Part shown: piece by piece, positions 1-64,000 of the stretch
Position numbering within the stretch: the stretch's first letter is position 1
How the letters are laid out: each line of letters starts with the position of its first letter
Source of the DNA: Bugula neritina
Lineage: Eukaryota; Animalia; Bryozoa
Length of the DNA: 64,000 bases
Assembly: GCA_964035545.1 (NCBI GenBank)
Contig: OZ037770.1
Coordinates: 5,466,729-5,530,728 of the forward strand
Direction of reading: 5' to 3'
Notes under the pieces: generated by a model
Told to the model about the DNA's origin: nothing
The model's database searches: none
The model's input: only the letters and a program-made list of their open reading frames with translations
Translations under genes and position numbers: made by a program

Positions 1-50
1 AGCTGAAGAAGCTTCAGGAAGAGCTGCCTGGAGTAGTGGCAGACATATAT

Positions 51-522
51 CTCAGCAGCAAAGCATGATATCTGAATAAAAATTCTACTGCTGGAATCCT
101 GAGATATTTCTCCAGTGCAAGTTTTTTTCTTTTTCCAATAACTCTTCTAGATTGCCCATAAATTGGTGATTTATACACTGAAAATGCCATATTTTTTCAT
201 GGGTAATTAGCAGCGCGCAGCACTTCACGCTTCAATGAGCACGTAGGGATGAGAAGATATTGGCGCGTACATGCTAATTACAGGCTTGCTAGCTGGCAGG
301 CTATAATGAATAGCTTGCTTTGTACATTGTTTATGTAGCACCCATAATGGAATGTTGATAGATAGCATAGCCCTAATGAAGGTTGCTGCTTATTGGTTGT
401 AGTTTGATATTAGGCTAAACAATTGCAAGTAGGCAACACGCATGCCACCCGCAGAGCAATATTATTCAAGAACCTAAACTACATTTTGAGAGAAATTTAT
501 GATATTCTTAGTGAGGATGCCC
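51..522. mobile_element. Truncated non-autonomous DNA transposon (Kolobok-like end ...GAGGATGCCC|TTAA)
   Basis: Interrupts gypsy pol; 260-520 is clearly homologous to 50920-51160; ends next to TTAA (523-526). Confidence 0.6.
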
Positions 523-533
523 TTAACTATCCT

Positions 534-3261
534 GTGTGGATGATGTGCTCCGGAGTCTACTCCTCAGACGCAGTCAGGAAGAATGGGATACGGTACTGCC
601 ACAAGTCATGCCCGCATACCGTAGCACCCCACACACCAGTACTGGTGAGACCCCAAACCTTTTGATGCTCAAGAGAGAGACTCGGGTCCCTGACCATCTC
701 ACCTACCACATTCCAGAGCAAGACAGCTCGATTCACGAGTATGCCAGCGAACTAATGCAACGGATGAAGGTCGCACACAAAAGGCTGCGGGAGAAGCAGT
801 GGCAGGTGCGACACGAGGATTCCAAGGAACCACCCCTCTATCAGACAGGAGATTAGGTGTAGCTGGTCAACTATTGTGGGCATCGCGGGCAGGCAGATAA
901 GTTACAGCCTAAGTTCGTGGGACCCTACGTGATAGTCGAGGCTATGCCCAACCATACCTTTAAGATCGCGCACTCAGGACAAGTGTCCATCCAAAATGAG
1001 GTTTGCTTGAAGCCATATTGGGCTAGCCCAAACACAGTGGGAGAAGCCCACCCCTGTTGTTGGAGCCCAGGAGGCAGACAACAACGTGTGGGCAACGGCG
1101 GCATGGACCCGAGTATGAAGTGGTCATTCTGCTGGAAGACGACTTGGTACGAGACGAGCGACTGCTTCTACCCACAGAAGTGCGCCCGCCGCCTCCTATA
1201 CCAAGTCTGATACCATCACTTATAGAAACCAAGCCGGTTCCGAAAGTGCAAACTCGCATGGATGGAGGGGCTCTATCTAGAAAATTAGAAGAAATGGTCA
1301 CTACTGGGGAATTGGAAGCGCTGTCAGTGGCACTTACTAGTCCACCGATGAGTGCGCCGCCTCCCCTAGAGCGAGGACAGCGTAAAAGACAACCCCCAGC
1401 CTATCTAAAGGACTTCGTATGTGACTGCGTTCAGAGCGGCACATATGAAAGTTTAGAGGGGAACCGTACGGGAAAAATATCGAGCAACTGTGGGAGTTGT
1501 CAGCACGTCGGAAATATCAACTTTTACATCGGCGGAAATAAAATTCATCCGCCAGATGTGCAAAGTCCTAGTCACGCACCCCAACCATGTTGCTCGATCT
1601 TTTTTTACGCTGATGCAGTCAAAAGCAGACGTGCCTCTAGTCACTAGTACAAACCATACGCAAACATTCAGTATGTCATACAATACCAGATCGTGGGGTG
1701 AATTAACTATGTTCTTGGTATGGAAACTAGATTGCATCACTCAGCTCCGACTCATCTGAGTCAATTGAGCTGGAGATAGGTTTGCGAACTACAGTGTTAG
1801 GAATACAAATTGATTCAGAGATTTCATAATCTCGTTTCAGTATGTGTCCTTTTCCAACTACTCACTAACAATAATCTCTGTGAGTGTTTAACCAAACGAG
1901 CAGTTGTCAGGCTGTCTAAGGCCGACATAACTACAGTGTATTTTACTAACGCTGTTGAAACTCTTTCAGGTTACACTCGACCCGCCATGACCAGTGTACA
2001 AGACCCAGCATTTCTCGCTCCGCACCACGAGGAGAATACCAATGGCGGACTACCCGGGCCACTGCGCTGCCGCTGGCGGTGGGTGTCGCCAGAGACGGAG
2101 AGAAAAATAGAGGCTGCATGGGGACCTAAAGGGAGTACGCAGTGCCAACTCTGCTCTAAGGATAGCCTGTCTCACCGCTCACTCTGATTACATGTGGATG
2201 CCCACTTCTTACTTACATCCTGCTCATATGGACACCACGACGTCTACCCGTATCCAGTTATTAAACATCGAGCAGCTGGATGCTTCCCTGGGAAAAACTA
2301 CGTTGTGGATGCTGATCTATACCCGAAATTCTTAGCACTGATACGGCCTTGGTGAAGAAGGCGATAGTACTGGCCGTTTTGACCTCCGGGTTCCAGCATG
2401 TGCTGAAATATGCTCGACAACAATCCTCGATGGTATCGGACCGACCCCAGATTGTATATACTCCTGAAGAATTCACCTACCCTGACGAAGAAGAGGAGCT
2501 AGCACCTTCCCCCCGTAAAGTACCGACCCCATCTCCAGATCGTACTTGCCTGGCTACTGTAGAAGAGCGGCTCTTTCGGCTACAGGCCGAGTTCACCCAA
2601 TTAGCCCCAGATCTATTAAGTACCACGACAGGACTCTATCAATTAAAAGGCTCAGTGGGTAGGAGTAAAAGGAAGCTACGTGCCCGTCAAGCCAAACACC
2701 GGCTATCCAAGCCCTGACTCTGGTTCTCCGTCCTGAAATGATTCGTAAGCCTTACCATCTTAGAAGTGATTGACTAACGCTGTGATCATGTAAATGCTTG
2801 ACAGCTCATTTTCCTTGTCCACTACTACAGCTAGTGCTACTTCTCTCTTTGTAGCTAGCCAATTGTATATGCAGTAACTGTTGTAATGATATTGTCTGTC
2901 ATTGTTATATATAAATATCTGTCTGTATTTTTATGTTTTGGTCTACTGATATTATGTGTGCTGATTGTAAGTTTTTTTGTATCAGAAAGAGGGCTTTCTG
3001 CTGGTGGGGGCGGTGTGGTGGCTTGTGGAGCTACCAGCGTAATAACTGGGAAATTTTACTTCCCCCGTGAGTGCAGCACGGGGTCAATGAGGTGACGCGG
3101 AACAGCAGACAACCAATCAGCATGACTGACAGTTTTTAGTAGTAGTAGCTTCCCGCGATTTAGTTAGTTGAGTTTAGACTGGTGAACTGAATAGACCGTA
3201 TCAATTAGCTGAATGTATTTGTGTTACTGTAGCTTTTGTGATGTATTCTTGTGTATAAAAT
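534..3261 (+). mobile_element. Decayed Ty3/gypsy LTR retrotransposon, 3' part (integrase C-terminus, accessory ORF, PPT, start of 3' LTR at 3014)
   Basis: ORF 536..856 (AYRSTPHTSTGETPNLLM) and KFVGPY motif, homologous to 29955..30596. G-rich tract then TGTGGTGG at 3014. Nt 1-50 (LKKLQEELPGVVADIY) are also pol-like. The LTR probably resumes after 6919. Confidence 0.85.
1987..2717 (+). pseudogene. Accessory ORF of the gypsy element: C2H2 zinc finger + coiled coil + basic tail (one TGA, one frameshift)
   Basis: TACTAAC 1944-1950, ctctttcag acceptor ending 1969, gccATG 1987. CQLC-x12-H-x3-H reads through the TGA at 2185-2187; continues into ORF 2349..2717. Confidence 0.6.
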
Positions 3262-6200
3262 TGTTGTAATATTTACACAGTTTATGTAAACTTGGAGTTA
3301 CCTTGTCTTGATGTTTTAGCTGATCAATTATTATCCAAACCCGAGGAAATCAATGCAGTACAAAATGTTGATAATAGGAAGTCAAGAATTTCTTCTGAGG
3401 TTACTTATGATAAACATTCTAAAAACCCATGTGAGCAATGTGGGAAAGCCATTACAAAAGTCAGAGATGTCCAGCTTATGGAACTAAATGTGCGAAATGC
3501 AATCAATTCAACTACTGGGCCGGAGTGTGTAGGAATTTGAATAAAGTCAATGAAGTACAGCCAGAAAAGGGTGACACAGATTTTTATTTAGGAGAGACAC
3601 ATCACATTAACTCCATAGATTCTCAATCCTGGTACACCAATCTCAGAGTAAGCACCAACAAACACAAAGGACAAAGGTGCGTCTCTTAGTGTATGTGGTC
3701 CACATCATGTCTCAAGGGAGCTAATCTCAACTAGCAAAAAATTGTACGGCCCAGGGCAGACACCTTTGACATGTTTAGGAACAATAAAGTGCCAGATAAC
3801 ATCAAAGAATGAGCGCATAAATGAAGACCTTTATGTTATTCAAGATCAAACCACACCATTGCTTAGCCGTAGTGCATGTGAGAAATTAAACTCATCTCTG
3901 TGGATTCATCTCAATGCCAAATATAGAATGTGTGTGTTGATGAGAAGCTGTTCCAAGGATTGGGGAAAGTAAATACAGAGCATGTCATTACGTTGAAAGG
4001 AGATGCTAAACCATTTGCTATCCATGTTCCCAGACCCATACCTTTTCCTAGAAGAAAGTTAGCAGATGAAGCATTGATGAAAATGATTGAGGATGGAGTA
4101 ATTGTTAAAGTTGATGAACCTACTCCATGGGTGGCACCTATGGTAGTAGTTCCTAAACCTGGCCAAAACAAGGTGAGAATTTGCACAGATTATACCGAGT
4201 TAAACAAGCATATTTTGAGAGAGTTCCATCCCATGGCAACAGTAGATAGCAGCTTAGCTCAATTAGGACAAGGACAATTTTTTTCCAAGATTGATGCAAA
4301 CAGTGGATTTTGGCAAATTCCTTTAAGCAAAGAATCTAGCAAACTAACAACATTTCTGACTCATTCTGGACGATATCGCTATTTGCGACTGCCTCAAGGC
4401 CTATGCAGTGCTCCAGAGATTTTTTTTGCTGAAATGAACAATATTTTGAAGGATGTTGATGTTGTGGTTATACATATGGATGACATACTGGTTTTTGGTG
4501 AGAGCAAGGAGCAACATGACACAAGATTGCAAATAGTGTTGGAAAAACTTAAAGCTTCAGGCATTACGCTCAATAAAGACAAATGTAAATTTGGAGTACC
4601 ATCTGTTAATTTTTTTTGGTTATGTCATAGATCAGTCTGGTATACATGTTGGCCCTCGAGTTCAAGGAATAGTAGATTTTCCTACTCCGAGAAATGTAAC
4701 TTCAGTACGAAGTTTTCTTAGAATGGCCAACCAGCTATGCTAAGGAATTAGCTGCTGTGAGTGAACCAATTAGAATGCTGTTGAAGAAAGATGTTCTATG
4801 GCACTGGTCCAGCAAACAAGAAAACTCCTTCAAGAGGATAAAAGAAATATTTCAAAATGCACCAGTTTTAGCAGTCTATGATGTAGACAAAGACACCATA
4901 ATCACAACAGATGCTAGCAATGCAGGTCTAGGAGCAACACTCTTTCAAATTCAACAGGATGGCTCTCGGCGCTTGATATCTGCTGCAAGTCGTTTTTTAA
5001 CAGAGACCGAAAAGCGTTATGCAGCCATAGAAAAAGAAAGTTTAGCAGTCTGTTGCGCTATATGGAAAAGTTTTCTCCATATATACTAGTTATGAAGAAT
5101 GTGGTTATTGAAACTGATCACCGTCCACTAGTTACTTTGTTTGGGAATATCTTTCTAGACAGGCTTCCACCAAGAATTCAAGGGTTTAAACTTAGACCTC
5201 AAAGATTTCAGTATACTATCAGACATGTGAGAGGGTCTGAGAATGTTGCAGCTGATGCTCTCTCCAGGTATAACACTGCTGAAGCGAACGAGATTGATGC
5301 AGCAAGAGAAATGGAAATTGAACTTTATATTGATAACATCTACCAACATGGATCTGATAGCAGGTTGGAGCAGCTTCGTTTAGAACAGCATGAACATGAA
5401 TTACTGTCAAAAGTAATCAAATTTGTAGAAAATGGATGGCCAGGGTATTTGTCCACTGAAGATGTCCTTCTGAAGCCCTATTTTGAAAGAAGATCTCTTT
5501 TAACAATAAACAAAGGATTCTTGACACTTGGCAATCGCTTGGTAATATCGTTAGTTCAAAGAGAACAGGTGTTGCAAGATTTACATAGAGGACACTTGGG
5601 CATTACAAAATGTCAAGCACGAGCTAGAGATAGCGTGTGGTGGCCTTCTATGTCAAAGGCTATTGAGGCTATGATCAGCAATTGTGCTGAATGCAAAATC
5701 CATGCAGCTAAAATTACAGAGCCATTACGTCCTTCTGCAACTCCAGATAGACCTTGGCAACACCTTAGCACTGATTTGTTGACTTATAAAGGCCAAGTAT
5801 ATCTTTTGGTTATTGATAATTATTCAAGGTATCCTGAACTTGCCTTGCTGGGAAACTCTGACTTTTCTTCAAGTAAAGTAATAACACACCTAAAATCTAT
5901 TTTTTCACGACATGGCATACCTGAAATACTATTTTCAGATAACGGCCTGCAATATGCAAGTGCAGAATTTAAACATTTTTCTGTCGAGTATGGATTTACC
6001 CATGTGACTAGCAGTCCACATTATCACAGAGCGAATGGAGCAGCTGAGCGAGGAGTAAGGACCATCAAAAGCATGCTTGCAAAAGAGAAAGATCCTTATT
6101 TGGCTTTGTTAGCCTATAGATCCTCACCGCAGTTTAGCTCATACTCTCCAGCAGAATTGTTAATGGGTAGAAAATTGAGATCCACTGTACCCATCCATCC

Positions 6201-6919
6201 GGATAAGCTTAAACCTGAACTCCTGACCATGACTCATTCAAAAGGAGCAACGATCAGTATAAAGAGAAAATGAAAGAAAATCATGACAAAAATCCTAAAG
6301 TGCGCCCTCTTTTGCCAGTAAATAAAGGAGACAATGTGATGGTGAGAGATATGCAAAGAGAAGGCTATGCTGCCTCTTCTTCAGATAATATTACTCGTCG
6401 AACAAATGTCATGACTGACACTGGACCTTTAATACGTAACAGAGCTGATATAACTAATATCCCAACACGATGTTCTGAGCGAACCAGAAAAGTGCCACGC
6501 TACTTAACAGATTTTGATTGTACATAATTTATTATCCACGCCTGTAATATAAGTTGCACTTGATTTAATTACTGTTGTCAAACCTTTTCTTTTGTTTGTT
6601 TTTTTTTGGTTGTTGTAGCCTGAAACTAAAGAGGGGATGTTGTAATATTTACACAGTTTATGTAAACTTGGAGTTACCTTTTCTTGATGTTTTAGCTGAT
6701 CAATTATTATTCTGTTTTTGAAAAAGTTAGTCACTTCCTGTTTGACAAACTGTAGTGCTTGATTAAAATAAACTGAAGATTAAAACTAATCAACTAATAA
6801 TTGCTAGATAAATAGACATCTAAAGAATAAAACTCGAATTATCCTAGCGAAGTTTTTCTAGCATAGTAAATAAGACTCTCTTGATTGCACACCAACCCGC
6901 AATTCTGGAAATTATAACA
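3262..6919 (+). mobile_element. Ty3/gypsy LTR retrotransposon (K02A2.6-like), internally deleted and frameshifted
   Basis: 5' LTR stub 3262-3333 is near-identical to the 3' LTR start at 6638 (TGTTGTAATATTTACACAG). PPT aaagagggga 6628-6637; LTR ends ATTATAACA at 6919. Gag zinc knuckle (CAKCNQFN.WAGVC), RT (DANSGFWQ, HMDD), RNase H (TTDASN), integrase (H-H..WWP..C-C, SDNG, AERG) in gypsy order. Confidence 0.93.
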
Positions 6920-7900
6920 ATATGAACTAGTACACCACCAGTTGATAAATCAGCTTCACTACCTCTAACTTCGGCTGGTCAACATGTCACTAAAATCAGA
7001 ACAGACCAACTTATTGATATGGAGAATACAACTGAAATATAGATTGGGATACTCTGTCTAGCAAATGAAGCTAAAATTTTTTTAGAATATAATCATATTG
7101 GCTATTTTTTCCCATCTTATACTTTTATAGTTATTATATGAAAAATGTTGTCAAAATTTGCCCACGTGTCGCACAGGCTAGAAAAATATAAGAAACGTGT
7201 TAATTGAAAATTGACGTTTTAAGATTTCATATGGATCATATGACTTCTTGATTGGATTTTAACAGATGCAAGTTCTATGATTTTATACCATGTGCAGTTT
7301 AGTAACTTAGTGAAGATTGCTAAATGATGCAAGCTATAAAATAAGTTCCTCAGATATTCTCGTTACCACAGTGTGACATTGAAGTCTACAATAGCATTGC
7401 ACATGTTGAGCTATTAATTGACACACCACATGCAGGCCTATACAGAAAAGATCAAATATAATGAAATGCCTAATTTCCCTCTATTTAGTACTCATGTACC
7501 AACAACTTGAGATAAAACAAATGCAAGGATCAAGGTTTATATTCCGCTACTATTTGGGGTATTTTTATGTGTTGAAAATGTTGAACGTATTTGCTAATTT
7601 TGTTGTTTTGACCAAAGGGCAAAGTCAAATAAAGTATTACCAATTAGTTTAATTCAGGTTACATGAAATACGGTTTACTATGTTAGATTAGGTCTTTTGA
7701 GATAAAATATGTTTGTTTTTAGATATATAACTTAAAACTAGGTATGTTTTACAGCTAAAAAATCTTCTATCATCGTGTCACATTTACTACCAGATTCCAG
7801 CTTTAACACCAAAACCTAGACAAAACTTTGATTTCCTATGAGTGAAACTACTTAATCTCATACAAAAATTGATTTTCAAAAATGTATAGTTCAAATAAAA

Positions 7901-7906
7901 TTTATT
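7901..7906 (-). terminator. Candidate polyadenylation signal (AATAAA) of the Roco-caspase gene
   Basis: tttatt on the + strand ~500 nt after the stop codon. The region is AT-rich, so a chance hit is possible. Confidence 0.4.
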
Positions 7907-8408
7907 GAGGAAATATGAAATAAAACTTGAATAAAAAGTCAGCAAAATATGTATTATTAATGCATGTAAATATTATTATTATCAATTTTTAATTGAATAA
8001 AGCAAGCGTAAAGCTGAACATTGTCAAAGCTTTATAGTGCATAAAAGAAGCAGTGAAAAAACCCTTCAGTACAAAGTAATTAAAGCACACTCCACAGCAA
8101 ATAAACTAATACATAACTCAGTATGATATACTAGTTCACAACACTATAAAATATATAAATAGTAGATAAAAAATCTACCAGATAGACAGCCTTAGCGACT
8201 GTCAGATTATCATAAACATATGATTATAGAGAAGTATGTATAACAGTGAAAATCCTTTGTCAATTAAACTAATAGAATAACTATTCCTGGTTCATTAACT
8301 GAAAATTATTGTTTGTTTAATACAACATATCATGCTGGATACCCAAAGAGGGTAAATGCTATGAGTTATTTCATGTGCTAAATTTTAGGAATGATCCTCT
8401 TTAGTGGC

Positions 8409-10389
8409 TTAGGGTTTTTCCTCTTCATCCAACCCATCAAAGCCAGGAAACAGGTAAAGTCTTTTACGGGGAGGAAGAGTCTTCCAGATTACAACCAAAT
8501 TTCTGCTTCTCTCTGAATCTTCATCTGCATACAGTTTCTTCACTAATTTAGTCTGTACCTGTAGAGTAAGAAATGACTAGTATGATTGTGTACCAATGTA
8601 CTACCAGATGAGATAAATATTTACAACTCTAAGCTGCTGGAATATACCATCGTATTTGTATCAAATCTAAGCAGCAAAATCTTGAGAGTTGTCTGCTACA
8701 GTTAACAATATAAGATATATCATTGCAGTGAGACTGAGACAGTCCGTAAACCTTCACAACAGGCTGATAGAAAAATCTCAATCAAAAAATATTAATAATA
8801 AACAGCTGAGATAAAAGAAATATTTTTGTATGAAACCAGAACTCAGCAAAACTATCATTCTAGACTTACCTGCATGAAAATGGTGTAGAGATCACGGTGA
8901 CAGGCATGTTTGTAGATTGAAGATACGAGAGCTCTAACCATAGGAGATCCATACTCAGGATGTCTCTTTGATGCTATAATAAAATTAAATGCAGTCAAAA
9001 TTATGGTGTAATGAAAGCAAGCTCAGTATTTTTAAAAGTGTTTGTTTGATATACTTTTTAAAGACAAGTTTACAAGATTGGATTAAGAAGAGACAATTTC
9101 CTAAATAACTGCAACTGTGCACATGTAAAACTAAACAATCACTATTTAGTATACGTACAGCAGACGTTGCTCTTTAGAACAAGAAGATTATCAACATCCA
9201 GTCTGGTCCTACGCTCTTCTATTCTAGGTGCTGGTGGTAAGACAGGTTTGATGGGTCTTATTACACTGGGTGTTTCAGGATATACAATATCATCATCAGA
9301 TTCAGAATGTGTAGAAGAGACAGCTTCAGTTTCTTCTTCTTGAGCTGCTGCGAGACCAGATCCGTTTGGATTCACCTCAATGTTTGCTGCAAGAAAATAT
9401 TTTTTAAGCTTGCATCTTGAGCAAAAAAGAAATTCAATCAATACAGAGAGCGCTTTTCAAAGATCTTTGTTCTACTTCCACAACTCGACTAAAAATAAAA
9501 ATTTTCTATAAAACGCTGTAATTACCTCCACTGCAAGCTTCTAGGATGACAACTGTAGGTTTACGCTTTAGACTTAGAGGAGCGAGTAAATCATACAAGT
9601 CTGTAAGATTGACCTTCTCAAGGTCAGTTCCGTAGATGCAGTTATCTTCTTCACCGTGACTCATGACAACCAGTATTTGACAGCCCAAGCCGTTGTTTCT
9701 TACATTTTTTATCTCGGACTTCACAGCAGACAGCATTTCCTACATTATTTTTATAAAATGTTATTATATCTCTAAAAATTGCTGCATTTTCTATATAATC
9801 CTGGCCCATCAGCCATTTATAGCATAACTGCAACTTGACAATATTAGGAGGTTGCTAAATCTTGTTTCAATAGTAATAGGTATTTTCAGTTGAAAAGCTA
9901 ATACGTCAGCCAAGTTGAGCTGTGTAAGTAATATTAACCATAAAGGTAGGCCTAAATGAGAGCATTCACTTAAATCAGTATGACTATTGATAACTATAAA
10001 TTTTGACTCACAAGCAAGTATGCCAAAATGTGCACCCATTTTAACAAATCTTAGGTAGTATTAGAACAGTGTGTAAGTTGAGCAAATACTGAAAAAAAAG
10101 CTTGACCATAAAAGTTTGAATACAGTTTCACATAAAAAGCATTTTAACTTCTTTAAAGAAATAGTATGCTACCGTGTATATAGTTCACTACTATTGCTGC
10201 CATTCTAAAATGTTATACCTCTGCTGTCAGGTCTGTGTGTGTCTCAACATCAAACTTGAGAGATTTCAACATGGCAGACATGTTCTCAACATCAGCATTT
10301 GAACCTTCCCTGCATAAGTCTGGTCTTTCGACAAAATTTTTGTTGTTTATGATCAGAGCTTTTCCTCTGTTTCTGGTCATATTGAACAC
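8409..10389 (-). CDS. Caspase (peptidase C14A) domain over five exons: p20, acidic linker, p10
   Basis: VFNMTRNRGKALIINNKNF..REGSNADVENM; VMSHG; KPTVVILEACSG; p10 DNLLVLKS..SKRHPEYGSPMVRAL..RDLYTIF..TLPPRKRLYLFPG matches the caspase consensus. Confidence 0.93.
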
Positions 10390-13300
10390 CTGGAGGCAAG
10401 AATATTTAGAATACCAGGTACAGTGGTGACATGAAAGTCTAATAAATAAATATTGGGAGCCAATTTGGCCGAGGCTCGCAATTATCAAATTATATTACGA
10501 TCAAGTTTACTTTAGAAAGGAAGCAAAGATTCTACATTCAGGTCTTCTTTATTACTAAGTTGAAAAAATAAAGGAAGAATTACAAGCGTAGAGCCACTCG
10601 AAATGTTTTACACGCGGGTGACATGCGAGAAATCCCGTTTTGCTCAAAAATTGGACGATGAGAGGGGGATTTTAATGTGTCTAGCATGCTGAGTGAGAAA
10701 TGCGAGAAGCTCGTGCGTGTTTGATCTAATTGGCTTATTATTATTTAGCGTGAAAAATTTTTTATTCCAATTCGAGTTTTAGCTTTTAGCAAACTGAAGT
10801 AAAACAGTTTTATATAATTCGCATTTCCGCTTTGATAATATCTGTCGAACTTTCATCGCATTGGTAAAAACTGACAGCTGCGTTCAGAAATCAGACAGTT
10901 GTGACGTCACAGAGGTCAACGCTTGGCCTCGAAAACGCATTCAAAATGGCGTTTCGACGGTAGTGTGGCAGCCCCATAAATTCACTTTGCCGATGACATA
11001 GTTTTATAAACAAACGTGTAAAGGCAAGCAGTAAGGTTTAACGCTAACATTGTTAGCTAATAAATTTTTGCACTCACAACACACGCACTGTGCGTGGCAT
11101 GTCTATACGGGCACGGGTAAGGGTCTTCCCGCACGTGACGCGCATATAAAAGGCTTCGTATGGCCCTACGCTAACACTATAGTGTATTGATTGTCCAAAC
11201 CAAAATGTCTAAAGACGGCCGATAAACAATGTAATAACCTTGACAGTATTTGAAAAGAGTTGTTTAATCCTGGGGTTGTTGGTGGGCTTTAAGTTGAGTT
11301 TTATCAACTTCATATCCTTGTCTTTTTCTTCACCAGTGTGTAAAACTTCATCCTCATCAGAGAGATCACTTAGATCAACATCGTCTACAGCAACAAGATT
11401 TTATTGTCAGTATTTGATAAACGTAGGAAATTTGTTCAGTCCATACAAATAAACATTATATTTTGCCGGAGATAGCTTTGCTAAACTTGTCAAAGAAATT
11501 TACATGGTCAGAATTTCTATACTGTTTATACAGCTGTTTGAAATTAGTCAACAGCTTTTGCAAATTTTTTTTCTTTCAAACTTACCTCTATCCAGAAAAA
11601 CAAAGCTAAGAACTAACTATACTGTAAAAGTTTACCAGTTAAGTTCTTCTGCTCTATTCTTCGTAGTTTGAGCTCTGCCAACAGTGTCTCCAACATACTA
11701 ATTTCTGCTTTTGACAACGCTTCACCTGAATAAAACTGATTAGATCAATTACCTTGACTATTACTTTGAATAAAACTATAACTAGATATGTTTTACTACC
11801 AAATCTCAATATTGACACAACTAAAAAATATGACGAATATAAAAAAAATGTTTTCAATTGAATAGTTCAAACTGATGATATATTCGGAAACACGATTAGG
11901 CAATGTTTGGTGTTTAATCTAGTTATGATGAATTCAAATTAGGAGTTCGTAACTTAAACTAACTACTCAAACTGACCTTGTGTACTTTCAACGTTTGAAA
12001 ATGCATTAATGTTCAATAAAAAAAGAAAGTTTCAGTAAAAATATTCATGAATTAACTTACATGGGTAGATTAAAGCACTGGGCACTTCCTCGTTGTTACA
12101 CAATGTTGTTGAAGATCCACTACATTTCTTTACATCTGGTGATGGGTTGCTTAAGGAGCGAAGACACCAATTAGGACGAATGATTTTTTCAGGGCAAGAA
12201 ACCCCAAGCGTGATGCAGTGAGCACAGAAGCAGGCAGTGACTGGTCGACTAGCAGTCCAAGTTTCCATCACATGTCTGAGGATGTTGTTGTTGGTTGAAA
12301 TAAGTTTCTCCCACATCCTCGAAATGTGAGCAGCATCAGATGACACATAGAGTAAGACTCTTCTTGCTTTGCAGTCATGTATCAGCTGTGTGTATATTTG
12401 ATCTTGGTAAACATTAACCCCATTTTTCTTTACCCTTCTCACAGCAAACTCCTCTGGAAACAGCTCTAGCAAACCCACAGTCATTTGGTGGTAGACGTGC
12501 TGTGGTAATGCCAGACCATTAAATTGTGTCTCAGCAGCAAGTAACAGGTCTTTAGATGATGTGTAGGAAGTGTTATATAGCTCCTTGGCAAACTGCGGAA
12601 CAATGTAGTATGATTCTTTAGCATCATTTTCCAAACTACCATATAGCAAGCGGAATGTTCTGAGCAATGAAACAGCAATTTCAACATCACCAGGACTCTT
12701 GAAGGAAGTTTCGTCAGCAATCAAATATGTTAAAAGAAGTTGCATCATCATGCCACTAGTCTTGAAGCAATTAACAGATTTTTCAAAGTCTTGCTTTTCA
12801 ATCCTGACTCCTTCTATGGAATGATATGATTTGAACTGATCAACTCGATTGTGCCAAATGTTTGGGTCATGGTGATACAAAACACACAACAGTTTGGTTA
12901 CTTCTGTGATCTTGTGAAATACGTATGGCCTGAGTGTATCAATGTTCTTGTACCACAATACTTTGCCACAGTCATGCATGTATGTGAGAATAGTATCTAG
13001 CTGGCTTGGCTTCAGTTCAAAGCCGTCTTTTCTTAACACAAGCAGAATAAACCAAAAGGAGCAAAATGCTCCGGGTAAAGACAAAACCTTTTCATTCACT
13101 TTTTCCCATATCAAAGGCAAAGGCTTAACAAAATGCTGACTGCTCTCTAGAAGGGAGCTCTTTATCAAGTCGTACTCAGCATAGTCGTCTTCCTTTCCGA
13201 TCTGATATATATCTTCACTGGCAAAAACCTTTCCATTCAATGAATTGAAATGCTGAATTTTCACAAATTCCCCATCTGAGCTTTTCTCTTCATCAAGAAT

Positions 13301-16300
13301 TTCTTTGCACAGTTTCTCAGATTCTTGAAGAAAGTCATCTTTTAGCTGTTGATACTTCTCACTTTGAAACTTATCTTTGTGTGTGAAAACAAGTTTAGGT
13401 GGGCCAAGAGATGGATGAGCGAGATAGAGGTGAGACATGAAATCAAAGGCCAACTTTCTCACAGCCTCTCTGTTTGTAGATGCTTTCGAAATCTGATCAT
13501 ACTGCTCCATGTTGACTACAATGACTGGTACACAATTCTGTCTCAGTGTCAAATGGTATGTGATATGGTAGACCTCCTGGCCTCCCATATCAATGAGACG
13601 AAGAGTTGTACCATCCACCTCCACCTCTTCCACATTGAACACTTTTGTGGTCTCATCATACTCTGCATTCGAACTTCTCTTAGTCAGAACTCTCTTCCTG
13701 CCAGTGCTTTGTAATGTTTTGATCAGACTGGTTTTACCTGCCATGGTGTTCCCTAACACCGCTATTGTAGCAAATGGCAAGTTTCTACCAGTGCCCTTGG
13801 CCAAATCTGTGTAGTATTGTCGCACAGCATCTAATCCTCTCTGACAAATTTCTAGTGGAGGAGATGTAAGAGCATTGCATTTGTTTATATTCAGTGTATG
13901 GAGATGTGTTAGCTGTAGTATCTCCGGGTTCAAGGATGTCATGAATATGTTGAAGAAAAGATTCAGTGTGTGCAGATTACTCAATATGCACACTGAATAT
14001 GGTAGACTGGTGAAGTTATTTTCATTTATGTCTAGTGTCTGTAGCTCCTGTAGACTCTGTATTCTAATAAAATATTATATTTCTATTACCATCATAAACT
14101 AGAGGTAGTTGGTATACAATAATTAGGCAAGGTAGTATTGTGTGATAGTGACTATAGTAACCTCATATGAAACACTTTTAACTATCTAGCAATCAGCCTC
14201 ATGGTAGCTACAGAAAACAAGTACATATAAGCCACAACCATCATATTATATATACTGTATGTAAATTGGTGTTGTGTGTTGAGAGTAGAGAAAACGTAGA
14301 ATAAGTATTGGAAGACTAGAAAAAGATATTAGAGGATGCCGGCCTATAAGTCAGCAGGTATAAACCTGTGTACCTATCACCAGAAAAAGCAGCGATGACA
14401 TCAGAATCATGGAATACGATAGATTTGAACATTCCACTTTGCCTCAAAAAACCATATTCAAATACCTGGAGAATACAATTCACCAGGAAGCAGAATCTAG
14501 AGGTACAGGTGCGCATTGGCAACACCTAGGATAAATGGAGAGAACTGACTGAGGTAATATGTAACAATAAAGGAGAAATGAAGAGAGCTGACAATAAAGT
14601 TTGAAAGAAACTAAAGTCGCTTTTTCACAAGACAGTAATATGAGCAGTTCTACTGTATGGAGTGTAAATGTAATGTTACGAAATAGGATGTTTACTGAAA
14701 TTATAACTCGTAGTACAATCACACACAATCACAATATCATCAACCTCAAATTAGCCCAACCACTAGCTGCCAGTAGTCAACCTAATGCTTCTTTAATTAC
14801 TATCCCAAAACAGTAGCTACGCATGTAGAATGATTCATAGTCAGCAGCTATGCTTGCATTAGCTGTGATGTCACACGATGCTTGTTTACTTCAGCCCACT
14901 TCTTGAAACAGTAAGATCCTACCCCAAAATAGTAAATTGTAAAATCATACCTCTTACAACACAATAATGTTTATCAAATGGATTAGTATATAAGACAAAA
15001 CCATTTTTAGTAGTTGCAATATTGTTAGAGTCATGCTGTCAGTTTGGACAGCATTAAGTTTATGTAAGACTACCGAAGAGTAGCATTATTTGAAAGACTG
15101 TGCAAAGCCACAGCATCAACATAACAGTAGACTAGGAGAGAGAGAAAAGAGGTAATGAGCATCTATTTACAATTATATATCGTTATTACATTTTTATGTT
15201 ATAAAGTTTTTAATAATATGGGCTGTAGTTGCATGCTATGTTGAATCATTATTTCATGCTGCTATCTACAATTTATGATATACATTGCTAGTGCTTTTAC
15301 ATACATACTTATTATATTACGTACATTTTGTTTGCCTTATGCCTTATGTTGTATCATTATTATTCTAGTTTTTACGGTCCGCATTTGGTCAGTATTTGGT
15401 GACTCAAATAAACTCTGATCACGTCTAAAACCCTCCCTATTCCTAGTCAGGCTGTATAAGCTAGAGTGTCACTCTAAAGCAAGAGCCATAGCAAAGAGTG
15501 TCATTCTATAGTAAACATGGCCATTGACCGATTACCTTGCTGAAAGATTTAGCATAGCGTAGGTGAGAACCAGTCTTAAAGATGACAAAACCAGCGAGAG
15601 AATTAGGCAGTATTTACACATATATATAGAAGAGAGATGACATGAGAAGAGTACATGTGATGAGAGTTAGAGCAAAGAGAAATCGAGATGCTCATAGCGT
15701 AGTCAGCAGGACGCAATCAGGAAAAATAACCAATTCTGTTTTCTCAATGAAGAAGACCCTCAGAATGAAGTTATGTAGAAAAGTTTATTTAGGCTAGGCC
15801 TCTGGCAGCCACCCACTACCCAAGCAAGACATAAAGGCAATAGGTGAGGGTACTGCCATACACTGCGTTTCCATGACTTCGCATAATGCGAATGAATGCC
15901 CCATACGGATTATTTGTGGTTTGTGGTTTGCATTAACTTATAGTTGCGGTTTCATTCGATGTAACTGTTTCCATTAGCCGAATGAAAAAATCCATTCGCA
16001 ATAATTCCCATATATGCATAGTATCTCATTGTTTCATCAAAATTTTGGAAGGAAATGAGAAGAGACACTAATAATTTATATAAATGAAATAAAAAAACCA
16101 TAAGGATCATTTTGATAGGCATCATGCCTATGGAAATGCTTTTGTTATGTCTTAAAATTAGCTTGGGACATTGCTATTATGGAAAACAATGAGGCGTCCT
16201 CAAACTTTTTCACAGCACTGTACCTGACCACAAAATCTATTGTTAACCTAAGCCAGTCAGTAGGAGTGTACACATCAGATAGTCAACAAGTCTCTTAGCC

Positions 16301-19300
16301 CACAACTCTTTAGTCATTAGTAATGAAAGGCAAAGTCTGACATATCTCAACATAACTGTATGTTACCATACTTTGTACCACATATAATATGATGGGTATA
16401 ATTGATTTTGTCATTTTATCTTATATACAGTGTTGATGTAATAATATGACTACATTATATAATTCATTTATATATGTCTTTTTTGTACCTGCAGGTTTAA
16501 ATAATATAATATACATGCTAGTAACACTATAATAGAGGGTAATGAATTTGTAAGTAAATATCATTATAGTCATTACAGAATACATAAAAACAATATTATT
16601 ACTCTGTGTGCCTGCATTCTGTTACTGCAATTTTTTATGTTATAGTTTATCATAGATCATGTGACCCTGAGTATTAAACTTTATGTTTTATTCAACAGAG
16701 TACTTGTTTCATGTCATCAATAAAGAGAATCAGTGTTGTCAAACCTTTGCATTGACTTGTATTGAATACTAGCACAATGTAGTCTACTGTATTATAATAA
16801 TATATACTGTATATATATTATGCTGCTTGTGCATTCAAACAAGGAATAAAGTTTAGGCAGCAATGCAAATTTCAGTGCAGAGCTAATAAGTCAAGACAGC
16901 TAATGAGGATTCAACAGTAAATAAATACTAATAAACTATAAATGGCTGCTTTATTATAAATTATGAAGGTTTTCATATATATTTTACGACAAATCGTAGA
17001 ACTATGTTATTTTCAAGATGTGAGAGACTATAATACACATGTAACTTCAAAAAAACTCCAGATTATATACCTCTATATTTTTAACCTAGTAATATATAAT
17101 GGGGTACTAATTAAAATTATTTAGCATGCATAAATATGTGAGTTACTGTATTTTTAAACAACACAAAAGCTGTGAAACACAAACCTCTCAGGTAGAGTAG
17201 ATAATCTACAGTCCTTCATACACAACTCTTTAAGTGATGTGAGTGATGACACAACTTCTGGTACTGTGTAGAGAGGATTATCTCCTATGTCTAGTTTCTC
17301 TAACTGAGTCAGCTGACACAGACTATAATATAAAGTGTGTGATATATGTAGTCTAATGCATAAGGATAATATATATACTGTATACATTTCTTGTGTATTC
17401 AAACCAGGTAAAAAATTCAAGTAATGCACTTACTGTTACAAGACACCACAAGAGGTCGTTTCATTATTAAATACAAAACGTTTTACTACAGAATGGTATA
17501 TAATACCATAGCTTACAACTGTGTTACTTCAAGGATATAACAAACTATTACATGCCTTTGAAAAATTCACTTTATATTTTTAACCACAGCAATATATAAT
17601 ATAATATACTTTAATATTACTTTTTAAGCATATAAATATATGAATGTCTCAGTTTTTGAAACAAGGAAAGCATACCATGACACTAGTACACTTACAAAAC
17701 TACTAAATAGAATTTAGAACTCCAATCATTTTTCAACAATAAAGCATTAAAATTTCACATACACTATAAAAGCCACCCAGAAAAAAAGGAACTGAATACA
17801 GAACAATCAGCCTAAAGAGTTTTGTTGTAACCAAGTTATTTTGAAGATGTGAATTATTGAATGCTAGAAACAATACAAAATCTGTGAAACACAAACCTCT
17901 GAGGTAGAGTAGATAATCTACAGCCTCCCATATTCAACTCTTCAAGTGATGTGAGTGATGACACAACTTCTGGTACTGTGTTGAGAGGATTATATCCTAC
18001 GTCTAGTCTCTCTAACTGAGTCAGCTGACACAGACTGTAATATAAAGTGTGTGATACTTGTAGTCTACTGCATAAGGATAATATATATTATATACTGTAT
18101 ACATCTCTTGTGTATTCAAACCAAGTAAAACATGCAAGAAACACACTTATTGTTGCATAGTACAGCGGAGAGTTTTTGTAGTTATATTGTAGGTGAGGAG
18201 AGAAAGCTTCATTATGCAAAGTTAGCTATTAGCTTATAGTACATGGGGCCCCATTCTACACGCTAAGTAAGTTAATCTGATGACTAAATTGTAATGTAAT
18301 ATATTTGTAGTTTATGACTTAAAGTAGCCTTTTCTATACTACTATAAACTGTGAATTACTTCAGTTTTCAGCTACATAAAACATGATTTATTTAATGCTA
18401 TCAACTAGCAGTATACAGGCAGCTTTAAACCCTCTAATTACTACAACCAGCTTACTTGGTATAGTTACAATGTTGCACATGTCCTTATTTTTATGTATAT
18501 TATATTGTATAAATATGTTATCAGCAAAAGGATGCTACAGCTTCAGCATCTATTATAGGTTATTATTTAATAAACAACTAAACTCATTTAACATTCACAC
18601 AGCTATTGTAATAGACACTCACTTGTCCAGACTTGCCCTGTCAGTCAGGTGAGAAACAAGTAGACGCAGGGCTTTACCAGCAATCTCTCCAATGTTACTT
18701 GGAAGTTTCCCTTCCAGTTTCAGATCTATGATATCATAACTCCCAACTTCACGTTTTACCTCAGCAGTAGTATATAATTTGGTATTAGCCCACCATACAT
18801 CTGACCAGCTCACAGGAGGCTGTCCAGAATGTCTGAACCAGATTTTCATATTCTCTGTAACATAATACAGCAATAGTGTGATTACTACACAGTGCTAGCA
18901 GGTGGTGTCTATCATTCTGACACCTGTCATCTACTGTTTGAATATATTTATTATATGGTGGATGTTAATATTCATATCTATAACTAAATTACACATAATT
19001 ATTTTATTGAGTAGCTTTAGACTCTTCATAATTAGTCATTTTGTGTATAATTTCCAGAGCAGTGTTGATTACTTTGCAATAAGACAACTCTAACCAAGCT
19101 GCTTTCATCATCTTACAATTTTTCAAAGCATTAAGTTGATTGTTGACATAAACAAGTATAGGATGTAGTGATGATGTATTAATCAGTATCTATTAAATTG
19201 TATTGACATAACATCTACATTCACTTATCTGTTACCTTTCATACTTCAAGGTTTACATACATGTACTAAAGAGTTGGACATACAAACATTACATACAGAT

Positions 19301-19594
19301 GAAGATAACAATGAATAGTGATGGATACAACCAAACATATGCATATTCTTCACATTAGTATTTGATGTAAAATCCAAAACTTACAGATTAATAATCTTAC
19401 ATTAGTTTTACATCTAAAGCTACAGTTTGATGTATTACTCATATATGAGAAGCCTGTGCAGTGTTGACTAAATATAATAATCAAAATTATACAATTATAA
19501 TAATTTACATCCTATTATCAGTATTGGAATATTTTTATTGTCCCGGAACAATTGAATAAAGTAGTTATTAAATTCACTCACCACCAGTTGCCAT
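8409..19594 (-). CDS. LRR-ROC-COR-caspase fusion protein (MFHAS1/MASL1-like Roco protein with C-terminal caspase), 12 coding exons, ~1208 aa
   Basis: Hand-spliced exons 19594-19582, 18854-18623, 18034-17897, 17322-17185, 14063-12061, 11725-11636, 11384-11239, 10389-10219, 9739-9526, 9386-9159, 8973-8870, 8558-8409. All introns GT-AG, phases 1,2,2,2,1,1,0,0,1,1,0, total 3627 nt with no internal stop. Start gccATGG (MATG|ENMKIW); ends ...KRLYLFPGFDGLDEEEKP*. Motifs: LRRs, GNTMAGKTS, DMGGQE, THKD, COR, RGKALIINNKNF, SHG, EACSG. Confidence 0.88.
10585..11172. mobile_element. Non-autonomous TIR element (MITE-like) in a Roco-caspase intron
   Basis: Imperfect ~50-bp inverted termini AGCGTAGAGCCACTCGAAATG... 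/ ...GGCTTCGTATGGCCCTACGCT; higher GC than the flanks; no clear TSD. Confidence 0.7.
12061..14063 (-). CDS. Large exon encoding the last LRRs, ROC GTPase and COR domain
   Basis: ORF 12032..13993. LRRs (LQELQTLDINEN, LSNLHTLNL, LTHLHTLNI) and LTSPPLEIC cap; P-loop GNTMAGKTS, G3 DMGGQEVY, G4 THKD typical of ROC; COR-like LTYMHDCGKVLWY; C-terminal CFCAHC. Acceptor ttattag at 14064, donor gtaagt at 12060. Confidence 0.93.
14380..14620 (+). mobile_element. RTE-clade LINE RT fragment (degenerate), antisense in a Roco intron
   Basis: Reads FKYLENTIHQE...VQVRIGN..DKWRELTEVICN with frameshifts, typical of RTE RT. Further RTE-like C-terminal remnants near 15640-15775. Confidence 0.6.
15861..16006. mobile_element. 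Truncated copy of the small CACTGCGTTTCCAT-TIR MITE
   Basis: Near-identical to 49592-49725. Confidence 0.75.
17185..17322 (-). CDS. LRR exon copy B (138 nt, phase 2-2, two 23-aa LRRs) of the Roco-caspase gene
   Basis: ttatag|...|gtttgt boundaries; LCQLTQLEKLDIGDNPLYTVPEVVSSLTSLKELCMKDCRLSTLPE (within ORF 17154..17429). Confidence 0.9.
17897..18034 (-). CDS. LRR exon copy A (138 nt, phase 2-2, two 23-aa LRRs) of the Roco-caspase gene
   Basis: ttacag|...|gtttgt boundaries; translates LCQLTQLERLDVGYNPLNTVPEVVSSLTSLEELNMGGCRLSTLPQ. Missing from the ORF track. Confidence 0.9.
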
Positions 19595-19657
19595 GGCTAC
19601 CAAATGGTGGATTGTCTTTCTTGGTAATAAGTTTTAGCTAAAGTGTAGCAGCTCCAT
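19595..19657 (-). other. 5' UTR part of the first coding exon, with short uORF (MELLHFS*)
   Basis: Acceptor gttttag at 19658-19664 precedes this segment, implying further upstream non-coding exon(s). The ATG at 19657 closes at TAA before the main gccATGG. Confidence 0.45.
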
Positions 19658-21304
19658 CTAAAACATATATTAAATATAAAGTAAAATAATATGATTACTC
19701 ATCATATTCATTATATTCTTAGAGTACATTAATATTTCTAAATATAATGAATATTTGGCTAAACAATACACCAGATCATCAAAAGTTTCACAACTTCCTG
19801 AAATAGGTGTAGGCAGCTATTAAATTTAAAGCAGTAGAATATAATTACTTGCTATTTTCACCCTTTGTAAAGTACAAGGATATTCTCGAAAAAGAGTCCA
19901 GATCTGACTAAGCAATACACCAGGTGAACAAATTTGAATCAGAACATTTGACAACTCTCAAATACTTATAGATTTTATAACATATATATATACGTACATA
20001 TAGTCATTACTAAAAAAAGGATTCCTTTGCTTCAAATGCTTGAAAGTTGAATAAAATGTTACTTAAGCGGACTAATGACATTAATTTTTCATTTGACTTG
20101 ACACAGTTTGGGGTTTGAGAAAAACTCATCTCAAGGGACTTCTTAAAATATTTATTTTCACGCAAGCAAGATAGTTATAATAATGTAACTGCAGAATCAA
20201 AAACTGCATTCGACATATCCCCAGGTGCAGAAGTATTACAAAATGTTGTACTTCTGAACAAAGCTATATCAAACATTATCACCCAGCAATTTACAAACTC
20301 CGATATAAATGGACCAAACCTTACAACATGACTATAAAACAGTCTAAGGAGATGTGGAGAATTATTAAAAAGTGGAAATTCCACAATTCATGACTAACTC
20401 TACAAGATTACTGACCTCTACTAGCTGCAGTGCTATTGAAACATGTGGCCTAGTAACTTATGTTCACTTCTTTCAAATTAAGTATTTTGCATTTATTCGA
20501 GCTCAATAAAACATACAATATATAGCTGCACTCTTCATTTTTCAAACAGGTAGTAGCACTTTCTGTTTAGTCAAGCTAGCATAGCAAATAATGTGTAATG
20601 ATACCAAACATGAATTAGTTACTAGAAACTCTGTTGTAGAGAACCAATAGCGTGGAATTTAAGATCATCACTCATACTGGTTATGATAATAAAATAGCTA
20701 CAGAAACTATCACAGTTGGTCTGCCATTCTTCCATTCTGAACCAACTATAAAAGATGATACCCTTCAGCATACCTATGCACTGCTATACCTAATTTGTAT
20801 CATTAGATATTAACAAGACTACATACACACAGACTTGTAGTCTGTATCTCCTACTCTGTAGTACTGATTAGAGACTTACATAGTTTTACTATTTCTACTC
20901 TTAATATATATTTTCTGCTGAGAAGAGTCGATTACTAGAAGAGGGTTTAGAGTGATGACAGTAAGACAGTGGGTGAAGATTCCTACACAACTACCAGAAT
21001 ACCTGCGTTTTTCAGTCACCTGAACCAGTGTAAGCTAGACTATTAGTGTAAGGGTGGAATATATAAACAAAAAACAGTAACAATTCTAATGGCTGTGCCA
21101 GGTTATATATATGTGACCAATTAATCCATTTACGCAAATAGATTCTCTTAAATCAAATACATATAAGATATATTTTGATTGAACAGGTTGATCTTGCATT
21201 CTTTTCATTAGATTTAGGATAGACAAGAATTCAAAAACTAGATGCAATACATGTTATGTTCTACACTTTAGATGTAAACAAGATAAGATTTCACATATTA
21301 CATG

Positions 21305-21412
21305 GTAACAAGATAGTACTCTGTACATAACTATATGTAAACAAGGTAGTACTCTGTACAGAACTAGATGTAAACAAGGTAGTACTCTGCACATAACTAG
21401 ATGTAAACAAGG
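21305..21412. repeat. 33-bp minisatellite (~3 copies)
   Basis: AACAAGGTAGTACTCTGYACAKAACTAKATGTA repeated. Confidence 0.85.
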
Positions 21413-24400
21413 TTATATTTTATAATTGATCAAAGAACAAAAAAGTTTATTTTCAGAAGTATTTCATCATCTCTTCAAATTTTCAGGTTTTTCACTATCC
21501 TCATTGCAAAGAAAAACTTTACTTACTATTTTCCGCTAATGTGAGGCAACTTTGGTTGCAAGAGATACAACAATGTTCTTTGAAACGCTAACAAATGAGA
21601 TGAGTAGGTAATTGGAAAGGGCCAGATAGAATATATTAAAAAACTGAAACTAACTAACTAAAAGTAAAAAGAACTGCAAAATAGAATAGTTAAAATCATT
21701 ACAACTTATACAAATTTTCAAAAAGTCATAGATGGATTTAACAAGTTTTTTCTCTTGACTATCATCACAAAACACCAACAAAACTGAGAACAAATTTTAA
21801 GCTAAATCTATTTGCTCTTCATATTTTTTCCAAATTATTGTATGTTATTCAAAAAATATATATAAAACAATAAATTACTTCATCCTAATTGAGACATGCA
21901 ATACAACCATAACTTATCTAAAAATAAGTCGAGCCAGGTAGGAACACCACATGCACAACAACAACTAACACAGTGCAATAACTAAAACTAAACTAAGCAC
22001 CAGCGAGGCAACTTTCTTAGCTGTATAAAATATGTTTAAGCATTTTGCTTCACTTAAAGACCAAAATGAAACCTGACATATGCTAGAGTGTATCTAAAAT
22101 AAAACAATTTGTAATGACCGTAATAAATATGTTTGATTGTTATATAATTTAATTCCTATTCAACACTATGTAATTTTACATGGGCAAGCCGATGGTCATG
22201 TTTATGAGGTATATTAGAGTGAAGACTTTGAAGAAAATGTAAAAACCTGTGGGCTATTATTGCTCCATTGCAAGAAGCACCAATATGTTAAAGAACAAAC
22301 AGTAATCACATTAATAACATGTGGTCTTTGCTATGCTCTTGGTTGTTACCAAAATGATCTCAAATTAATTTAAAAAAACTGTTTCAAAAGATTACAACAT
22401 TGTTATCATACTGATAATTAATTTTTATTCTAATAATATTCAGAAGTAATATTGTTGGAGGTATCATAAATATGACTGAGCATGCTTGGACTACCTCGTT
22501 TAACTAGCTATTGAAGACTGCTATATTATAGCCAACGCAGTCCATACCTAACAGTTGAGCTGACAAGTTGCAGATTTAGATATCATGCAGATTATTGGAT
22601 GTTTATAATAAAGTGCAGTTTGTGTTGAAAACGATACAAAGGTATGTTTTTCTGTTTGTGCTGTCAAACATTAAAGCTATACATATAGAGTCATATTATA
22701 TCATGTTATTGAGGCTTCTGCAATTGTTAAATGTTATGATTTTTTGAACCAAAGAATGCTGTTGTGTGATCTTTTGTTATGTTATGCTGTTGGATGTGGA
22801 TTAAAATGTGATTTCAGATCAGCTGTTTAGTTAGATATAATGAAGAATATATAAAATAATAATTGGTAAACAGAAAATAACCTTTACAAGTTCTACAAAT
22901 AGAGAGCTGCTAAGACTGGAGCCAGCAAGGTATAAGATAATATAAAAAGGCAGTCCATACAAATTGCTAAAATAGACAACTATTTTATTCACTATTAGCA
23001 TTAGTGTTTTACTGCCATGAAAAAAATTTCTGTCTATTGTTTATGATAATTAGAGTGAGAACAAACCGGAAAGATATCAAATTAAAAATTAAAGAGGTAA
23101 ACAAAGTGCTTTATCTATGACACTTGTTCAGTTAATTATAACAATGCTATAACACATGTCATGGTATAACTATCAAGCATGATATATTTACCAATAACTG
23201 TTGGCACTGCAATGGTACCAATGACTATGTAATGTAACAGATTTGAAAATCTATCCATGCCTTAGTTGTTTTTATGTGAATTCTTTAACTGTTCTATTTA
23301 CATGAACGCCTTAATTAGTCTCATTGCATAGTTTTCTTTGTTCAAATTTCGTTTGTTTTCTTTTGAGCTCCATTTCATTTGAGCATCGAACATCTCAAGT
23401 TTGATTCAACTTTAGACACTTGAAACATTGCAAAAATTTAGATTGGAAAGTCTTGGAAGTTTGGAGAGTTTAAATTTATGAGTGTAGAAAGGCGATCTTT
23501 TCTAGTATTGTATCAATCTGTAATCGCAGCTCGCCAACTGCTCTTCTACTTGGAGTTATTGATACTGATTAGGCAAACATAACCACAGGTTCTCTTATTA
23601 AGGACACCCAATGAGAAAATCAATTTGACCCAAAATCTGTCCTTTCTCTGACTACATAAAACTTTATGTAGTCAGAGAAAGCCAATAAAAGCCCACAAGT
23701 TCATCAAACGGTTTGAGTTTATTTTGGGACCATAGCTAATGCTCTACCAAAAGAAGACACAGGAAAGTGACAGGAGGAGGACCGGAGATGAAGCCACTTA
23801 CTATGGAGGCTCTAGCCCTGGGTTTCTAAAAAGTTCAGCAGTGCAATAGGCACCACCTGGAAACAACTTTCATTTCAAGACATCAGGATTCAATAAAGAT
23901 GGTGATGTGGTACAGTTCAGTTCGCAGTTTTTGAATGTGGCCATGTGGATTTCTGCCAACTGCAATCCCAGATCTAACGCCAACATGAAAAAAGTCTAGC
24001 CTGTGCTAAAGAAGCATGGGCAAAACTCTTGCCGCTGGGTGAGAAGCCCCTCACAGATCTCGGAAGCCGCAAAATCTCACTGAAGCTCTGGCTTGGCCAT
24101 TCACCAAGCGGCTAGCAAGGTTACCCGGCGAATTTGTGGAAAAAAATGTTCTTCCTACGATCAAATGTTCCCCATATTGCCCTCCAAACTTCAGAAATTT
24201 CCAAGGTTGTCAAGGTTCAACAGAGTCTTCTTTTAAGACTCAAAACATGTTTCTCCCAGAGACTGATTGCTTCAAAAACAGCTAATTATACAGAAGCGAC
24301 TACTTCCTGCCTAGGAAAGTTGCTGGTAAAAATGCCACTTTTTTTGACACCGGGTGCTCCACTAAACTGCTGAGTTACGTCTCTTCAACACTCTTGGTGC

Positions 24401-24899
24401 TCGAGAGCTAGCAAACCCCGAGACGTTTGATAGTAATCGTGGTTCTTTAGCAAACAGAGCATGTATTCCATCATAGCACTACCTATAAGAACTTGTGATT
24501 ACCAGACCCTAGTGAAATCAGGCGTTGGCTATAGATTCTTTGTTAGTTTATTTACTCGATTGAGCTGGTCAGAAGCACAGAAATTCTAACGGTCTGAGCC
24601 GTTGTTCATGAGCGAACTGTAGGCAGTGCCTGCACATAGAGAACTAAAACGGGTGACTTGCTATTCTTGACAAATTATAGCACCCGTGCAAGATAAGTGC
24701 CTACAGCTGCGAACATGGGCATTATGGTCCGAACAACCGCTCTGTCCCTTAATAGCATTAAGCTGTGCTGACTCAAAAAGAAGCTACTTGGCGTGGTAGT
24801 GGATATGTGTAAGCCAAGAAGAATAAAAGATGACCTAGTAAAAAAAACAAGTGGCAGGAAGTGGTTGAGTTCCGACACTTCTGTAGCCACCGGGATCCT

Positions 24900-25120
24900 C
24901 TTCAGTTCAACCAAGATGAGTTACTAGCCATATCACTAGCAGCAGCCACCCAACACCAAAAAAGAAGGAGCAGTCTACCCACTTGCTTTCCAACGTGATT
25001 TGTAATGGGGGACTAAAAAGCAGGCCCATGCCGGGGTCAATCAGATAACCACTTACCTATAGTTGTGGTGGAACTAGCATGAAATGACTTGGAACGGTAT
25101 TGTGAAGTCTGTCATGCTAG
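24900..25120 (+). mobile_element. Old gypsy integrase zinc-binding-domain remnant
   Basis: RDL*WGTKKQAHAGVNQ... aligns with RELIWDTHKQAYAGASQ at ~29500. Confidence 0.5.
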
Positions 25121-25169
25121 CATGAATAGCCATCCCACTAACTATGCCCTGGCTGGGTGTGGCACATAG

Positions 25170-28100
25170 TGTAGTGGAAATCAAAGTACGCACTAACACC
25201 ACATATTTGTTTTTGTTGTAAGTTGTTTTGCCCCGCCACATTTTTTTGTATGTTTAATTAATTAAATATGTGAGTCGAAGCTCGGCCAAATTCGGAGCCA
25301 AAGGTACGATTTCGGAAGGGTCTGTACGATTTTGGGCAGATCCTTTTCGACTTCGGCCGGCGGATCACCTAACTTCGGCCGAGTTTCAGACCCCCATAGT
25401 GCCGAAAAATGTTTGCTGTATATAAAGGCGAGCATTTTCAGTGCTAATCAGTATTACACTGGAGCTCGCAGAAGAAGGAACTAACAACCAATAAAGATTA
25501 TTGAATGCAAACTACAAATTTTATTCAAGAAATGACAACATTGGCATGCAGACTACGTAGTCTATTTTATACAAACCCGCAAAATCATAAAATTGGTAGC
25601 AGCGATGGGATAAAATAGATAAGTACGACAAGCAGCCATTTGAGAAGAAGGAAGAAAAAACGATGGGAGATGAAGGAGAGGAAGAGATGGTGGGAGAGAG
25701 AGAAGAGGATGATCGTCTCACTATAGAAACTCGCATCACGGCCTTCCGAGAAGTTAGCAGGGCCGGGCATGCAGTACTTGGAGACAGGTATCGCCTCAGG
25801 CGCCCGATTTTTGGAGGCGACGGAGACATCGAACAATTCATTAAGAAGTTTAAAGAGGTAGCCACCCTCGCCGAATGGCCGGCACAGGTGCGCCTTCTTC
25901 ATCTCCGTACTTGCTGAACAGGTCAAGCAAAGAGTTATGCTCTCGGGCATGATGTCAGGCACATTTTTCAGGCCTTCAGGTCTCGCTTCGGGCTGACCGC
26001 CTGAGCCGCCAGGGATCATCTACGAACCATACGCAGAGATAGGAAAACCTCATTTCAAGATCATGCAGATGCTATTGAGGCACTAGCACAGGTAGCCCAT
26101 AGCAATGACGAACCCGAAGCACAAAGAAGCGCTGTGTACGAGGCCTTCTTTCATACCATCAACAACCCCTGGTTGCAACGCTATTACTTAGCAGCGAAGG
26201 TTACTACTATCAAGGAAGCCCTGGCTTTGGGCAAGGCCTACTACCAAGTGGACGAACCTCAGTGCGCGGATTTCACCACCAATCAGGTTGAGGAACAGCT
26301 GAAGGTCCTCAAGCCGGATCCACCAAGCTCACAGAATGTGGCAGCCGCTACCGCTACACCATCGCCTGACCAGCTGACCATGTTGATGGACATGGTGAAA
26401 GGCTTACAGGCTGACATGAAGCAGATGCAACGAGAACAGGCTGATAGACGGACGCCCAGACCTCGGGGCAAACCAATCAGCACTTCGCACCTCACCTGTT
26501 GGGGATGTGGTGCCCGGGGACATGTGCGAAGGCAATGCTCCCAAGAGAGAAGGGTGTCTTTAAACACCCAAGGCTCGCGGAAACTTCCGCCAACCGTGGG
26601 CCCCAAGCCATCCCCATCCGGGAGGAAATAACCAAAAGGACCTTTTCCAGGCCTGCTGATGTCAAGTGGCAGGCACCTCGGAGACATCAGAGACTGCCAA
26701 GTCTACGCGATTCTCTAGCTCAGCCACTGAAGACCCGGGTGGAGCCTAAAGATACAGGATGGCAGGCACCTCTGAGATCTCGGAAACCGCAAGGTGTGCC
26801 CGATCCTCCGGCCTGGCCACTCCAAAATTGGTTCGCAAGGTTGCCTGAAGAGACTGTGGAAAAAGATTCAGCTTACTCGCAAGAGTATCCTAAGTTACCC
26901 TCCCAGTCTCAGAAAACCCCCGTTGTCTGTAAGACAAAGAGGAGGCCCGCTGTAAGGGCCCAAGAAGTGTCTCCCCCAGAGACTGACCGACCCAGGAGCC
27001 CCCAGCCGTACGAAAGCAGCTACTTCCTATCTAGAAAAAGTTCGTGTAAAGCTACCACTTTCCTGCTGGGGACAGGGTGCACTACAAGCCTGCTAAGTCG
27101 GCGTCTCTTCGACACACTCGGTGCCCGAGAGCAGGCAAGCCTCGAGCTGTACATGGGAGCACATGGTACGTTGGCGGACGGATCGTTTATTCTTTTCTAC
27201 GACATTATTAGGTTACCTTGACGCGTTCGTGATCAAGCAATTGACAGATGTCATTTCTGGAGAAACACCAGTGTTACATGGATTCCCAGAAGTCGGTGGT
27301 GGTGATGGCTGGGAAAGAGCTCGCCTATGTGGACAAGTTTGGTAGGCCCTTGGTGGGCGGAGTCCAGGTAGTACAGGCCTGCAGGGTTCCAGGAAGATCC
27401 CAAGCTACTCTCCGATGTAGAGTCAACTGCAAGGGGATTGCTGCCCAGGAGTGGTGAAGGGAACACACGGAGCAATTCAACTGGCGAACAGCCTTAATTG
27501 GCTAGACTGTCGGAGGGAGCTCCTCGTGCAGTGCATCAACCCCTTCACGGAACCAGTCCAATTGTTGGCTGGGGCACTGGTGGGAAAGTACCACTCCATC
27601 CAAGAAGCTGATGTAAGGCCGGCACTGGACACAGTGGCCGACACTCAGGGAGACTCTCCTCGTGCCAGTCGAGGAGCAGTCCTAAAACACATGGCTAACC
27701 TTTACGGTGGAGCATGTGGCAACTGTACTAGTAGTGCCAAACGCCAGGTACTGACTGGCTCAACTACTGATGTAGTACAGGGGAATTGGGCTGATTAAGG
27801 TTATCTCTCATGAGATACCCCTGGCAGCCGGCACCACCCCTATCCGACAGCCGACCCGACGGAGAAGGAGGTGAGCCGACAGGTGCAGGCTCTTCTCGAC
27901 TGGGACTTGATTGAGCCTGCTCACGGTGCGTGGAGCTCTCCCGTAGTCCTGGTCAAGAAGAAGGATGGTAGCTGGAGACACTGTGTCAGCTACCGCAGAC
28001 TCAACAGCGTCACCATCCAGGATGCCTACCCTCTCCCACAAATAGATGAGTCTCTGGATGCCCTCGCAAGTAGCAAGTACTTTAGTACTTTGGATCTGCT

Positions 28101-31100
28101 TAGCGGGTACTGGCATGTACCTCTCAGTTCTGATGCCCAGGACAAAGCAGCATTCATTACTCACGATGGGCTCTGAAAATGGAAGGTACCGTCATTTGGA
28201 CTTACGTTTGCCCCGGCAACCTTCCAACGGCTCATGGAGCAGGTGCTCAGTGGGTTGCACTGAAAGACCCTCCTCATCTATCTAGACGACATCAGTGTTA
28301 TCTCCCCAGACTTTATTACTCATGCCAGTCGTCTGCCAGAGGTCTTCGACCGCCTCCGGGCAGCTGGACAGAAGTTGAAGCCCTCCAAGTGCGCGCTCCT
28401 TCAACAGGAAGTCACGTACCTGGGCCATATGGTTGGCCGCGATGGGGTTGCCACCGATCTGGAGAAGTTACAAGCTGTGAAAGAGTGGGCTGTCCCCCGG
28501 GACCTCTCCAAATTGCGGGCATTCCAGGGCCTAGTAGGGTACTACAGACAGTACATACCTGGGTTTGCAGGGGTGGCTCAGCCTTTAAATCGGCTAACCA
28601 CCAAGGGGGTGCGGTGGCAGTGGACACAGGGGGAGCAGCAGACATTCGATCACCTCAAACAACGGCTAGTGGAGGCGCCGATTCTGGTGGATCCTGATCC
28701 AGCCGAAGAGTACACCCTGGACACAGACGCCAGCGACCACAACGTGGAAGCTGTTCTGTCTCAAGTCCAGGGTGGAAGTGAGGTGGTTGTTGCTTATTAC
28801 AGAAAGACTCTTGTAGCCGCCGCCGAAAAGAACTACTGCACTACTAGGAAGGAACTTCTAGCAGTAGTCAGGGCAGTCAAGCACTTCCTGCCATATCTGT
28901 ATGGGAGAACGTTCAGATTACGAACAGACCATGCATCCCTGATATGGCTGTGCAAGCGTGCAGAGCCCTCGAGTCAGGTAGCTCCCAGGCTAGAGATTCT
29001 TGCTGAGTTCTCCTACCGGATAGAGCACCGGGCCGGTAAGAAACACGAGAACGCCGACGGCATGAGTCGCCAGCCGGTAGAAGACAGCAAGCAATGCCTG
29101 CACATTGAGAAGCGTGATGGGGGCCTCGCTTGCCTTGACCTCAAGGCACAGTTGGGAGAAGGCAACGTCTATCGTTGGGAGCACGGCCATCTTCGGCCCG
29201 AAACTCACTCTTATGCTGTCTAGTCACTTCGCGCCAACCTCACGCTGTACCAGAATATCAAAGAGCTGTGTCGACTACAATAGACATTATCCGAAACAGC
29301 CGCTGATATCTTCAGGGCAAAGAAGGACGGTCGGCGACCCACGGAAGAGCAACAGCGACATAAGGACGCAAAGTTCAGGTTGCTCTGTCACCGCTGGAAT
29401 TCTCTTCAGATCCGTGCAGACGGCCTCCTGACAACAACACTTGCAGCAGACAACCGACAACAGGAGAGAGATCGTGTCGTATGTCTACGCGCTCTCCATC
29501 GAGAACTCATCTGGGATACCCATAAACAAGCCTACGCTGGGGCCAGTCAGGTTATCAGATGCCTGCAGATGCAGTGGTATTGGCCTGGGATGACCGGGAT
29601 GTCCGACTAAAAATCCGACAATGCGAGATCTGTCAAGCCAACAAACACGGGCGCCTCACCGAGACCACAGGCCGGCGCCGGCTGTACGCCGACTGGCCTT
29701 GGCAGATCGTAGCCTTGGACCTTGTGAGACCAATGCCCACAACAGATAGAGGAAACGCCTAGATTTTGGTTTTGACAGACCACTTCACACGGTGGGCGGA
29801 TGCCTTGGCTATCCCCGATGCAGCGGCACCCACGGTAGCCCAGGTCCCGGACCAACACGTGTTCTGTTACTTTGGCCTACAGGAACAGATACACACCAAT
29901 CAGGGCGCCCAATTCTAATCAGAACTAATGAAAGACCTCTGCGAAGTATAGGAGGTGAATCAAAGCCGGACCACCCCGTACCACCCTCAAGGAAACGGGG
30001 TGATAGAAAGAAACAATCTAATGCTGGGTGATGTTCTTCAGAGTCTCTTGTTGGGGAGGAGTCAAGAAGAGCGGGACATCATGTTACCACAAATTATGCG
30101 AGCTTATCGGAGTACCTCTCACTCTAGTACACATGAAATACCAAATCTGCTGATGTTGGGTCGCGAAACTAAAGTTCCGGGACATCTCACTTACCACGTT
30201 CCAGCTCCCGAATTTCCCGTACATGAGTATGTAGGAAAGTTGGTCGAGACCATGAGGAAAGCTTGTGAAGCCCTGCGAAAGAAACAGTGGGCAGTGCGAA
30301 CAGAAGATTTTGAGGAGCTTCCCTTATACAAAGAAGGGGACTGGGTGTGGATGGTCAGCTACCGTAGGCGTCGCGGACAGTCGGCCAAATTGCAGCCAAA
30401 GTTCGTCGTACCCTACTGCGTAGAGGAGGTTTTGCTCAACCACACATACCGTGTGAAGCGCTCAGGACAAACCGCTGTCCAAAACGAGCAGCGGCTAAAA
30501 CCTTACTACAAAAGCCCAGAAGCAGCAAGACAAGCACCCCCACTGCTGGAGCCCCCCCCGCCAACCCGTCTCTCGGGGGAGGGTAGCTCGGCCTAGAAAC
30601 CAGGAGATCTTTGTCCGCATTTCTGAAGAGCTTAATGACACACAGCGGCCACCACCCCAGCCACAGCTAGAGGATCGGCCAATCCCGGGCTTGACCTCGG
30701 TGGCCCTATGACAGAGGACCCCACACCACCACCAGAGAACCCAGGGCCTATCGCACCACCAGAAAACCTAAAAAAAGCACCCCCAATACAAAACACTCCA
30801 GACCGGCCAGATACTTCAGCCGCTAACACCTTAGAAAAAAGAAAAAGGGATAGAAGACCCCCAAAATACTGGGCTGACTACCACATTGGAGGTCTAACCA
30901 ACCCCAAAATATCGAATTGTTTGCTCCAAACAAATATAAATTCAGTTCACAGCCTTAACCTAGGCAATAAATACCTCTAAAACTAGAGACACTCGAAACC
31001 GAAATTCGGAGACAAACCGATCTCCGGAGTTACCCAACTTAACTGACCAATTGACCGATTACGTGACTGGCGATTCCGCGAATTTGGAATTTAAAATTCA

Positions 31101-31900
31101 AAACTTGGCCATTTTCACCACTGCTTTGAAAGAGAACAGATGTGCTTCCAACTTAGTAATCAGAACCAAAAAGAAAATAGAACCAACAATCACTGAAATT
31201 ACCAACACACTTACGCGATCAGGTATTTCCAACATACTAGAACCTTCTTTTACGGAGTATAGTAGCTCGTTTGATTCATTTTCACCTGATTATCAGTTGG
31301 AAACTGAATTATTCCATGACAGTGAGTGTGGGGTAGATTTAGAATAGTCCCCAGTCCACGACTACCTGCTAGATCAGGAAATCGGACGAGTGGCTCTTCA
31401 ACTGTCACCTCATTTACCACTCAGTCAGAGAGTTCCGTACAAAGAGATGCCGAATTTGGGCATCAACCAAATCGGCCCATCACGGCCCCTACTTTCTGTT
31501 GCAGAAGCCATGGAATGTGAGGAGGTTGGGACTCCCCACCCCGAGTAACTCCGGAGACAGCTGCTGTCAGCCCGCAGGGGCCTCTGTCACCTCAGCCTGT
31601 ACCTCCTAACCACCCAGAGGAGAACACTACCTCCCCCCAGCCGACGACCCTCCGTCAGAAGAAGACATAAAGCTAAGAGAGGAGCCTGCGTGCCAACAGC
31701 TAGCCCTTCCACAAATGCTAACAAAAAGGCCCCACTGGACCACAGCTGACACAAGAGCACGGATAGAGAGAGATTGTGGAGAGGCTGGCAACCGCAAGTG
31801 CCGCTTTCGGGGCGACCCTCGCTTTGGATCATCAAGTATTCTTTTAGCTCTGGTTATCTGACAGATTCATACAACCAGGGTGCCCAGCACTAGTCTCAGG
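25170..31900 (+). mobile_element. Near full-length decayed Ty3/gypsy LTR retrotransposon (5' LTR ~25170-25590, gag, PR-RT-RH-IN, accessory region; 3' LTR not seen)
   Basis: TATA (~25418) and AATAAA (~25490) in the LTR, then PBS. Gag with CWGCGARGHVRRQC; protease FLLGTG (catalytic D lost); RT AWSSPVVLV..DLLSGYW..YLDD; RNase H LDTDASD; IN WYWPGM..CEIC..GVIERNN. Many stops and frameshifts. Confidence 0.92.
25594..25611 (+). promoter_or_regulatory. Primer binding site, probably tRNA-Leu
   Basis: TGGTAGCAGCGATGGGAT versus TGGTGGCAGCGGTGGGAT (complement of the animal tRNA-Leu 3' end, from memory); lies just before gag. Confidence 0.65.
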
Positions 31901-34900
31901 ACCGCCGAAAAAACGCCAACGAGCCGTCAATAGTTTGAATGTGACGAGCCAATCAGATAAAAACATTCTACCATATTCAAGTGGAATGAAATAGTATAGC
32001 ACATCAGTTAGATTTTAAGTTTGACACATGAATACTTCTCTCTGTTTTCTCATAACAATGAGCAACATAAATGTTTTGAGTATTTTTTTCTGACGAATAA
32101 CCCATACCAATTTTATAAAAGCTTTTACTAAGCATAAAATTACAACAATATAAACAATAATTTTAGATAAAATAGTCTGTCCAAATTGTTAATGATAAAA
32201 GTGGCACTGGTAATAATAGCGCAGGCAGTAGTGTGACAATTGCAAAAGTAGGTAGAAACGGCAAACTAAGGTTGAATCTAGACAAATTCGACATACAAAC
32301 TCCAAACCTGATGCCCCAATCCTAAACTCAAACCTCAAACCTAAATACACCATCTCAAACTTTAACCTAACTGTTGAAAATGTGGCATTTTTACCGAACA
32401 GAGCTAAGCATAGTACTACTTAATAATTATTACCATCAAAAATATTTATATTATTGAAATATTCATACTCACACTGCTACAAGTGTTGCATCAAAATCGC
32501 ATAAGCAATCATATTCATATTCATAATAAATACTAGTATTCACTTTTTAGATTAATTTATGCATTGCATTACTGTCAAGATCATGCATGAATAGATGATT
32601 AGGATCGAAATAATATTTATATAAAATTTGAATAACATAATCATTTGGTTAAGTATTACTAACTTCAATCGGTGTCCGACATGTATTGATATGAGCTATT
32701 ACTACTAGTATCTACCTCTAGTTCAAAACTATAATATTCAGCATCACCAGACAAGCTTGATTGAGATGTGACCAGCTGCTGAGTGGTGAAGACAATGACT
32801 GTTGCTGATGATAACTTGTTGTAAAGACATGCTTTACCCTCATGATTCTTATCTCTGATAGTCAATATGTCAAAAAATCTCTTGTTTGTTTAAAGGCTCT
32901 ATCACTGTGAGAAACTGGTGGTAAAAGTCTTAACCACTGCTGGGTTAAAAACTGTGTCTCTCATAAAACTGATAACACAGTGTGAGAGCCGCATGCATTC
33001 TTGTATGCTATTAAGTGTTGTCTACATTCAACTGGTTTACCATATTCACAGCGAGCTTTGTGCTTGTTGAAAACACCCAACTATGGCTATTTGGTTTAAT
33101 GCAAGGTTGTATGTTTTTATTCATCACAATTTCACCTTTGATCGTTGATTATTAAATGTATCATAATTCTGACAATTAAATTGATATTATAATGCTTGTA
33201 TGGGTTTATAAGGCTTTAATTGTATTTTGGTATAAATTTTCACATGCAATTGCAATTTAAATGATCCAAGCCTTGTTGGAAGTTTTTGGTTGCAACAATG
33301 AACAATAAATTAGAATAGAAATTTCCTTAAAAACTAGAATTTTGTGAATATAAATTCAGCAAATTTTTGGCAGTAAATATGCAATCAAATATATTTTGTT
33401 GGAATGTCATTTTAATTTCATAATTTTAACCTAATGAAACATAATTTTGAAAACTTGATAGGTTCTATTTGAGTGCTAATTACTTTGTTTATGTGAGCAA
33501 CTAATAAACAAATTAGTAATGGTTGCTAAGGAGAATTGTTTAATAACTGAATTATAAATTATCAAAGCAGCACATAACATGTTCCTTGCTCTTATATACT
33601 GATATGCTATCTTTATGAGCGTAATAAAAGTAATATAAGCACCTAATATAAGTTATAGTTCTTCAAATTACTAAAATTTAAACTTATGTTTCTGAACTGA
33701 AACTTAAAAATATAATTAAAAATGTTACTGCTGATTAGTTGAATAGTTTTTTTTAATATAATTATTGTAAAATTTTGCCCATCAACTATAATACTACTTG
33801 GAGACTAGCAGTGGAACGCATAATAATAATAATTGCTGACAAGCTATACAATCATTTACCTCTAGACTTATAATATGTCAGTCATGAACATATATGCTGA
33901 CTGAGAATATGAGCATAATTATATGCACTAAGTAAATTATCAGGGCAATGGTACATTTTCAATGAATAAGTTTTATATAGTATTCTCTTATCAACTATGA
34001 AATCTTATTAAATACATGAATTCAATCAAATGTATAACCAAATGCTGCTTAATAACAATAAATTTGTCTCAAGTCTTCCTCAAAACAATGACTTAGTAAT
34101 AAAGTTCATACAATATATCACATCAAAATATCATACATAATCATTTTTATATCCATGCTAATATTCACATTTTAGAAATTTTATGCATTACGCTATTGTC
34201 AAAATTATGAACATATAATTTAAATAAAATTATTATTCATTTAAACTTTGAATAACATAATCATTAGGTTTAATTATACTAACTTCAATTGGTGTTCGAC
34301 ATGTCTTGATATGAGCTATTACTACGTGTATCTACCTCCTGTTCAATGTCCCAATATTCGGCATCACCAGAAGGAGTAATTAAGATACGTACAACTATAG
34401 CTGCTGAGTAATAAAGAAAATGACTGTTGCTGAAGGCTAACTTGTTGTTGAAACATGCTTTACCCTCGTGATTCTCATCTCTAATAGTCAATATGTCAAT
34501 AAATCTCTTGTTTGTTTAAAGGCTCTATCACTGTGAGAAGCTGGTGGTAAGATACTTAACCACTGCTGGGTTAAAAACTGTGTCTCTCATAAAACTGATA
34601 ACACAGTGTGAGAGCCGCATGCATTCTTGTATGCTATTAAGTGTTGTCTACATTCAACTGGTTTACCATATTCACTGCAGCGAGCTTTGTGCTTGTTGAA
34701 AACACCCAACTATGGCTATCTGGTCTAATGCAAGGTTGCATGTTTTTATTCATCACAATTTCACCTTTGATCGTTGATTATTAAATGTATCATAATTCTG
34801 ACAATAAAATTGATATTATAATGCTTGCATAGGTTTATAAGGCTTTAATTGTATTTTGGTATAACTTTTCACAATTGCAATTTAAATGATCCAACCCTTG

Positions 34901-36155
34901 TTAGAAGTTTTTGGTTGTAAAAATGAACTATAGATTAGAATAGAAATTTTTTTGAATACTAGTATTTTGTAAATATAAATTCAGCAGATTTTTGGCAGTA
35001 AATATGCAACCGAATATATTTTGTTGGAATGTTGTTTTAATTTCATAATTCTAACCTAATGAAACATAACATTGAAAATTTGTTTATATCAGCAGCTAAT
35101 AAACAAGTTGGTGATAGTTGCTACATTATGGAAATGTTTATTACCCTATAAAATATAGATTATCAAAGCAGCACATAACATGTTCCCTGCTCTCATGTAC
35201 TGATATACTATCTTTATGAGTGTAATAAAAATAATATAAACACCTAATATAAGTTGTAATTCCTCAAACTACTAAAATTTAAACTTATGCTTCTGAACTG
35301 AAACTTAAAAATATAATTAAAAATGTTACTGCTGACCAGTTGAACAGGTTTTTTAATCTAATAATTGTAAAATTTCGCCCATCAACTATAATACTACTTG
35401 GAGACTAGCAGTGGAACGCATAATAATAATAATTACTGACAGGCTATACAATCATTTACCTCTAGACTTATAATATGTCAGTCATGAACATATATGCTGA
35501 CTGAGAATAAGAGCATAATTATATGCGCTAAGTAAATTATCAGGGCAATGGTACATTTTCAATGAATAAGTTTTATACAGTATTCTCTTATCAACTATGA
35601 AATCTTATTAAATACATGAATTAAATCAAATGTTTAACCAAATGCTGCTTAATAACAATTAATTTGTTTCAAGTCTTCCTCAAAACAATGACTTAGTAAT
35701 AAAGTTCATACAATATATCACATCAAAATATCATACATAACCATTTTTATATCCATGCTAATATTCACATTTTAGAAATTTTATGCATTACGCTATTGTC
35801 AAGATTATGAACAGATAATTTAAATAAAATTATTATTCATTTAAACTTTGAATAACATAATCATTAGGTTTAATTATACTAACTTCAATTGGTGTTCGAC
35901 ATGTCTTGATATGAGCTATTACTACGTGTATCTACCTCCTGTTCAATATCATAATATTCAGCATCACCAGAAGGAGTAATTAAGATACGTACAACTATAT
36001 CTGCTGAGTGATAAAGATAATGACTGTTGCTGAGGCTAACTTTTTGTTGAAACATGCTTTACCCTCATGATTCTTATCTCTGATAGTCAATATGTCAATA
36101 AAACTGTTTGCTTAAAGGCTCTATCACTGTGAGAAGCTGGTGGTAAGAGACTTAA

Positions 36156-36924
36156 AGGATTGCTCAATCTTAGTTTATTACGATCACATTATAATTATGA
36201 ACTATAATTTAATGTGTATGCAAACAATTGTGGCTTTGCAAAGGGATATGTGCCTAGAAAATAGCTTTTCAAAATTCCAATTTTGAGGGCGGTAAAACTT
36301 TCAGCCATGAAAAAGAATAGCCTAATACGTGGCGTGTGGACGCCAGTAACTATGCTGCACGTGCTAACTATACCGCTAGTATTCAAGGTTGCTGAGCACA
36401 ATATCAACCAATAACGCTCAAGCAGCTACAGTGCGCTAAATAGGTCAGCTTTGGTGTGCCCGTAATATTGCACAATCTGACCTAGTTTAGATCAATTGCA
36501 GGCATCCATCCTAAAGAACGCATGTTTTTGCAATGCTTTTTTCTAATGTTTACAAGCAAAATATGGCCTAATGTTATTACATACATGTTATTTAAAATGT
36601 CAAAAAACTATAGATTGAGATAATTCACATTTGCACTTCTATAAATATACAAATTTCGAGCTGAAAGATCACATCTCACAGTCATATTTCTATAGTTATT
36701 CATTTGTATAGTCACGTGAACAGCAGGAATGCTGGCGCTGTTACGTCACATTTCCCAGCTCATTTCAAAATCGGCATTTTGGCTGTTACCAATCTACACC
36801 CTCAACTTCAACTAACTTTTTCTACCTTTGGTCAAATGCTTTTTGTCAATGCATGCTTAGAAAAACACAATATTATGTGTGTTTGACCTAAATGGCCATT
36901 TATTAGACAAGATAGAGCAATCCT
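36156..36924. mobile_element. Non-autonomous Kolobok-like DNA transposon (769 bp, TTAA TSD)
   Basis: TTAA|AGGATTGCTCAATCTT ... AAGATAGAGCAATCCT|TTAA. Sister repeat units show the empty site (cttaaccactgctggg). Confidence 0.9.
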
Positions 36925-37472
36925 TTAACCACTGCTGGGCTAAAAACTGTGCCTCTCTTCAAACTGATAACACAGCGTGAGAGCCGCATGCATTCTTGTA
37001 TGCTATTAAGTGTTGTCTACATTCAACTGGTTTACCATTATATTTGCTGCAGCGAGCTTTGTGCTTGTTGAATTAAGCACCCAACTATGGGTAGTTAGTA
37101 TAGTAAAAGATTGTATGTGTATATTCATCATTTTTTCACCTCTGATGGTTGATTATTAAATGTATCATAATTCTGACCATAAAATTGATATTATAATGCT
37201 TGTATGGGTTTATAAGGCTTTAATTGTATTTTGGTATAACTTTTCACAATTGCAATTTAAATGATCCAAGCCTTGTTAGAAATTTTTGGTTGTAAAAATA
37301 AACTATAAATTAGAATAGAAATTTTTTTAAATACTAGAATTTTGTGATTATAAATTCAGCAAATTTCGGCAGTAAATATGCAACCGAATATATTTTGTTG
37401 GAATGTTGTTTTAATTTCATAATTCTAACCTAATGAAACATAACATTGAAAATTTGTTTACATCACCAGCTA

Positions 37473-40400
37473 CACAGAGAGAAATATTAGTGCAGCGCTT
37501 GCACTAAAGTTGTTCAAAGAGCATTTTATTGTCGGTATAGCCTGCACCACACCTCTAATAGTTGTTAGACCTGCACTTATTTTGATGAAATTGAAAATTA
37601 ATCCGATTAGTGTAAGCTGAAAAATATTTTGTAGTAGCTCTGAAACCACTTAGTTGTTAAGTCAACACTACTTTTCACAAGTATTACGTAATCATCTTCC
37701 CTAGGTCTGAATGAAGCTAAACAGTAGTTGATAGGAGCAGAAAGTGAGATCAATGCTACAACTAAATATGTTCAAGCAAAATTTTATTTACATAAGAATT
37801 ACGGAACAATCGGCAGTTGTTTACCTAACAACATTATTCGTTCACATGTGCACTAATGATGATCACAAACCTTTATAGGAAGCTAGGATAGAGTTGAACC
37901 CTACATTTGGGTCATTTCAATTGGTGCTTCCCAGTTAGATGCTATTTATACATTTTACGTGCAATTTATTTGAATACCATTGAAATATATGTGTATTTAA
38001 ATAAATTTGAGTCAATTGTTTTTTATAATTGGCACACAAATAAATTTCTTTGCTCTGCATAAACCTATTAATTTTGCATTTTCTATATTTTTTGTTTTTT
38101 GAAAAAATGTTATTATTAATGCTTTTTTTCAACACAAATTTGGAAAAATTTAAATATTATTGCAAATATATCATATTGTTGGTTATTTTATGTTTAGCAA
38201 TTGATATGAAAGTTATATAAGGGTATATAGGTATATAATACTTAGTACCAAAACAAAAAATACAACCTAACTGGGGAGCATATAAGTGGAATGAAACTCC
38301 TTCAACCTACTAGCTGTTTATGATTTCGAAATTTTTTTGAAGCCAAAACATTTTCAAATAGCTTGTTACCAGACTACTATTAAACATTGCCCCACTCCGT
38401 TTATCAAAGACTTAAGTTGAATTTATCAACAAAAAATTTCAACTGCACATATCTCTTGCATGGGTAGTTTAGGCTTCACTAGTCAATTTCATTCATGGAA
38501 AGGAAAGCCAACTAATTTAAAATGTGTGTAAAAGAGAGATCAGGGAGATGCACCATTAAACTCCAATGTACTCAGTTATCAGCAAATGTGTTTCAAACAA
38601 GAAGCTTAAAATTAACCATGAAGCAAGCTACTGAATAGTCAATTGTGGATCAGGTGAACCACTTTAAAAGCCTTTTGTAAACTTGTGTAAACTACCTGGT
38701 GGAACAAAAGAAGATGTTGCATAACAGAGCTATAGTAAGGAAATATTTAAATTGTAATTCAAAGGCAAGAAACTGGCTTACCAAGCAGTGACAGAGCAAA
38801 GCAAAGGTTATTACGTAACAGCACATAGTTTTCATTCACGGCTATTGACAGAAGAAATATTTTGCCGGCATAGTGAACACCAGAGGCTCAGACTAAGAGG
38901 TTGTGCTTTGAGATTCCATGAATTTGTGCTTCCAAACAACCCCACAACATGGAAAACATTGAATCATTTCATCACATGGGTAAAGATTGCAGCTACCTCT
39001 CAGAGATAGAAGATGATCACTTTCTTTCAGAGTTAGGAACTGAAGTCATTGCAGCAAAAGGTAAGCCCAATCATTTGCTTAACGTTGTCATTTGATATCA
39101 CAATGACAGTATGACTATTGCTGTAGACAGATAATTGAATTTGTGCAACCATAACTTTTAAGAGACCACATTGACTAATAATTCCCAAACTACTCTATTC
39201 CTATATCAATTTGATATGAGTTTTCCTGTGACAATCTATTTTCAAAAAATTTAGTGTTTTATTTCCACTTCACCTTCTAGCAATTTGTGCTAAATTCATT
39301 AATTTGAATTCCCTCCCCCATTGTAAAAGTATTGTTAATAATGCAGTTTAGCAGCCTACAAGTAGTTATTAGCCTCAATCAGCTGCCAAGCTAGCTTCTT
39401 GTTTTATAGCTAAGTACCAAAATGCCAATATTAGTGGTGAGTTGGCAAAGTTGGCAAAGTTTTTCATTAACTTCCGTGCCACCAGTTTATTCTTTTATTT
39501 ATCTTTGCACAGCACAATTAAATATAAAAACATGTTTAAGTAGCAATATTTTTCTTGGTAGTACTTTATTTGTTTTTCAATTTATAGACATACTGAAACT
39601 TATCAACATCTGTTATCTCAATATGAGGGGTCCATATAAAATGCTGACCCCAGCTTAAATTGTGATTCACTGACATTTTGAGATAATTTTAATGCGGAGA
39701 AGCTTCTATTAACTAAACTAATTATGCTCAACAGCTCTTGCATTTGTAATTAAGAAAGAAGTAAAATAAAATGATGGCAAAAATTGTTAGTAAATTTTGA
39801 TAAGCTCAAACTAACCCAAACACTACGCAACATAATGATCATAAGTTTGCCAAAGCCTGTATGGTTATTCAGAATCAAATGATTGGTACGATGGTGCTGA
39901 AAATATGCTGAAAGATTCATAGCCAACATCATTGATACTATTAGTTTTGGCCTTAGACTTCAGCTTCTTCAAAGTTGAACGTAATTTATTTACCCTGCTT
40001 GTGATTGTATATCTTAACCAAATGTTTACTGTTTATACTAATACAGTTTAAATATTACCCAACTTTTATCTTTTGTTGTAGATCCCATAACATTTTTAAG
40101 ACCATGCACTCAAAGATGCTGAATAGGAGCACAAAAAAGAATTTGACCGCTACAAAACTTTGAATCATGCTGAGACCTTCAGCCTGCAAGCAGGCGCACT
40201 CACCACTACATTACAAGCGTCACTGGGTGCTCTCGACACTACACCTCACCCACTTCTCAAGAACCCAGCTGCCCTTTTTATACCACTTCTTCAGGCTTTC
40301 CTGGCCACTCAACTCCTCTTGGAGTACTACCACACTTTACTAACTGCTGGAATTAGTTATAAAACTTCCCCCTCCCCCCTCCCGTACTTGGGTTACCATC

Positions 40401-41209
40401 ACGGACCTCGGACTTGCACACAGGTGTGCTAACCATTACACACCACAACTGCTTGGTTATCGCTACACTACAGAGCAAGAATGTATAATGACACACACTA
40501 TGGTCTTAGCAGGTTCTGTTAATATTGAGAAAGGTTAACTGAATTTACAGTCGTAGAAAAATTCTGCAAATGTTTATTTTCATGTTTTTTTTCTTATTTT
40601 AATCTTTAGAAGTTATTTTTTGTTGCATTTCTTATATTCAACTATCATATACAATAAAATCCACATTACTATACTCTCATACTGGTTAGAAGTTATGACA
40701 AGTTAGTTCAGAGTGATCAGTAATAATTTTTGCAGAAGCTTATTTCCAACTAAAATTAGAGCAGCATGGAACATTTATAAGTTCAGCTTTGAATATAACT
40801 TAGTTCAGCATTGAGCATATCTAAGATCATCATTGAACAGAAATAAGATCATCATTAAACATATATAATATCACTATTGAACATAAATAAGATCACTATT
40901 AAACATATATAATATCACTATTGAACATAAATAAGATCACTATTAAACATATATAATATCACTATTGAGCATAAATAAGATCACCATTGAAAATATATAA
41001 GCTCACCGTTGAACATAATTTGGCTCATTGTGATAAATACAAAGAATCAACTTCACAACTCTTTATATCAACATTGATCTAACATACTATTCACTGTGAA
41101 CAGTACCTGACACTAATTTCTATTCACTGCTGGTCAATTTAGGAGCAAAAAAACGAGCTGTTTTAGTTGTCAGCTAATGTTCACTCTAACACTAATATTT
41201 CTCTCTGTG
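37473..41209. mobile_element. CACTA/EnSpm (CMC)-like DNA transposon, 3.7 kb, non-autonomous or decayed
   Basis: Perfect 20-bp TIR CACAGAGAGAAATATTAGTG with TA duplication; empty site cagctaataaac at ~35093 in the sister unit; subterminal 22/44-bp tandem repeats at 40770-41030. Confidence 0.88.
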
Positions 41210-41894
41210 TAATAAACTAGTTAGTGATAGTTGCTACATTATGGAGTTGTCTATTACCCTATAAAATATAAATTATCAAAGCAGCACTTGACATGTTCCT
41301 TGCTCTCATATACTGATATGCTATCTTTATGAGCGTAATAAAAATAATATAAACACCTAATATAAGTTATAGTTCTTCAAACTAGTAAAATTTAAACTTA
41401 TCTTTCTGAACTAAAACTTAAAAATATAATTAAAAATGTTACTGCTGAGCAGTTGAATAGTTTTTTAATCTAATTATTGTAAAATTTTGCCCAGCAACTA
41501 AAATACTACTTGGAGACTAGCAGTGGATCACATAAATATAATAATTGCTGACAGGCTATACAATCATTCATTCTAACATTATAATATGTCAGTCATGAAC
41601 ATATACGCTGACTGAGTAAATAATTATATGCACTAATAACTTGCTGTTATACATTATTCGCTCCTTTCTGAGCTGATAACATAATAAGAAGGTTTTAGCG
41701 TTAAGAGGAATTATGACAGATAGACCATGAAATTTGACCTCTGGAATAGTTTCATGTCTTTAAATAAAGCAATGCAGTTGCTATACAAGATATATTTATT
41801 ATAGGTAAATTACCCTAGGGCAATAATACGTTATCAGTGATTAAGTTATTATATAATATTATCTGATTAACTATAAAATCCTAATGTAGCACAT

Positions 41895-42858
41895 ATGCTA
41901 CTCTGGGCCTAACAGGGTTTCTGCAGTCGCAATATTATAAAAAGTTAAGAATTCAAACAAACTATATCATTGTTAAAAACTACCAAAAGAATTTTGTACT
42001 TAACAGTACCATCCATATTGACAATATACCTCTCTCACCTAGCTCAGAAATAAAATTTTTAGGTGTAGTCATTGACAATAACCTAAACTGGTGTGCTCAT
42101 ATAAATTCTTTAAGGACTCAGCTCAACAAAGTAACTGGTATGATATACTTAGCTTCAAAGTTTTTACCATACAAAGCTTTGATTTTATTATATAACAGTC
42201 TGATAAACAGCAAACTTACATATTGCTTAGAAGCCTGGGGAAATGCCCCTAAAACCCATCTGAACAAGTTGCTTTTAATTCAAAAACGCATTATTCGCAT
42301 TATTTTCCACAAATCACCTACTGAACACACGTCACCTCTATTTATCAAAGCAGAAATTCTTCCTATTGATCTCTTGTATATCTACCGTCTATGTCTTCTT
42401 GGTCATTCAGCTTATTATACTCCATCTCACACCAAACAACCACCAACTTACCTCACCAGACATTCTGAACTTTCCTTACCCTTACCTCTCTCTACCTCCG
42501 CAGCAGGTCATCGTCAAGTGTCCTACCAGATGTCTAGCAATTGGAATAAACTACCTCTGGCTTTAAGACATCATCAAAGCTTTGCCACATTTAAAATATT
42601 GTTGAAAAAGCACCTACTAAAATCTTTAACTTAATCTGAATAAATAGTTCCCACTATTTTTTCAACTGCCACTTGGGCCCCGCTCCTTGAATAGCTATGC
42701 TACTGAGCACATGGGCCCCCATCTTGACTTCGATTAATATTATATATAAATTGAATTTAGCTCTTTTTGTGTTACTGTTTTGTATTTTTTTTGTCCTTTT
42801 GTTCTTTTGTTTATTTTTTGATGGAAATAAAGAAACAAACAAACAAATAAATAAACAA
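41895..42858 (+). mobile_element. 5'-truncated CR1/L2-group LINE (RT C-terminus, 3' UTR, AAAC/AAAT tail)
   Basis: IKFLGVVIDNNLNWCAHI..LYNSLINSKLTYCLEAWG..QKRIIRII (ORF 42140..42634); microsatellite tail 42826-42858; interrupts a repeat unit. Confidence 0.88.
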
Positions 42859-44410
42859 ATGCTGCCTAACAACAATAATTTTGTCTCAAGTCTTCTTCAA
42901 AACAATTACTCAATAATAAAGTTTATATATTATAGGCTTGACCACCTTTGGTCACCTCTCACTGCCGTGGTGCTTTGAGGGTGGCGTATAAATAACATAT
43001 TGACATATATACACTTATGAGACGTGTTCTCATATACAGAAGCATATTTTATGAACGCTTTTTGCTAGTTTCTGAGTAAAATACACCACATGTAAGCTAC
43101 AAATGGAAGCAAAATTCTTACCAGCCTCTTTAGTCTTTGTCCATATTGTTGAGTTTGACTTGAACCGAAATTTATAAATAGTGGCTTGTTAACTGCTCAG
43201 CAAGGTGTGATTGAGATGTGACCAGCTGCTGAGTAGTGAAGATAATGATTGGTTGTTGAGACTAACTGGTTATAGAGACCTACTTTACCCTCGTGATTCT
43301 TATCTCTAAGATGATGGATACGTCAATGAAACTCCCCTTTGTTTAATCAAGTCTTACACATTATGAGAAACTGCATGGTGGTGCATTGTTTGCTCATAAC
43401 TTATTACAGTCTTATCTATATGTTATTGAAAGATTATATATGAGTGTTATTATTGTTTGCTTATATTAATAACTAAAAAAATTATTTAGTAATAGTTGCT
43501 ATAAAGTTGTTTATCAACTTATTAAAATTCCAAACTGGTTTTAAACAAATTAACAATTATGAACTGATATGCTATTTTTAAGAGATCAATAAACATAATC
43601 TAACACTTGAAATGACTAGAATTTAAACTTAAATTAAATTAAATTATTACACTCTATAACTTAGCAATAGCAAACTACACAATAATCACCTTTACATGAC
43701 TAGTATTATTATGTACTAGCAGCAAAATAGTTATAAATACATGACAGTAATATTGTAACCAACATTTAAAGTGCCAGGCTACAACTTACAACTACCTATT
43801 GTCATTAAATAAAGAATACTATAGTGCTATCAAATACAACGGTTGTAATTATTAGTTGTATATCCATGGAGTTGGAGATGCAAAATACTGTTGAATAAAA
43901 TATTTTTTTGCTAATGCATAATAAAACTCTGTTTGCTGCTTGCTTAATAGTTGAAACAATATAAATTATACAATAAATAGTACTGATTCAACCTTCACAC
44001 AGTGTGGCTCTACTCCCCCCTTTCAGGACACATTGTGCTAAAAACTTTATAGCCAAATATGGGCTTTATCTTAGTGAGGAAAATATTTATGAGTTATTTA
44101 GTTTTACTGGGCAAAAACATCAACATATGAACTACTTTCATCGTGTTGACCTTTAAATTGGCAGCGAATTTTCTCAAAATTTATGATAAAAATGTAATTT
44201 GGGATTCAACTAGCTCAACCTTCATCTATGAGAAATGACTTTTTTTGGTGAAGTTATTTGAATGACAGAATTTATTAAAATGCTGCAAAGCAAAAATATT
44301 TTCAAAATCTTTGGTAATCCTTTTCAAATAGTAGCCTACTAACATGCTGCATGCATTAAAATTTGAGTTCTTTATAGACAACACAATTTGAGCAAGCAAA
44401 ACAAATGATT

Positions 44411-45229
44411 CGGGCCGCTGTGATGGAGTGCCAATATGGACCAAGGAGGAAAGGTTCTAAGGCTGATGGTACAGGAGAAGGAACAGGAGAGGGTTAGCGT
44501 ATATCTATACTGGTGTCTGATAATCTTCATGAAACTTACTTCATAGCTCACTGCTTTTCTCCCATATCATCTATAGTAACTAGTTAATCAAAGTATGTGC
44601 AGTGAAGTAGCAGTTATACTCTCTTATTTAGCTATATAGAACGAGCTCTTATAGCTGTATTTGTGTTACAAAAATGATAACTTTTCTGTCTATCTGTATC
44701 TGCTATTGGAAATATAAGACAGTTTTTAACATTCAAATCTTTTTTTAATTAGTGCCAATCAAGATGATGTGAATGTTTATTGGGATAATTTTCCTTTTAA
44801 TCTCTCTTCTCTAATGTCAAGTTGTAAATACACTCTGTAGTATAATGTACACGTGTAGAATATAAAGCAGTTTTACCCTCCTTCCAAATCACATGCATAT
44901 AGTTTTGTGGGTACTATCAATTAAGTGATACAGGCTAAAAGTTGCTTTGTGTGTGCGTTAAACTATAATTGAAACCCCATTAGGTTTATTTTAAACATTC
45001 TAGATTACATGTACAGTTGGGTGTATAAAATATTAACCGATCATAATATTATAATACTGATTACAGACTACAAACACGCCTGTTCAGCTCGTATTTATGT
45101 GAAGAAAGTACGGAAATTCAAAAACTGCTCAGTTCCAACAGATGTTAACAGGAAGGTGCTCAAACAGCTGATGGACAGAGCGTTCCAGGTTCTGAGGGAA
45201 CAGGGGTTCAGTGAAGGCGGGGAGGAGCG
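44411..45229 (+). pseudogene. CARF: Two-exon fragment of calcium-responsive transcription factor (CaRF/ALS2CR8 domain)
   Basis: 44411-44492 RAAVMECQYGPRRKG..GE and 45067-45229 DYKHACSARIYVKKVRKFKNCSVPTD..RAFQVLREQG..GGEER, joined by a phase-1 GT-AG intron. Matches vertebrate CaRF RAVVMECQYGPRRKG...CPARIYIKKVQKFPEY. No flanking CaRF exons recognised. Confidence 0.8.
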
Positions 45230-46983
45230 GTACGTCTCTCAGTATATCTATTATCCTATACCACTATAAAAGTCGTAGAGAACTTCGGGTCAATCAGTGG
45301 TAATGGGATTTGTATTACATTATATAGATTTCGTCAAAGATCCTAGCCTAATGAGGCGCAATTGAAATAAGTAATTGATTGGCTGGAGGTACAACCAGTT
45401 CAACTTCATTGGTTAGGCAACGATCGTAACAACTAAAACAAGTGGTGGATACAGTTAGGGTTGACATTAAAACACGGCAATTTCTAGCAGTAATTTGCAT
45501 TCTAAATCAATTTTTTCATGCAAAAGGTTTTAGAAGCTAGGAGTTATGAGAAAGAATAATATAATGTAATAATTTTGATTGAAAAGTTTTAACAAATGCA
45601 GGTCTGAATTTTTATTTAAATCCGCTCCTTTTAGACTTTGTTCTGAACAAAGGATATTAAATACTGTAGCTATTAGATAAGAATTTAGTCTTGTAAATAT
45701 TTTAAAAGCATAATTGTCTTCTCACTCAATTTCAGCTCATATTATAAATTTATCAATCTTCATTATAAAGACATAATTGTCTTCTCATTAAATAATAGTC
45801 TATTACAACTTTATTGCTACCATAATAATATAATATCATTTTGTAAAATGTTTTTATTTTCATAGCATTTTTTGCTTAGTATTATAAAATTTTATGCTGC
45901 ATTGTATATAGCCTACATATGCATATAATGAGCTGCATGTAGTAGACGAAAAGAAATATCGCAATTATATAAAAGATGTAGAAATTATTTGTAGAATATA
46001 AACAAATGCAAAATAATTTAACAAACATATAACTTTACGAACCTCAGCATTTAAATTTAGTTTGCGGCAAGAATAATTTTTTGCTTGTAAAAAATTAAGT
46101 AAAAGATACCAACAATTTTGTTTCTTGTTTTTAATGTTATATTTGTTAGCATTGTAGATGTGCCTGTATTACACTATATTGAGTTCTGATTATTTTGGTT
46201 TAACATTGTAAATAACATATTGTGCAGTATATACAAAATGAGCACATATATAAAACATATACTCATAGTGAAAGTATAAGTTCTAATTTTTTTTGCAAAT
46301 CCATGCATACTATTTGAAATATATGCATACAACTTGGTGTTTCTGATTTGTACATGAACAATTTTATTGCTAAATGCTAAGTAATTATTTAAATTTTTCT
46401 ACAACAAATTCGTCGACATGTTTTATATACCATCTTTTAGCAAACACTTGCAACACTCCTATGCAATTACATATAACTGTAGCTATAGTAAGCTGTTCAT
46501 AAAATAGCAACTATTATGAGTGCTGCATTTTTACACACACACTCACACACGCACACACACATGAAGAAAAGCAAGCATATATATAGTTTACTGTCATGAG
46601 TTACTTGCAAAAATAAGTTGAAATATATGTTGAAGACTTCATACATTAATACAAATGGTATACTCTCAGACAGAGGAGCGACATAGTGCACATGCTCTTA
46701 GGAGTTGCATTATCACCTTCTTTCTTGGTGTCATCAAAAATATGGCATTGAAAGAAGACAATCACTGCTTTGTGGTTTACATATTTGTATTCCTTTTAAA
46801 ACGTAGTTAAAAAATATATATACATATTTTCTAACTTGAAAAAATGCTCTATGTAGCTGCTTATATTTTAAAAGAAATTTTAGGTAGCAGAAGTAAGGAA
46901 TTTTTGACATATTTACTGCAGGGGTGTGATAAACAAATGGACATAACATGCTTGTTTTAAAGCTAAAATATGATGTAACAGAA

Positions 46984-47087
<104 letters not shown>

Positions 47088-47521
47088 TATATACATAATG
47101 AATGTCATTTCACTATATAACAAGAAGAAATAGGCTGCTATTTTTACACTTCTGTGCAGTAATTTAAAAGCTTTGATAGCTTAACCTTCTTCATCTGGAT
47201 AACAAATTTTAGCGTGGGGTGTGGGTTAATAAAAATGTAATCACAAGAACATGTACATAACTTAATTTCTCCATTATTGCACCAACTATCAATATTTACT
47301 TAATAACTAAACCCTATATTTAGCCCAGTGTTCAGTATCTAACTAATATGTATGTACTATATACACTGTCCACCTGTTGAGTGTTATTTAAAAAGTGAAA
47401 GAAATTCTACAACTATAGTCATATTTGACCCATCACTATTATTACACATATAAATGTGTAAAATTAGTAAAAATAATTTAGTGGAAGTATTTGACAAGAA
47501 TGCAAGATTGCAAAAAATTTA

Positions 47522-47590
47522 GCCCACTCTGAGGATTGAACCCATACCCAATGGGTGCAAAGGAGACGCTGTTTACCACGAAGCCAATGC
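47522..47590 (-). mobile_element. tRNA-derived (SINE-head-like) remnant
   Basis: Minus strand has A-box-like TGGCTTCGTGG and B-box GGTTCAATCC at tRNA spacing, but no good cloverleaf. Confidence 0.45.
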
Positions 47591-49591
47591 ATCATCTTAG
47601 GAGGAGTGCCAATACATAAGGGATTATACTATAATGATATAAACAACAGCTAGAAAAATGAGTGGGTTATATTCCATCAGGGTGTTCACTAGCAGTGGAT
47701 TGCCATCTTGTTTTAAAATTGGCCTATGACTCTGTTGCTACTTGCAAAGGTATCTTGATTAAATAAACCAACGGTTAAAAATAAACTGTAGTTTGTATAT
47801 TATTACTAAGGCACAGCCAGCGGTCAGAGCTATGGTATATAAATATACACTGATGTACTAGGACCTAGGTAATAGATTGACAAGTCAAATTATCTTTTAT
47901 AGGTAAACACACTTTGGTTTGAGAAAACATGCATGCAGCCTTAATTTTAGGTTTACGTCAGCAAATCATGAAAAGATCTAAACTAATATTAGAGGTAAAT
48001 TTTAAAAATTAAATTAATTTCACTTATTTTTACAATAACAAATTTTTTGGAGAAAATAAGTTGCTTCCTTTTTGTTGCAATGATATTCAACTTGCTTGAG
48101 CTATGGCCATCAGTGATGAAATTTGAAACCCTGATTGTTTTGAGATAACTTTGTGACTTGTTATACATTTTTGCATATCTTTACCAACATATTACTTGAT
48201 TCATGATAGTTTTCACATTGCAATTTACGGCATCAGTTGAGACTTGCACTCTGACAAAATATTAACAAAGCCAAACATATGGCCACACTACAGTGAAAGC
48301 TGGTTGGTTATATTAATTGTGGCTGCACTAGTCATGGTCCTAGCAGTTGGCCTACCATGGTATTGCCAGGTGCGAGCAAGCTTACAAGCATTTATATAGC
48401 TATAGCTAAACTGATAAGCTTACAAAACATGTTGGCTAACATTATGCAGTTCACAATAGGCATATGGAAAACAAAGATGGTCAAAGGGTAATGATATTGT
48501 GGTTGACATAATATGTTAACTATAAATAGTTCACGAATGCAGTTCCATTAGGCCTACTGGATTACCACTTATTTGCACTAACAGAATGTGTTACAAACGG
48601 GCCAGCAGGCAACTAAACCGTGTAATGCACAACTTTTGACGTTATGCTATGTCATTATGCTCTGAAGTACGTTCTGTCATGGCTGAAAGTCACACTACTC
48701 TACACTTGCAGTAGCAATTCGTTTACTACTTCCATCACCAACACTTGCATTTTTATAGGGGCCAAATTCCTGTACCAAATGGTGTGCTATTCTTTCAAAA
48801 CAGAGTACTATAAATATTATTTTGCTCATAGATTTTAGCAGACAAAGAATTTATACTAAAGACTACCCTATAGAAATTCTATTTAAGAAAAAACTTCAAT
48901 CCTAAAATACTACCTATTGACTTATACAGCTGAACAGAAAAAGAAGTAACCGCAGTTCGAGTATTTAGCATATCTGAGCCACAATTCAAAAATAAATAGA
49001 AGCATAGCACATGTGCATAGTTAATATCATATTATAATAGTTCATATAGTTTGTTTGCCTTTGACAGCATATTGAATATTTCTCTACTTGGCTGTAGGTA
49101 AGCCCTGCAGTTTTTGTTTTTATCTTAATTTACAATGAAAGAATAAACTTGAAAAATGCAACCAAAAACTTATTATTGAAAAAAGGCTTTTAACTACTCT
49201 GCTAACTATGGCTTTTAATTGTCAATAAATGACCCTTTTCATCTAACTATTGCATGGTGCTGAGACGACTGATAAATATGTGTAAAAATGTGTGCAGGTG
49301 GGATTAATTAGCTGAGAAACTTTATTAACCTAAGCTCTTAAACTACAAGAGCGTTGATTAGGGGTGCATGGTAAAACGAAAGTTATTTCACTGCTTTTCC
49401 TCTATAAAACTGAAGCCTTTCCAAATATATTTTTTATTGCACCAGCTGGTACAATCTAAAAATAAAATAAAGCTGAACAATCAAATTAAAAGAATAGGCG
49501 TTTTATATCTTAACTTGTTGAAATGGTGCAGTAAAATTTGTTTGTTGCCTTTTAGGTAAATATTCACCAGGGCTGACATTGACTTCTTTAT

Positions 49592-49745
49592 CACCGCGTT
49601 TCCATGACTTCGCATAATGCGAATGAATTCTGTACGGATTATTTGCGGTTTGCATTAACTTATAGTTGCGTTTCATCGGATGTAACTGTTCCCATTAGCC
49701 GAATGAAAAAATCCATTCGCATAATGCGATAATGGAAACGCAGTG
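49592..49745. mobile_element. Small MITE with CAC(T/C)GCGTTTCCAT TIRs, followed by a degenerate tandem copy to ~49881
   Basis: CACCGCGTTTCCATGA ... TAATGGAAACGCAGTG; second copy at 15861. Confidence 0.8.
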
Positions 49746-50730
49746 TACTTCGCTTCTATGACTGAGCATTGTGTGAATTTGTAGTTGCAGTAACTCATCA
49801 GTTGTGGTTTCCTTCGTTATGTAATTAGTTCCATGAGGTGATGAGAAATCCATTTCGGAATGAGAATGATGAATTGCAGTGCATGTAGGCTGCAGCTTCC
49901 AATTTTCTTAAATCAACCATTAGGCTATGTGTACAAAAAAAGGCAAAATACTTTGCTGTGGCCAACAGTCTGAAAAATACCAGCTAGCACTGAATAAAGC
50001 ACAATAAGTATAGCTTATTTGCAATGCAATGTTGAGTTTTAGAAAGGTCTCAAGTTAGTGTTATTTCCTCACCACTCATGTGGAAAATTAACCAATACTC
50101 CCTATTGCTAAGATTTTGTGCTATGCATCTAATTATTAAGGTGTGAGTTTTTAGAACCAATACTAGAATATAACTCCTTGCGATTATGTGGGAGAGAGAT
50201 GACATATTTGTTGTCAGTCAATATATATTGTAGGCTTGCCTATTACAGAGCTCAAGCCTAGCTCTTTACAATAAAAAGTACAAAGGTATGAAAGAACAAT
50301 AGTATGACAACAGAACCATGCGGTATCGTAACAATCAGGATGCAAATCATCTTGATTATATAGCTAGATGCTTTTCTTCTCTAACGTAGATGTTCTTGTC
50401 AATAGTGAAGCTGCACTTAAACTCAAATGGCCACTTTCTTTTAGACCTGTAAAAGCAAAATATATTTCAACAGTCAAACTAAATAAGTTGAGGCGATGGT
50501 TTCATTGAAGTGACACATAGCAACAGAGTATGCAAAACAGGGGTAGAAAAAGAAATAGGGTAAGGCTCCATCAAGAAGACTCCAACAAAATTGAAAATGC
50601 TGATATAAAATGTGCATTTGACTGACAATGTCTTTTGGCAATAAATTATGACTGCAGACAGCCCCTAGTTCTTAGTACCTAGAGGATCAATTAGGTTTCA
50701 TGGAGATGAGTTGTGCTACATAAGCAATGA

Positions 50731-51228
50731 GGGTAACTAGTCAATATTCTGAATGCCCATTGCTCCGAAGGTCCATTAGTCCGAAAATTAGTACACACAG
50801 GCATCCTCAATGAGAATATCATTAATTTCACTCACAATTCAGTTTAAGTTCTAGCTATGTTATTGCTCTGTGGGTGGCATGTGTGTTGCCTACTTGCTAC
50901 ATCATCTATCAACATGATTATGCGTACGGTACATTATTAATTACAGGCTTGCGAGGTGACAGGCTAATGAATAGCTTGGTGTGTACTTTGTTTATGGAGC
51001 AGCCATAATGGAATGTTGATACAGCCCTTATTGATCATAGTGTAATCTCAGGCTAAACAATCACAAATAGGCAAACAGCATGCCACCCACAGATCAATAA
51101 TATAGCAAGAACTTAAACTGAATTGTGAGTGATATTAATGATATTCTCAGTGAGGATGCCTGTGTGTACTAATTTTCGGACTAATGGACCTTCGGAGCAA
51201 TGGGCCTTCGGAATATTGCTTCGTCCCC
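50731..51228. mobile_element. Foldback/palindromic MITE with ~150-bp inverted arms
   Basis: CAATATTC..GCCCATTGCTCCGAAGGTCCATTAGTCCGAAAATTAGTACACACAGGCATCCTCA at 50742-50810 is mirrored at 51150-51218; the arms extend inward. Confidence 0.85.
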
Positions 51229-51229
51229 A

Positions 51230-51500
51230 GAAATGAAGGGATCTGAGACAGGGCGGCAGTAAATGCAGTAACTATATTTGTGGGAAAGAGAAGGCTGGAA
51301 TAATATGGGCACCTATGCAGCAGAGAACAATAAAACAAGAAGGGAATCAGCTACATCAGTGTGAAACTCCAGAGAAAGGGAGCAAGACCAAAACATTTAA
51401 ACATGGGGGTTAAAAATCAAAAGAGATCATAGATTAGTGCAGAACACTGCGACCTAAAAGAATACAGTGAAGAATAGGAGGATGGCAAAATTAAGTAAAA
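51230..51500 (+). mobile_element. RTE LINE C-terminal remnant
   Basis: ..RDRAAVNAVTIFVGKRRLE*YGHLCSRE..KGARPK resembles the RTE RRLRWYGHV.R..GRPK motif. Confidence 0.55.
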
Positions 51501-54500
51501 CAATGAGTATGAGAGTGACACCACTTGTGAAGCCGAAGTTCTATTTCTTTTAATTAATTGGTGAAAAAATATAATAGCAACTTTTATGACAGTCTTGTAG
51601 ATTGGCTGTGTGATGAGGTGACTTGAATACAGCAGCCATGAGTAAAACCTGGCTGCAAATTAAAGCAGAAGGTGAACATTTTATGTATAATATAAGAGAT
51701 ATATTCAAAAATTGAAATTACCATAAAAACTGTAGTCCTTGTCTGATAGTCAAAATAAATTGGCTGCCATCCATAATTTCATCATTCATAATTTCATCTT
51801 GATTACACTGCAAAACAAAATGAAGTATTTTGTTGATCACATGTATGAGTTTGAAATGAACTATGGTAACAAATATTAACATAATATTTCCTTGCATTTA
51901 GTGCATTTTTTAGTTAAGTAACTAGTCTGAATACTTCACATTGCAGTTTAATTTTCTAAACCAAACATACATTGATGAGCCTGAACTGAACAAGTGTTAG
52001 GTCAGCTTGACTAAAATATAACCATAAATACCATCAATATAAATTAGGGGTTTGTTGATTAAAATATAGTAAAGTAACAGAGTAAAATTAAAACAACCCT
52101 GAACAATAGCGTAGTAAAAGTGTACATTCAGGACTCCACACTTAAGGAGTATAGGAGGATGACAAAAATCAAGTTCAACCATATGAAAAACTAGGAAACA
52201 TACTGACATCATGTCCAAATATTCTTCCAACTGTCAAACATTTTAAACACTTAAGAAGAAAAATACCTCAAAATTGTGTGCATTATTTTTAGGTCTTCAA
52301 AGTTAATGCTTGTTCATGAAGATAAAGAAAAAAAACTGAGAAACTGATTATTCATGTAAAAGTAAATGTAATAATTTGACTATGTTCTGTAGTAAAAAAA
52401 TTATGATGACTTCTTTTTCTAATATGTGTAAAGAGATAATATACTAGGTAAGCAATGCAGGGCTTTTTAATCTTTTAAATTTGTGCTCAAAGTATATTAT
52501 ATTACCACTAAGCCTTAAGATATGCAATTTACTTTTAGATCATCTGTTATCATAATAGACTTTTAATTTTGTACAAATGATTTACCTGGACAAGCAAAAC
52601 AAAGTCTTTCCATTACATCTTCTATGTCAGCATTTTTCAGCTTCACCACAACAGCCATCGAGTAGTTCATTTTAAACTAAAAAGAAATAATTAATTTAGG
52701 AAATACAATGATTGCCTATGTAAAAAGTGACAATGTATGCACGTATGGCATCTGAAGCCACATTTAACTAACTATTCAACTTGCTAATATCATTTTTAAA
52801 TAAGTTTTTGAAAATGGAATTAAGACAGTTATGAAAAAAAATTGATAACAATAAGAATATATGTTGAATTAAGTAATCATAGGTAGCAACTATAATAATC
52901 ATAGTGAAAGAAATAATTTCGAAGGGTGATGAAGTAATTCAACAGAATAAAAACTATGATGCGACTTTTAATTGTCACAATAAGAACTTTGGACAAAAAA
53001 AAACTTTGCAGGCTTTGAGTTATATATAAATAAAACCCTTTAGAATTTTTTGAAAAATAGTCCTACGAGACATAATAATACATAGTTAAGTTTTAGATTT
53101 TTACAACACACTATGACTCATAATTAGTTAATAAAATATTCTTTTGTAACTGCATAGTGCATATAACATCTATTTGAATCAATTTGATGGAGTTTGTGAA
53201 ATTTCTTGTTTGAAAATTACAAAAACTGGCGGCATGTTCGAGTTGTTGAAAATAGCAAAAAACAAGTAGTAAACAAAGTTAAATAACATTTGCAAAACCT
53301 TATACAATGTGCTGTTAAATGCTTGGACAGATACTATCTTGAATAAGATTAATGCAAGCTTAAAAAAACTTTAAAGTTGAAAGGCATATATTTTGTTACC
53401 ATCATAATTCATATGCTGTGTAATCAAGCCACATCTTGAGATATAAATATTTTTCTGCTCCGTGGTCTCTTCAGTACTTAGACCTATGCCTTGCCACACT
53501 CTACCACTGCACTTAGCCTTCAATCATAAATCACGATGACATGCAGTGTAAATGTTGCAGCTGTGGCCTGGTGAATAAGGATATTTTCCAACCACAATTT
53601 TTAACAAAACAAAACAAGTTCTCACCTAAAAAACTAGAAATTAACTATAAAGAAAAATAATTGATTTTTAGTTTGATTATATGGTTTAAACCTGCATTTG
53701 CATAGGGGTAGTTGAAGTCTAAACATTCACCAGATTCGCATACATTATTTTCAATATTTCATGTTACCTAAAACTAAAATATATTCAATACTAAAACATC
53801 TATTAAAGTGTAGTAACTGACATGTTCAAATGTGTGCCTTAGCGAACATCACACTCAAAAAGTAATTGTGAGAGGAAACAAGCTTTGCTTCCATTTTAGA
53901 AGTCAAGAGAAGTACCGTCACCTTACATTGGTAGCAACAGATTGTGTACCAAGAAATTGTTTCTAAAACTCCACAAAAATATAATTAAAACGTTGAAGAT
54001 TCTACAGGCAAAAAGTTCTGAATAGATTTTTATAAGCAGAGGACAAATTAAATTTTGCAAATAATTTCAAGCACAAATAGTCACTAAACAAACTTTATAT
54101 GCATATAAATAAAAGCCAGCAATACATTAATTAACTTACTTGCATTATATAAGGATAAGCACAGATCTCCCTCTCTCCATATCCAATGCCTTACATATAA
54201 GTGCCTGAAACCATCTTTGCAGCTTTCCATTCAATTCCTCCACAGTGGTCACCAACTGAAATATTCTGAAAAATTAAATAATAATTTAACGTACCCATAC
54301 AATTCTTACTTGTTTGCTCATATTGAAAACAAAAAAGATGAAAAAATAAAACAAGACATGTGACCATCGAACAATAGTTGGTAAATTGTATTGTATTGTA
54401 AATCATACGCAATCAAATTGAGAGCCTCAAACAGCCCTCTAAAAAAGTTGGTTATGCTCAACCATGCCGCGTATTTTTGATGTCATATGGGAGAACCCCA

Positions 54501-56429
54501 CTTCATATATGTGATTAGTTTAAAGAAGAATTACAAGAAAACAGCATTCGAAAGCTTTCTTATCAGTTTGCTACTATAACCGCATCGGTTTTAAAGAGTT
54601 TTTTGCATTGCCCATTAATGAAATTATAAACGGTAACCGTCACAGATCATATCCAGAGTTTCTACCATTTGTTTATGCCAGTTCATTCTGATTTTTTGAT
54701 TGATTTTTATCCTCAATCTTTCATAATTTTTTTTCAACTTGCAAAAGTGGTAAAACAATTTATATTATAGGATAAATGGTACTGGTTCAACTTTTTCACA
54801 GAGCGATTCAATCTGCCCCCTACAGAGGCACGTTGTAAAAAAAAATTAGTAAAAAAATGGGCTCTATGTTAGTGAGTAAAATGTTTACACATTTGATTTC
54901 AAAGGACAAAGACAGCAACATATGACTGACTTTTATGGTTATGGTCTTTGGATTGGCAAAATAATTCTCTACAAGTCATGCTAAAAAACACAATTTTTGG
55001 TTCAACTATATCCCCACCCTCGCCAATACGATATGAATTTCAATAGCCTTTCTCAGGGTTACCACTGTAATTCCAGAGAGCTATGCTTAAAAACAGATTT
55101 ATAGCAATTTTTCACAGAAATTAAAACATGTTGAGAGCATATTTAGCTTTTAATTGGTGTGTACATTGTCTTATATTACCTCATAAATACTGAGGAAAAC
55201 ATGAATTACCAACAAAACCAAAAATTATCTATGGGTGTCCAAGAAATTTGAGCATGACTGCATTTGCAGAAAATTATTATAAAACAAAATTGTTTGAACA
55301 TGCAACCCACAAACAGATGAGAACTAAGATATTACATATAATTATATATTGTAATGCTGTATAAATATAGTGTGTCAGGGAATTTTCAAATAGGTATTAT
55401 GAATAAATACAAATTGATGTAGAATTTTAATAAATATGTAAGATGCACCTACTTTTCACGCAGCTTCAATCTTTATTTATTAAGTTTCAACTTTTTGCAG
55501 CATCACTTCTGACGTCATCTTCTGCCATACTCCTTTCAGTCAATGTCTCAAGTTGTGGCAAGCACAGGGAATAGCTATAGCCTATTCATCATTATCAAGA
55601 GTCTATAAAAATCATTCCAAACAGATAACTTTTAAGTTGTAGTCAGCAGCTATGAACAGAGTTGTCATTGTGAACATTTCAATAATGAAAAGGATATTTA
55701 TATTCCCATTGAACTTAAATACCCATATTATAAGTACATCTAATAACGCAGCAAACTCCCTTTTAAAATCACATTAATATAGCATCAGCAAAAGAACACT
55801 AAATGGCAAAAGCAGTTTGAAAACCAATTTCAGATTGAAAATTTAATTGATCAAATATTGCTTTTTTATTTAGATTAAGACTCATTGCGGTAAACAAGCA
55901 AGGAAACTTTGTGATATGGATAAGAAAGGTTTTAAAACAAAAGCCATGATTTTCAAAAAGTCTGCACCACACTTAAAATCAACACCATCCTAGATGCTAC
56001 ACCAGAGCAACGAATAATTAAAACAGTATACCTTGGAGAGTTAATAACTGATATTGCATGGTTAAAATGAACAAGAAATAAAGAGAAGAAATGAACTGGC
56101 AAAAAATGCTTTCCAGGATATTTCTTAAGTATATTGAAATTAGAAAAATCAAAATACAAACACGAGAGAAATTACTATGCAAAAAATTCTTCCCCATATA
56201 ACAAGCAGATATTATTAGTTATTTATCAGTAACGCATCTACTAGGCATAGACTCACAAGGTTTCATAGTTGATTGTAAGAACAATGAGTATTTAACACCA
56301 TAAAAACCTAAAGCATTGATACTTGTGGTACATCTAGTACTAAACTCTAAAGCACTTACAGACTTACAGTGGTAGTCTGTTATCACTAAATCTAATGATT
56401 TTCACAGTTCTCAATCAAGGTATTAGACA

Positions 56430-58000
56430 CCATAACTACTAGTGGGCCTACTACTACTACTAGTAGTAGTACTAGTAACTAGAGTACTACTACTACTAGT
56501 ACTACTACTGTACTAGTAGTAATAATAATTTATATCAAAAATGAGCACATTGTTTTACTAATAATATTCTCAACCTAATAGTAATAGCAATAGTACCAAC
56601 CTGATCCGTAATGGGTTTTCCTGAAGAATGGAACTAGATTGTAATTACCGACATGTGTATACATACTAAATTAGTATCTAATAATATATTATTATGAAAT
56701 TTATGATTATCGCCCCATTTGCGGAGTAGTCAGGCCGAGTTTATTATGAACACAAGAGTCGAGTAAATTTGCGCAGATAAATTACTGGCCACCATGATAG
56801 ACCAGACCTGTTTTGACCGAATATCGGTTCTACTTGAACACTAGAATCGCCCCCAAGGTCCAATGCCTAATTGAGTCCGCGGCTCCTTTGGTCAAATGAC
56901 CCAAAGATTCAATTTCAATTTTGAATACCATAGGCGTGCTCAAACTTATAGTTATAGGCTAGGGCATATGCATGGTTATTATTGGAAAATAGATTAATAA
57001 TTAGTAATACTAATACTAATAGTAATACGAATGCACTAATGGTAATAGTTATAATGTCACGATTAGACTTTACATTTGCTCTTACTCTTAGTCTTAGTTA
57101 TAATCATATTTATAAACATGAATATCGCTCTCACTCTGACTCACACTCTGACTCTAACTCTAAGTCTAAGTCTATCAGCATCACTATCAGTATCACTACC
57201 AATATGAATATAGCTATAACTATAAGTATTACTCAATCAGTTTCACTATGACTATGATAAAATCATAAAATGATAAATAATCCACTAATACTTAGTGATA
57301 ACAGTTACTGATTAGAGTGATCTTAAATTAGTAATCAGTATAGCTGTGAGTATAACTCACTGTAGTACTCTTAATCATAATCATAATGGTAGTGGTATGA
57401 GTATCACTATCAGTATGGGATCAACTAATACTAATAGTAATACTGTAAAGTGTAATACTAATACTAATACAGTATTACTAATAGTAATAGTATCAAATCG
57501 AAATTAATCAATAGTAAATATAGTTAATGTTATACTTAAACTTAAAGACTTATACTTATAGTAGTAATAGTTATACTTATAGTATTAGAACCTTATACTA
57601 TGTCTATAGTCTATGACGGCATGACATACCCATAAATGGTGATGTCTAAGTCCTACTTCAAAGTAGCAGTTAAACTTAAAGTTTGATATTCTACTCTGTA
57701 TAACCGAGACTGACTATCATACACCTTACATGTCATGCTGAGTATCATTATGATTATCACTTGAGGTTTATGAGTATCACTTTCAGTAAGATAATCATAC
57801 TATGACTATGAGTTATACTTATAGTCACACCCCGATACCCATACTTCTACTTCTAGTGATCTACTCTTACTCCTAGTTCTACGGGCAAGGCTACTCACTC
57901 ATACTCATAGTCATAGTAACTGATAGTGGTGTAACCTAAACTAATACTATAACCAATGCCAAAAGACAAGGTAAAGCTAAAATTAAAAATAGAAACCAAA
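56430..58000. repeat. Degenerate (ACT/AGT/AAT)n low-complexity region
   Basis: Runs of actact/agtagt/aatagt and hexamer-like repeats. Confidence 0.7.
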
Positions 58001-59509
58001 GGGTCATAAATCATATGTGTAATGGTGTTTTAGTTTATGATTGTTTATGTTCATTATATGTTTATTCTACCAAGTACCAACTCATCAGTCACTTAGTTTT
58101 ATAGTGATAATTATACTTACACTTATAGCCTACACCCCATAGCTTATTTAATTTTGACTCTACCTTGCCCTTTGGCAGTGATTTAGTTTTAATTAAATTG
58201 TTATATTTAATGTTTTTCATGAACTTTATGAAATTTTATTGATAAGATATCATATAGTAATAGTGATAATTGTATCATAATGATGATATTGATATATAAA
58301 ACATTATGACCATCAATGTATCACTGTGAATGTAATAATTTTTATATAAGTAAATTAATTTACTATTAAATAAAAGTTGTGCAAGTTTATAGTTGGCATC
58401 CCTGTGAGAAACCCCTGATGGGAAAGGTTTTTTGTTAAATGGGGCTAAGCAATTATTTGGTTGGAGCATAGGAGTAATTATGACTGGATGCTTTTCCTAA
58501 CAAATGACAGTAATGAAAAATTGAATATGATTGTTATCTAATCATTATGTAAGGTTAACCTTTATGTTAGGAATCTCAATAGCACGAGCATACAATTCAA
58601 TCATCGCCATGTTGGCTGTGATTTTCTTAATCATACTTATTAAGCTTGCAGTTTTTGATATTTGATAGATATAGTATTCATAATAATAGTCACTTAAATT
58701 TGATGGTAATATTGATCAATAAATTTTAAGTACACTGACTAAATCTAATGATTAGTGGTAATGAAACTAACGACACTCAAACTGATTTGCCTCAAGACTG
58801 AATTATGTTTTCTAAGTGATGACAGACTAAGATTAAGTTTAATAATAGGGCAGTAGTACATGTAACTAAAAGTATAAGCTAAAGTATACAACCATAAGTG
58901 AGTAACCATGATGTTATCTCGACCAACGCAATCTCAATACTAATACCTGATTTATTGAAAATGTTACTATATATTTGAGTATGAGTATGTAACTGTATTA
59001 ATATGATAAAACTTATACAGTTATGCACATAGTGCTAGTGAAAGTATCTCAAACCGTTGCAAAATCCAACTTTATTCAAAACTTTGCTACAAATACTTGA
59101 GTTTTTATTTTAAGGTTGATCATAAAAAGTTAAAATTATTGTGAATAAATTAATTTTAACTGTTCATTTTACTTCAACATTATCTTTTAATTTAATAAAG
59201 TTTTAATGAATATTAATTTATTTATTTTTCAACAAGTCACTGTTTTAATTAATATAGGTATAAGTTTAGGTATCTAATAACTTTAACCATCATTATATTC
59301 ATCATTTTTAATTTGTATGCCAATTGCTAAATTATAATACCTATACTGATATCACCACTGTTGAATTATTTTTCTTATTCACCTATGTTTGTAATACGGT
59401 TATTGCTTGTTAGTTAGTAGCATATATAACAACTATAGTAATAGCTATAACTACAAGCATATTTAATATGCTAAGGTATATTGAGAGATTGTCATAAATA
59501 TCTCAGTGA

Positions 59510-60050
59510 TCATATACATGACACCCTTAGCATTCATGTCTTGAACATCTAGCCATAGCTCCCTTTATATTGTTTCCAGTGTTGAATGCCCATCCTGCAA
59601 GAATGCTTTGCCTCCATTTGAGAGGTGGTAAATTGATTGGATTTTATGTAAAATTTCTTAAGCTCTTGTTTCAGGACATCCTCAAACCTTAGATATAAGT
59701 TCTTCTAGCTGGATGAGTTCCTTTTGATATTAATGCATGCAATCGAGTGCGGCCGGCGGATGAGATACTTTGGCATGTTGACCAGCTCAGTGAAGACAGA
59801 AGAAATTCAGTTTTGAAGAAAGAGAATCCGGGTCTGTGATTTCAAATACATCTTCATTTATCATTTTATCTTCCCAGATTTTACTCAACATGTATCTTAA
59901 ACTCCAGGTAAGAAAAGTGCTGAGCTTTGATTCTTGCAATCCACATGTTGCCCATTTTTTTGATCCACAAGGAAGAATGCTGAGAACACAAACTTCGTAG
60001 ACTTTTCTTTTGGCGTGAATATTAGGGTGGTTGTTTGTCCATATTTGCTA
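59510..60050 (-). mobile_element. RTE LINE 3' remnant
   Basis: Minus strand KRKVYEVCVLSILPCGSKKWAT (cf. KVYQACVLSTLLYGSETW) plus downstream RTE-like decay. Confidence 0.6.
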
Positions 60051-61904
60051 CTTCACAAAGTGGAATTATTTTGGTATTTGTCATATCCTGCAGAGCCCAT
60101 TTAAATGTTTGAGCAGAAAAAGTAAAAATAAATATTTAGCAGTGTGTTTACTGTTTTGATGATGGTTTTAGGGAAACATGTAGATTTACCATTCATGTAC
60201 TTGTGACAGGCCTGTGTTTCAGCGATTAGGAGAGTAGAATTTTTCTTTAATAGAAAATGAGTCATGCAAGGGAAGCTGGTTTCCTTACTTTATTAAGCAA
60301 AATTTGCTATCACAACAACAGAAGTGTTGCTAGCCTTGATTTGGAAACATTTTATATTTATAACTCTGATACTTATTTTGAGACATTTGGCTGCATGTTG
60401 GATAGATTGCATAGCATCTTTACTTGCGCTAATACTTAGAAGCATTTACTTGGTTTTCCTATAGTTTTATTTTGAATGTTTTTATGACATATTGCAGAAC
60501 TGTGGGTTCATTCTACTTGTAAATATATTCCATAGGTCTAACTCAAACCCTGTGAATTTTCAAGTTAATATGGCAAGCTATGATGAAAGAAATGCTAAAC
60601 TGGACGGGTAATAGAAAAGAAAGTCCGATAATTTTTTTAATTGTAATTTAAATTACTTCGCTTGCATTACTCAGCAGTATGGTAGCAGTGGTAGAACCAG
60701 CAGCAGTAGCAGCAGGAGTAGATCATAGTATAGTAGTATTGATAAAATGATTGATAGATTAGAACTGTAATTTTGAATATTAAAAATATGACAATGCCAC
60801 TGTGCGCCATAAATTTCTTGATGGCCATTAAAATCAGCCATTAAATCAGTTTTCTTTTGGCTAGAACAAGCACTGCTGCCTGGACATAGTAATATATTAT
60901 ATGTATGAACTGTATGTTAATTATATGTAGAGGAATTATTTTTGCTAGCTTTAATAAAAAACCCTGCTCGTTTCTCATATTATTGTATTGTCAGTTTCAG
61001 CAATTTCAGGCCAGATACATTTAAATTATACCTTGCAAATTTTAGGCCTGTTCCAGTCTACCTGTCAACACATTTGTTTGATCTGATCTAATTATGATGG
61101 CCTTCCAAGCAATGTAGTTAGCAAAAGTGAGAGAACTAATATTGCTTTTTCAGCCTATATTATGTTTGAAACCAGTAAAATAATAGAAATCATGAAACTA
61201 GTAATAGGCAATCCTATAATGCTGTTTAATAAACTTATTTGCGCTGTTACTTTAGTGATTTCGACGCTGTTTTATAAATTATTAGCAATCTTTCAAAGAT
61301 GAATAAATATACATTTTCTTTTAGTATGTCACCAATTGGAATATTTGGACCTGTATACCTATCTAGTGGAGGTGTTAATTTGTAAGCATATTGGTTTTAC
61401 CAAGATTATTGATTAAAGCAGTTGCTGAAAGCCAAAATAAAATGCTAACCAAAGTTCATATCTAGTGGGCTACAATTTGCCAACTTCTACAAAGCATATA
61501 ATAGCTAGTAATTGTTTCTATGCTGTACCACTTGACGGTCTGTTCTCTTTTACCTTACTCTATATTATGCTGTATAAATTCTAGCACACCTATCTGGTTT
61601 TTAATCATTTCTTGCACCATATGCCAATAATTTTTACGTAGATGCATACAATCGGACAGCTGGATGGCCTGGCCATTGTGGAGAAGCATCATAACCACCT
61701 GCTTGGTGTTGGAGCCGAGTGCATATCAAGGTGGGTAGCACAACTTCTCAGTTCATAAGTAGCAGCCTAGTTTTTTAAAAGGTTTGACTATATTAAAATA
61801 TAAACATTTTGTTATTGCACTAATACAATGATAAAATGAGCAAACAGTTTCCGATATAACTTGCTGCTGGTGAGATTTAGAGTACTTGTAGTAGAAACAA
61901 TATT

Positions 61905-62424
61905 AGTAGTGGTGGTGGTGGTGGCGGCAGTGGCAGCGGCGGTAGTGGTAAAAGTAATAGTAGCAGCAGTAGTAGCAGCAGTAGTAGTAGTAGAAGTAGA
62001 AGTAGTAGCAGCAGTAGTAGAAGTAGTAGCAGCAGCAGTAGCAGCAGCAGTAGTAGTAGCAGTAGCAGTAGTAGAAGTAGTAGCAGCAGCAGTAGTAGAA
62101 GTAGTAGCAGCAGCAGTAGCAGCAGTAGTAGTAGCAGTAGTAGAAGTAGAAGTAGTAGCAGCAGTAGTAGTAGTAGCAGTAGCAGTAGTAGAAGTAGTAG
62201 CAGCAGCAGTAGCAGCAGCAGCAGTAGTAGTAGCAGTAGTAGAAGTAGTAGCAGCAGCAGTAGCAGTAGTAGTAGCAGTAGTAGAAGTAGTAGCAGCAGC
62301 AGTAGTAGCAGTAGTAGTAGTAGTAGCAGCAGTAGTAGTAGTAGTAGTAGTAGTAGCAGTAGTAGTAGTAGCAGTAGTAGTAGTAGCAGTAGCAGTAGTA
62401 GTAGTAGAAGTAATAATAATAAAA
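61905..62424. repeat. Compound (AGT/AGC/AGA)n trinucleotide microsatellite
   Basis: ~520 bp of gta/gca/gaa triplets; source of the spurious poly-V/A, poly-L and Y/C ORFs. Confidence 0.97.
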
Positions 62425-64000
62425 TAATAACATTATTAGTAGTAGTGGTGAAGTTGCTTTTGGTTCTGACGTTAGTACTGTTAGTGGTAGAGATGGTGTT
62501 GGTAGAAATAGGATTAGTGGTTGTGCACTCATAGTTGAAGGCATAAAGCATAAACCAGAATTGAATACATATATAACATAGATATGATATGACTTCTTAT
62601 TTATATTGATTTACTATCTTGCATGAACATGGCATTTTCGCTATCAACATTAGTGTTTGTATTATATACTTTCACTAAACAAGCTTGTTAAATTTATAAA
62701 AAATTATGTAGGTGATGACTTTTGCATATCTGTGTTTAATTTTAAAAATATCATGTTGCATAATTATTTTTTAGGTGTCTGGTGAGCGGACGACTTCATT
62801 TTCGGCTGCTTCATGGCACCTTTATTTTCGGAAAAGATGTAACCACTTGTAAAATCAGTTTTTTTGTGGTGAACTAAACAATATAATGTTTAACAAAATT
62901 CTTTTTTGGTTAAAAATAAAGGTATACTGTCTTTGGCTTTCTGTTATTTCTATATTGTGTTCTTCTGTTGCTATGTGTAATTGATGAGATGACTCCAAAC
63001 TCTTGCACATCCGCCACAATAAAGTTGATAATTTTGCTATGTGCATCAAGATTTTGTTATAAGTAGATATAGTTTTGCAATGATAGTGTTGATGCTGCAG
63101 CAGGTAACATTCTAATAGGATAAACCAAACAGAATTTAAGCTAAAACATTCTAAAAAAAATACAGCATTGCTTGAGCCACCTTGCCTTCTCTTTTTTCTA
63201 GACAAAAGTTGTTAGCTAAATAAGGAAAAGACAAATTAATGATTTCTGTGAGAGTTGTCTACTACAAAAATTACGTAGCAGATCATCATTAGTAACCATA
63301 ACAACACGTACATGTTTACAGCACTCATGTGCTCTCTTTGTTCTGATTCGTCAACAGTCGCGCCCTAGACAGTCGATGCTATCTTACGAAAATATATTGT
63401 TTATTGCGGCTAATATCGCGAAATGGCAAAATGAGGATCGACCCTGACAGTCGTAAAAGCCATGCGATGCACTGACGTCTCTACCTTTCTGGCACTGTGA
63501 TTACTCTGTGCATCTTCTACATTATACTATTGCACTATCCAACTAACATCGTCAGGAATAGTTTATAATTTCAGTTTTATATTATATATGTGTACTGTAT
63601 TGCTATACAGTTAACTATTTCCTGTATACTATAGTGTTTCTAGAACATATCTGGAACATTTGTGTACTGTAGGCATTATCTGCAGCTGCCAACTACTGCG
63701 GCACACAAGTATCACACTGCAGATTCCACCTTAACTAAGCGACCTCTCATCACCAGGACGTACAATGTGTCTCCACCAGGTGAGTTCAACTGTAACATAT
63801 CTTTATGTACCCAAGTGAAACTCTCTCCTCTGCTAGTTCCTGCATTTCCATTGCTTAACGCATTTTACGAATAAATGTTTCTTGGGAAGATTTGCATTGA
63901 CTAAAACCACAACCATGAATGAATGCAAACTACAACCACAAACCTATGTGTACAAATCTATGCAAATCCATTTGAAGCAATGGAAATACAGTGCCTGAAG

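Follow-up and report, generated by a model that had tools for sequence, protein, structure and literature searches.

A single-chain LRR-Roc-COR-caspase gene from an expanded family in the bryozoan Bugula neritina: a candidate GTPase-gated caspase receptor

The window, a 64,000-nt stretch of the genome of the cheilostome bryozoan Bugula neritina (contig OZ037770.1, positions 5,466,729 to 5,530,728), carried on its minus strand (19594-8409) 12 exons that joined into a single open frame of 3627 nt (1208 aa plus a TAA stop). The domain order in the 1208-residue chain was an N-terminal module, approximately seven LRRs, Roc, COR-A/COR-B, an 80-residue linker, and a full caspase. The gene belongs to a tandemly expanded family with at least 66 genes, which seems to represent a type of animal cell-death or immune receptor not described before. 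The best explanation of the whole, which we favor with moderate confidence, is an intact LRR-Roco-caspase gene of this family, acting as a GTPase-gated caspase receptor.

The initial annotation had proposed 12 exons splicing in phase into one intact frame, and this was borne out by minus-strand reading and by a per-exon script (Table 1). All 11 introns were GT..AG, all phases matched, the split codons contained no stop, and no exon was interrupted internally. The motifs quoted in that annotation (GNTMAGKTS, DMGGQ, THKD, SHG, and EACSG) were all located in the exons. The analysis was based on the individual exons, together with public full-length relatives, rather than on the joined 1208-aa protein. 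An Rfam search of the window returned no match.

Table 1. Exons of the gene and positions of the Roc motifs (window coordinates)
Feature	Position	Strand	Description
Exon 1	19582..19594	-	Putative start codon plus 10 nt, M-A-T-G; phase 1 donor GTGAGT
Exon 2	18623..18854	-	Family-conserved 76-aa N-terminal module; no Pfam match
Exon 3	17897..18034	-	LRR cassette, two repeats, 138 nt, phase 2-2
Exon 4	17185..17322	-	Duplicated LRR cassette, two repeats, 138 nt, phase 2-2
Exon 5	12061..14063	-	667 codons: last ~3 LRRs, Roc GTPase, COR-A, COR-B
Roc P-loop GNTMAGKTS (G1)	13727..13753	-	Motif position
Roc switch II DMGGQ (G3)	13577..13591	-	Motif position
Roc G4 motif THKD (T-H-x-D)	13373..13384	-	Motif position
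Exon 6	11636..11725	-	90-nt bridging exon, phase 1-1
Exon 7	11239..11384	-	146-nt bridging exon, phase 1-0; acidic linker
Exon 8	10219..10389	-	Caspase large-subunit start, including S1-pocket Arg (CREGS)
Exon 9	9526..9739	-	Catalytic His (SHG, 9661-9653) and Cys (EACSG, 9541-9527)
Exon 10	9159..9386	-	Intersubunit linker and small-subunit start
Exon 11	8870..8973	-	Small subunit; K-R-H..GS motif with second S1 Arg
Exon 12	8409..8558	-	Caspase C-terminus and TAA stop

The 5′ part of the model was supported by its recurrence in paralogues. An 81-nt region around exon 1, where the start codon was placed by inference, was 82-97% conserved across 13 paralogues and lay approximately 0.5-1 kb upstream of the respective exon 2 in all five paralogues checked. 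Exon 2 had 60 same-family copies in the genome (E ≤ 1e-5), and in each of the six copies checked it was followed, 5-17 kb downstream and on the same strand, by a Roc-COR exon. The two LRR cassettes, exons 3 and 4, differed by 12 nt and 9 aa. The LRR region as a whole was short.

Between COR and caspase, exon 5 ended in a conserved C-x-H-C...C cluster. Exon 6 is, as a guess from its residue pattern, helical, and a tblastn search recovered exon 7 in 19 of the 20 paralogues. For the two bridging exons, the proposed phases and the lack of a stop stood, but the statement that they contain no start did not: an in-frame ATG was present in each of exons 6, 7, and 8 (at the beginning of the exon in the latter), and an internal start in these exons is compatible with the sequence. 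As had been claimed, no CARD, DED, or other death-fold domain was found between COR and caspase. No secretion signal or membrane segment was visible by eye in the 1208-aa chain, and the protein is probably cytosolic.

In the exon-by-exon Pfam search, Roc scored 31.3 bits (cut-off 27), LRR_4 scored 23.6 (exon 4) and 19.6 bits (both under the 27-bit cut-off), and COR-A scored 17.8 bits (below the cut-off of 35.3). The P-loop residues G104, G109, and K110 were invariant or nearly so among 40 relatives, in which the G3 residues D158, G160, and G161 and the G4 residues T227 and D230 were also conserved. The G4 motif has the T-H-x-D form, which we take to be the form found in LRRK2. Compared with the PDB, the family profile matched CtRoco (2e-23) as well as LRRK1 and LRRK2. 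The AlphaFold model of the exon 5 region (pLDDT 88.7) gave Foldseek matches to LRRK1 (3e-22), the CtRoco LRR-Roc-COR (9e-20), LRRK2, and the isolated COR domain 3dpt (6e-10, TM 0.62-0.65). Exon 5 is thus predicted to encode a Roco module, with a Roc G domain carrying the nucleotide-binding motifs and, in the model, a COR domain directly after it.

The caspase assignment extended over both subunits. Peptidase_C14 (Pfam) matched exons 8 and 9 with 41.8 and 28.4 bits (cut-off 21.4; exon 8, E 1.3e-10), and exons 10-12 aligned to the small subunit of family members. The caspase family profile matched CED-3 (4e-37) and caspase-3, which are the best structural relatives as judged by sequence. SHG and EACSG aligned to SHG and QACRG of CED-3, the predicted His-Cys dyad was kept, and both S1 arginine positions (CREGS and KRH) were present in the alignments. 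Profile and dyad together place the predicted domain in caspase family C14A.

The active-site pentapeptide was EACSG and not QACxG in this copy and in most sampled paralogues. This replaces the S1-pocket Gln by Glu, and activity or Asp specificity may therefore differ. In addition, the catalytic Cys was changed to Ser in 7 of 17 paralogues, with their frames still open. Both substitutions would suit a caspase domain that is not an executioner but a signaling or scaffold module (as in the MALT1 paracaspase or cFLIP) or a non-Asp protease, in a family that regulates signaling. We consider this unlikely: the His, the Cys, and both S1 arginines were retained in this copy, the closest relatives by sequence were CED-3 and caspase-3, and two sampled paralogues (L030 and L031) had QAC at the pentapeptide.

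Contigs from four runs (four studies) showed every junction from COR exon 5 through exon 12 to be spliced; the run label "RNA?" was a guess by the tool and not an entry on record. One 396-nt contig covered the end of exon 5, exon 6, and exon 7. The three junctions linking COR to caspase, which had been singled out for checking, were found spliced at the subfamily level (12061/11725 in two runs, 11636/11384 and 11239/10389 in four runs each). Junction 10219/9739 was also found in four runs, 9526/9386 in three, and 8870/8558 in two, whereas 9159/8973 was matched by loose contig ends. At positions 11272, 11279, 11284, 12716, 12968, and 13353, the contigs carried the letters of paralogues L013-L015 (92-94% identical to the window copy) and never those of the window, so what is established is the splice pattern of the subfamily rather than of this exact copy. 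Because rare variants are lost from Logan contigs, the missing window letters are weak evidence.

These paralogous letters also bear on the possibility that this copy is silent or yields separate products (a Roco-only transcript, a short caspase, or both), with the fusion made only by its paralogues. The Roco-only product would end near the read-through stop after exon 5, and the short caspase would start at the exon 8 ATG. The in-frame ATGs point the same way, as does an insertion of approximately 650 bp in intron 7 that is absent from L014 and L015. However, the insertion is shared with L013, none of the 12 exons is interrupted, the 11 introns are all canonical, and the spliced form exists in the copies that are 92-94% identical; no contig supported an alternative end. 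We regard a silent or split copy as improbable, the least likely of the alternatives considered here, and retain the intact fusion gene.

The Roc-COR exon was present in at least 66 copies in the genome, 62 of them without stops. Caspase exons were found downstream in all 20 of the Roc-COR copies sampled from the at least 65 paralogues, so that the search for paralogues in this genome recovered the proposed arrangement each time. Two copies (L016 and L021) were considered as lacking a caspase within 6 kb; this was rejected, as their caspase exons lay 7-10 kb downstream with retroelement ORFs between. Comparison of the window with L013-L015 showed introns (83-97%) to be as conserved as exons (88-98%), which indicates recent duplication or gene conversion. 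For the same reason, exon conservation relative to introns was rejected as evidence of coding constraint. A scan of 216 Mb yielded one weak NACHT match and four CARD matches vs. 161 caspase exon matches; by this sequence scan, NACHT is nearly undetectable in the genome.

The same LRR-Roc-COR-Peptidase_C14 architecture was found in RefSeq models of Watersipora, another bryozoan. With the spliced contigs and the sampled paralogues, these independent models establish the architecture as real. A database model of B. neritina was also related, and unnamed models occur in GenBank and RefSeq. Among the nearest nonbryozoan relatives of the Roc-COR exon with a retrievable name were predicted proteins of the brachiopod Lingula anatina, in which four paralogues showed LRR-Roc-COR-A-COR-B-CARD. 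Bryozoan and Lingula relatives alike bear the database name "MFHAS1 homolog." Every look-alike from the ESM Atlas fell into a generic MFHAS1 or Roco cluster, at a score under 0.9, and these serve as leads only. Only Watersipora came up in a word-based search for long proteins carrying a similar caspase, a method too insensitive to speak for other phyla. The presence of CARD in place of the caspase in the Lingula relatives strengthens the functional link. These lophophorate proteins share the N-terminal architecture and would recruit a separate CARD-caspase, whereas the bryozoan genes carry the caspase with no adaptor; by analogy, the Lingula Roco-CARD looks like a two-component version of the same pathway.

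A plausible proposal for the mechanism is GTPase-gated, proximity-driven activation of the caspase. The LRRs probably recognize a microbial, viral, or non-self ligand, and Roc-COR probably turns this recognition into a nucleotide-dependent change of oligomeric state. The fused caspase domains would thereby come into contact and be activated by induced proximity; the acidic linker may then be cut, releasing the protease. The whole would be a single-chain, GTPase-based counterpart of the NLR/Apaf-1 platform and its CARD-caspase. CtRoco forms a dimer in its GDP-bound or nucleotide-free state and is monomeric with GTP bound. Homodimer prediction for COR-B (two copies of exon 5 residues 470-667) gave a score of 0.00, with the fold uncertain, a result that speaks neither for nor against a dimer.

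What the receptor senses could also lie within colony biology rather than pathogen defense, in allorecognition or in the cyclic polypide degeneration that is typical of bryozoans, with the LRRs reading self/non-self or endogenous cues. Allorecognition loci, like immune receptors, typically form large, tandem families that diversify fast; bryozoans are colonial, and allo-incompatibility is among the apoptosis-linked processes (PMC8195603). Nevertheless, a protein that appears to be cytosolic, with no membrane segment by eye, fits intracellular sensing better than cell-surface allorecognition, and we give this reading a low probability, similar to that of the nonexecutioner caspase. A GTPase-gated receptor for ligands inside the cell remains our preferred interpretation.

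The regulation of an enzyme on the C-terminal side by a Roc-COR tandem is shared with LRRK2, LRRK1, and DAPK1, but their output is a kinase or a death domain and that of the bryozoan protein a cysteine protease. MFHAS1 (MASL1) and other animal Roco proteins have the same LRR-Roc-COR order, and the fold matches LRRK1, LRRK2, and CtRoco. MFHAS1 is not known to have a C-terminal enzyme, whereas the bryozoan COR is followed by a complete caspase, in a family of at least 66 members rather than one; the kinship with MFHAS1 is by database name. NLR inflammasomes and the Apaf-1/CED-4 apoptosome follow the same logic of repeat sensor, NTP switch, oligomerization, and proximity-activated caspase. However, the bryozoan protein uses a Ras-like GTPase with COR as its switch where those platforms use a STAND ATPase, carries its caspase in its own chain instead of recruiting it by CARD, and is expected to assemble as a dimer and not a ring. 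No NACHT or NB-ARC domain was found in any exon (Pfam), and the protein is analogous to the NLR/STAND platforms without being a member.

LRR-Roc-COR proteins with caspase effectors have been noted computationally in bacteria as predicted immune systems (Kaur 2021, PMC8195603). These proteins have rapidly evolving N-terminal LRRs and multiple paralogues per genome, a counter-invader role was predicted for them, and their variable C-terminal effector slot includes caspase-like peptidases (PMC8195603). The bryozoan gene has the same one-chain order as the bacterial LRR-AP-GTPase(Roc)-COR-effector proteins and likewise diversified paralogues. In contrast to these prokaryotic systems, described by computation only, it is a spliced, multi-exon gene. 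Its caspase is of the animal CED-3/caspase-3 type, which suggests that the fusion may have arisen within animals. In amphioxus, LRR-caspase and TNFR-caspase "shortcut" proteins have been interpreted as linking recognition directly to apoptosis (Zhang 2008, PMC2575513). They too fuse a recognition domain straight to an apparently active caspase, but they belong to a different phylum, comprise few genes, and have no reported Roc-COR. Our literature search (Roco plus caspase, bryozoan, Bugula, amphioxus) found no paper describing or testing an animal Roco-caspase. The initial claim of novelty thus holds insofar as no characterized animal example was found, but not for the architecture as such, given the bacterial proteins, the amphioxus LRR-caspases, and the unnamed database models.

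If the mechanism is true, this would be the first animal GTPase-gated caspase, a receptor built on Roc-COR instead of a STAND ATPase. Proteolysis or death would serve as a natural readout of the Roc-COR switch, the logic of which is still debated for LRRK2. It would also mean that animals arrived independently at the sensor-switch-effector design that has been predicted for Roco proteins of bacteria. More speculatively, and with rather less than even confidence, a lineage-specific arsenal of single-chain Roco-caspases may have largely displaced the NLR/CARD platforms in bryozoans; caspase activation by dimerization would be licensed by the GTPase, Cys-to-Ser copies would act as decoys or regulators, shuffling of LRR exon cassettes would generate diversity, and the Lingula Roco-CARD would represent the ancestral two-component form. 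The count of at least 66 Roco-caspase genes, set against hardly any detectable NACHT, suggests that one phylum has solved cytosolic surveillance differently.

The model of the minus-strand gene, read directly over 8300-12200 and 13900-19800, was checked with an exon-by-exon script covering phase arithmetic, split codons, and the translation of each exon. The exons total 3627 nt (1208 codons plus TAA), all 11 introns were GT..AG, every phase was compatible, and no internal stop codon was found in the per-exon translation of any of the 12 exons; the 1208-aa open frame that the initial annotation had joined in phase was thus recovered. Exons 3 and 4 (17185-18034) were duplicated 138-nt LRR cassettes with 12 nt differences, which change 9 residues. 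A third copy of the upstream intron sequence of the cassette (~16800-16870) looks like a relic LRR cassette, because no exon lies behind it. Two plus-strand regions flanking the gene, 3930-6273 and ~24000-31000 (45-55% GC), contained ORFs with reverse transcriptase, integrase, RNase H, and Tf2-type SH3 domains, and are LTR-retroelement remains.

Coordinates and identifiers of the Roco-caspase gene, its spliced joints, and selected relatives
Feature	Coordinates or identifiers	Strand or location	Observation
Exon 1	19594-19582	minus	
Exon 2	18854-18623	minus	
Exon 3	18034-17897	minus	
Exon 4	17322-17185	minus	
Exon 5	14063-12061	minus	
Exon 6	11725-11636	minus	
Exon 7	11384-11239	minus	
Exon 8	10389-10219	minus	
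Exon 9	9739-9526	minus	
Exon 10	9386-9159	minus	
Exon 11	8973-8870	minus	
Exon 12	8558-8409	minus	
Junction	12061/11725		canonical CT..AC (= GT..AG) joint, 2 runs
Junction	11636/11384		canonical CT..AC (= GT..AG) joint, 4 runs
Junction	11239/10389		canonical CT..AC (= GT..AG) joint, 4 runs
Junction	10219/9739		canonical CT..AC (= GT..AG) joint, 4 runs
Junction	9526/9386		canonical CT..AC (= GT..AG) joint, 3 runs
Junction	8870/8558		canonical CT..AC (= GT..AG) joint, 2 runs
Cys-to-Ser paralogues	L018, L022, L023, L024, L025, L026, L027	C6	
Lingula anatina Roco-CARD proteins	P0157, P0146, P0161, P0162		RefSeq label MFHAS1 homologues

Thirteen small runs from the same organism or "symbiont metagenome" were labelled "RNA?" (the label is a guess, not on record), and contigs of four of these runs, from four studies, were compared with 8400-14100. 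Joints were found at the three junctions bridging COR and caspase (12061/11725, 11636/11384, and 11239/10389), so the refuting outcome named in the initial annotation, an absence of reads over these junctions, did not occur; a single 396-nt contig ran from the end of exon 5 through exons 6 and 7. Junction 9159/8973 was matched by loose contig ends. Of the 13 variant sites with the best support, 10, among them six diagnostic sites (11272, 11279, 11284, 12716, 12968, and 13353), showed contigs with the letters of paralogues L013-L015 and not those of the window. Therefore, the splice pattern is established for a subfamily that shares 92-94% identity with the gene, or for another strain, and not strictly for the window copy. 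Non-canonical joints (11370/12243, TA..CT; 12290/12963, TT..CT) recurred in contigs of several runs; their sources may be contigs of paralogues, chimeric assembly, or deleted copies. Intron 7 held a ~650-bp insertion (~10500-11200), common to the neighbouring gene L013 and missing from L014 and L015; contigs covered it densely (bins 10692-11073), and it probably represents a transcribed repeat with dispersed copies.

All searches were run with single exons or with public full-length relatives. In single-exon Pfam searches, Roc scored 31.3 bits (cut-off 27), COR-A was sub-threshold (17.8 bits), and LRR_4 (23.6 and 19.6 bits) fell under the 27-bit cut-off; the LRR assignment draws on the pattern of repeats and the strong matches of the family profile to LRRs in the PDB. 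For COR, the 667-residue exon 5 was aligned with 39 relatives (40 sequences). In the PDB, the resulting profile matched Chlorobium tepidum Roco (2e-23), LRRK2, and LRRK1 (9e-17, with the match running from Roc into COR). The AlphaFold model from this alignment was confident (pLDDT 88.7, pTM 0.87), and its Foldseek matches were LRRK1 (3e-22), LRRK2, the crystal structure of CtRoco LRR-Roc-COR (9e-20), and COR on its own (3dpt; 6e-10, TM 0.62-0.65). Profile, predicted structure, and Foldseek matches together thus indicate that exon 5 carries a genuine Roc-COR tandem. Across the 40 sequences, the P-loop (G104, G109, and K110), switch I Thr139, DxxG (D158, G160, and G161), and T-H-x-D (T227 and D230) residues were invariant or nearly so, which argues for a functional nucleotide switch. 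At the extreme end of COR-B, outside the Pfam COR models, a C-x-H-C...C cluster (C613, H615, C616, and C655; 12215-12226 and ~12098-12100) was invariant in 40/40 sequences, including Lingula, and may be a zinc site.

Exons 8 and 9 matched Peptidase_C14 at 41.8 and 28.4 bits, respectively (Pfam cut-off 21.4). The five caspase exons aligned over the entire caspase domain of full-length family members, and a profile from the caspase alignment matched CED-3 (4e-37), caspase-3, caspase-9, caspase-6, and caspase-1. The catalytic dyad, His in SHG and Cys in EACSG, was present, as were both S1-pocket arginines (CREGS; K-R-H before GS); the window copy has Glu where canonical QACxG has Gln. COR and caspase were linked by a 29-codon exon, which we guess to be helical, followed by an acidic 48-codon exon with D-x-x-D-like runs, which we guess to be cleaved. 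The domain search found no CARD, DED, or Death domain between COR and caspase in the window gene or in Watersipora models, in agreement with the CARD- and DED-free bridge described initially.

At least 66 full-length exon-5 matches (59-94% identity), 62 of them stop-free, were found in the 216-Mb genome, 66 being scored out of 163 first-look candidates; they formed clusters at 2.5-6.3 Mb of C6, where the window occupies 5466729-5530728, and at 32.5-35 Mb of C1. On C2-C5 there were more divergent Roc-COR subfamilies, 24-26% identical to protein P0155. Among 20 paralogue loci sampled for downstream caspase exons, 17 had exon 8 plus three or more of exons 9-12 on the same strand (all five in 16), and in one more the caspase exons started at the locus edge. 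L016 (C6:3583303-3593302) and L021 (C6:2533429-2543428) were considered as caspase-less exceptions and rejected: their caspase exons lay 7-10 kb downstream, beyond ORFs of retroelements (gag-type aspartyl protease and RNase H) whose insertion stretches or disrupts these genes. Thus, a caspase lies downstream in 20/20 sampled paralogues. In 7 of 17 sampled paralogues, EASSG or EASS replaced EACSG in open frames, the catalytic Cys being Ser, and these copies may be pseudo-caspase regulators or decoys. Paralogues L030 and L031 had QAC (QACSG in L030; the L031 match was one residue short). Exon 2 was conserved, with 60 copies, and an 81-nt stretch containing the putative start was 82-97% conserved in 13 paralogues; wherever coordinates were compared, both lay at the expected position upstream of Roc-COR exons, which supports the predicted 5′ part of the gene model. 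The exon 2-exon 5 distance ranged from ~5 to 17 kb, which fits variable numbers of LRR cassettes; the window copy has only two.

Exon 5, searched exhaustively with HMMER, gave 92 proteins below 1e-30; the long ones were RefSeq models of Watersipora subatra that carry the name "MFHAS1 homolog" or "uncharacterized". Several combined LRR, Roc or COR, and Peptidase_C14 (complete models of 1419 and 1413 aa), and the caspase-domain search added a complete 1105-aa model. The Bugula neritina GenBank model KAF6038145.1 (CASP8 in UniProt; 1341 aa) had LRRs and a caspase and clustered with a Roc-COR match; its best match in the genome of the window was only 86-92% identical, which places the origin of the window in a related bryozoan or lineage and not in the assembly behind this model. 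Among the nearest non-bryozoan relatives with a retrievable name were at least four Lingula anatina paralogues with LRR-Roc-COR-A-COR-B-CARD, an architecture for which no description was found in the literature searched. This lophophorate relative joins the Roco module to a caspase-recruitment domain, whereas bryozoans join the same module to the caspase itself; of the indirect evidence that Roco and caspase are functionally linked, this is the strongest.

Prokaryotic LRR-AP-GTPase-COR proteins were described by Kaur et al. 2021 (PMC8195603), and amphioxus has "shortcut" LRR-caspase and TNFR-caspase proteins (Zhang et al. 2008, PMC2575513); neither that study nor the amphioxus caspase survey mentions Roc-COR. 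The novelty proposed for the architecture therefore holds in part: bacteria and amphioxus provide precedents for the concept, and databases contain unnamed models, but no published account or test of an animal Roco-caspase came up in our literature searches. The animal family, in its expanded form, appears to be undescribed.

The architecture, conserved GTP-binding residues, intact catalytic dyad, subfamily splicing, and expansion with LRR cassette variation are directly supported. COR in Roco proteins mediates nucleotide-dependent dimerization, and initiator caspases are activated through induced proximity. From these two properties we infer that the LRRs would sense a ligand, the oligomeric state would then change under Roc-COR control, and the fused caspase would be activated by proximity, possibly being freed by cutting within the acidic linker. 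A six-frame search of the 216-Mb genome, which can miss exon-split domains and so makes any scarcity of NACHT and CARD only suggestive, gave 161 Peptidase_C14 exon matches, four matches to CARD, and a single one to NACHT, weak and partial. These counts fit the suggestion that the Roco-caspase family may fill the niche held elsewhere by NLRs.

Follow-up and report, generated by a model that had tools for sequence, protein, structure and literature searches.

A germline family of predicted LRR-Roc-COR-caspase genes in Bugula neritina with diversifying selection on interchangeable LRR cassette exons

The LRR-ROCO genes of the brown algae Ectocarpus and Saccharina, which carry shuffled LRR exons (Zambounis et al. 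2012, PMC3341825; Teng et al. 2024, PMC11378527), are the closest described counterparts of the bryozoan locus reported here. In both, LRRs are followed by Roc and, as predicted in Bugula, by COR, and the loci are expanded and lie in clusters. Both also have phase-2 symmetric LRR exons of one length, present in different numbers in clustered paralogues, with about four positively selected positions in each repeat on what is predicted to be the concave face. For the brown algae, LRR exons have also been reported to be alternatively spliced (PMC11378527). The initial annotation of this DNA had already drawn the parallel to LRR exon shuffling in Ectocarpus ROCO genes, and the two papers describe it as stated there. 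The differences are that the algal cassette has 72 nt and codes for one LRR, while the Bugula cassette has 138 nt and codes for two alternating repeats (N-type and C-type), that the host is an animal, and that a predicted caspase follows COR. Convergence of the exon structure with that of brown algae is likely, and the Bugula family would be a convergent twin of the algal system. The nearest animal reports concern ROCO fused to TIR or Death domains in Aplysia and CARD/death-domain ROCO proteins in Trichoplax; in our search of the literature, no paper turned up that describes a ROCO-caspase or LRR cassette family in bryozoans or other invertebrates.

In the variable lymphocyte receptors (VLRs) of lampreys and hagfish, diversity arises by somatic assembly into an incomplete gene. 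VLRs resemble the Bugula cassettes in the hypervariable residues of the LxxLxLxxN strand and in gene-conversion-like exchange of cassettes, and the PDB sequence matches of the cassette include a VLR (2o6q, E 2.3e-10). However, the Bugula cassettes appear to be spliced exons of complete germline genes, and their exchange is evolutionary. Plant NLRs and animal NLRs and TLRs form large clustered families with omega above 1 at solvent-exposed LRR strand residues. Like the Bugula proteins, NLRs join an NTPase switch to an LRR sensor, but their switch is a STAND NB-ARC or NACHT ATPase instead of a Roc-COR GTPase; the Bugula genes further differ from NLRs and TLRs in a caspase effector predicted in the same chain and in repeats split into interchangeable exons. 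A further comparison is with human MFHAS1/MASL1 and the SHOC2/LRRD1-type LRRs, the Bugula cassette being a pair of 23-residue SHOC2/LRRD1-type repeats; MFHAS1 is a single-copy gene without a caspase or a cassette array. Arthropod Dscam1 also has tandem, look-alike, frame-compatible exons that code for variable recognition surfaces. Dscam exons encode Ig half-domains and are spliced in a mutually exclusive manner, whereas the Bugula cassettes appear to be used all in series.

The window analysed is a stretch of 64,000 nt of the B. neritina genome, and positions below refer to it. On the strength of its reading frames and of domain matches searched for exon by exon, its cassette exons, named A and B, would form the short LRR sensor arm of an LRR-Roc-COR-caspase gene on the minus strand. 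The parts of this gene, in the direction of transcription, are as follows.

18623..18849, minus strand: exon preceding the cassettes, candidate first coding exon, with an open frame and the end AA/GTGAGT in phase 2.
17897..18034, minus strand: cassette exon B, 138 nt, phase 2-2, two 23-residue LRRs (LCQLTQLERLDVGYNPLNTVPEVVSSLTSLEELNMGGCRLSTLPQ).
17323..17896, minus strand: intron between B and A, 574 nt.
17185..17322, minus strand: cassette exon A, 138 nt, phase 2-2, two LRRs (LCQLTQLEKLDIGDNPLYTVPEVVSSLTSLKELCMKDCRLSTLPE).
12032..14063, minus strand: large exon with the last LRRs, Roc and COR, acceptor AG at 14064-14065, phase 2 start.
9506..10488, minus strand: two caspase (Peptidase_C14) exon pieces, within ORFs 10213-10488 and 9506-9736.

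The candidate first exon is conserved at 90-93% in the sister genes P1, P2 and P4, and its 5' end and start codon are predicted. The Roc-COR exon keeps its frame open over 676 aa; position 12032 is the stop of this frame, and a splice donor may precede it. The exon matches Pfam Roc (PF08477, 31.3 bits, cut-off 27), with the P-loop GNTMAGKTS in the translation. COR-A gives a weak match (17.8 bits, cut-off 35.3), and several homologues at 36-40% identity have a precomputed match to PF16095. Both caspase pieces score above the cut-off of 21.4 bits for PF00656 (41.8 and 28.4 bits), and their translations contain SHG and EACSGG, the catalytic His and Cys motifs of the predicted caspase. The dN/dS of the Roc-COR exon against sister genes is 0.26-0.33, which shows purifying selection on a gene that appears complete. 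Pseudogene decay was considered and is rejected on account of the open frames and the conserved scaffold.

Both cassette exons are open, are bordered by AG at the 5' side and GT at the 3' side, and consist of 1 nt, 45 codons and 2 nt. Their translations show the LxxLxLxxN/CxL motif with a 23-residue period, as in typical SHOC2/LRRD1-like LRRs. Exon B reaches the Pfam LRR_4 cut-off of 27 bits (29.2 bits) and exon A falls slightly below it (25.2 bits, E 1.8e-5); the best PDB matches of exon A are Leptospira LIC11098 (3.7e-26) and SHOC-2 (9e-23). Splice sites, reading frames and conservation are what mark these sequences as probable cassette exons.

A recount confirmed the comparison of the two exons in the initial annotation: there are 12 nt differences, spread over 9 codons, and every one of the nine codons changes the residue (A/B: K/R, I/V, D/Y, Y/N, K/E, C/N, K/G, D/G, E/Q), with no synonymous codon among them. 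Seven of the nine lie inside the two LxxLxLxxN/C motifs (hypergeometric P 0.014) and six at x positions (P 0.0016). One possible explanation is chance, that is, two old duplicate exons that happen to differ only at nonsynonymous sites in the absence of selection. With only nine codons (Nei-Gojobori Sd 1.0, Nd 11.0), the probability of seeing no synonymous difference under neutrality is 0.03-0.08, and the lack of synonymous-only codons is marginal for this pair alone. The all-nonsynonymous appearance arises in part because the scaffold codons have unusually low synonymous divergence. However, the clustering at x positions speaks against chance, and the same positions are hypervariable in 87 unique sister exons, above synonymous and intron rates, which makes chance very improbable.

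The similarity between A and B spans 221 nt at 92%, or 314 nt at 87%. The description of their flanks as near-identical is borne out close to the exons (-123..-1 and +1..+52, 14.9% diverged) and fails for the remaining intron, where identity is about 60%. The 574-nt intron is instead 95% identical to the matching sister-gene introns at C6:5545007 and C6:6253941, which fixes the positional correspondence of the cassettes: exon B corresponds to cassette 4 of P1 and cassette 2 of P2, and exon A to cassette 5 of P1 and cassette 3 of P2. The view of A and B as each other's recent duplicates is not supported: each has its own counterpart in the sister genes, and the two exons are old members of the array.

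A genome search with exon A returned 351 candidate copies and a search with the Roc-COR exon 103 candidates. The 40 best exon A matches, which were the ones scored (91-93% identity), are all located on contig C6, at 2.5 to 6.25 Mb. Every one of the 96 extracted cassettes has AG/GT borders, and 93 are intact, open and 138 nt long. By sequence, the family appears to comprise at least 351 two-LRR cassette exons in roughly 100 clustered LRR-Roc-COR-caspase genes.

The check proposed by the initial annotation, a larger exon set with site-wise dN/dS, was carried out on 90 distinct sister cassettes with our own maximum-likelihood implementation of a codon model. The only codons with an amino-acid entropy above 2 bits are 11, 13, 14, 34, 36, 37 and 39, which are x5, x7 and x8 of repeat 1 and x5, x7, x8 and x10 of repeat 2. 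Exactly these seven codons are positive in the site-by-site test after Bonferroni correction, with omega of 4-13 on the strand face, and the identical seven are recovered with an exon-only tree (omega 5.3). In the pooled model omega is 7.9 at the seven codons versus about 0.56-0.57 elsewhere (2dlnL 399); the codon model assumes a single tree, which gene conversion violates, so its P values are nominal. Nonsynonymous change at the seven codons runs at 3.07 times the rate of the entire, mostly intronic repeat unit.

Pairwise pN/pS counts, which need no tree, agree with the codon model. Across 45 independent nearest pairs, pN at the hypervariable codons exceeds pS 3.1-5.0-fold and the intron divergence 2.3-5.5-fold, and pN/pS at the remaining codons is 0.3-0.5. 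Positional counterparts whose introns are about 95% identical have exons that are 8-13% different (P 0.002 and 3e-5); of their 14 hypervariable codons, 13 are not the same. The introns of the cassette block diverge by 0.046-0.052 and the Roc-COR synonymous sites of the same gene pairs by 0.10-0.13, so the cassette introns may be homogenised and the neutral rate perhaps understated; even against the higher Roc-COR baseline, the hypervariable codons, with a divergence of about 50%, change several-fold faster. These results demonstrate diversifying selection on the LRR strand face. In LRR geometry, the exposed x positions of the strand motif make up the concave face, and from general structural knowledge the variable residues would line the concave ligand-binding face. 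The original reading of the A/B differences as marks of diversifying selection holds in part: four of the nine fall on the seven selected codons, and codons 9 and 31, at x2/x3, have omega of only about 1-1.5.

The number of cassettes is 2 in this gene and 5, 3, 5 and 18 in its sister genes. Two further features of the window bear on the origin of this variation.

17846..18095, minus strand: interval within which the exon B unit recombined unequally, 250 nt, delimited by informative columns.
17206..17362, minus strand: gene-conversion patch over exon A, from -40 to +116 relative to the exon start, perhaps to +160.

In its upstream part, which ends at -61 relative to the start of exon B, this unit is of the first-cassette type of the sister genes (38/39 informative columns); downstream, from +188, it is of the penultimate-cassette type (6/6). 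The unit is a chimera left after in-frame loss of interior cassettes, and the suggestion that cassettes are added and lost in frame is confirmed by this chimera and by the range of 2 to 18. No near-exact twin (at most one mismatch) of the two hypervariable words of exon B was found in the genome, so a donor for exon B cannot be named.

Over exon A, 17 private changes fall within the 157 nt of the patch, whereas the remaining 1736 nt of the block hold 46 (P 6e-6); a stretch of 38 nt of intron accounts for seven of the 17 (P 9e-5). Thirteen are identical to the cassettes at C6:6090699 or C6:6101155, and an exact 29-nt word is common to the patch and C6:6090793. The patch over exon A, about 160 nt long, is of a cassette type that is found 0.6 Mb away, which supports the suggestion that cassettes are swapped; the sister genes may be the converted ones instead. 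A scan of metagenome contigs with the hypervariable word of exon A gave no match, in a collection that may lack this genome and near ones.

The conversion patch raises the question of whether the seven codons are a mutation or conversion hot spot without selection on the protein. Cassette pairs with intron divergence under 1-3% do differ block-wise in their exons, at synonymous sites too, synonymous divergence is higher in the hypervariable codons than in the others (0.16 versus 0.09), and the patch extends 40 nt into the intron. However, the fast codons are interleaved with the near-invariant codons 10, 12, 15, 33, 35 and 38, which no tract-level process can separate, and pN/pS within the hypervariable codons is still 1.9-2.7. 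Conversion supplies variants yet leaves the site pattern unexplained, and we consider a hot spot alone improbable.

Conversion between many LRR cassettes with variable concave-face residues also recalls the somatic assembly of lamprey VLRs, in which individual cells would complete an unfinished germline gene by copying cassettes into it. The similarity ends with this resemblance: the cassettes are ordinary AG/GT spliced exons within complete open genes, the observed conversions are fixed in the germline assembly, and no incomplete acceptor gene with flanking exon-less donor cassettes is present. Such assembly is hardly credible here.

Together, our results suggest, with a probability of about 0.8, that the cassette family, diversification at the seven codons and germline reassortment explain the locus best as a whole. 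We propose a model in which the LRR scaffold is kept nearly constant while the seven codons are under strong diversifying selection. New cassette combinations would originate in the germline by three routes. Unequal recombination between cassette units would change cassette number, and since every cassette is phase 2-2, gain and loss would stay in frame; this gene has retained just two cassettes, with the join at exon B. Blocks of hypervariable codons would move from gene to gene by short-tract conversion between their cassettes, as in the patch of exon A, and point mutation would be the third source of variants. That the variety is made in the germline follows from the chimeric junction, the conversion patch and the site-wise selection. 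The proteins would then act as sensors of non-self or danger, with ligand binding by the LRRs passed through the Roc-COR switch to the caspase.

A different source of variety would be regulated skipping or choice of symmetric cassettes, giving several receptor isoforms per gene. All cassettes are phase 2-2, so any subset is in frame, and alternative LRR-exon transcripts have been reported for Ectocarpus (PMC11378527). In addition, a 139-nt frameshifted cassette (C6:5042276) lies inside an otherwise intact array of 18, whose open frame needs this cassette to be skipped. On the other hand, the splice sites are all canonical and alike, with no mark of regulation, and two cassettes allow at most four isoforms in this gene; such a splicing toolkit is possible but doubtful. 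It is tempting to speculate further that a germline library of several hundred exons, reassorted by conversion among about 100 receptors, combines with regulated exon skipping to give each individual its own surfaces for allorecognition or immunity, which we regard as unlikely.

Bryozoans are colonial and fuse with or reject their neighbours, and we know of no bryozoan recognition genes. Individual-specific recognition surfaces for allorecognition or immunity would follow if the reading by skipping and reassortment were true. In the preferred germline reading, a single protein uniting a fast-evolving LRR surface with a GTPase switch and a caspase would be a new design of animal non-self or danger sensor. 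The locus adds two concrete events, an in-frame cassette loss with its junction placed within 250 nt and a cassette-sized conversion patch with the donor type identified, which together show how variety arises.

The best named database relative is a protein from another bryozoan, Watersipora subatra, and is annotated "MFHAS1 homolog" (33% identity). Besides exons A and B, the only trace of an additional cassette found in this gene is an old, decayed unit.

16777..16846, minus strand: pre-acceptor intron remnant of a cassette unit, exon absent.

This remnant has 77% identity to the stretches directly upstream of exons A and B and is shared with the sister genes P1 and P2.

Exons A and B, the two cassette exons of the LRR-Roc-COR-caspase gene, each comprise 1 nt, 45 codons and 2 nt (phase 2-2) and encode two 23-residue leucine-rich repeats (LRRs), the first with the usual Asn of LxxLxLxxN and the second with Cys instead. 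Their initial annotation as look-alike 138-nt phase 2-2 exons is borne out by the AG/GT borders and the reading frame.

Parts of the gene, in gene order (cassettes B then A follow the upstream exon)
ends 18623, (-), exon upstream of the cassettes; donor AA/GTGAGT, phase 2
17897-18034, (-), exon B; 138 nt, AG before, GTTTGT after
17185-17322, (-), exon A; 138 nt, AG before, GTTTGT after
3.1 kb, (-), intron from cassette A to the large exon
starts 14063, (-), large exon; AG directly before, phase 2, open for 676 aa

The large exon encodes three further LRRs and a Roc domain (31.3 bits against a cut-off of 27) and matches COR-A weakly; the caspase exons, which come after it, match PF00656 (41.8 and 28.4 bits) with SHG and EACSGG motifs. 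No further cassette of the A/B type was found within the window. Against three sister genes the Roc-COR exon has a dN/dS of 0.26-0.33, indicating purifying selection, and thus the ROCO-caspase gene looks functional.

A and B differ by 12 nt spread over 9 codons, and translation shows that all nine change the amino acid; seven of the nine fall in the strand motifs (P 0.014) and six at x positions (P 0.0016), as first read. The flanks, described as near-identical, are so close to the exons but not farther into the intron: similarity spans 221 nt at 92% or 314 nt at 87%, with 14.9% substitutions in the 175 proximal intron bases and ~60% identity beyond. By itself the pair is weak evidence, as had been cautioned, since neutrality would leave the pair with no synonymous-only codon at a probability of 0.03-0.08. 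The Nei-Gojobori counts are 1.0 synonymous and 11.0 nonsynonymous differences over 33.3 and 101.7 sites. The flank divergence predicts ~5 synonymous differences and 0 to 1 is observed (P 0.007-0.04), so the all-nonsynonymous appearance has two causes: a few fast-changing codons and unusually slow silent sites in the scaffold.

The genome holds 351 candidate copies matching exon A, the best 40 of which match at 91-93% identity and sit without exception on contig C6 (2.5-6.25 Mb), and 103 candidates for the Roc-COR exon. Exon A resembles cassettes of other genes (93%) more than it resembles exon B (91.3%). The 96 cassettes sampled from 30 loci comprise 93 intact 138-nt exons with AG/GT borders, one that lacks 9 nt in frame and two with frameshifts. 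Among C6:4857556 and C6:4040029, one cassette measures 129 nt, the in-frame deletion, and another 140 nt with stop codons.

The proposal of diversifying selection holds in this larger exon set. Codons 11, 13, 14, 34, 36, 37 and 39 have an amino-acid entropy above 2 bits, and no other codon exceeds 1.2 bits. Among 45 nearest cassette pairs that are phylogenetically independent, these seven codons have a pN of 0.31, against a pS of 0.10 and an intron divergence of 0.13, while pN/pS is 0.3-0.5 at the remaining 38; in pairs less than 10% diverged, seven-codon pN is 5.0 times pS and 5.5 times intron divergence. An MG94-type codon model, fitted by maximum likelihood on branch lengths fixed from an intron-plus-exon tree, gave a synonymous rate of 0.39 of the whole-unit rate and nonsynonymous rates of 3.07 for the seven codons and 0.22 for the others, corresponding to omega values of 7.9 and 0.57 (2dlnL 399 relative to omega = 1 and 254 relative to the unit rate). 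Per-site tests with Bonferroni correction were positive at exactly these codons (omega 4-13), and an exon-only tree returned the same seven with an omega of 5.3, the choice of tree being conservative for these sites. Repeat 1 contributes x5, x7 and x8 to this set and repeat 2 contributes x5, x7, x8 and x10; the x2 and x3 positions (codons 8, 9, 31 and 32) are not among the selected sites. Four of the nine A/B differences lie at selected codons (14, 34, 36 and 37), and the other five (9, 12, 18, 31 and 45) have an omega of about 1.0-1.8. Gene conversion alone cannot account for the alternation of fast codons with invariant ones.

Introns of the sister genes P1 (C6:5.54 Mb) and P2 (C6:6.25 Mb) match the one between B and A at 95% identity, and the three genes share a collinear 1.9-kb block, which together establish the positional correspondence of the cassettes: the counterparts of B are the fourth cassette of P1 and the second of P2, and those of A are the fifth of P1 and the third of P2. 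By this alignment, A and B are old members of the array. Positional counterparts differ by 4.6-5.2% in introns and 8-13% in exons (P 0.002 and 3e-5), and the three genes disagree at 13 of 14 hypervariable codons. When all cassette pairs are considered, the divergence of hypervariable codons is already close to its plateau (~0.40 per nt) by 3-6% intron divergence. In the gene pairs that gave 4.6-5.2% for introns, synonymous sites of the Roc-COR exon have diverged by 0.10-0.13, twice the intron figure, so the cassette-region introns may have been homogenised between genes; even against this higher baseline the hypervariable codons are several-fold faster. The regions compared were 16221-18128 (cassette block) and 12032-14063 (Roc-COR exon).

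In-frame gain and loss of cassettes, also suggested initially, finds support in copy number and in the chimeric exon B unit. Here 2 cassettes lie between the upstream exon and the Roc-COR exon; the same two exons enclose 5 in P1, 3 in P2, 5 in sister gene P4 and 18 in another close sister. The 5' flank of the exon B unit, up to -61, is of the sister first-cassette type at 38 of 39 informative columns, and its 3' flank, from +188, is of the penultimate-cassette type at 6 of 6. The unit is thus a fusion of first and penultimate cassettes, unequal recombination at some point within 17846-18095 having taken out the interior cassettes in frame. The 18-cassette gene (C6:5031343-5057483, L051-L054) is a higher-order repeat of 4-5 cassettes, with 12.6 kb from its last cassette to the Roc-COR exon.

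Swapping of cassettes, a further proposal, is borne out at exon A. From -40 to +116 of the exon start, 17 of 157 nt are private to this gene, against 46 of 1736 nt in the rest of the block (clustering P 6e-6). Seven of the 17 fall within 38 intron bases (P 9e-5), outside the reach of protein-level selection. Thirteen agree with cassettes some 0.6 Mb distant, at C6:6090699 or C6:6101155, and a 29-nt word coding ELCMKDCRLS has an identical copy at C6:6090793. The cluster is a gene-conversion patch of cassette size, although the sister genes might be the converted ones. In family pairs with 1% intron divergence, exon differences, silent ones included, come in blocks, which is the same conversion signature.

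The cassette variety is germline; it arises by unequal recombination, short-tract conversion and point mutation, and selection for new residues at the seven positions filters it. A somatic process like that of VLRs is not supported, since complete genes carry these cassettes as ordinary exons. Phase symmetry would permit exon skipping, and a hint of it comes from one cassette of the 18-cassette array (C6:5042276), which is 139 nt and frameshifted within an otherwise intact array.

Among described systems the LRR-ROCO family of brown algae comes closest: its 72-nt phase-2 exons carry a single LRR, its loci are clustered, four of its concave-face sites are under selection and its transcripts include alternative forms (PMC3341825, PMC11378527). 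The Bugula family differs in its animal host, its two-repeat cassette, the fused caspase and its mappable exchange events. No description of it was found in the literature on bryozoan or invertebrate ROCO-caspase or LRR cassette families. The best named protein relative comes from the bryozoan Watersipora subatra. Dozens of Roc-COR relatives (P0001-P0043, 36-77% identity), none a counterpart of this gene, lie on JGI, ENA and Logan contigs of 3-22 kb, probably bryozoan DNA within marine metagenomes.

Within the intron from A to the Roc-COR exon, ~1.6 kb (14599-16221) has no counterpart in P1, reflecting either an insertion here or a deletion there; its portion 15511-15860 is common to P2 and a third sister gene, P3. 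Upstream of the gene, at 21299-21424, three copies spaced 33 nt apart and 82-88% alike form a short tandem repeat. An LTR-retrotransposon-like stretch lies on each side of the gene, one at 1000-6300 (+), with reverse transcriptase and integrase, and the other at 25500-31000 (+), with reverse transcriptase, RNase H and integrase pieces across several frames and 45-55% GC against a background of 30-35%.
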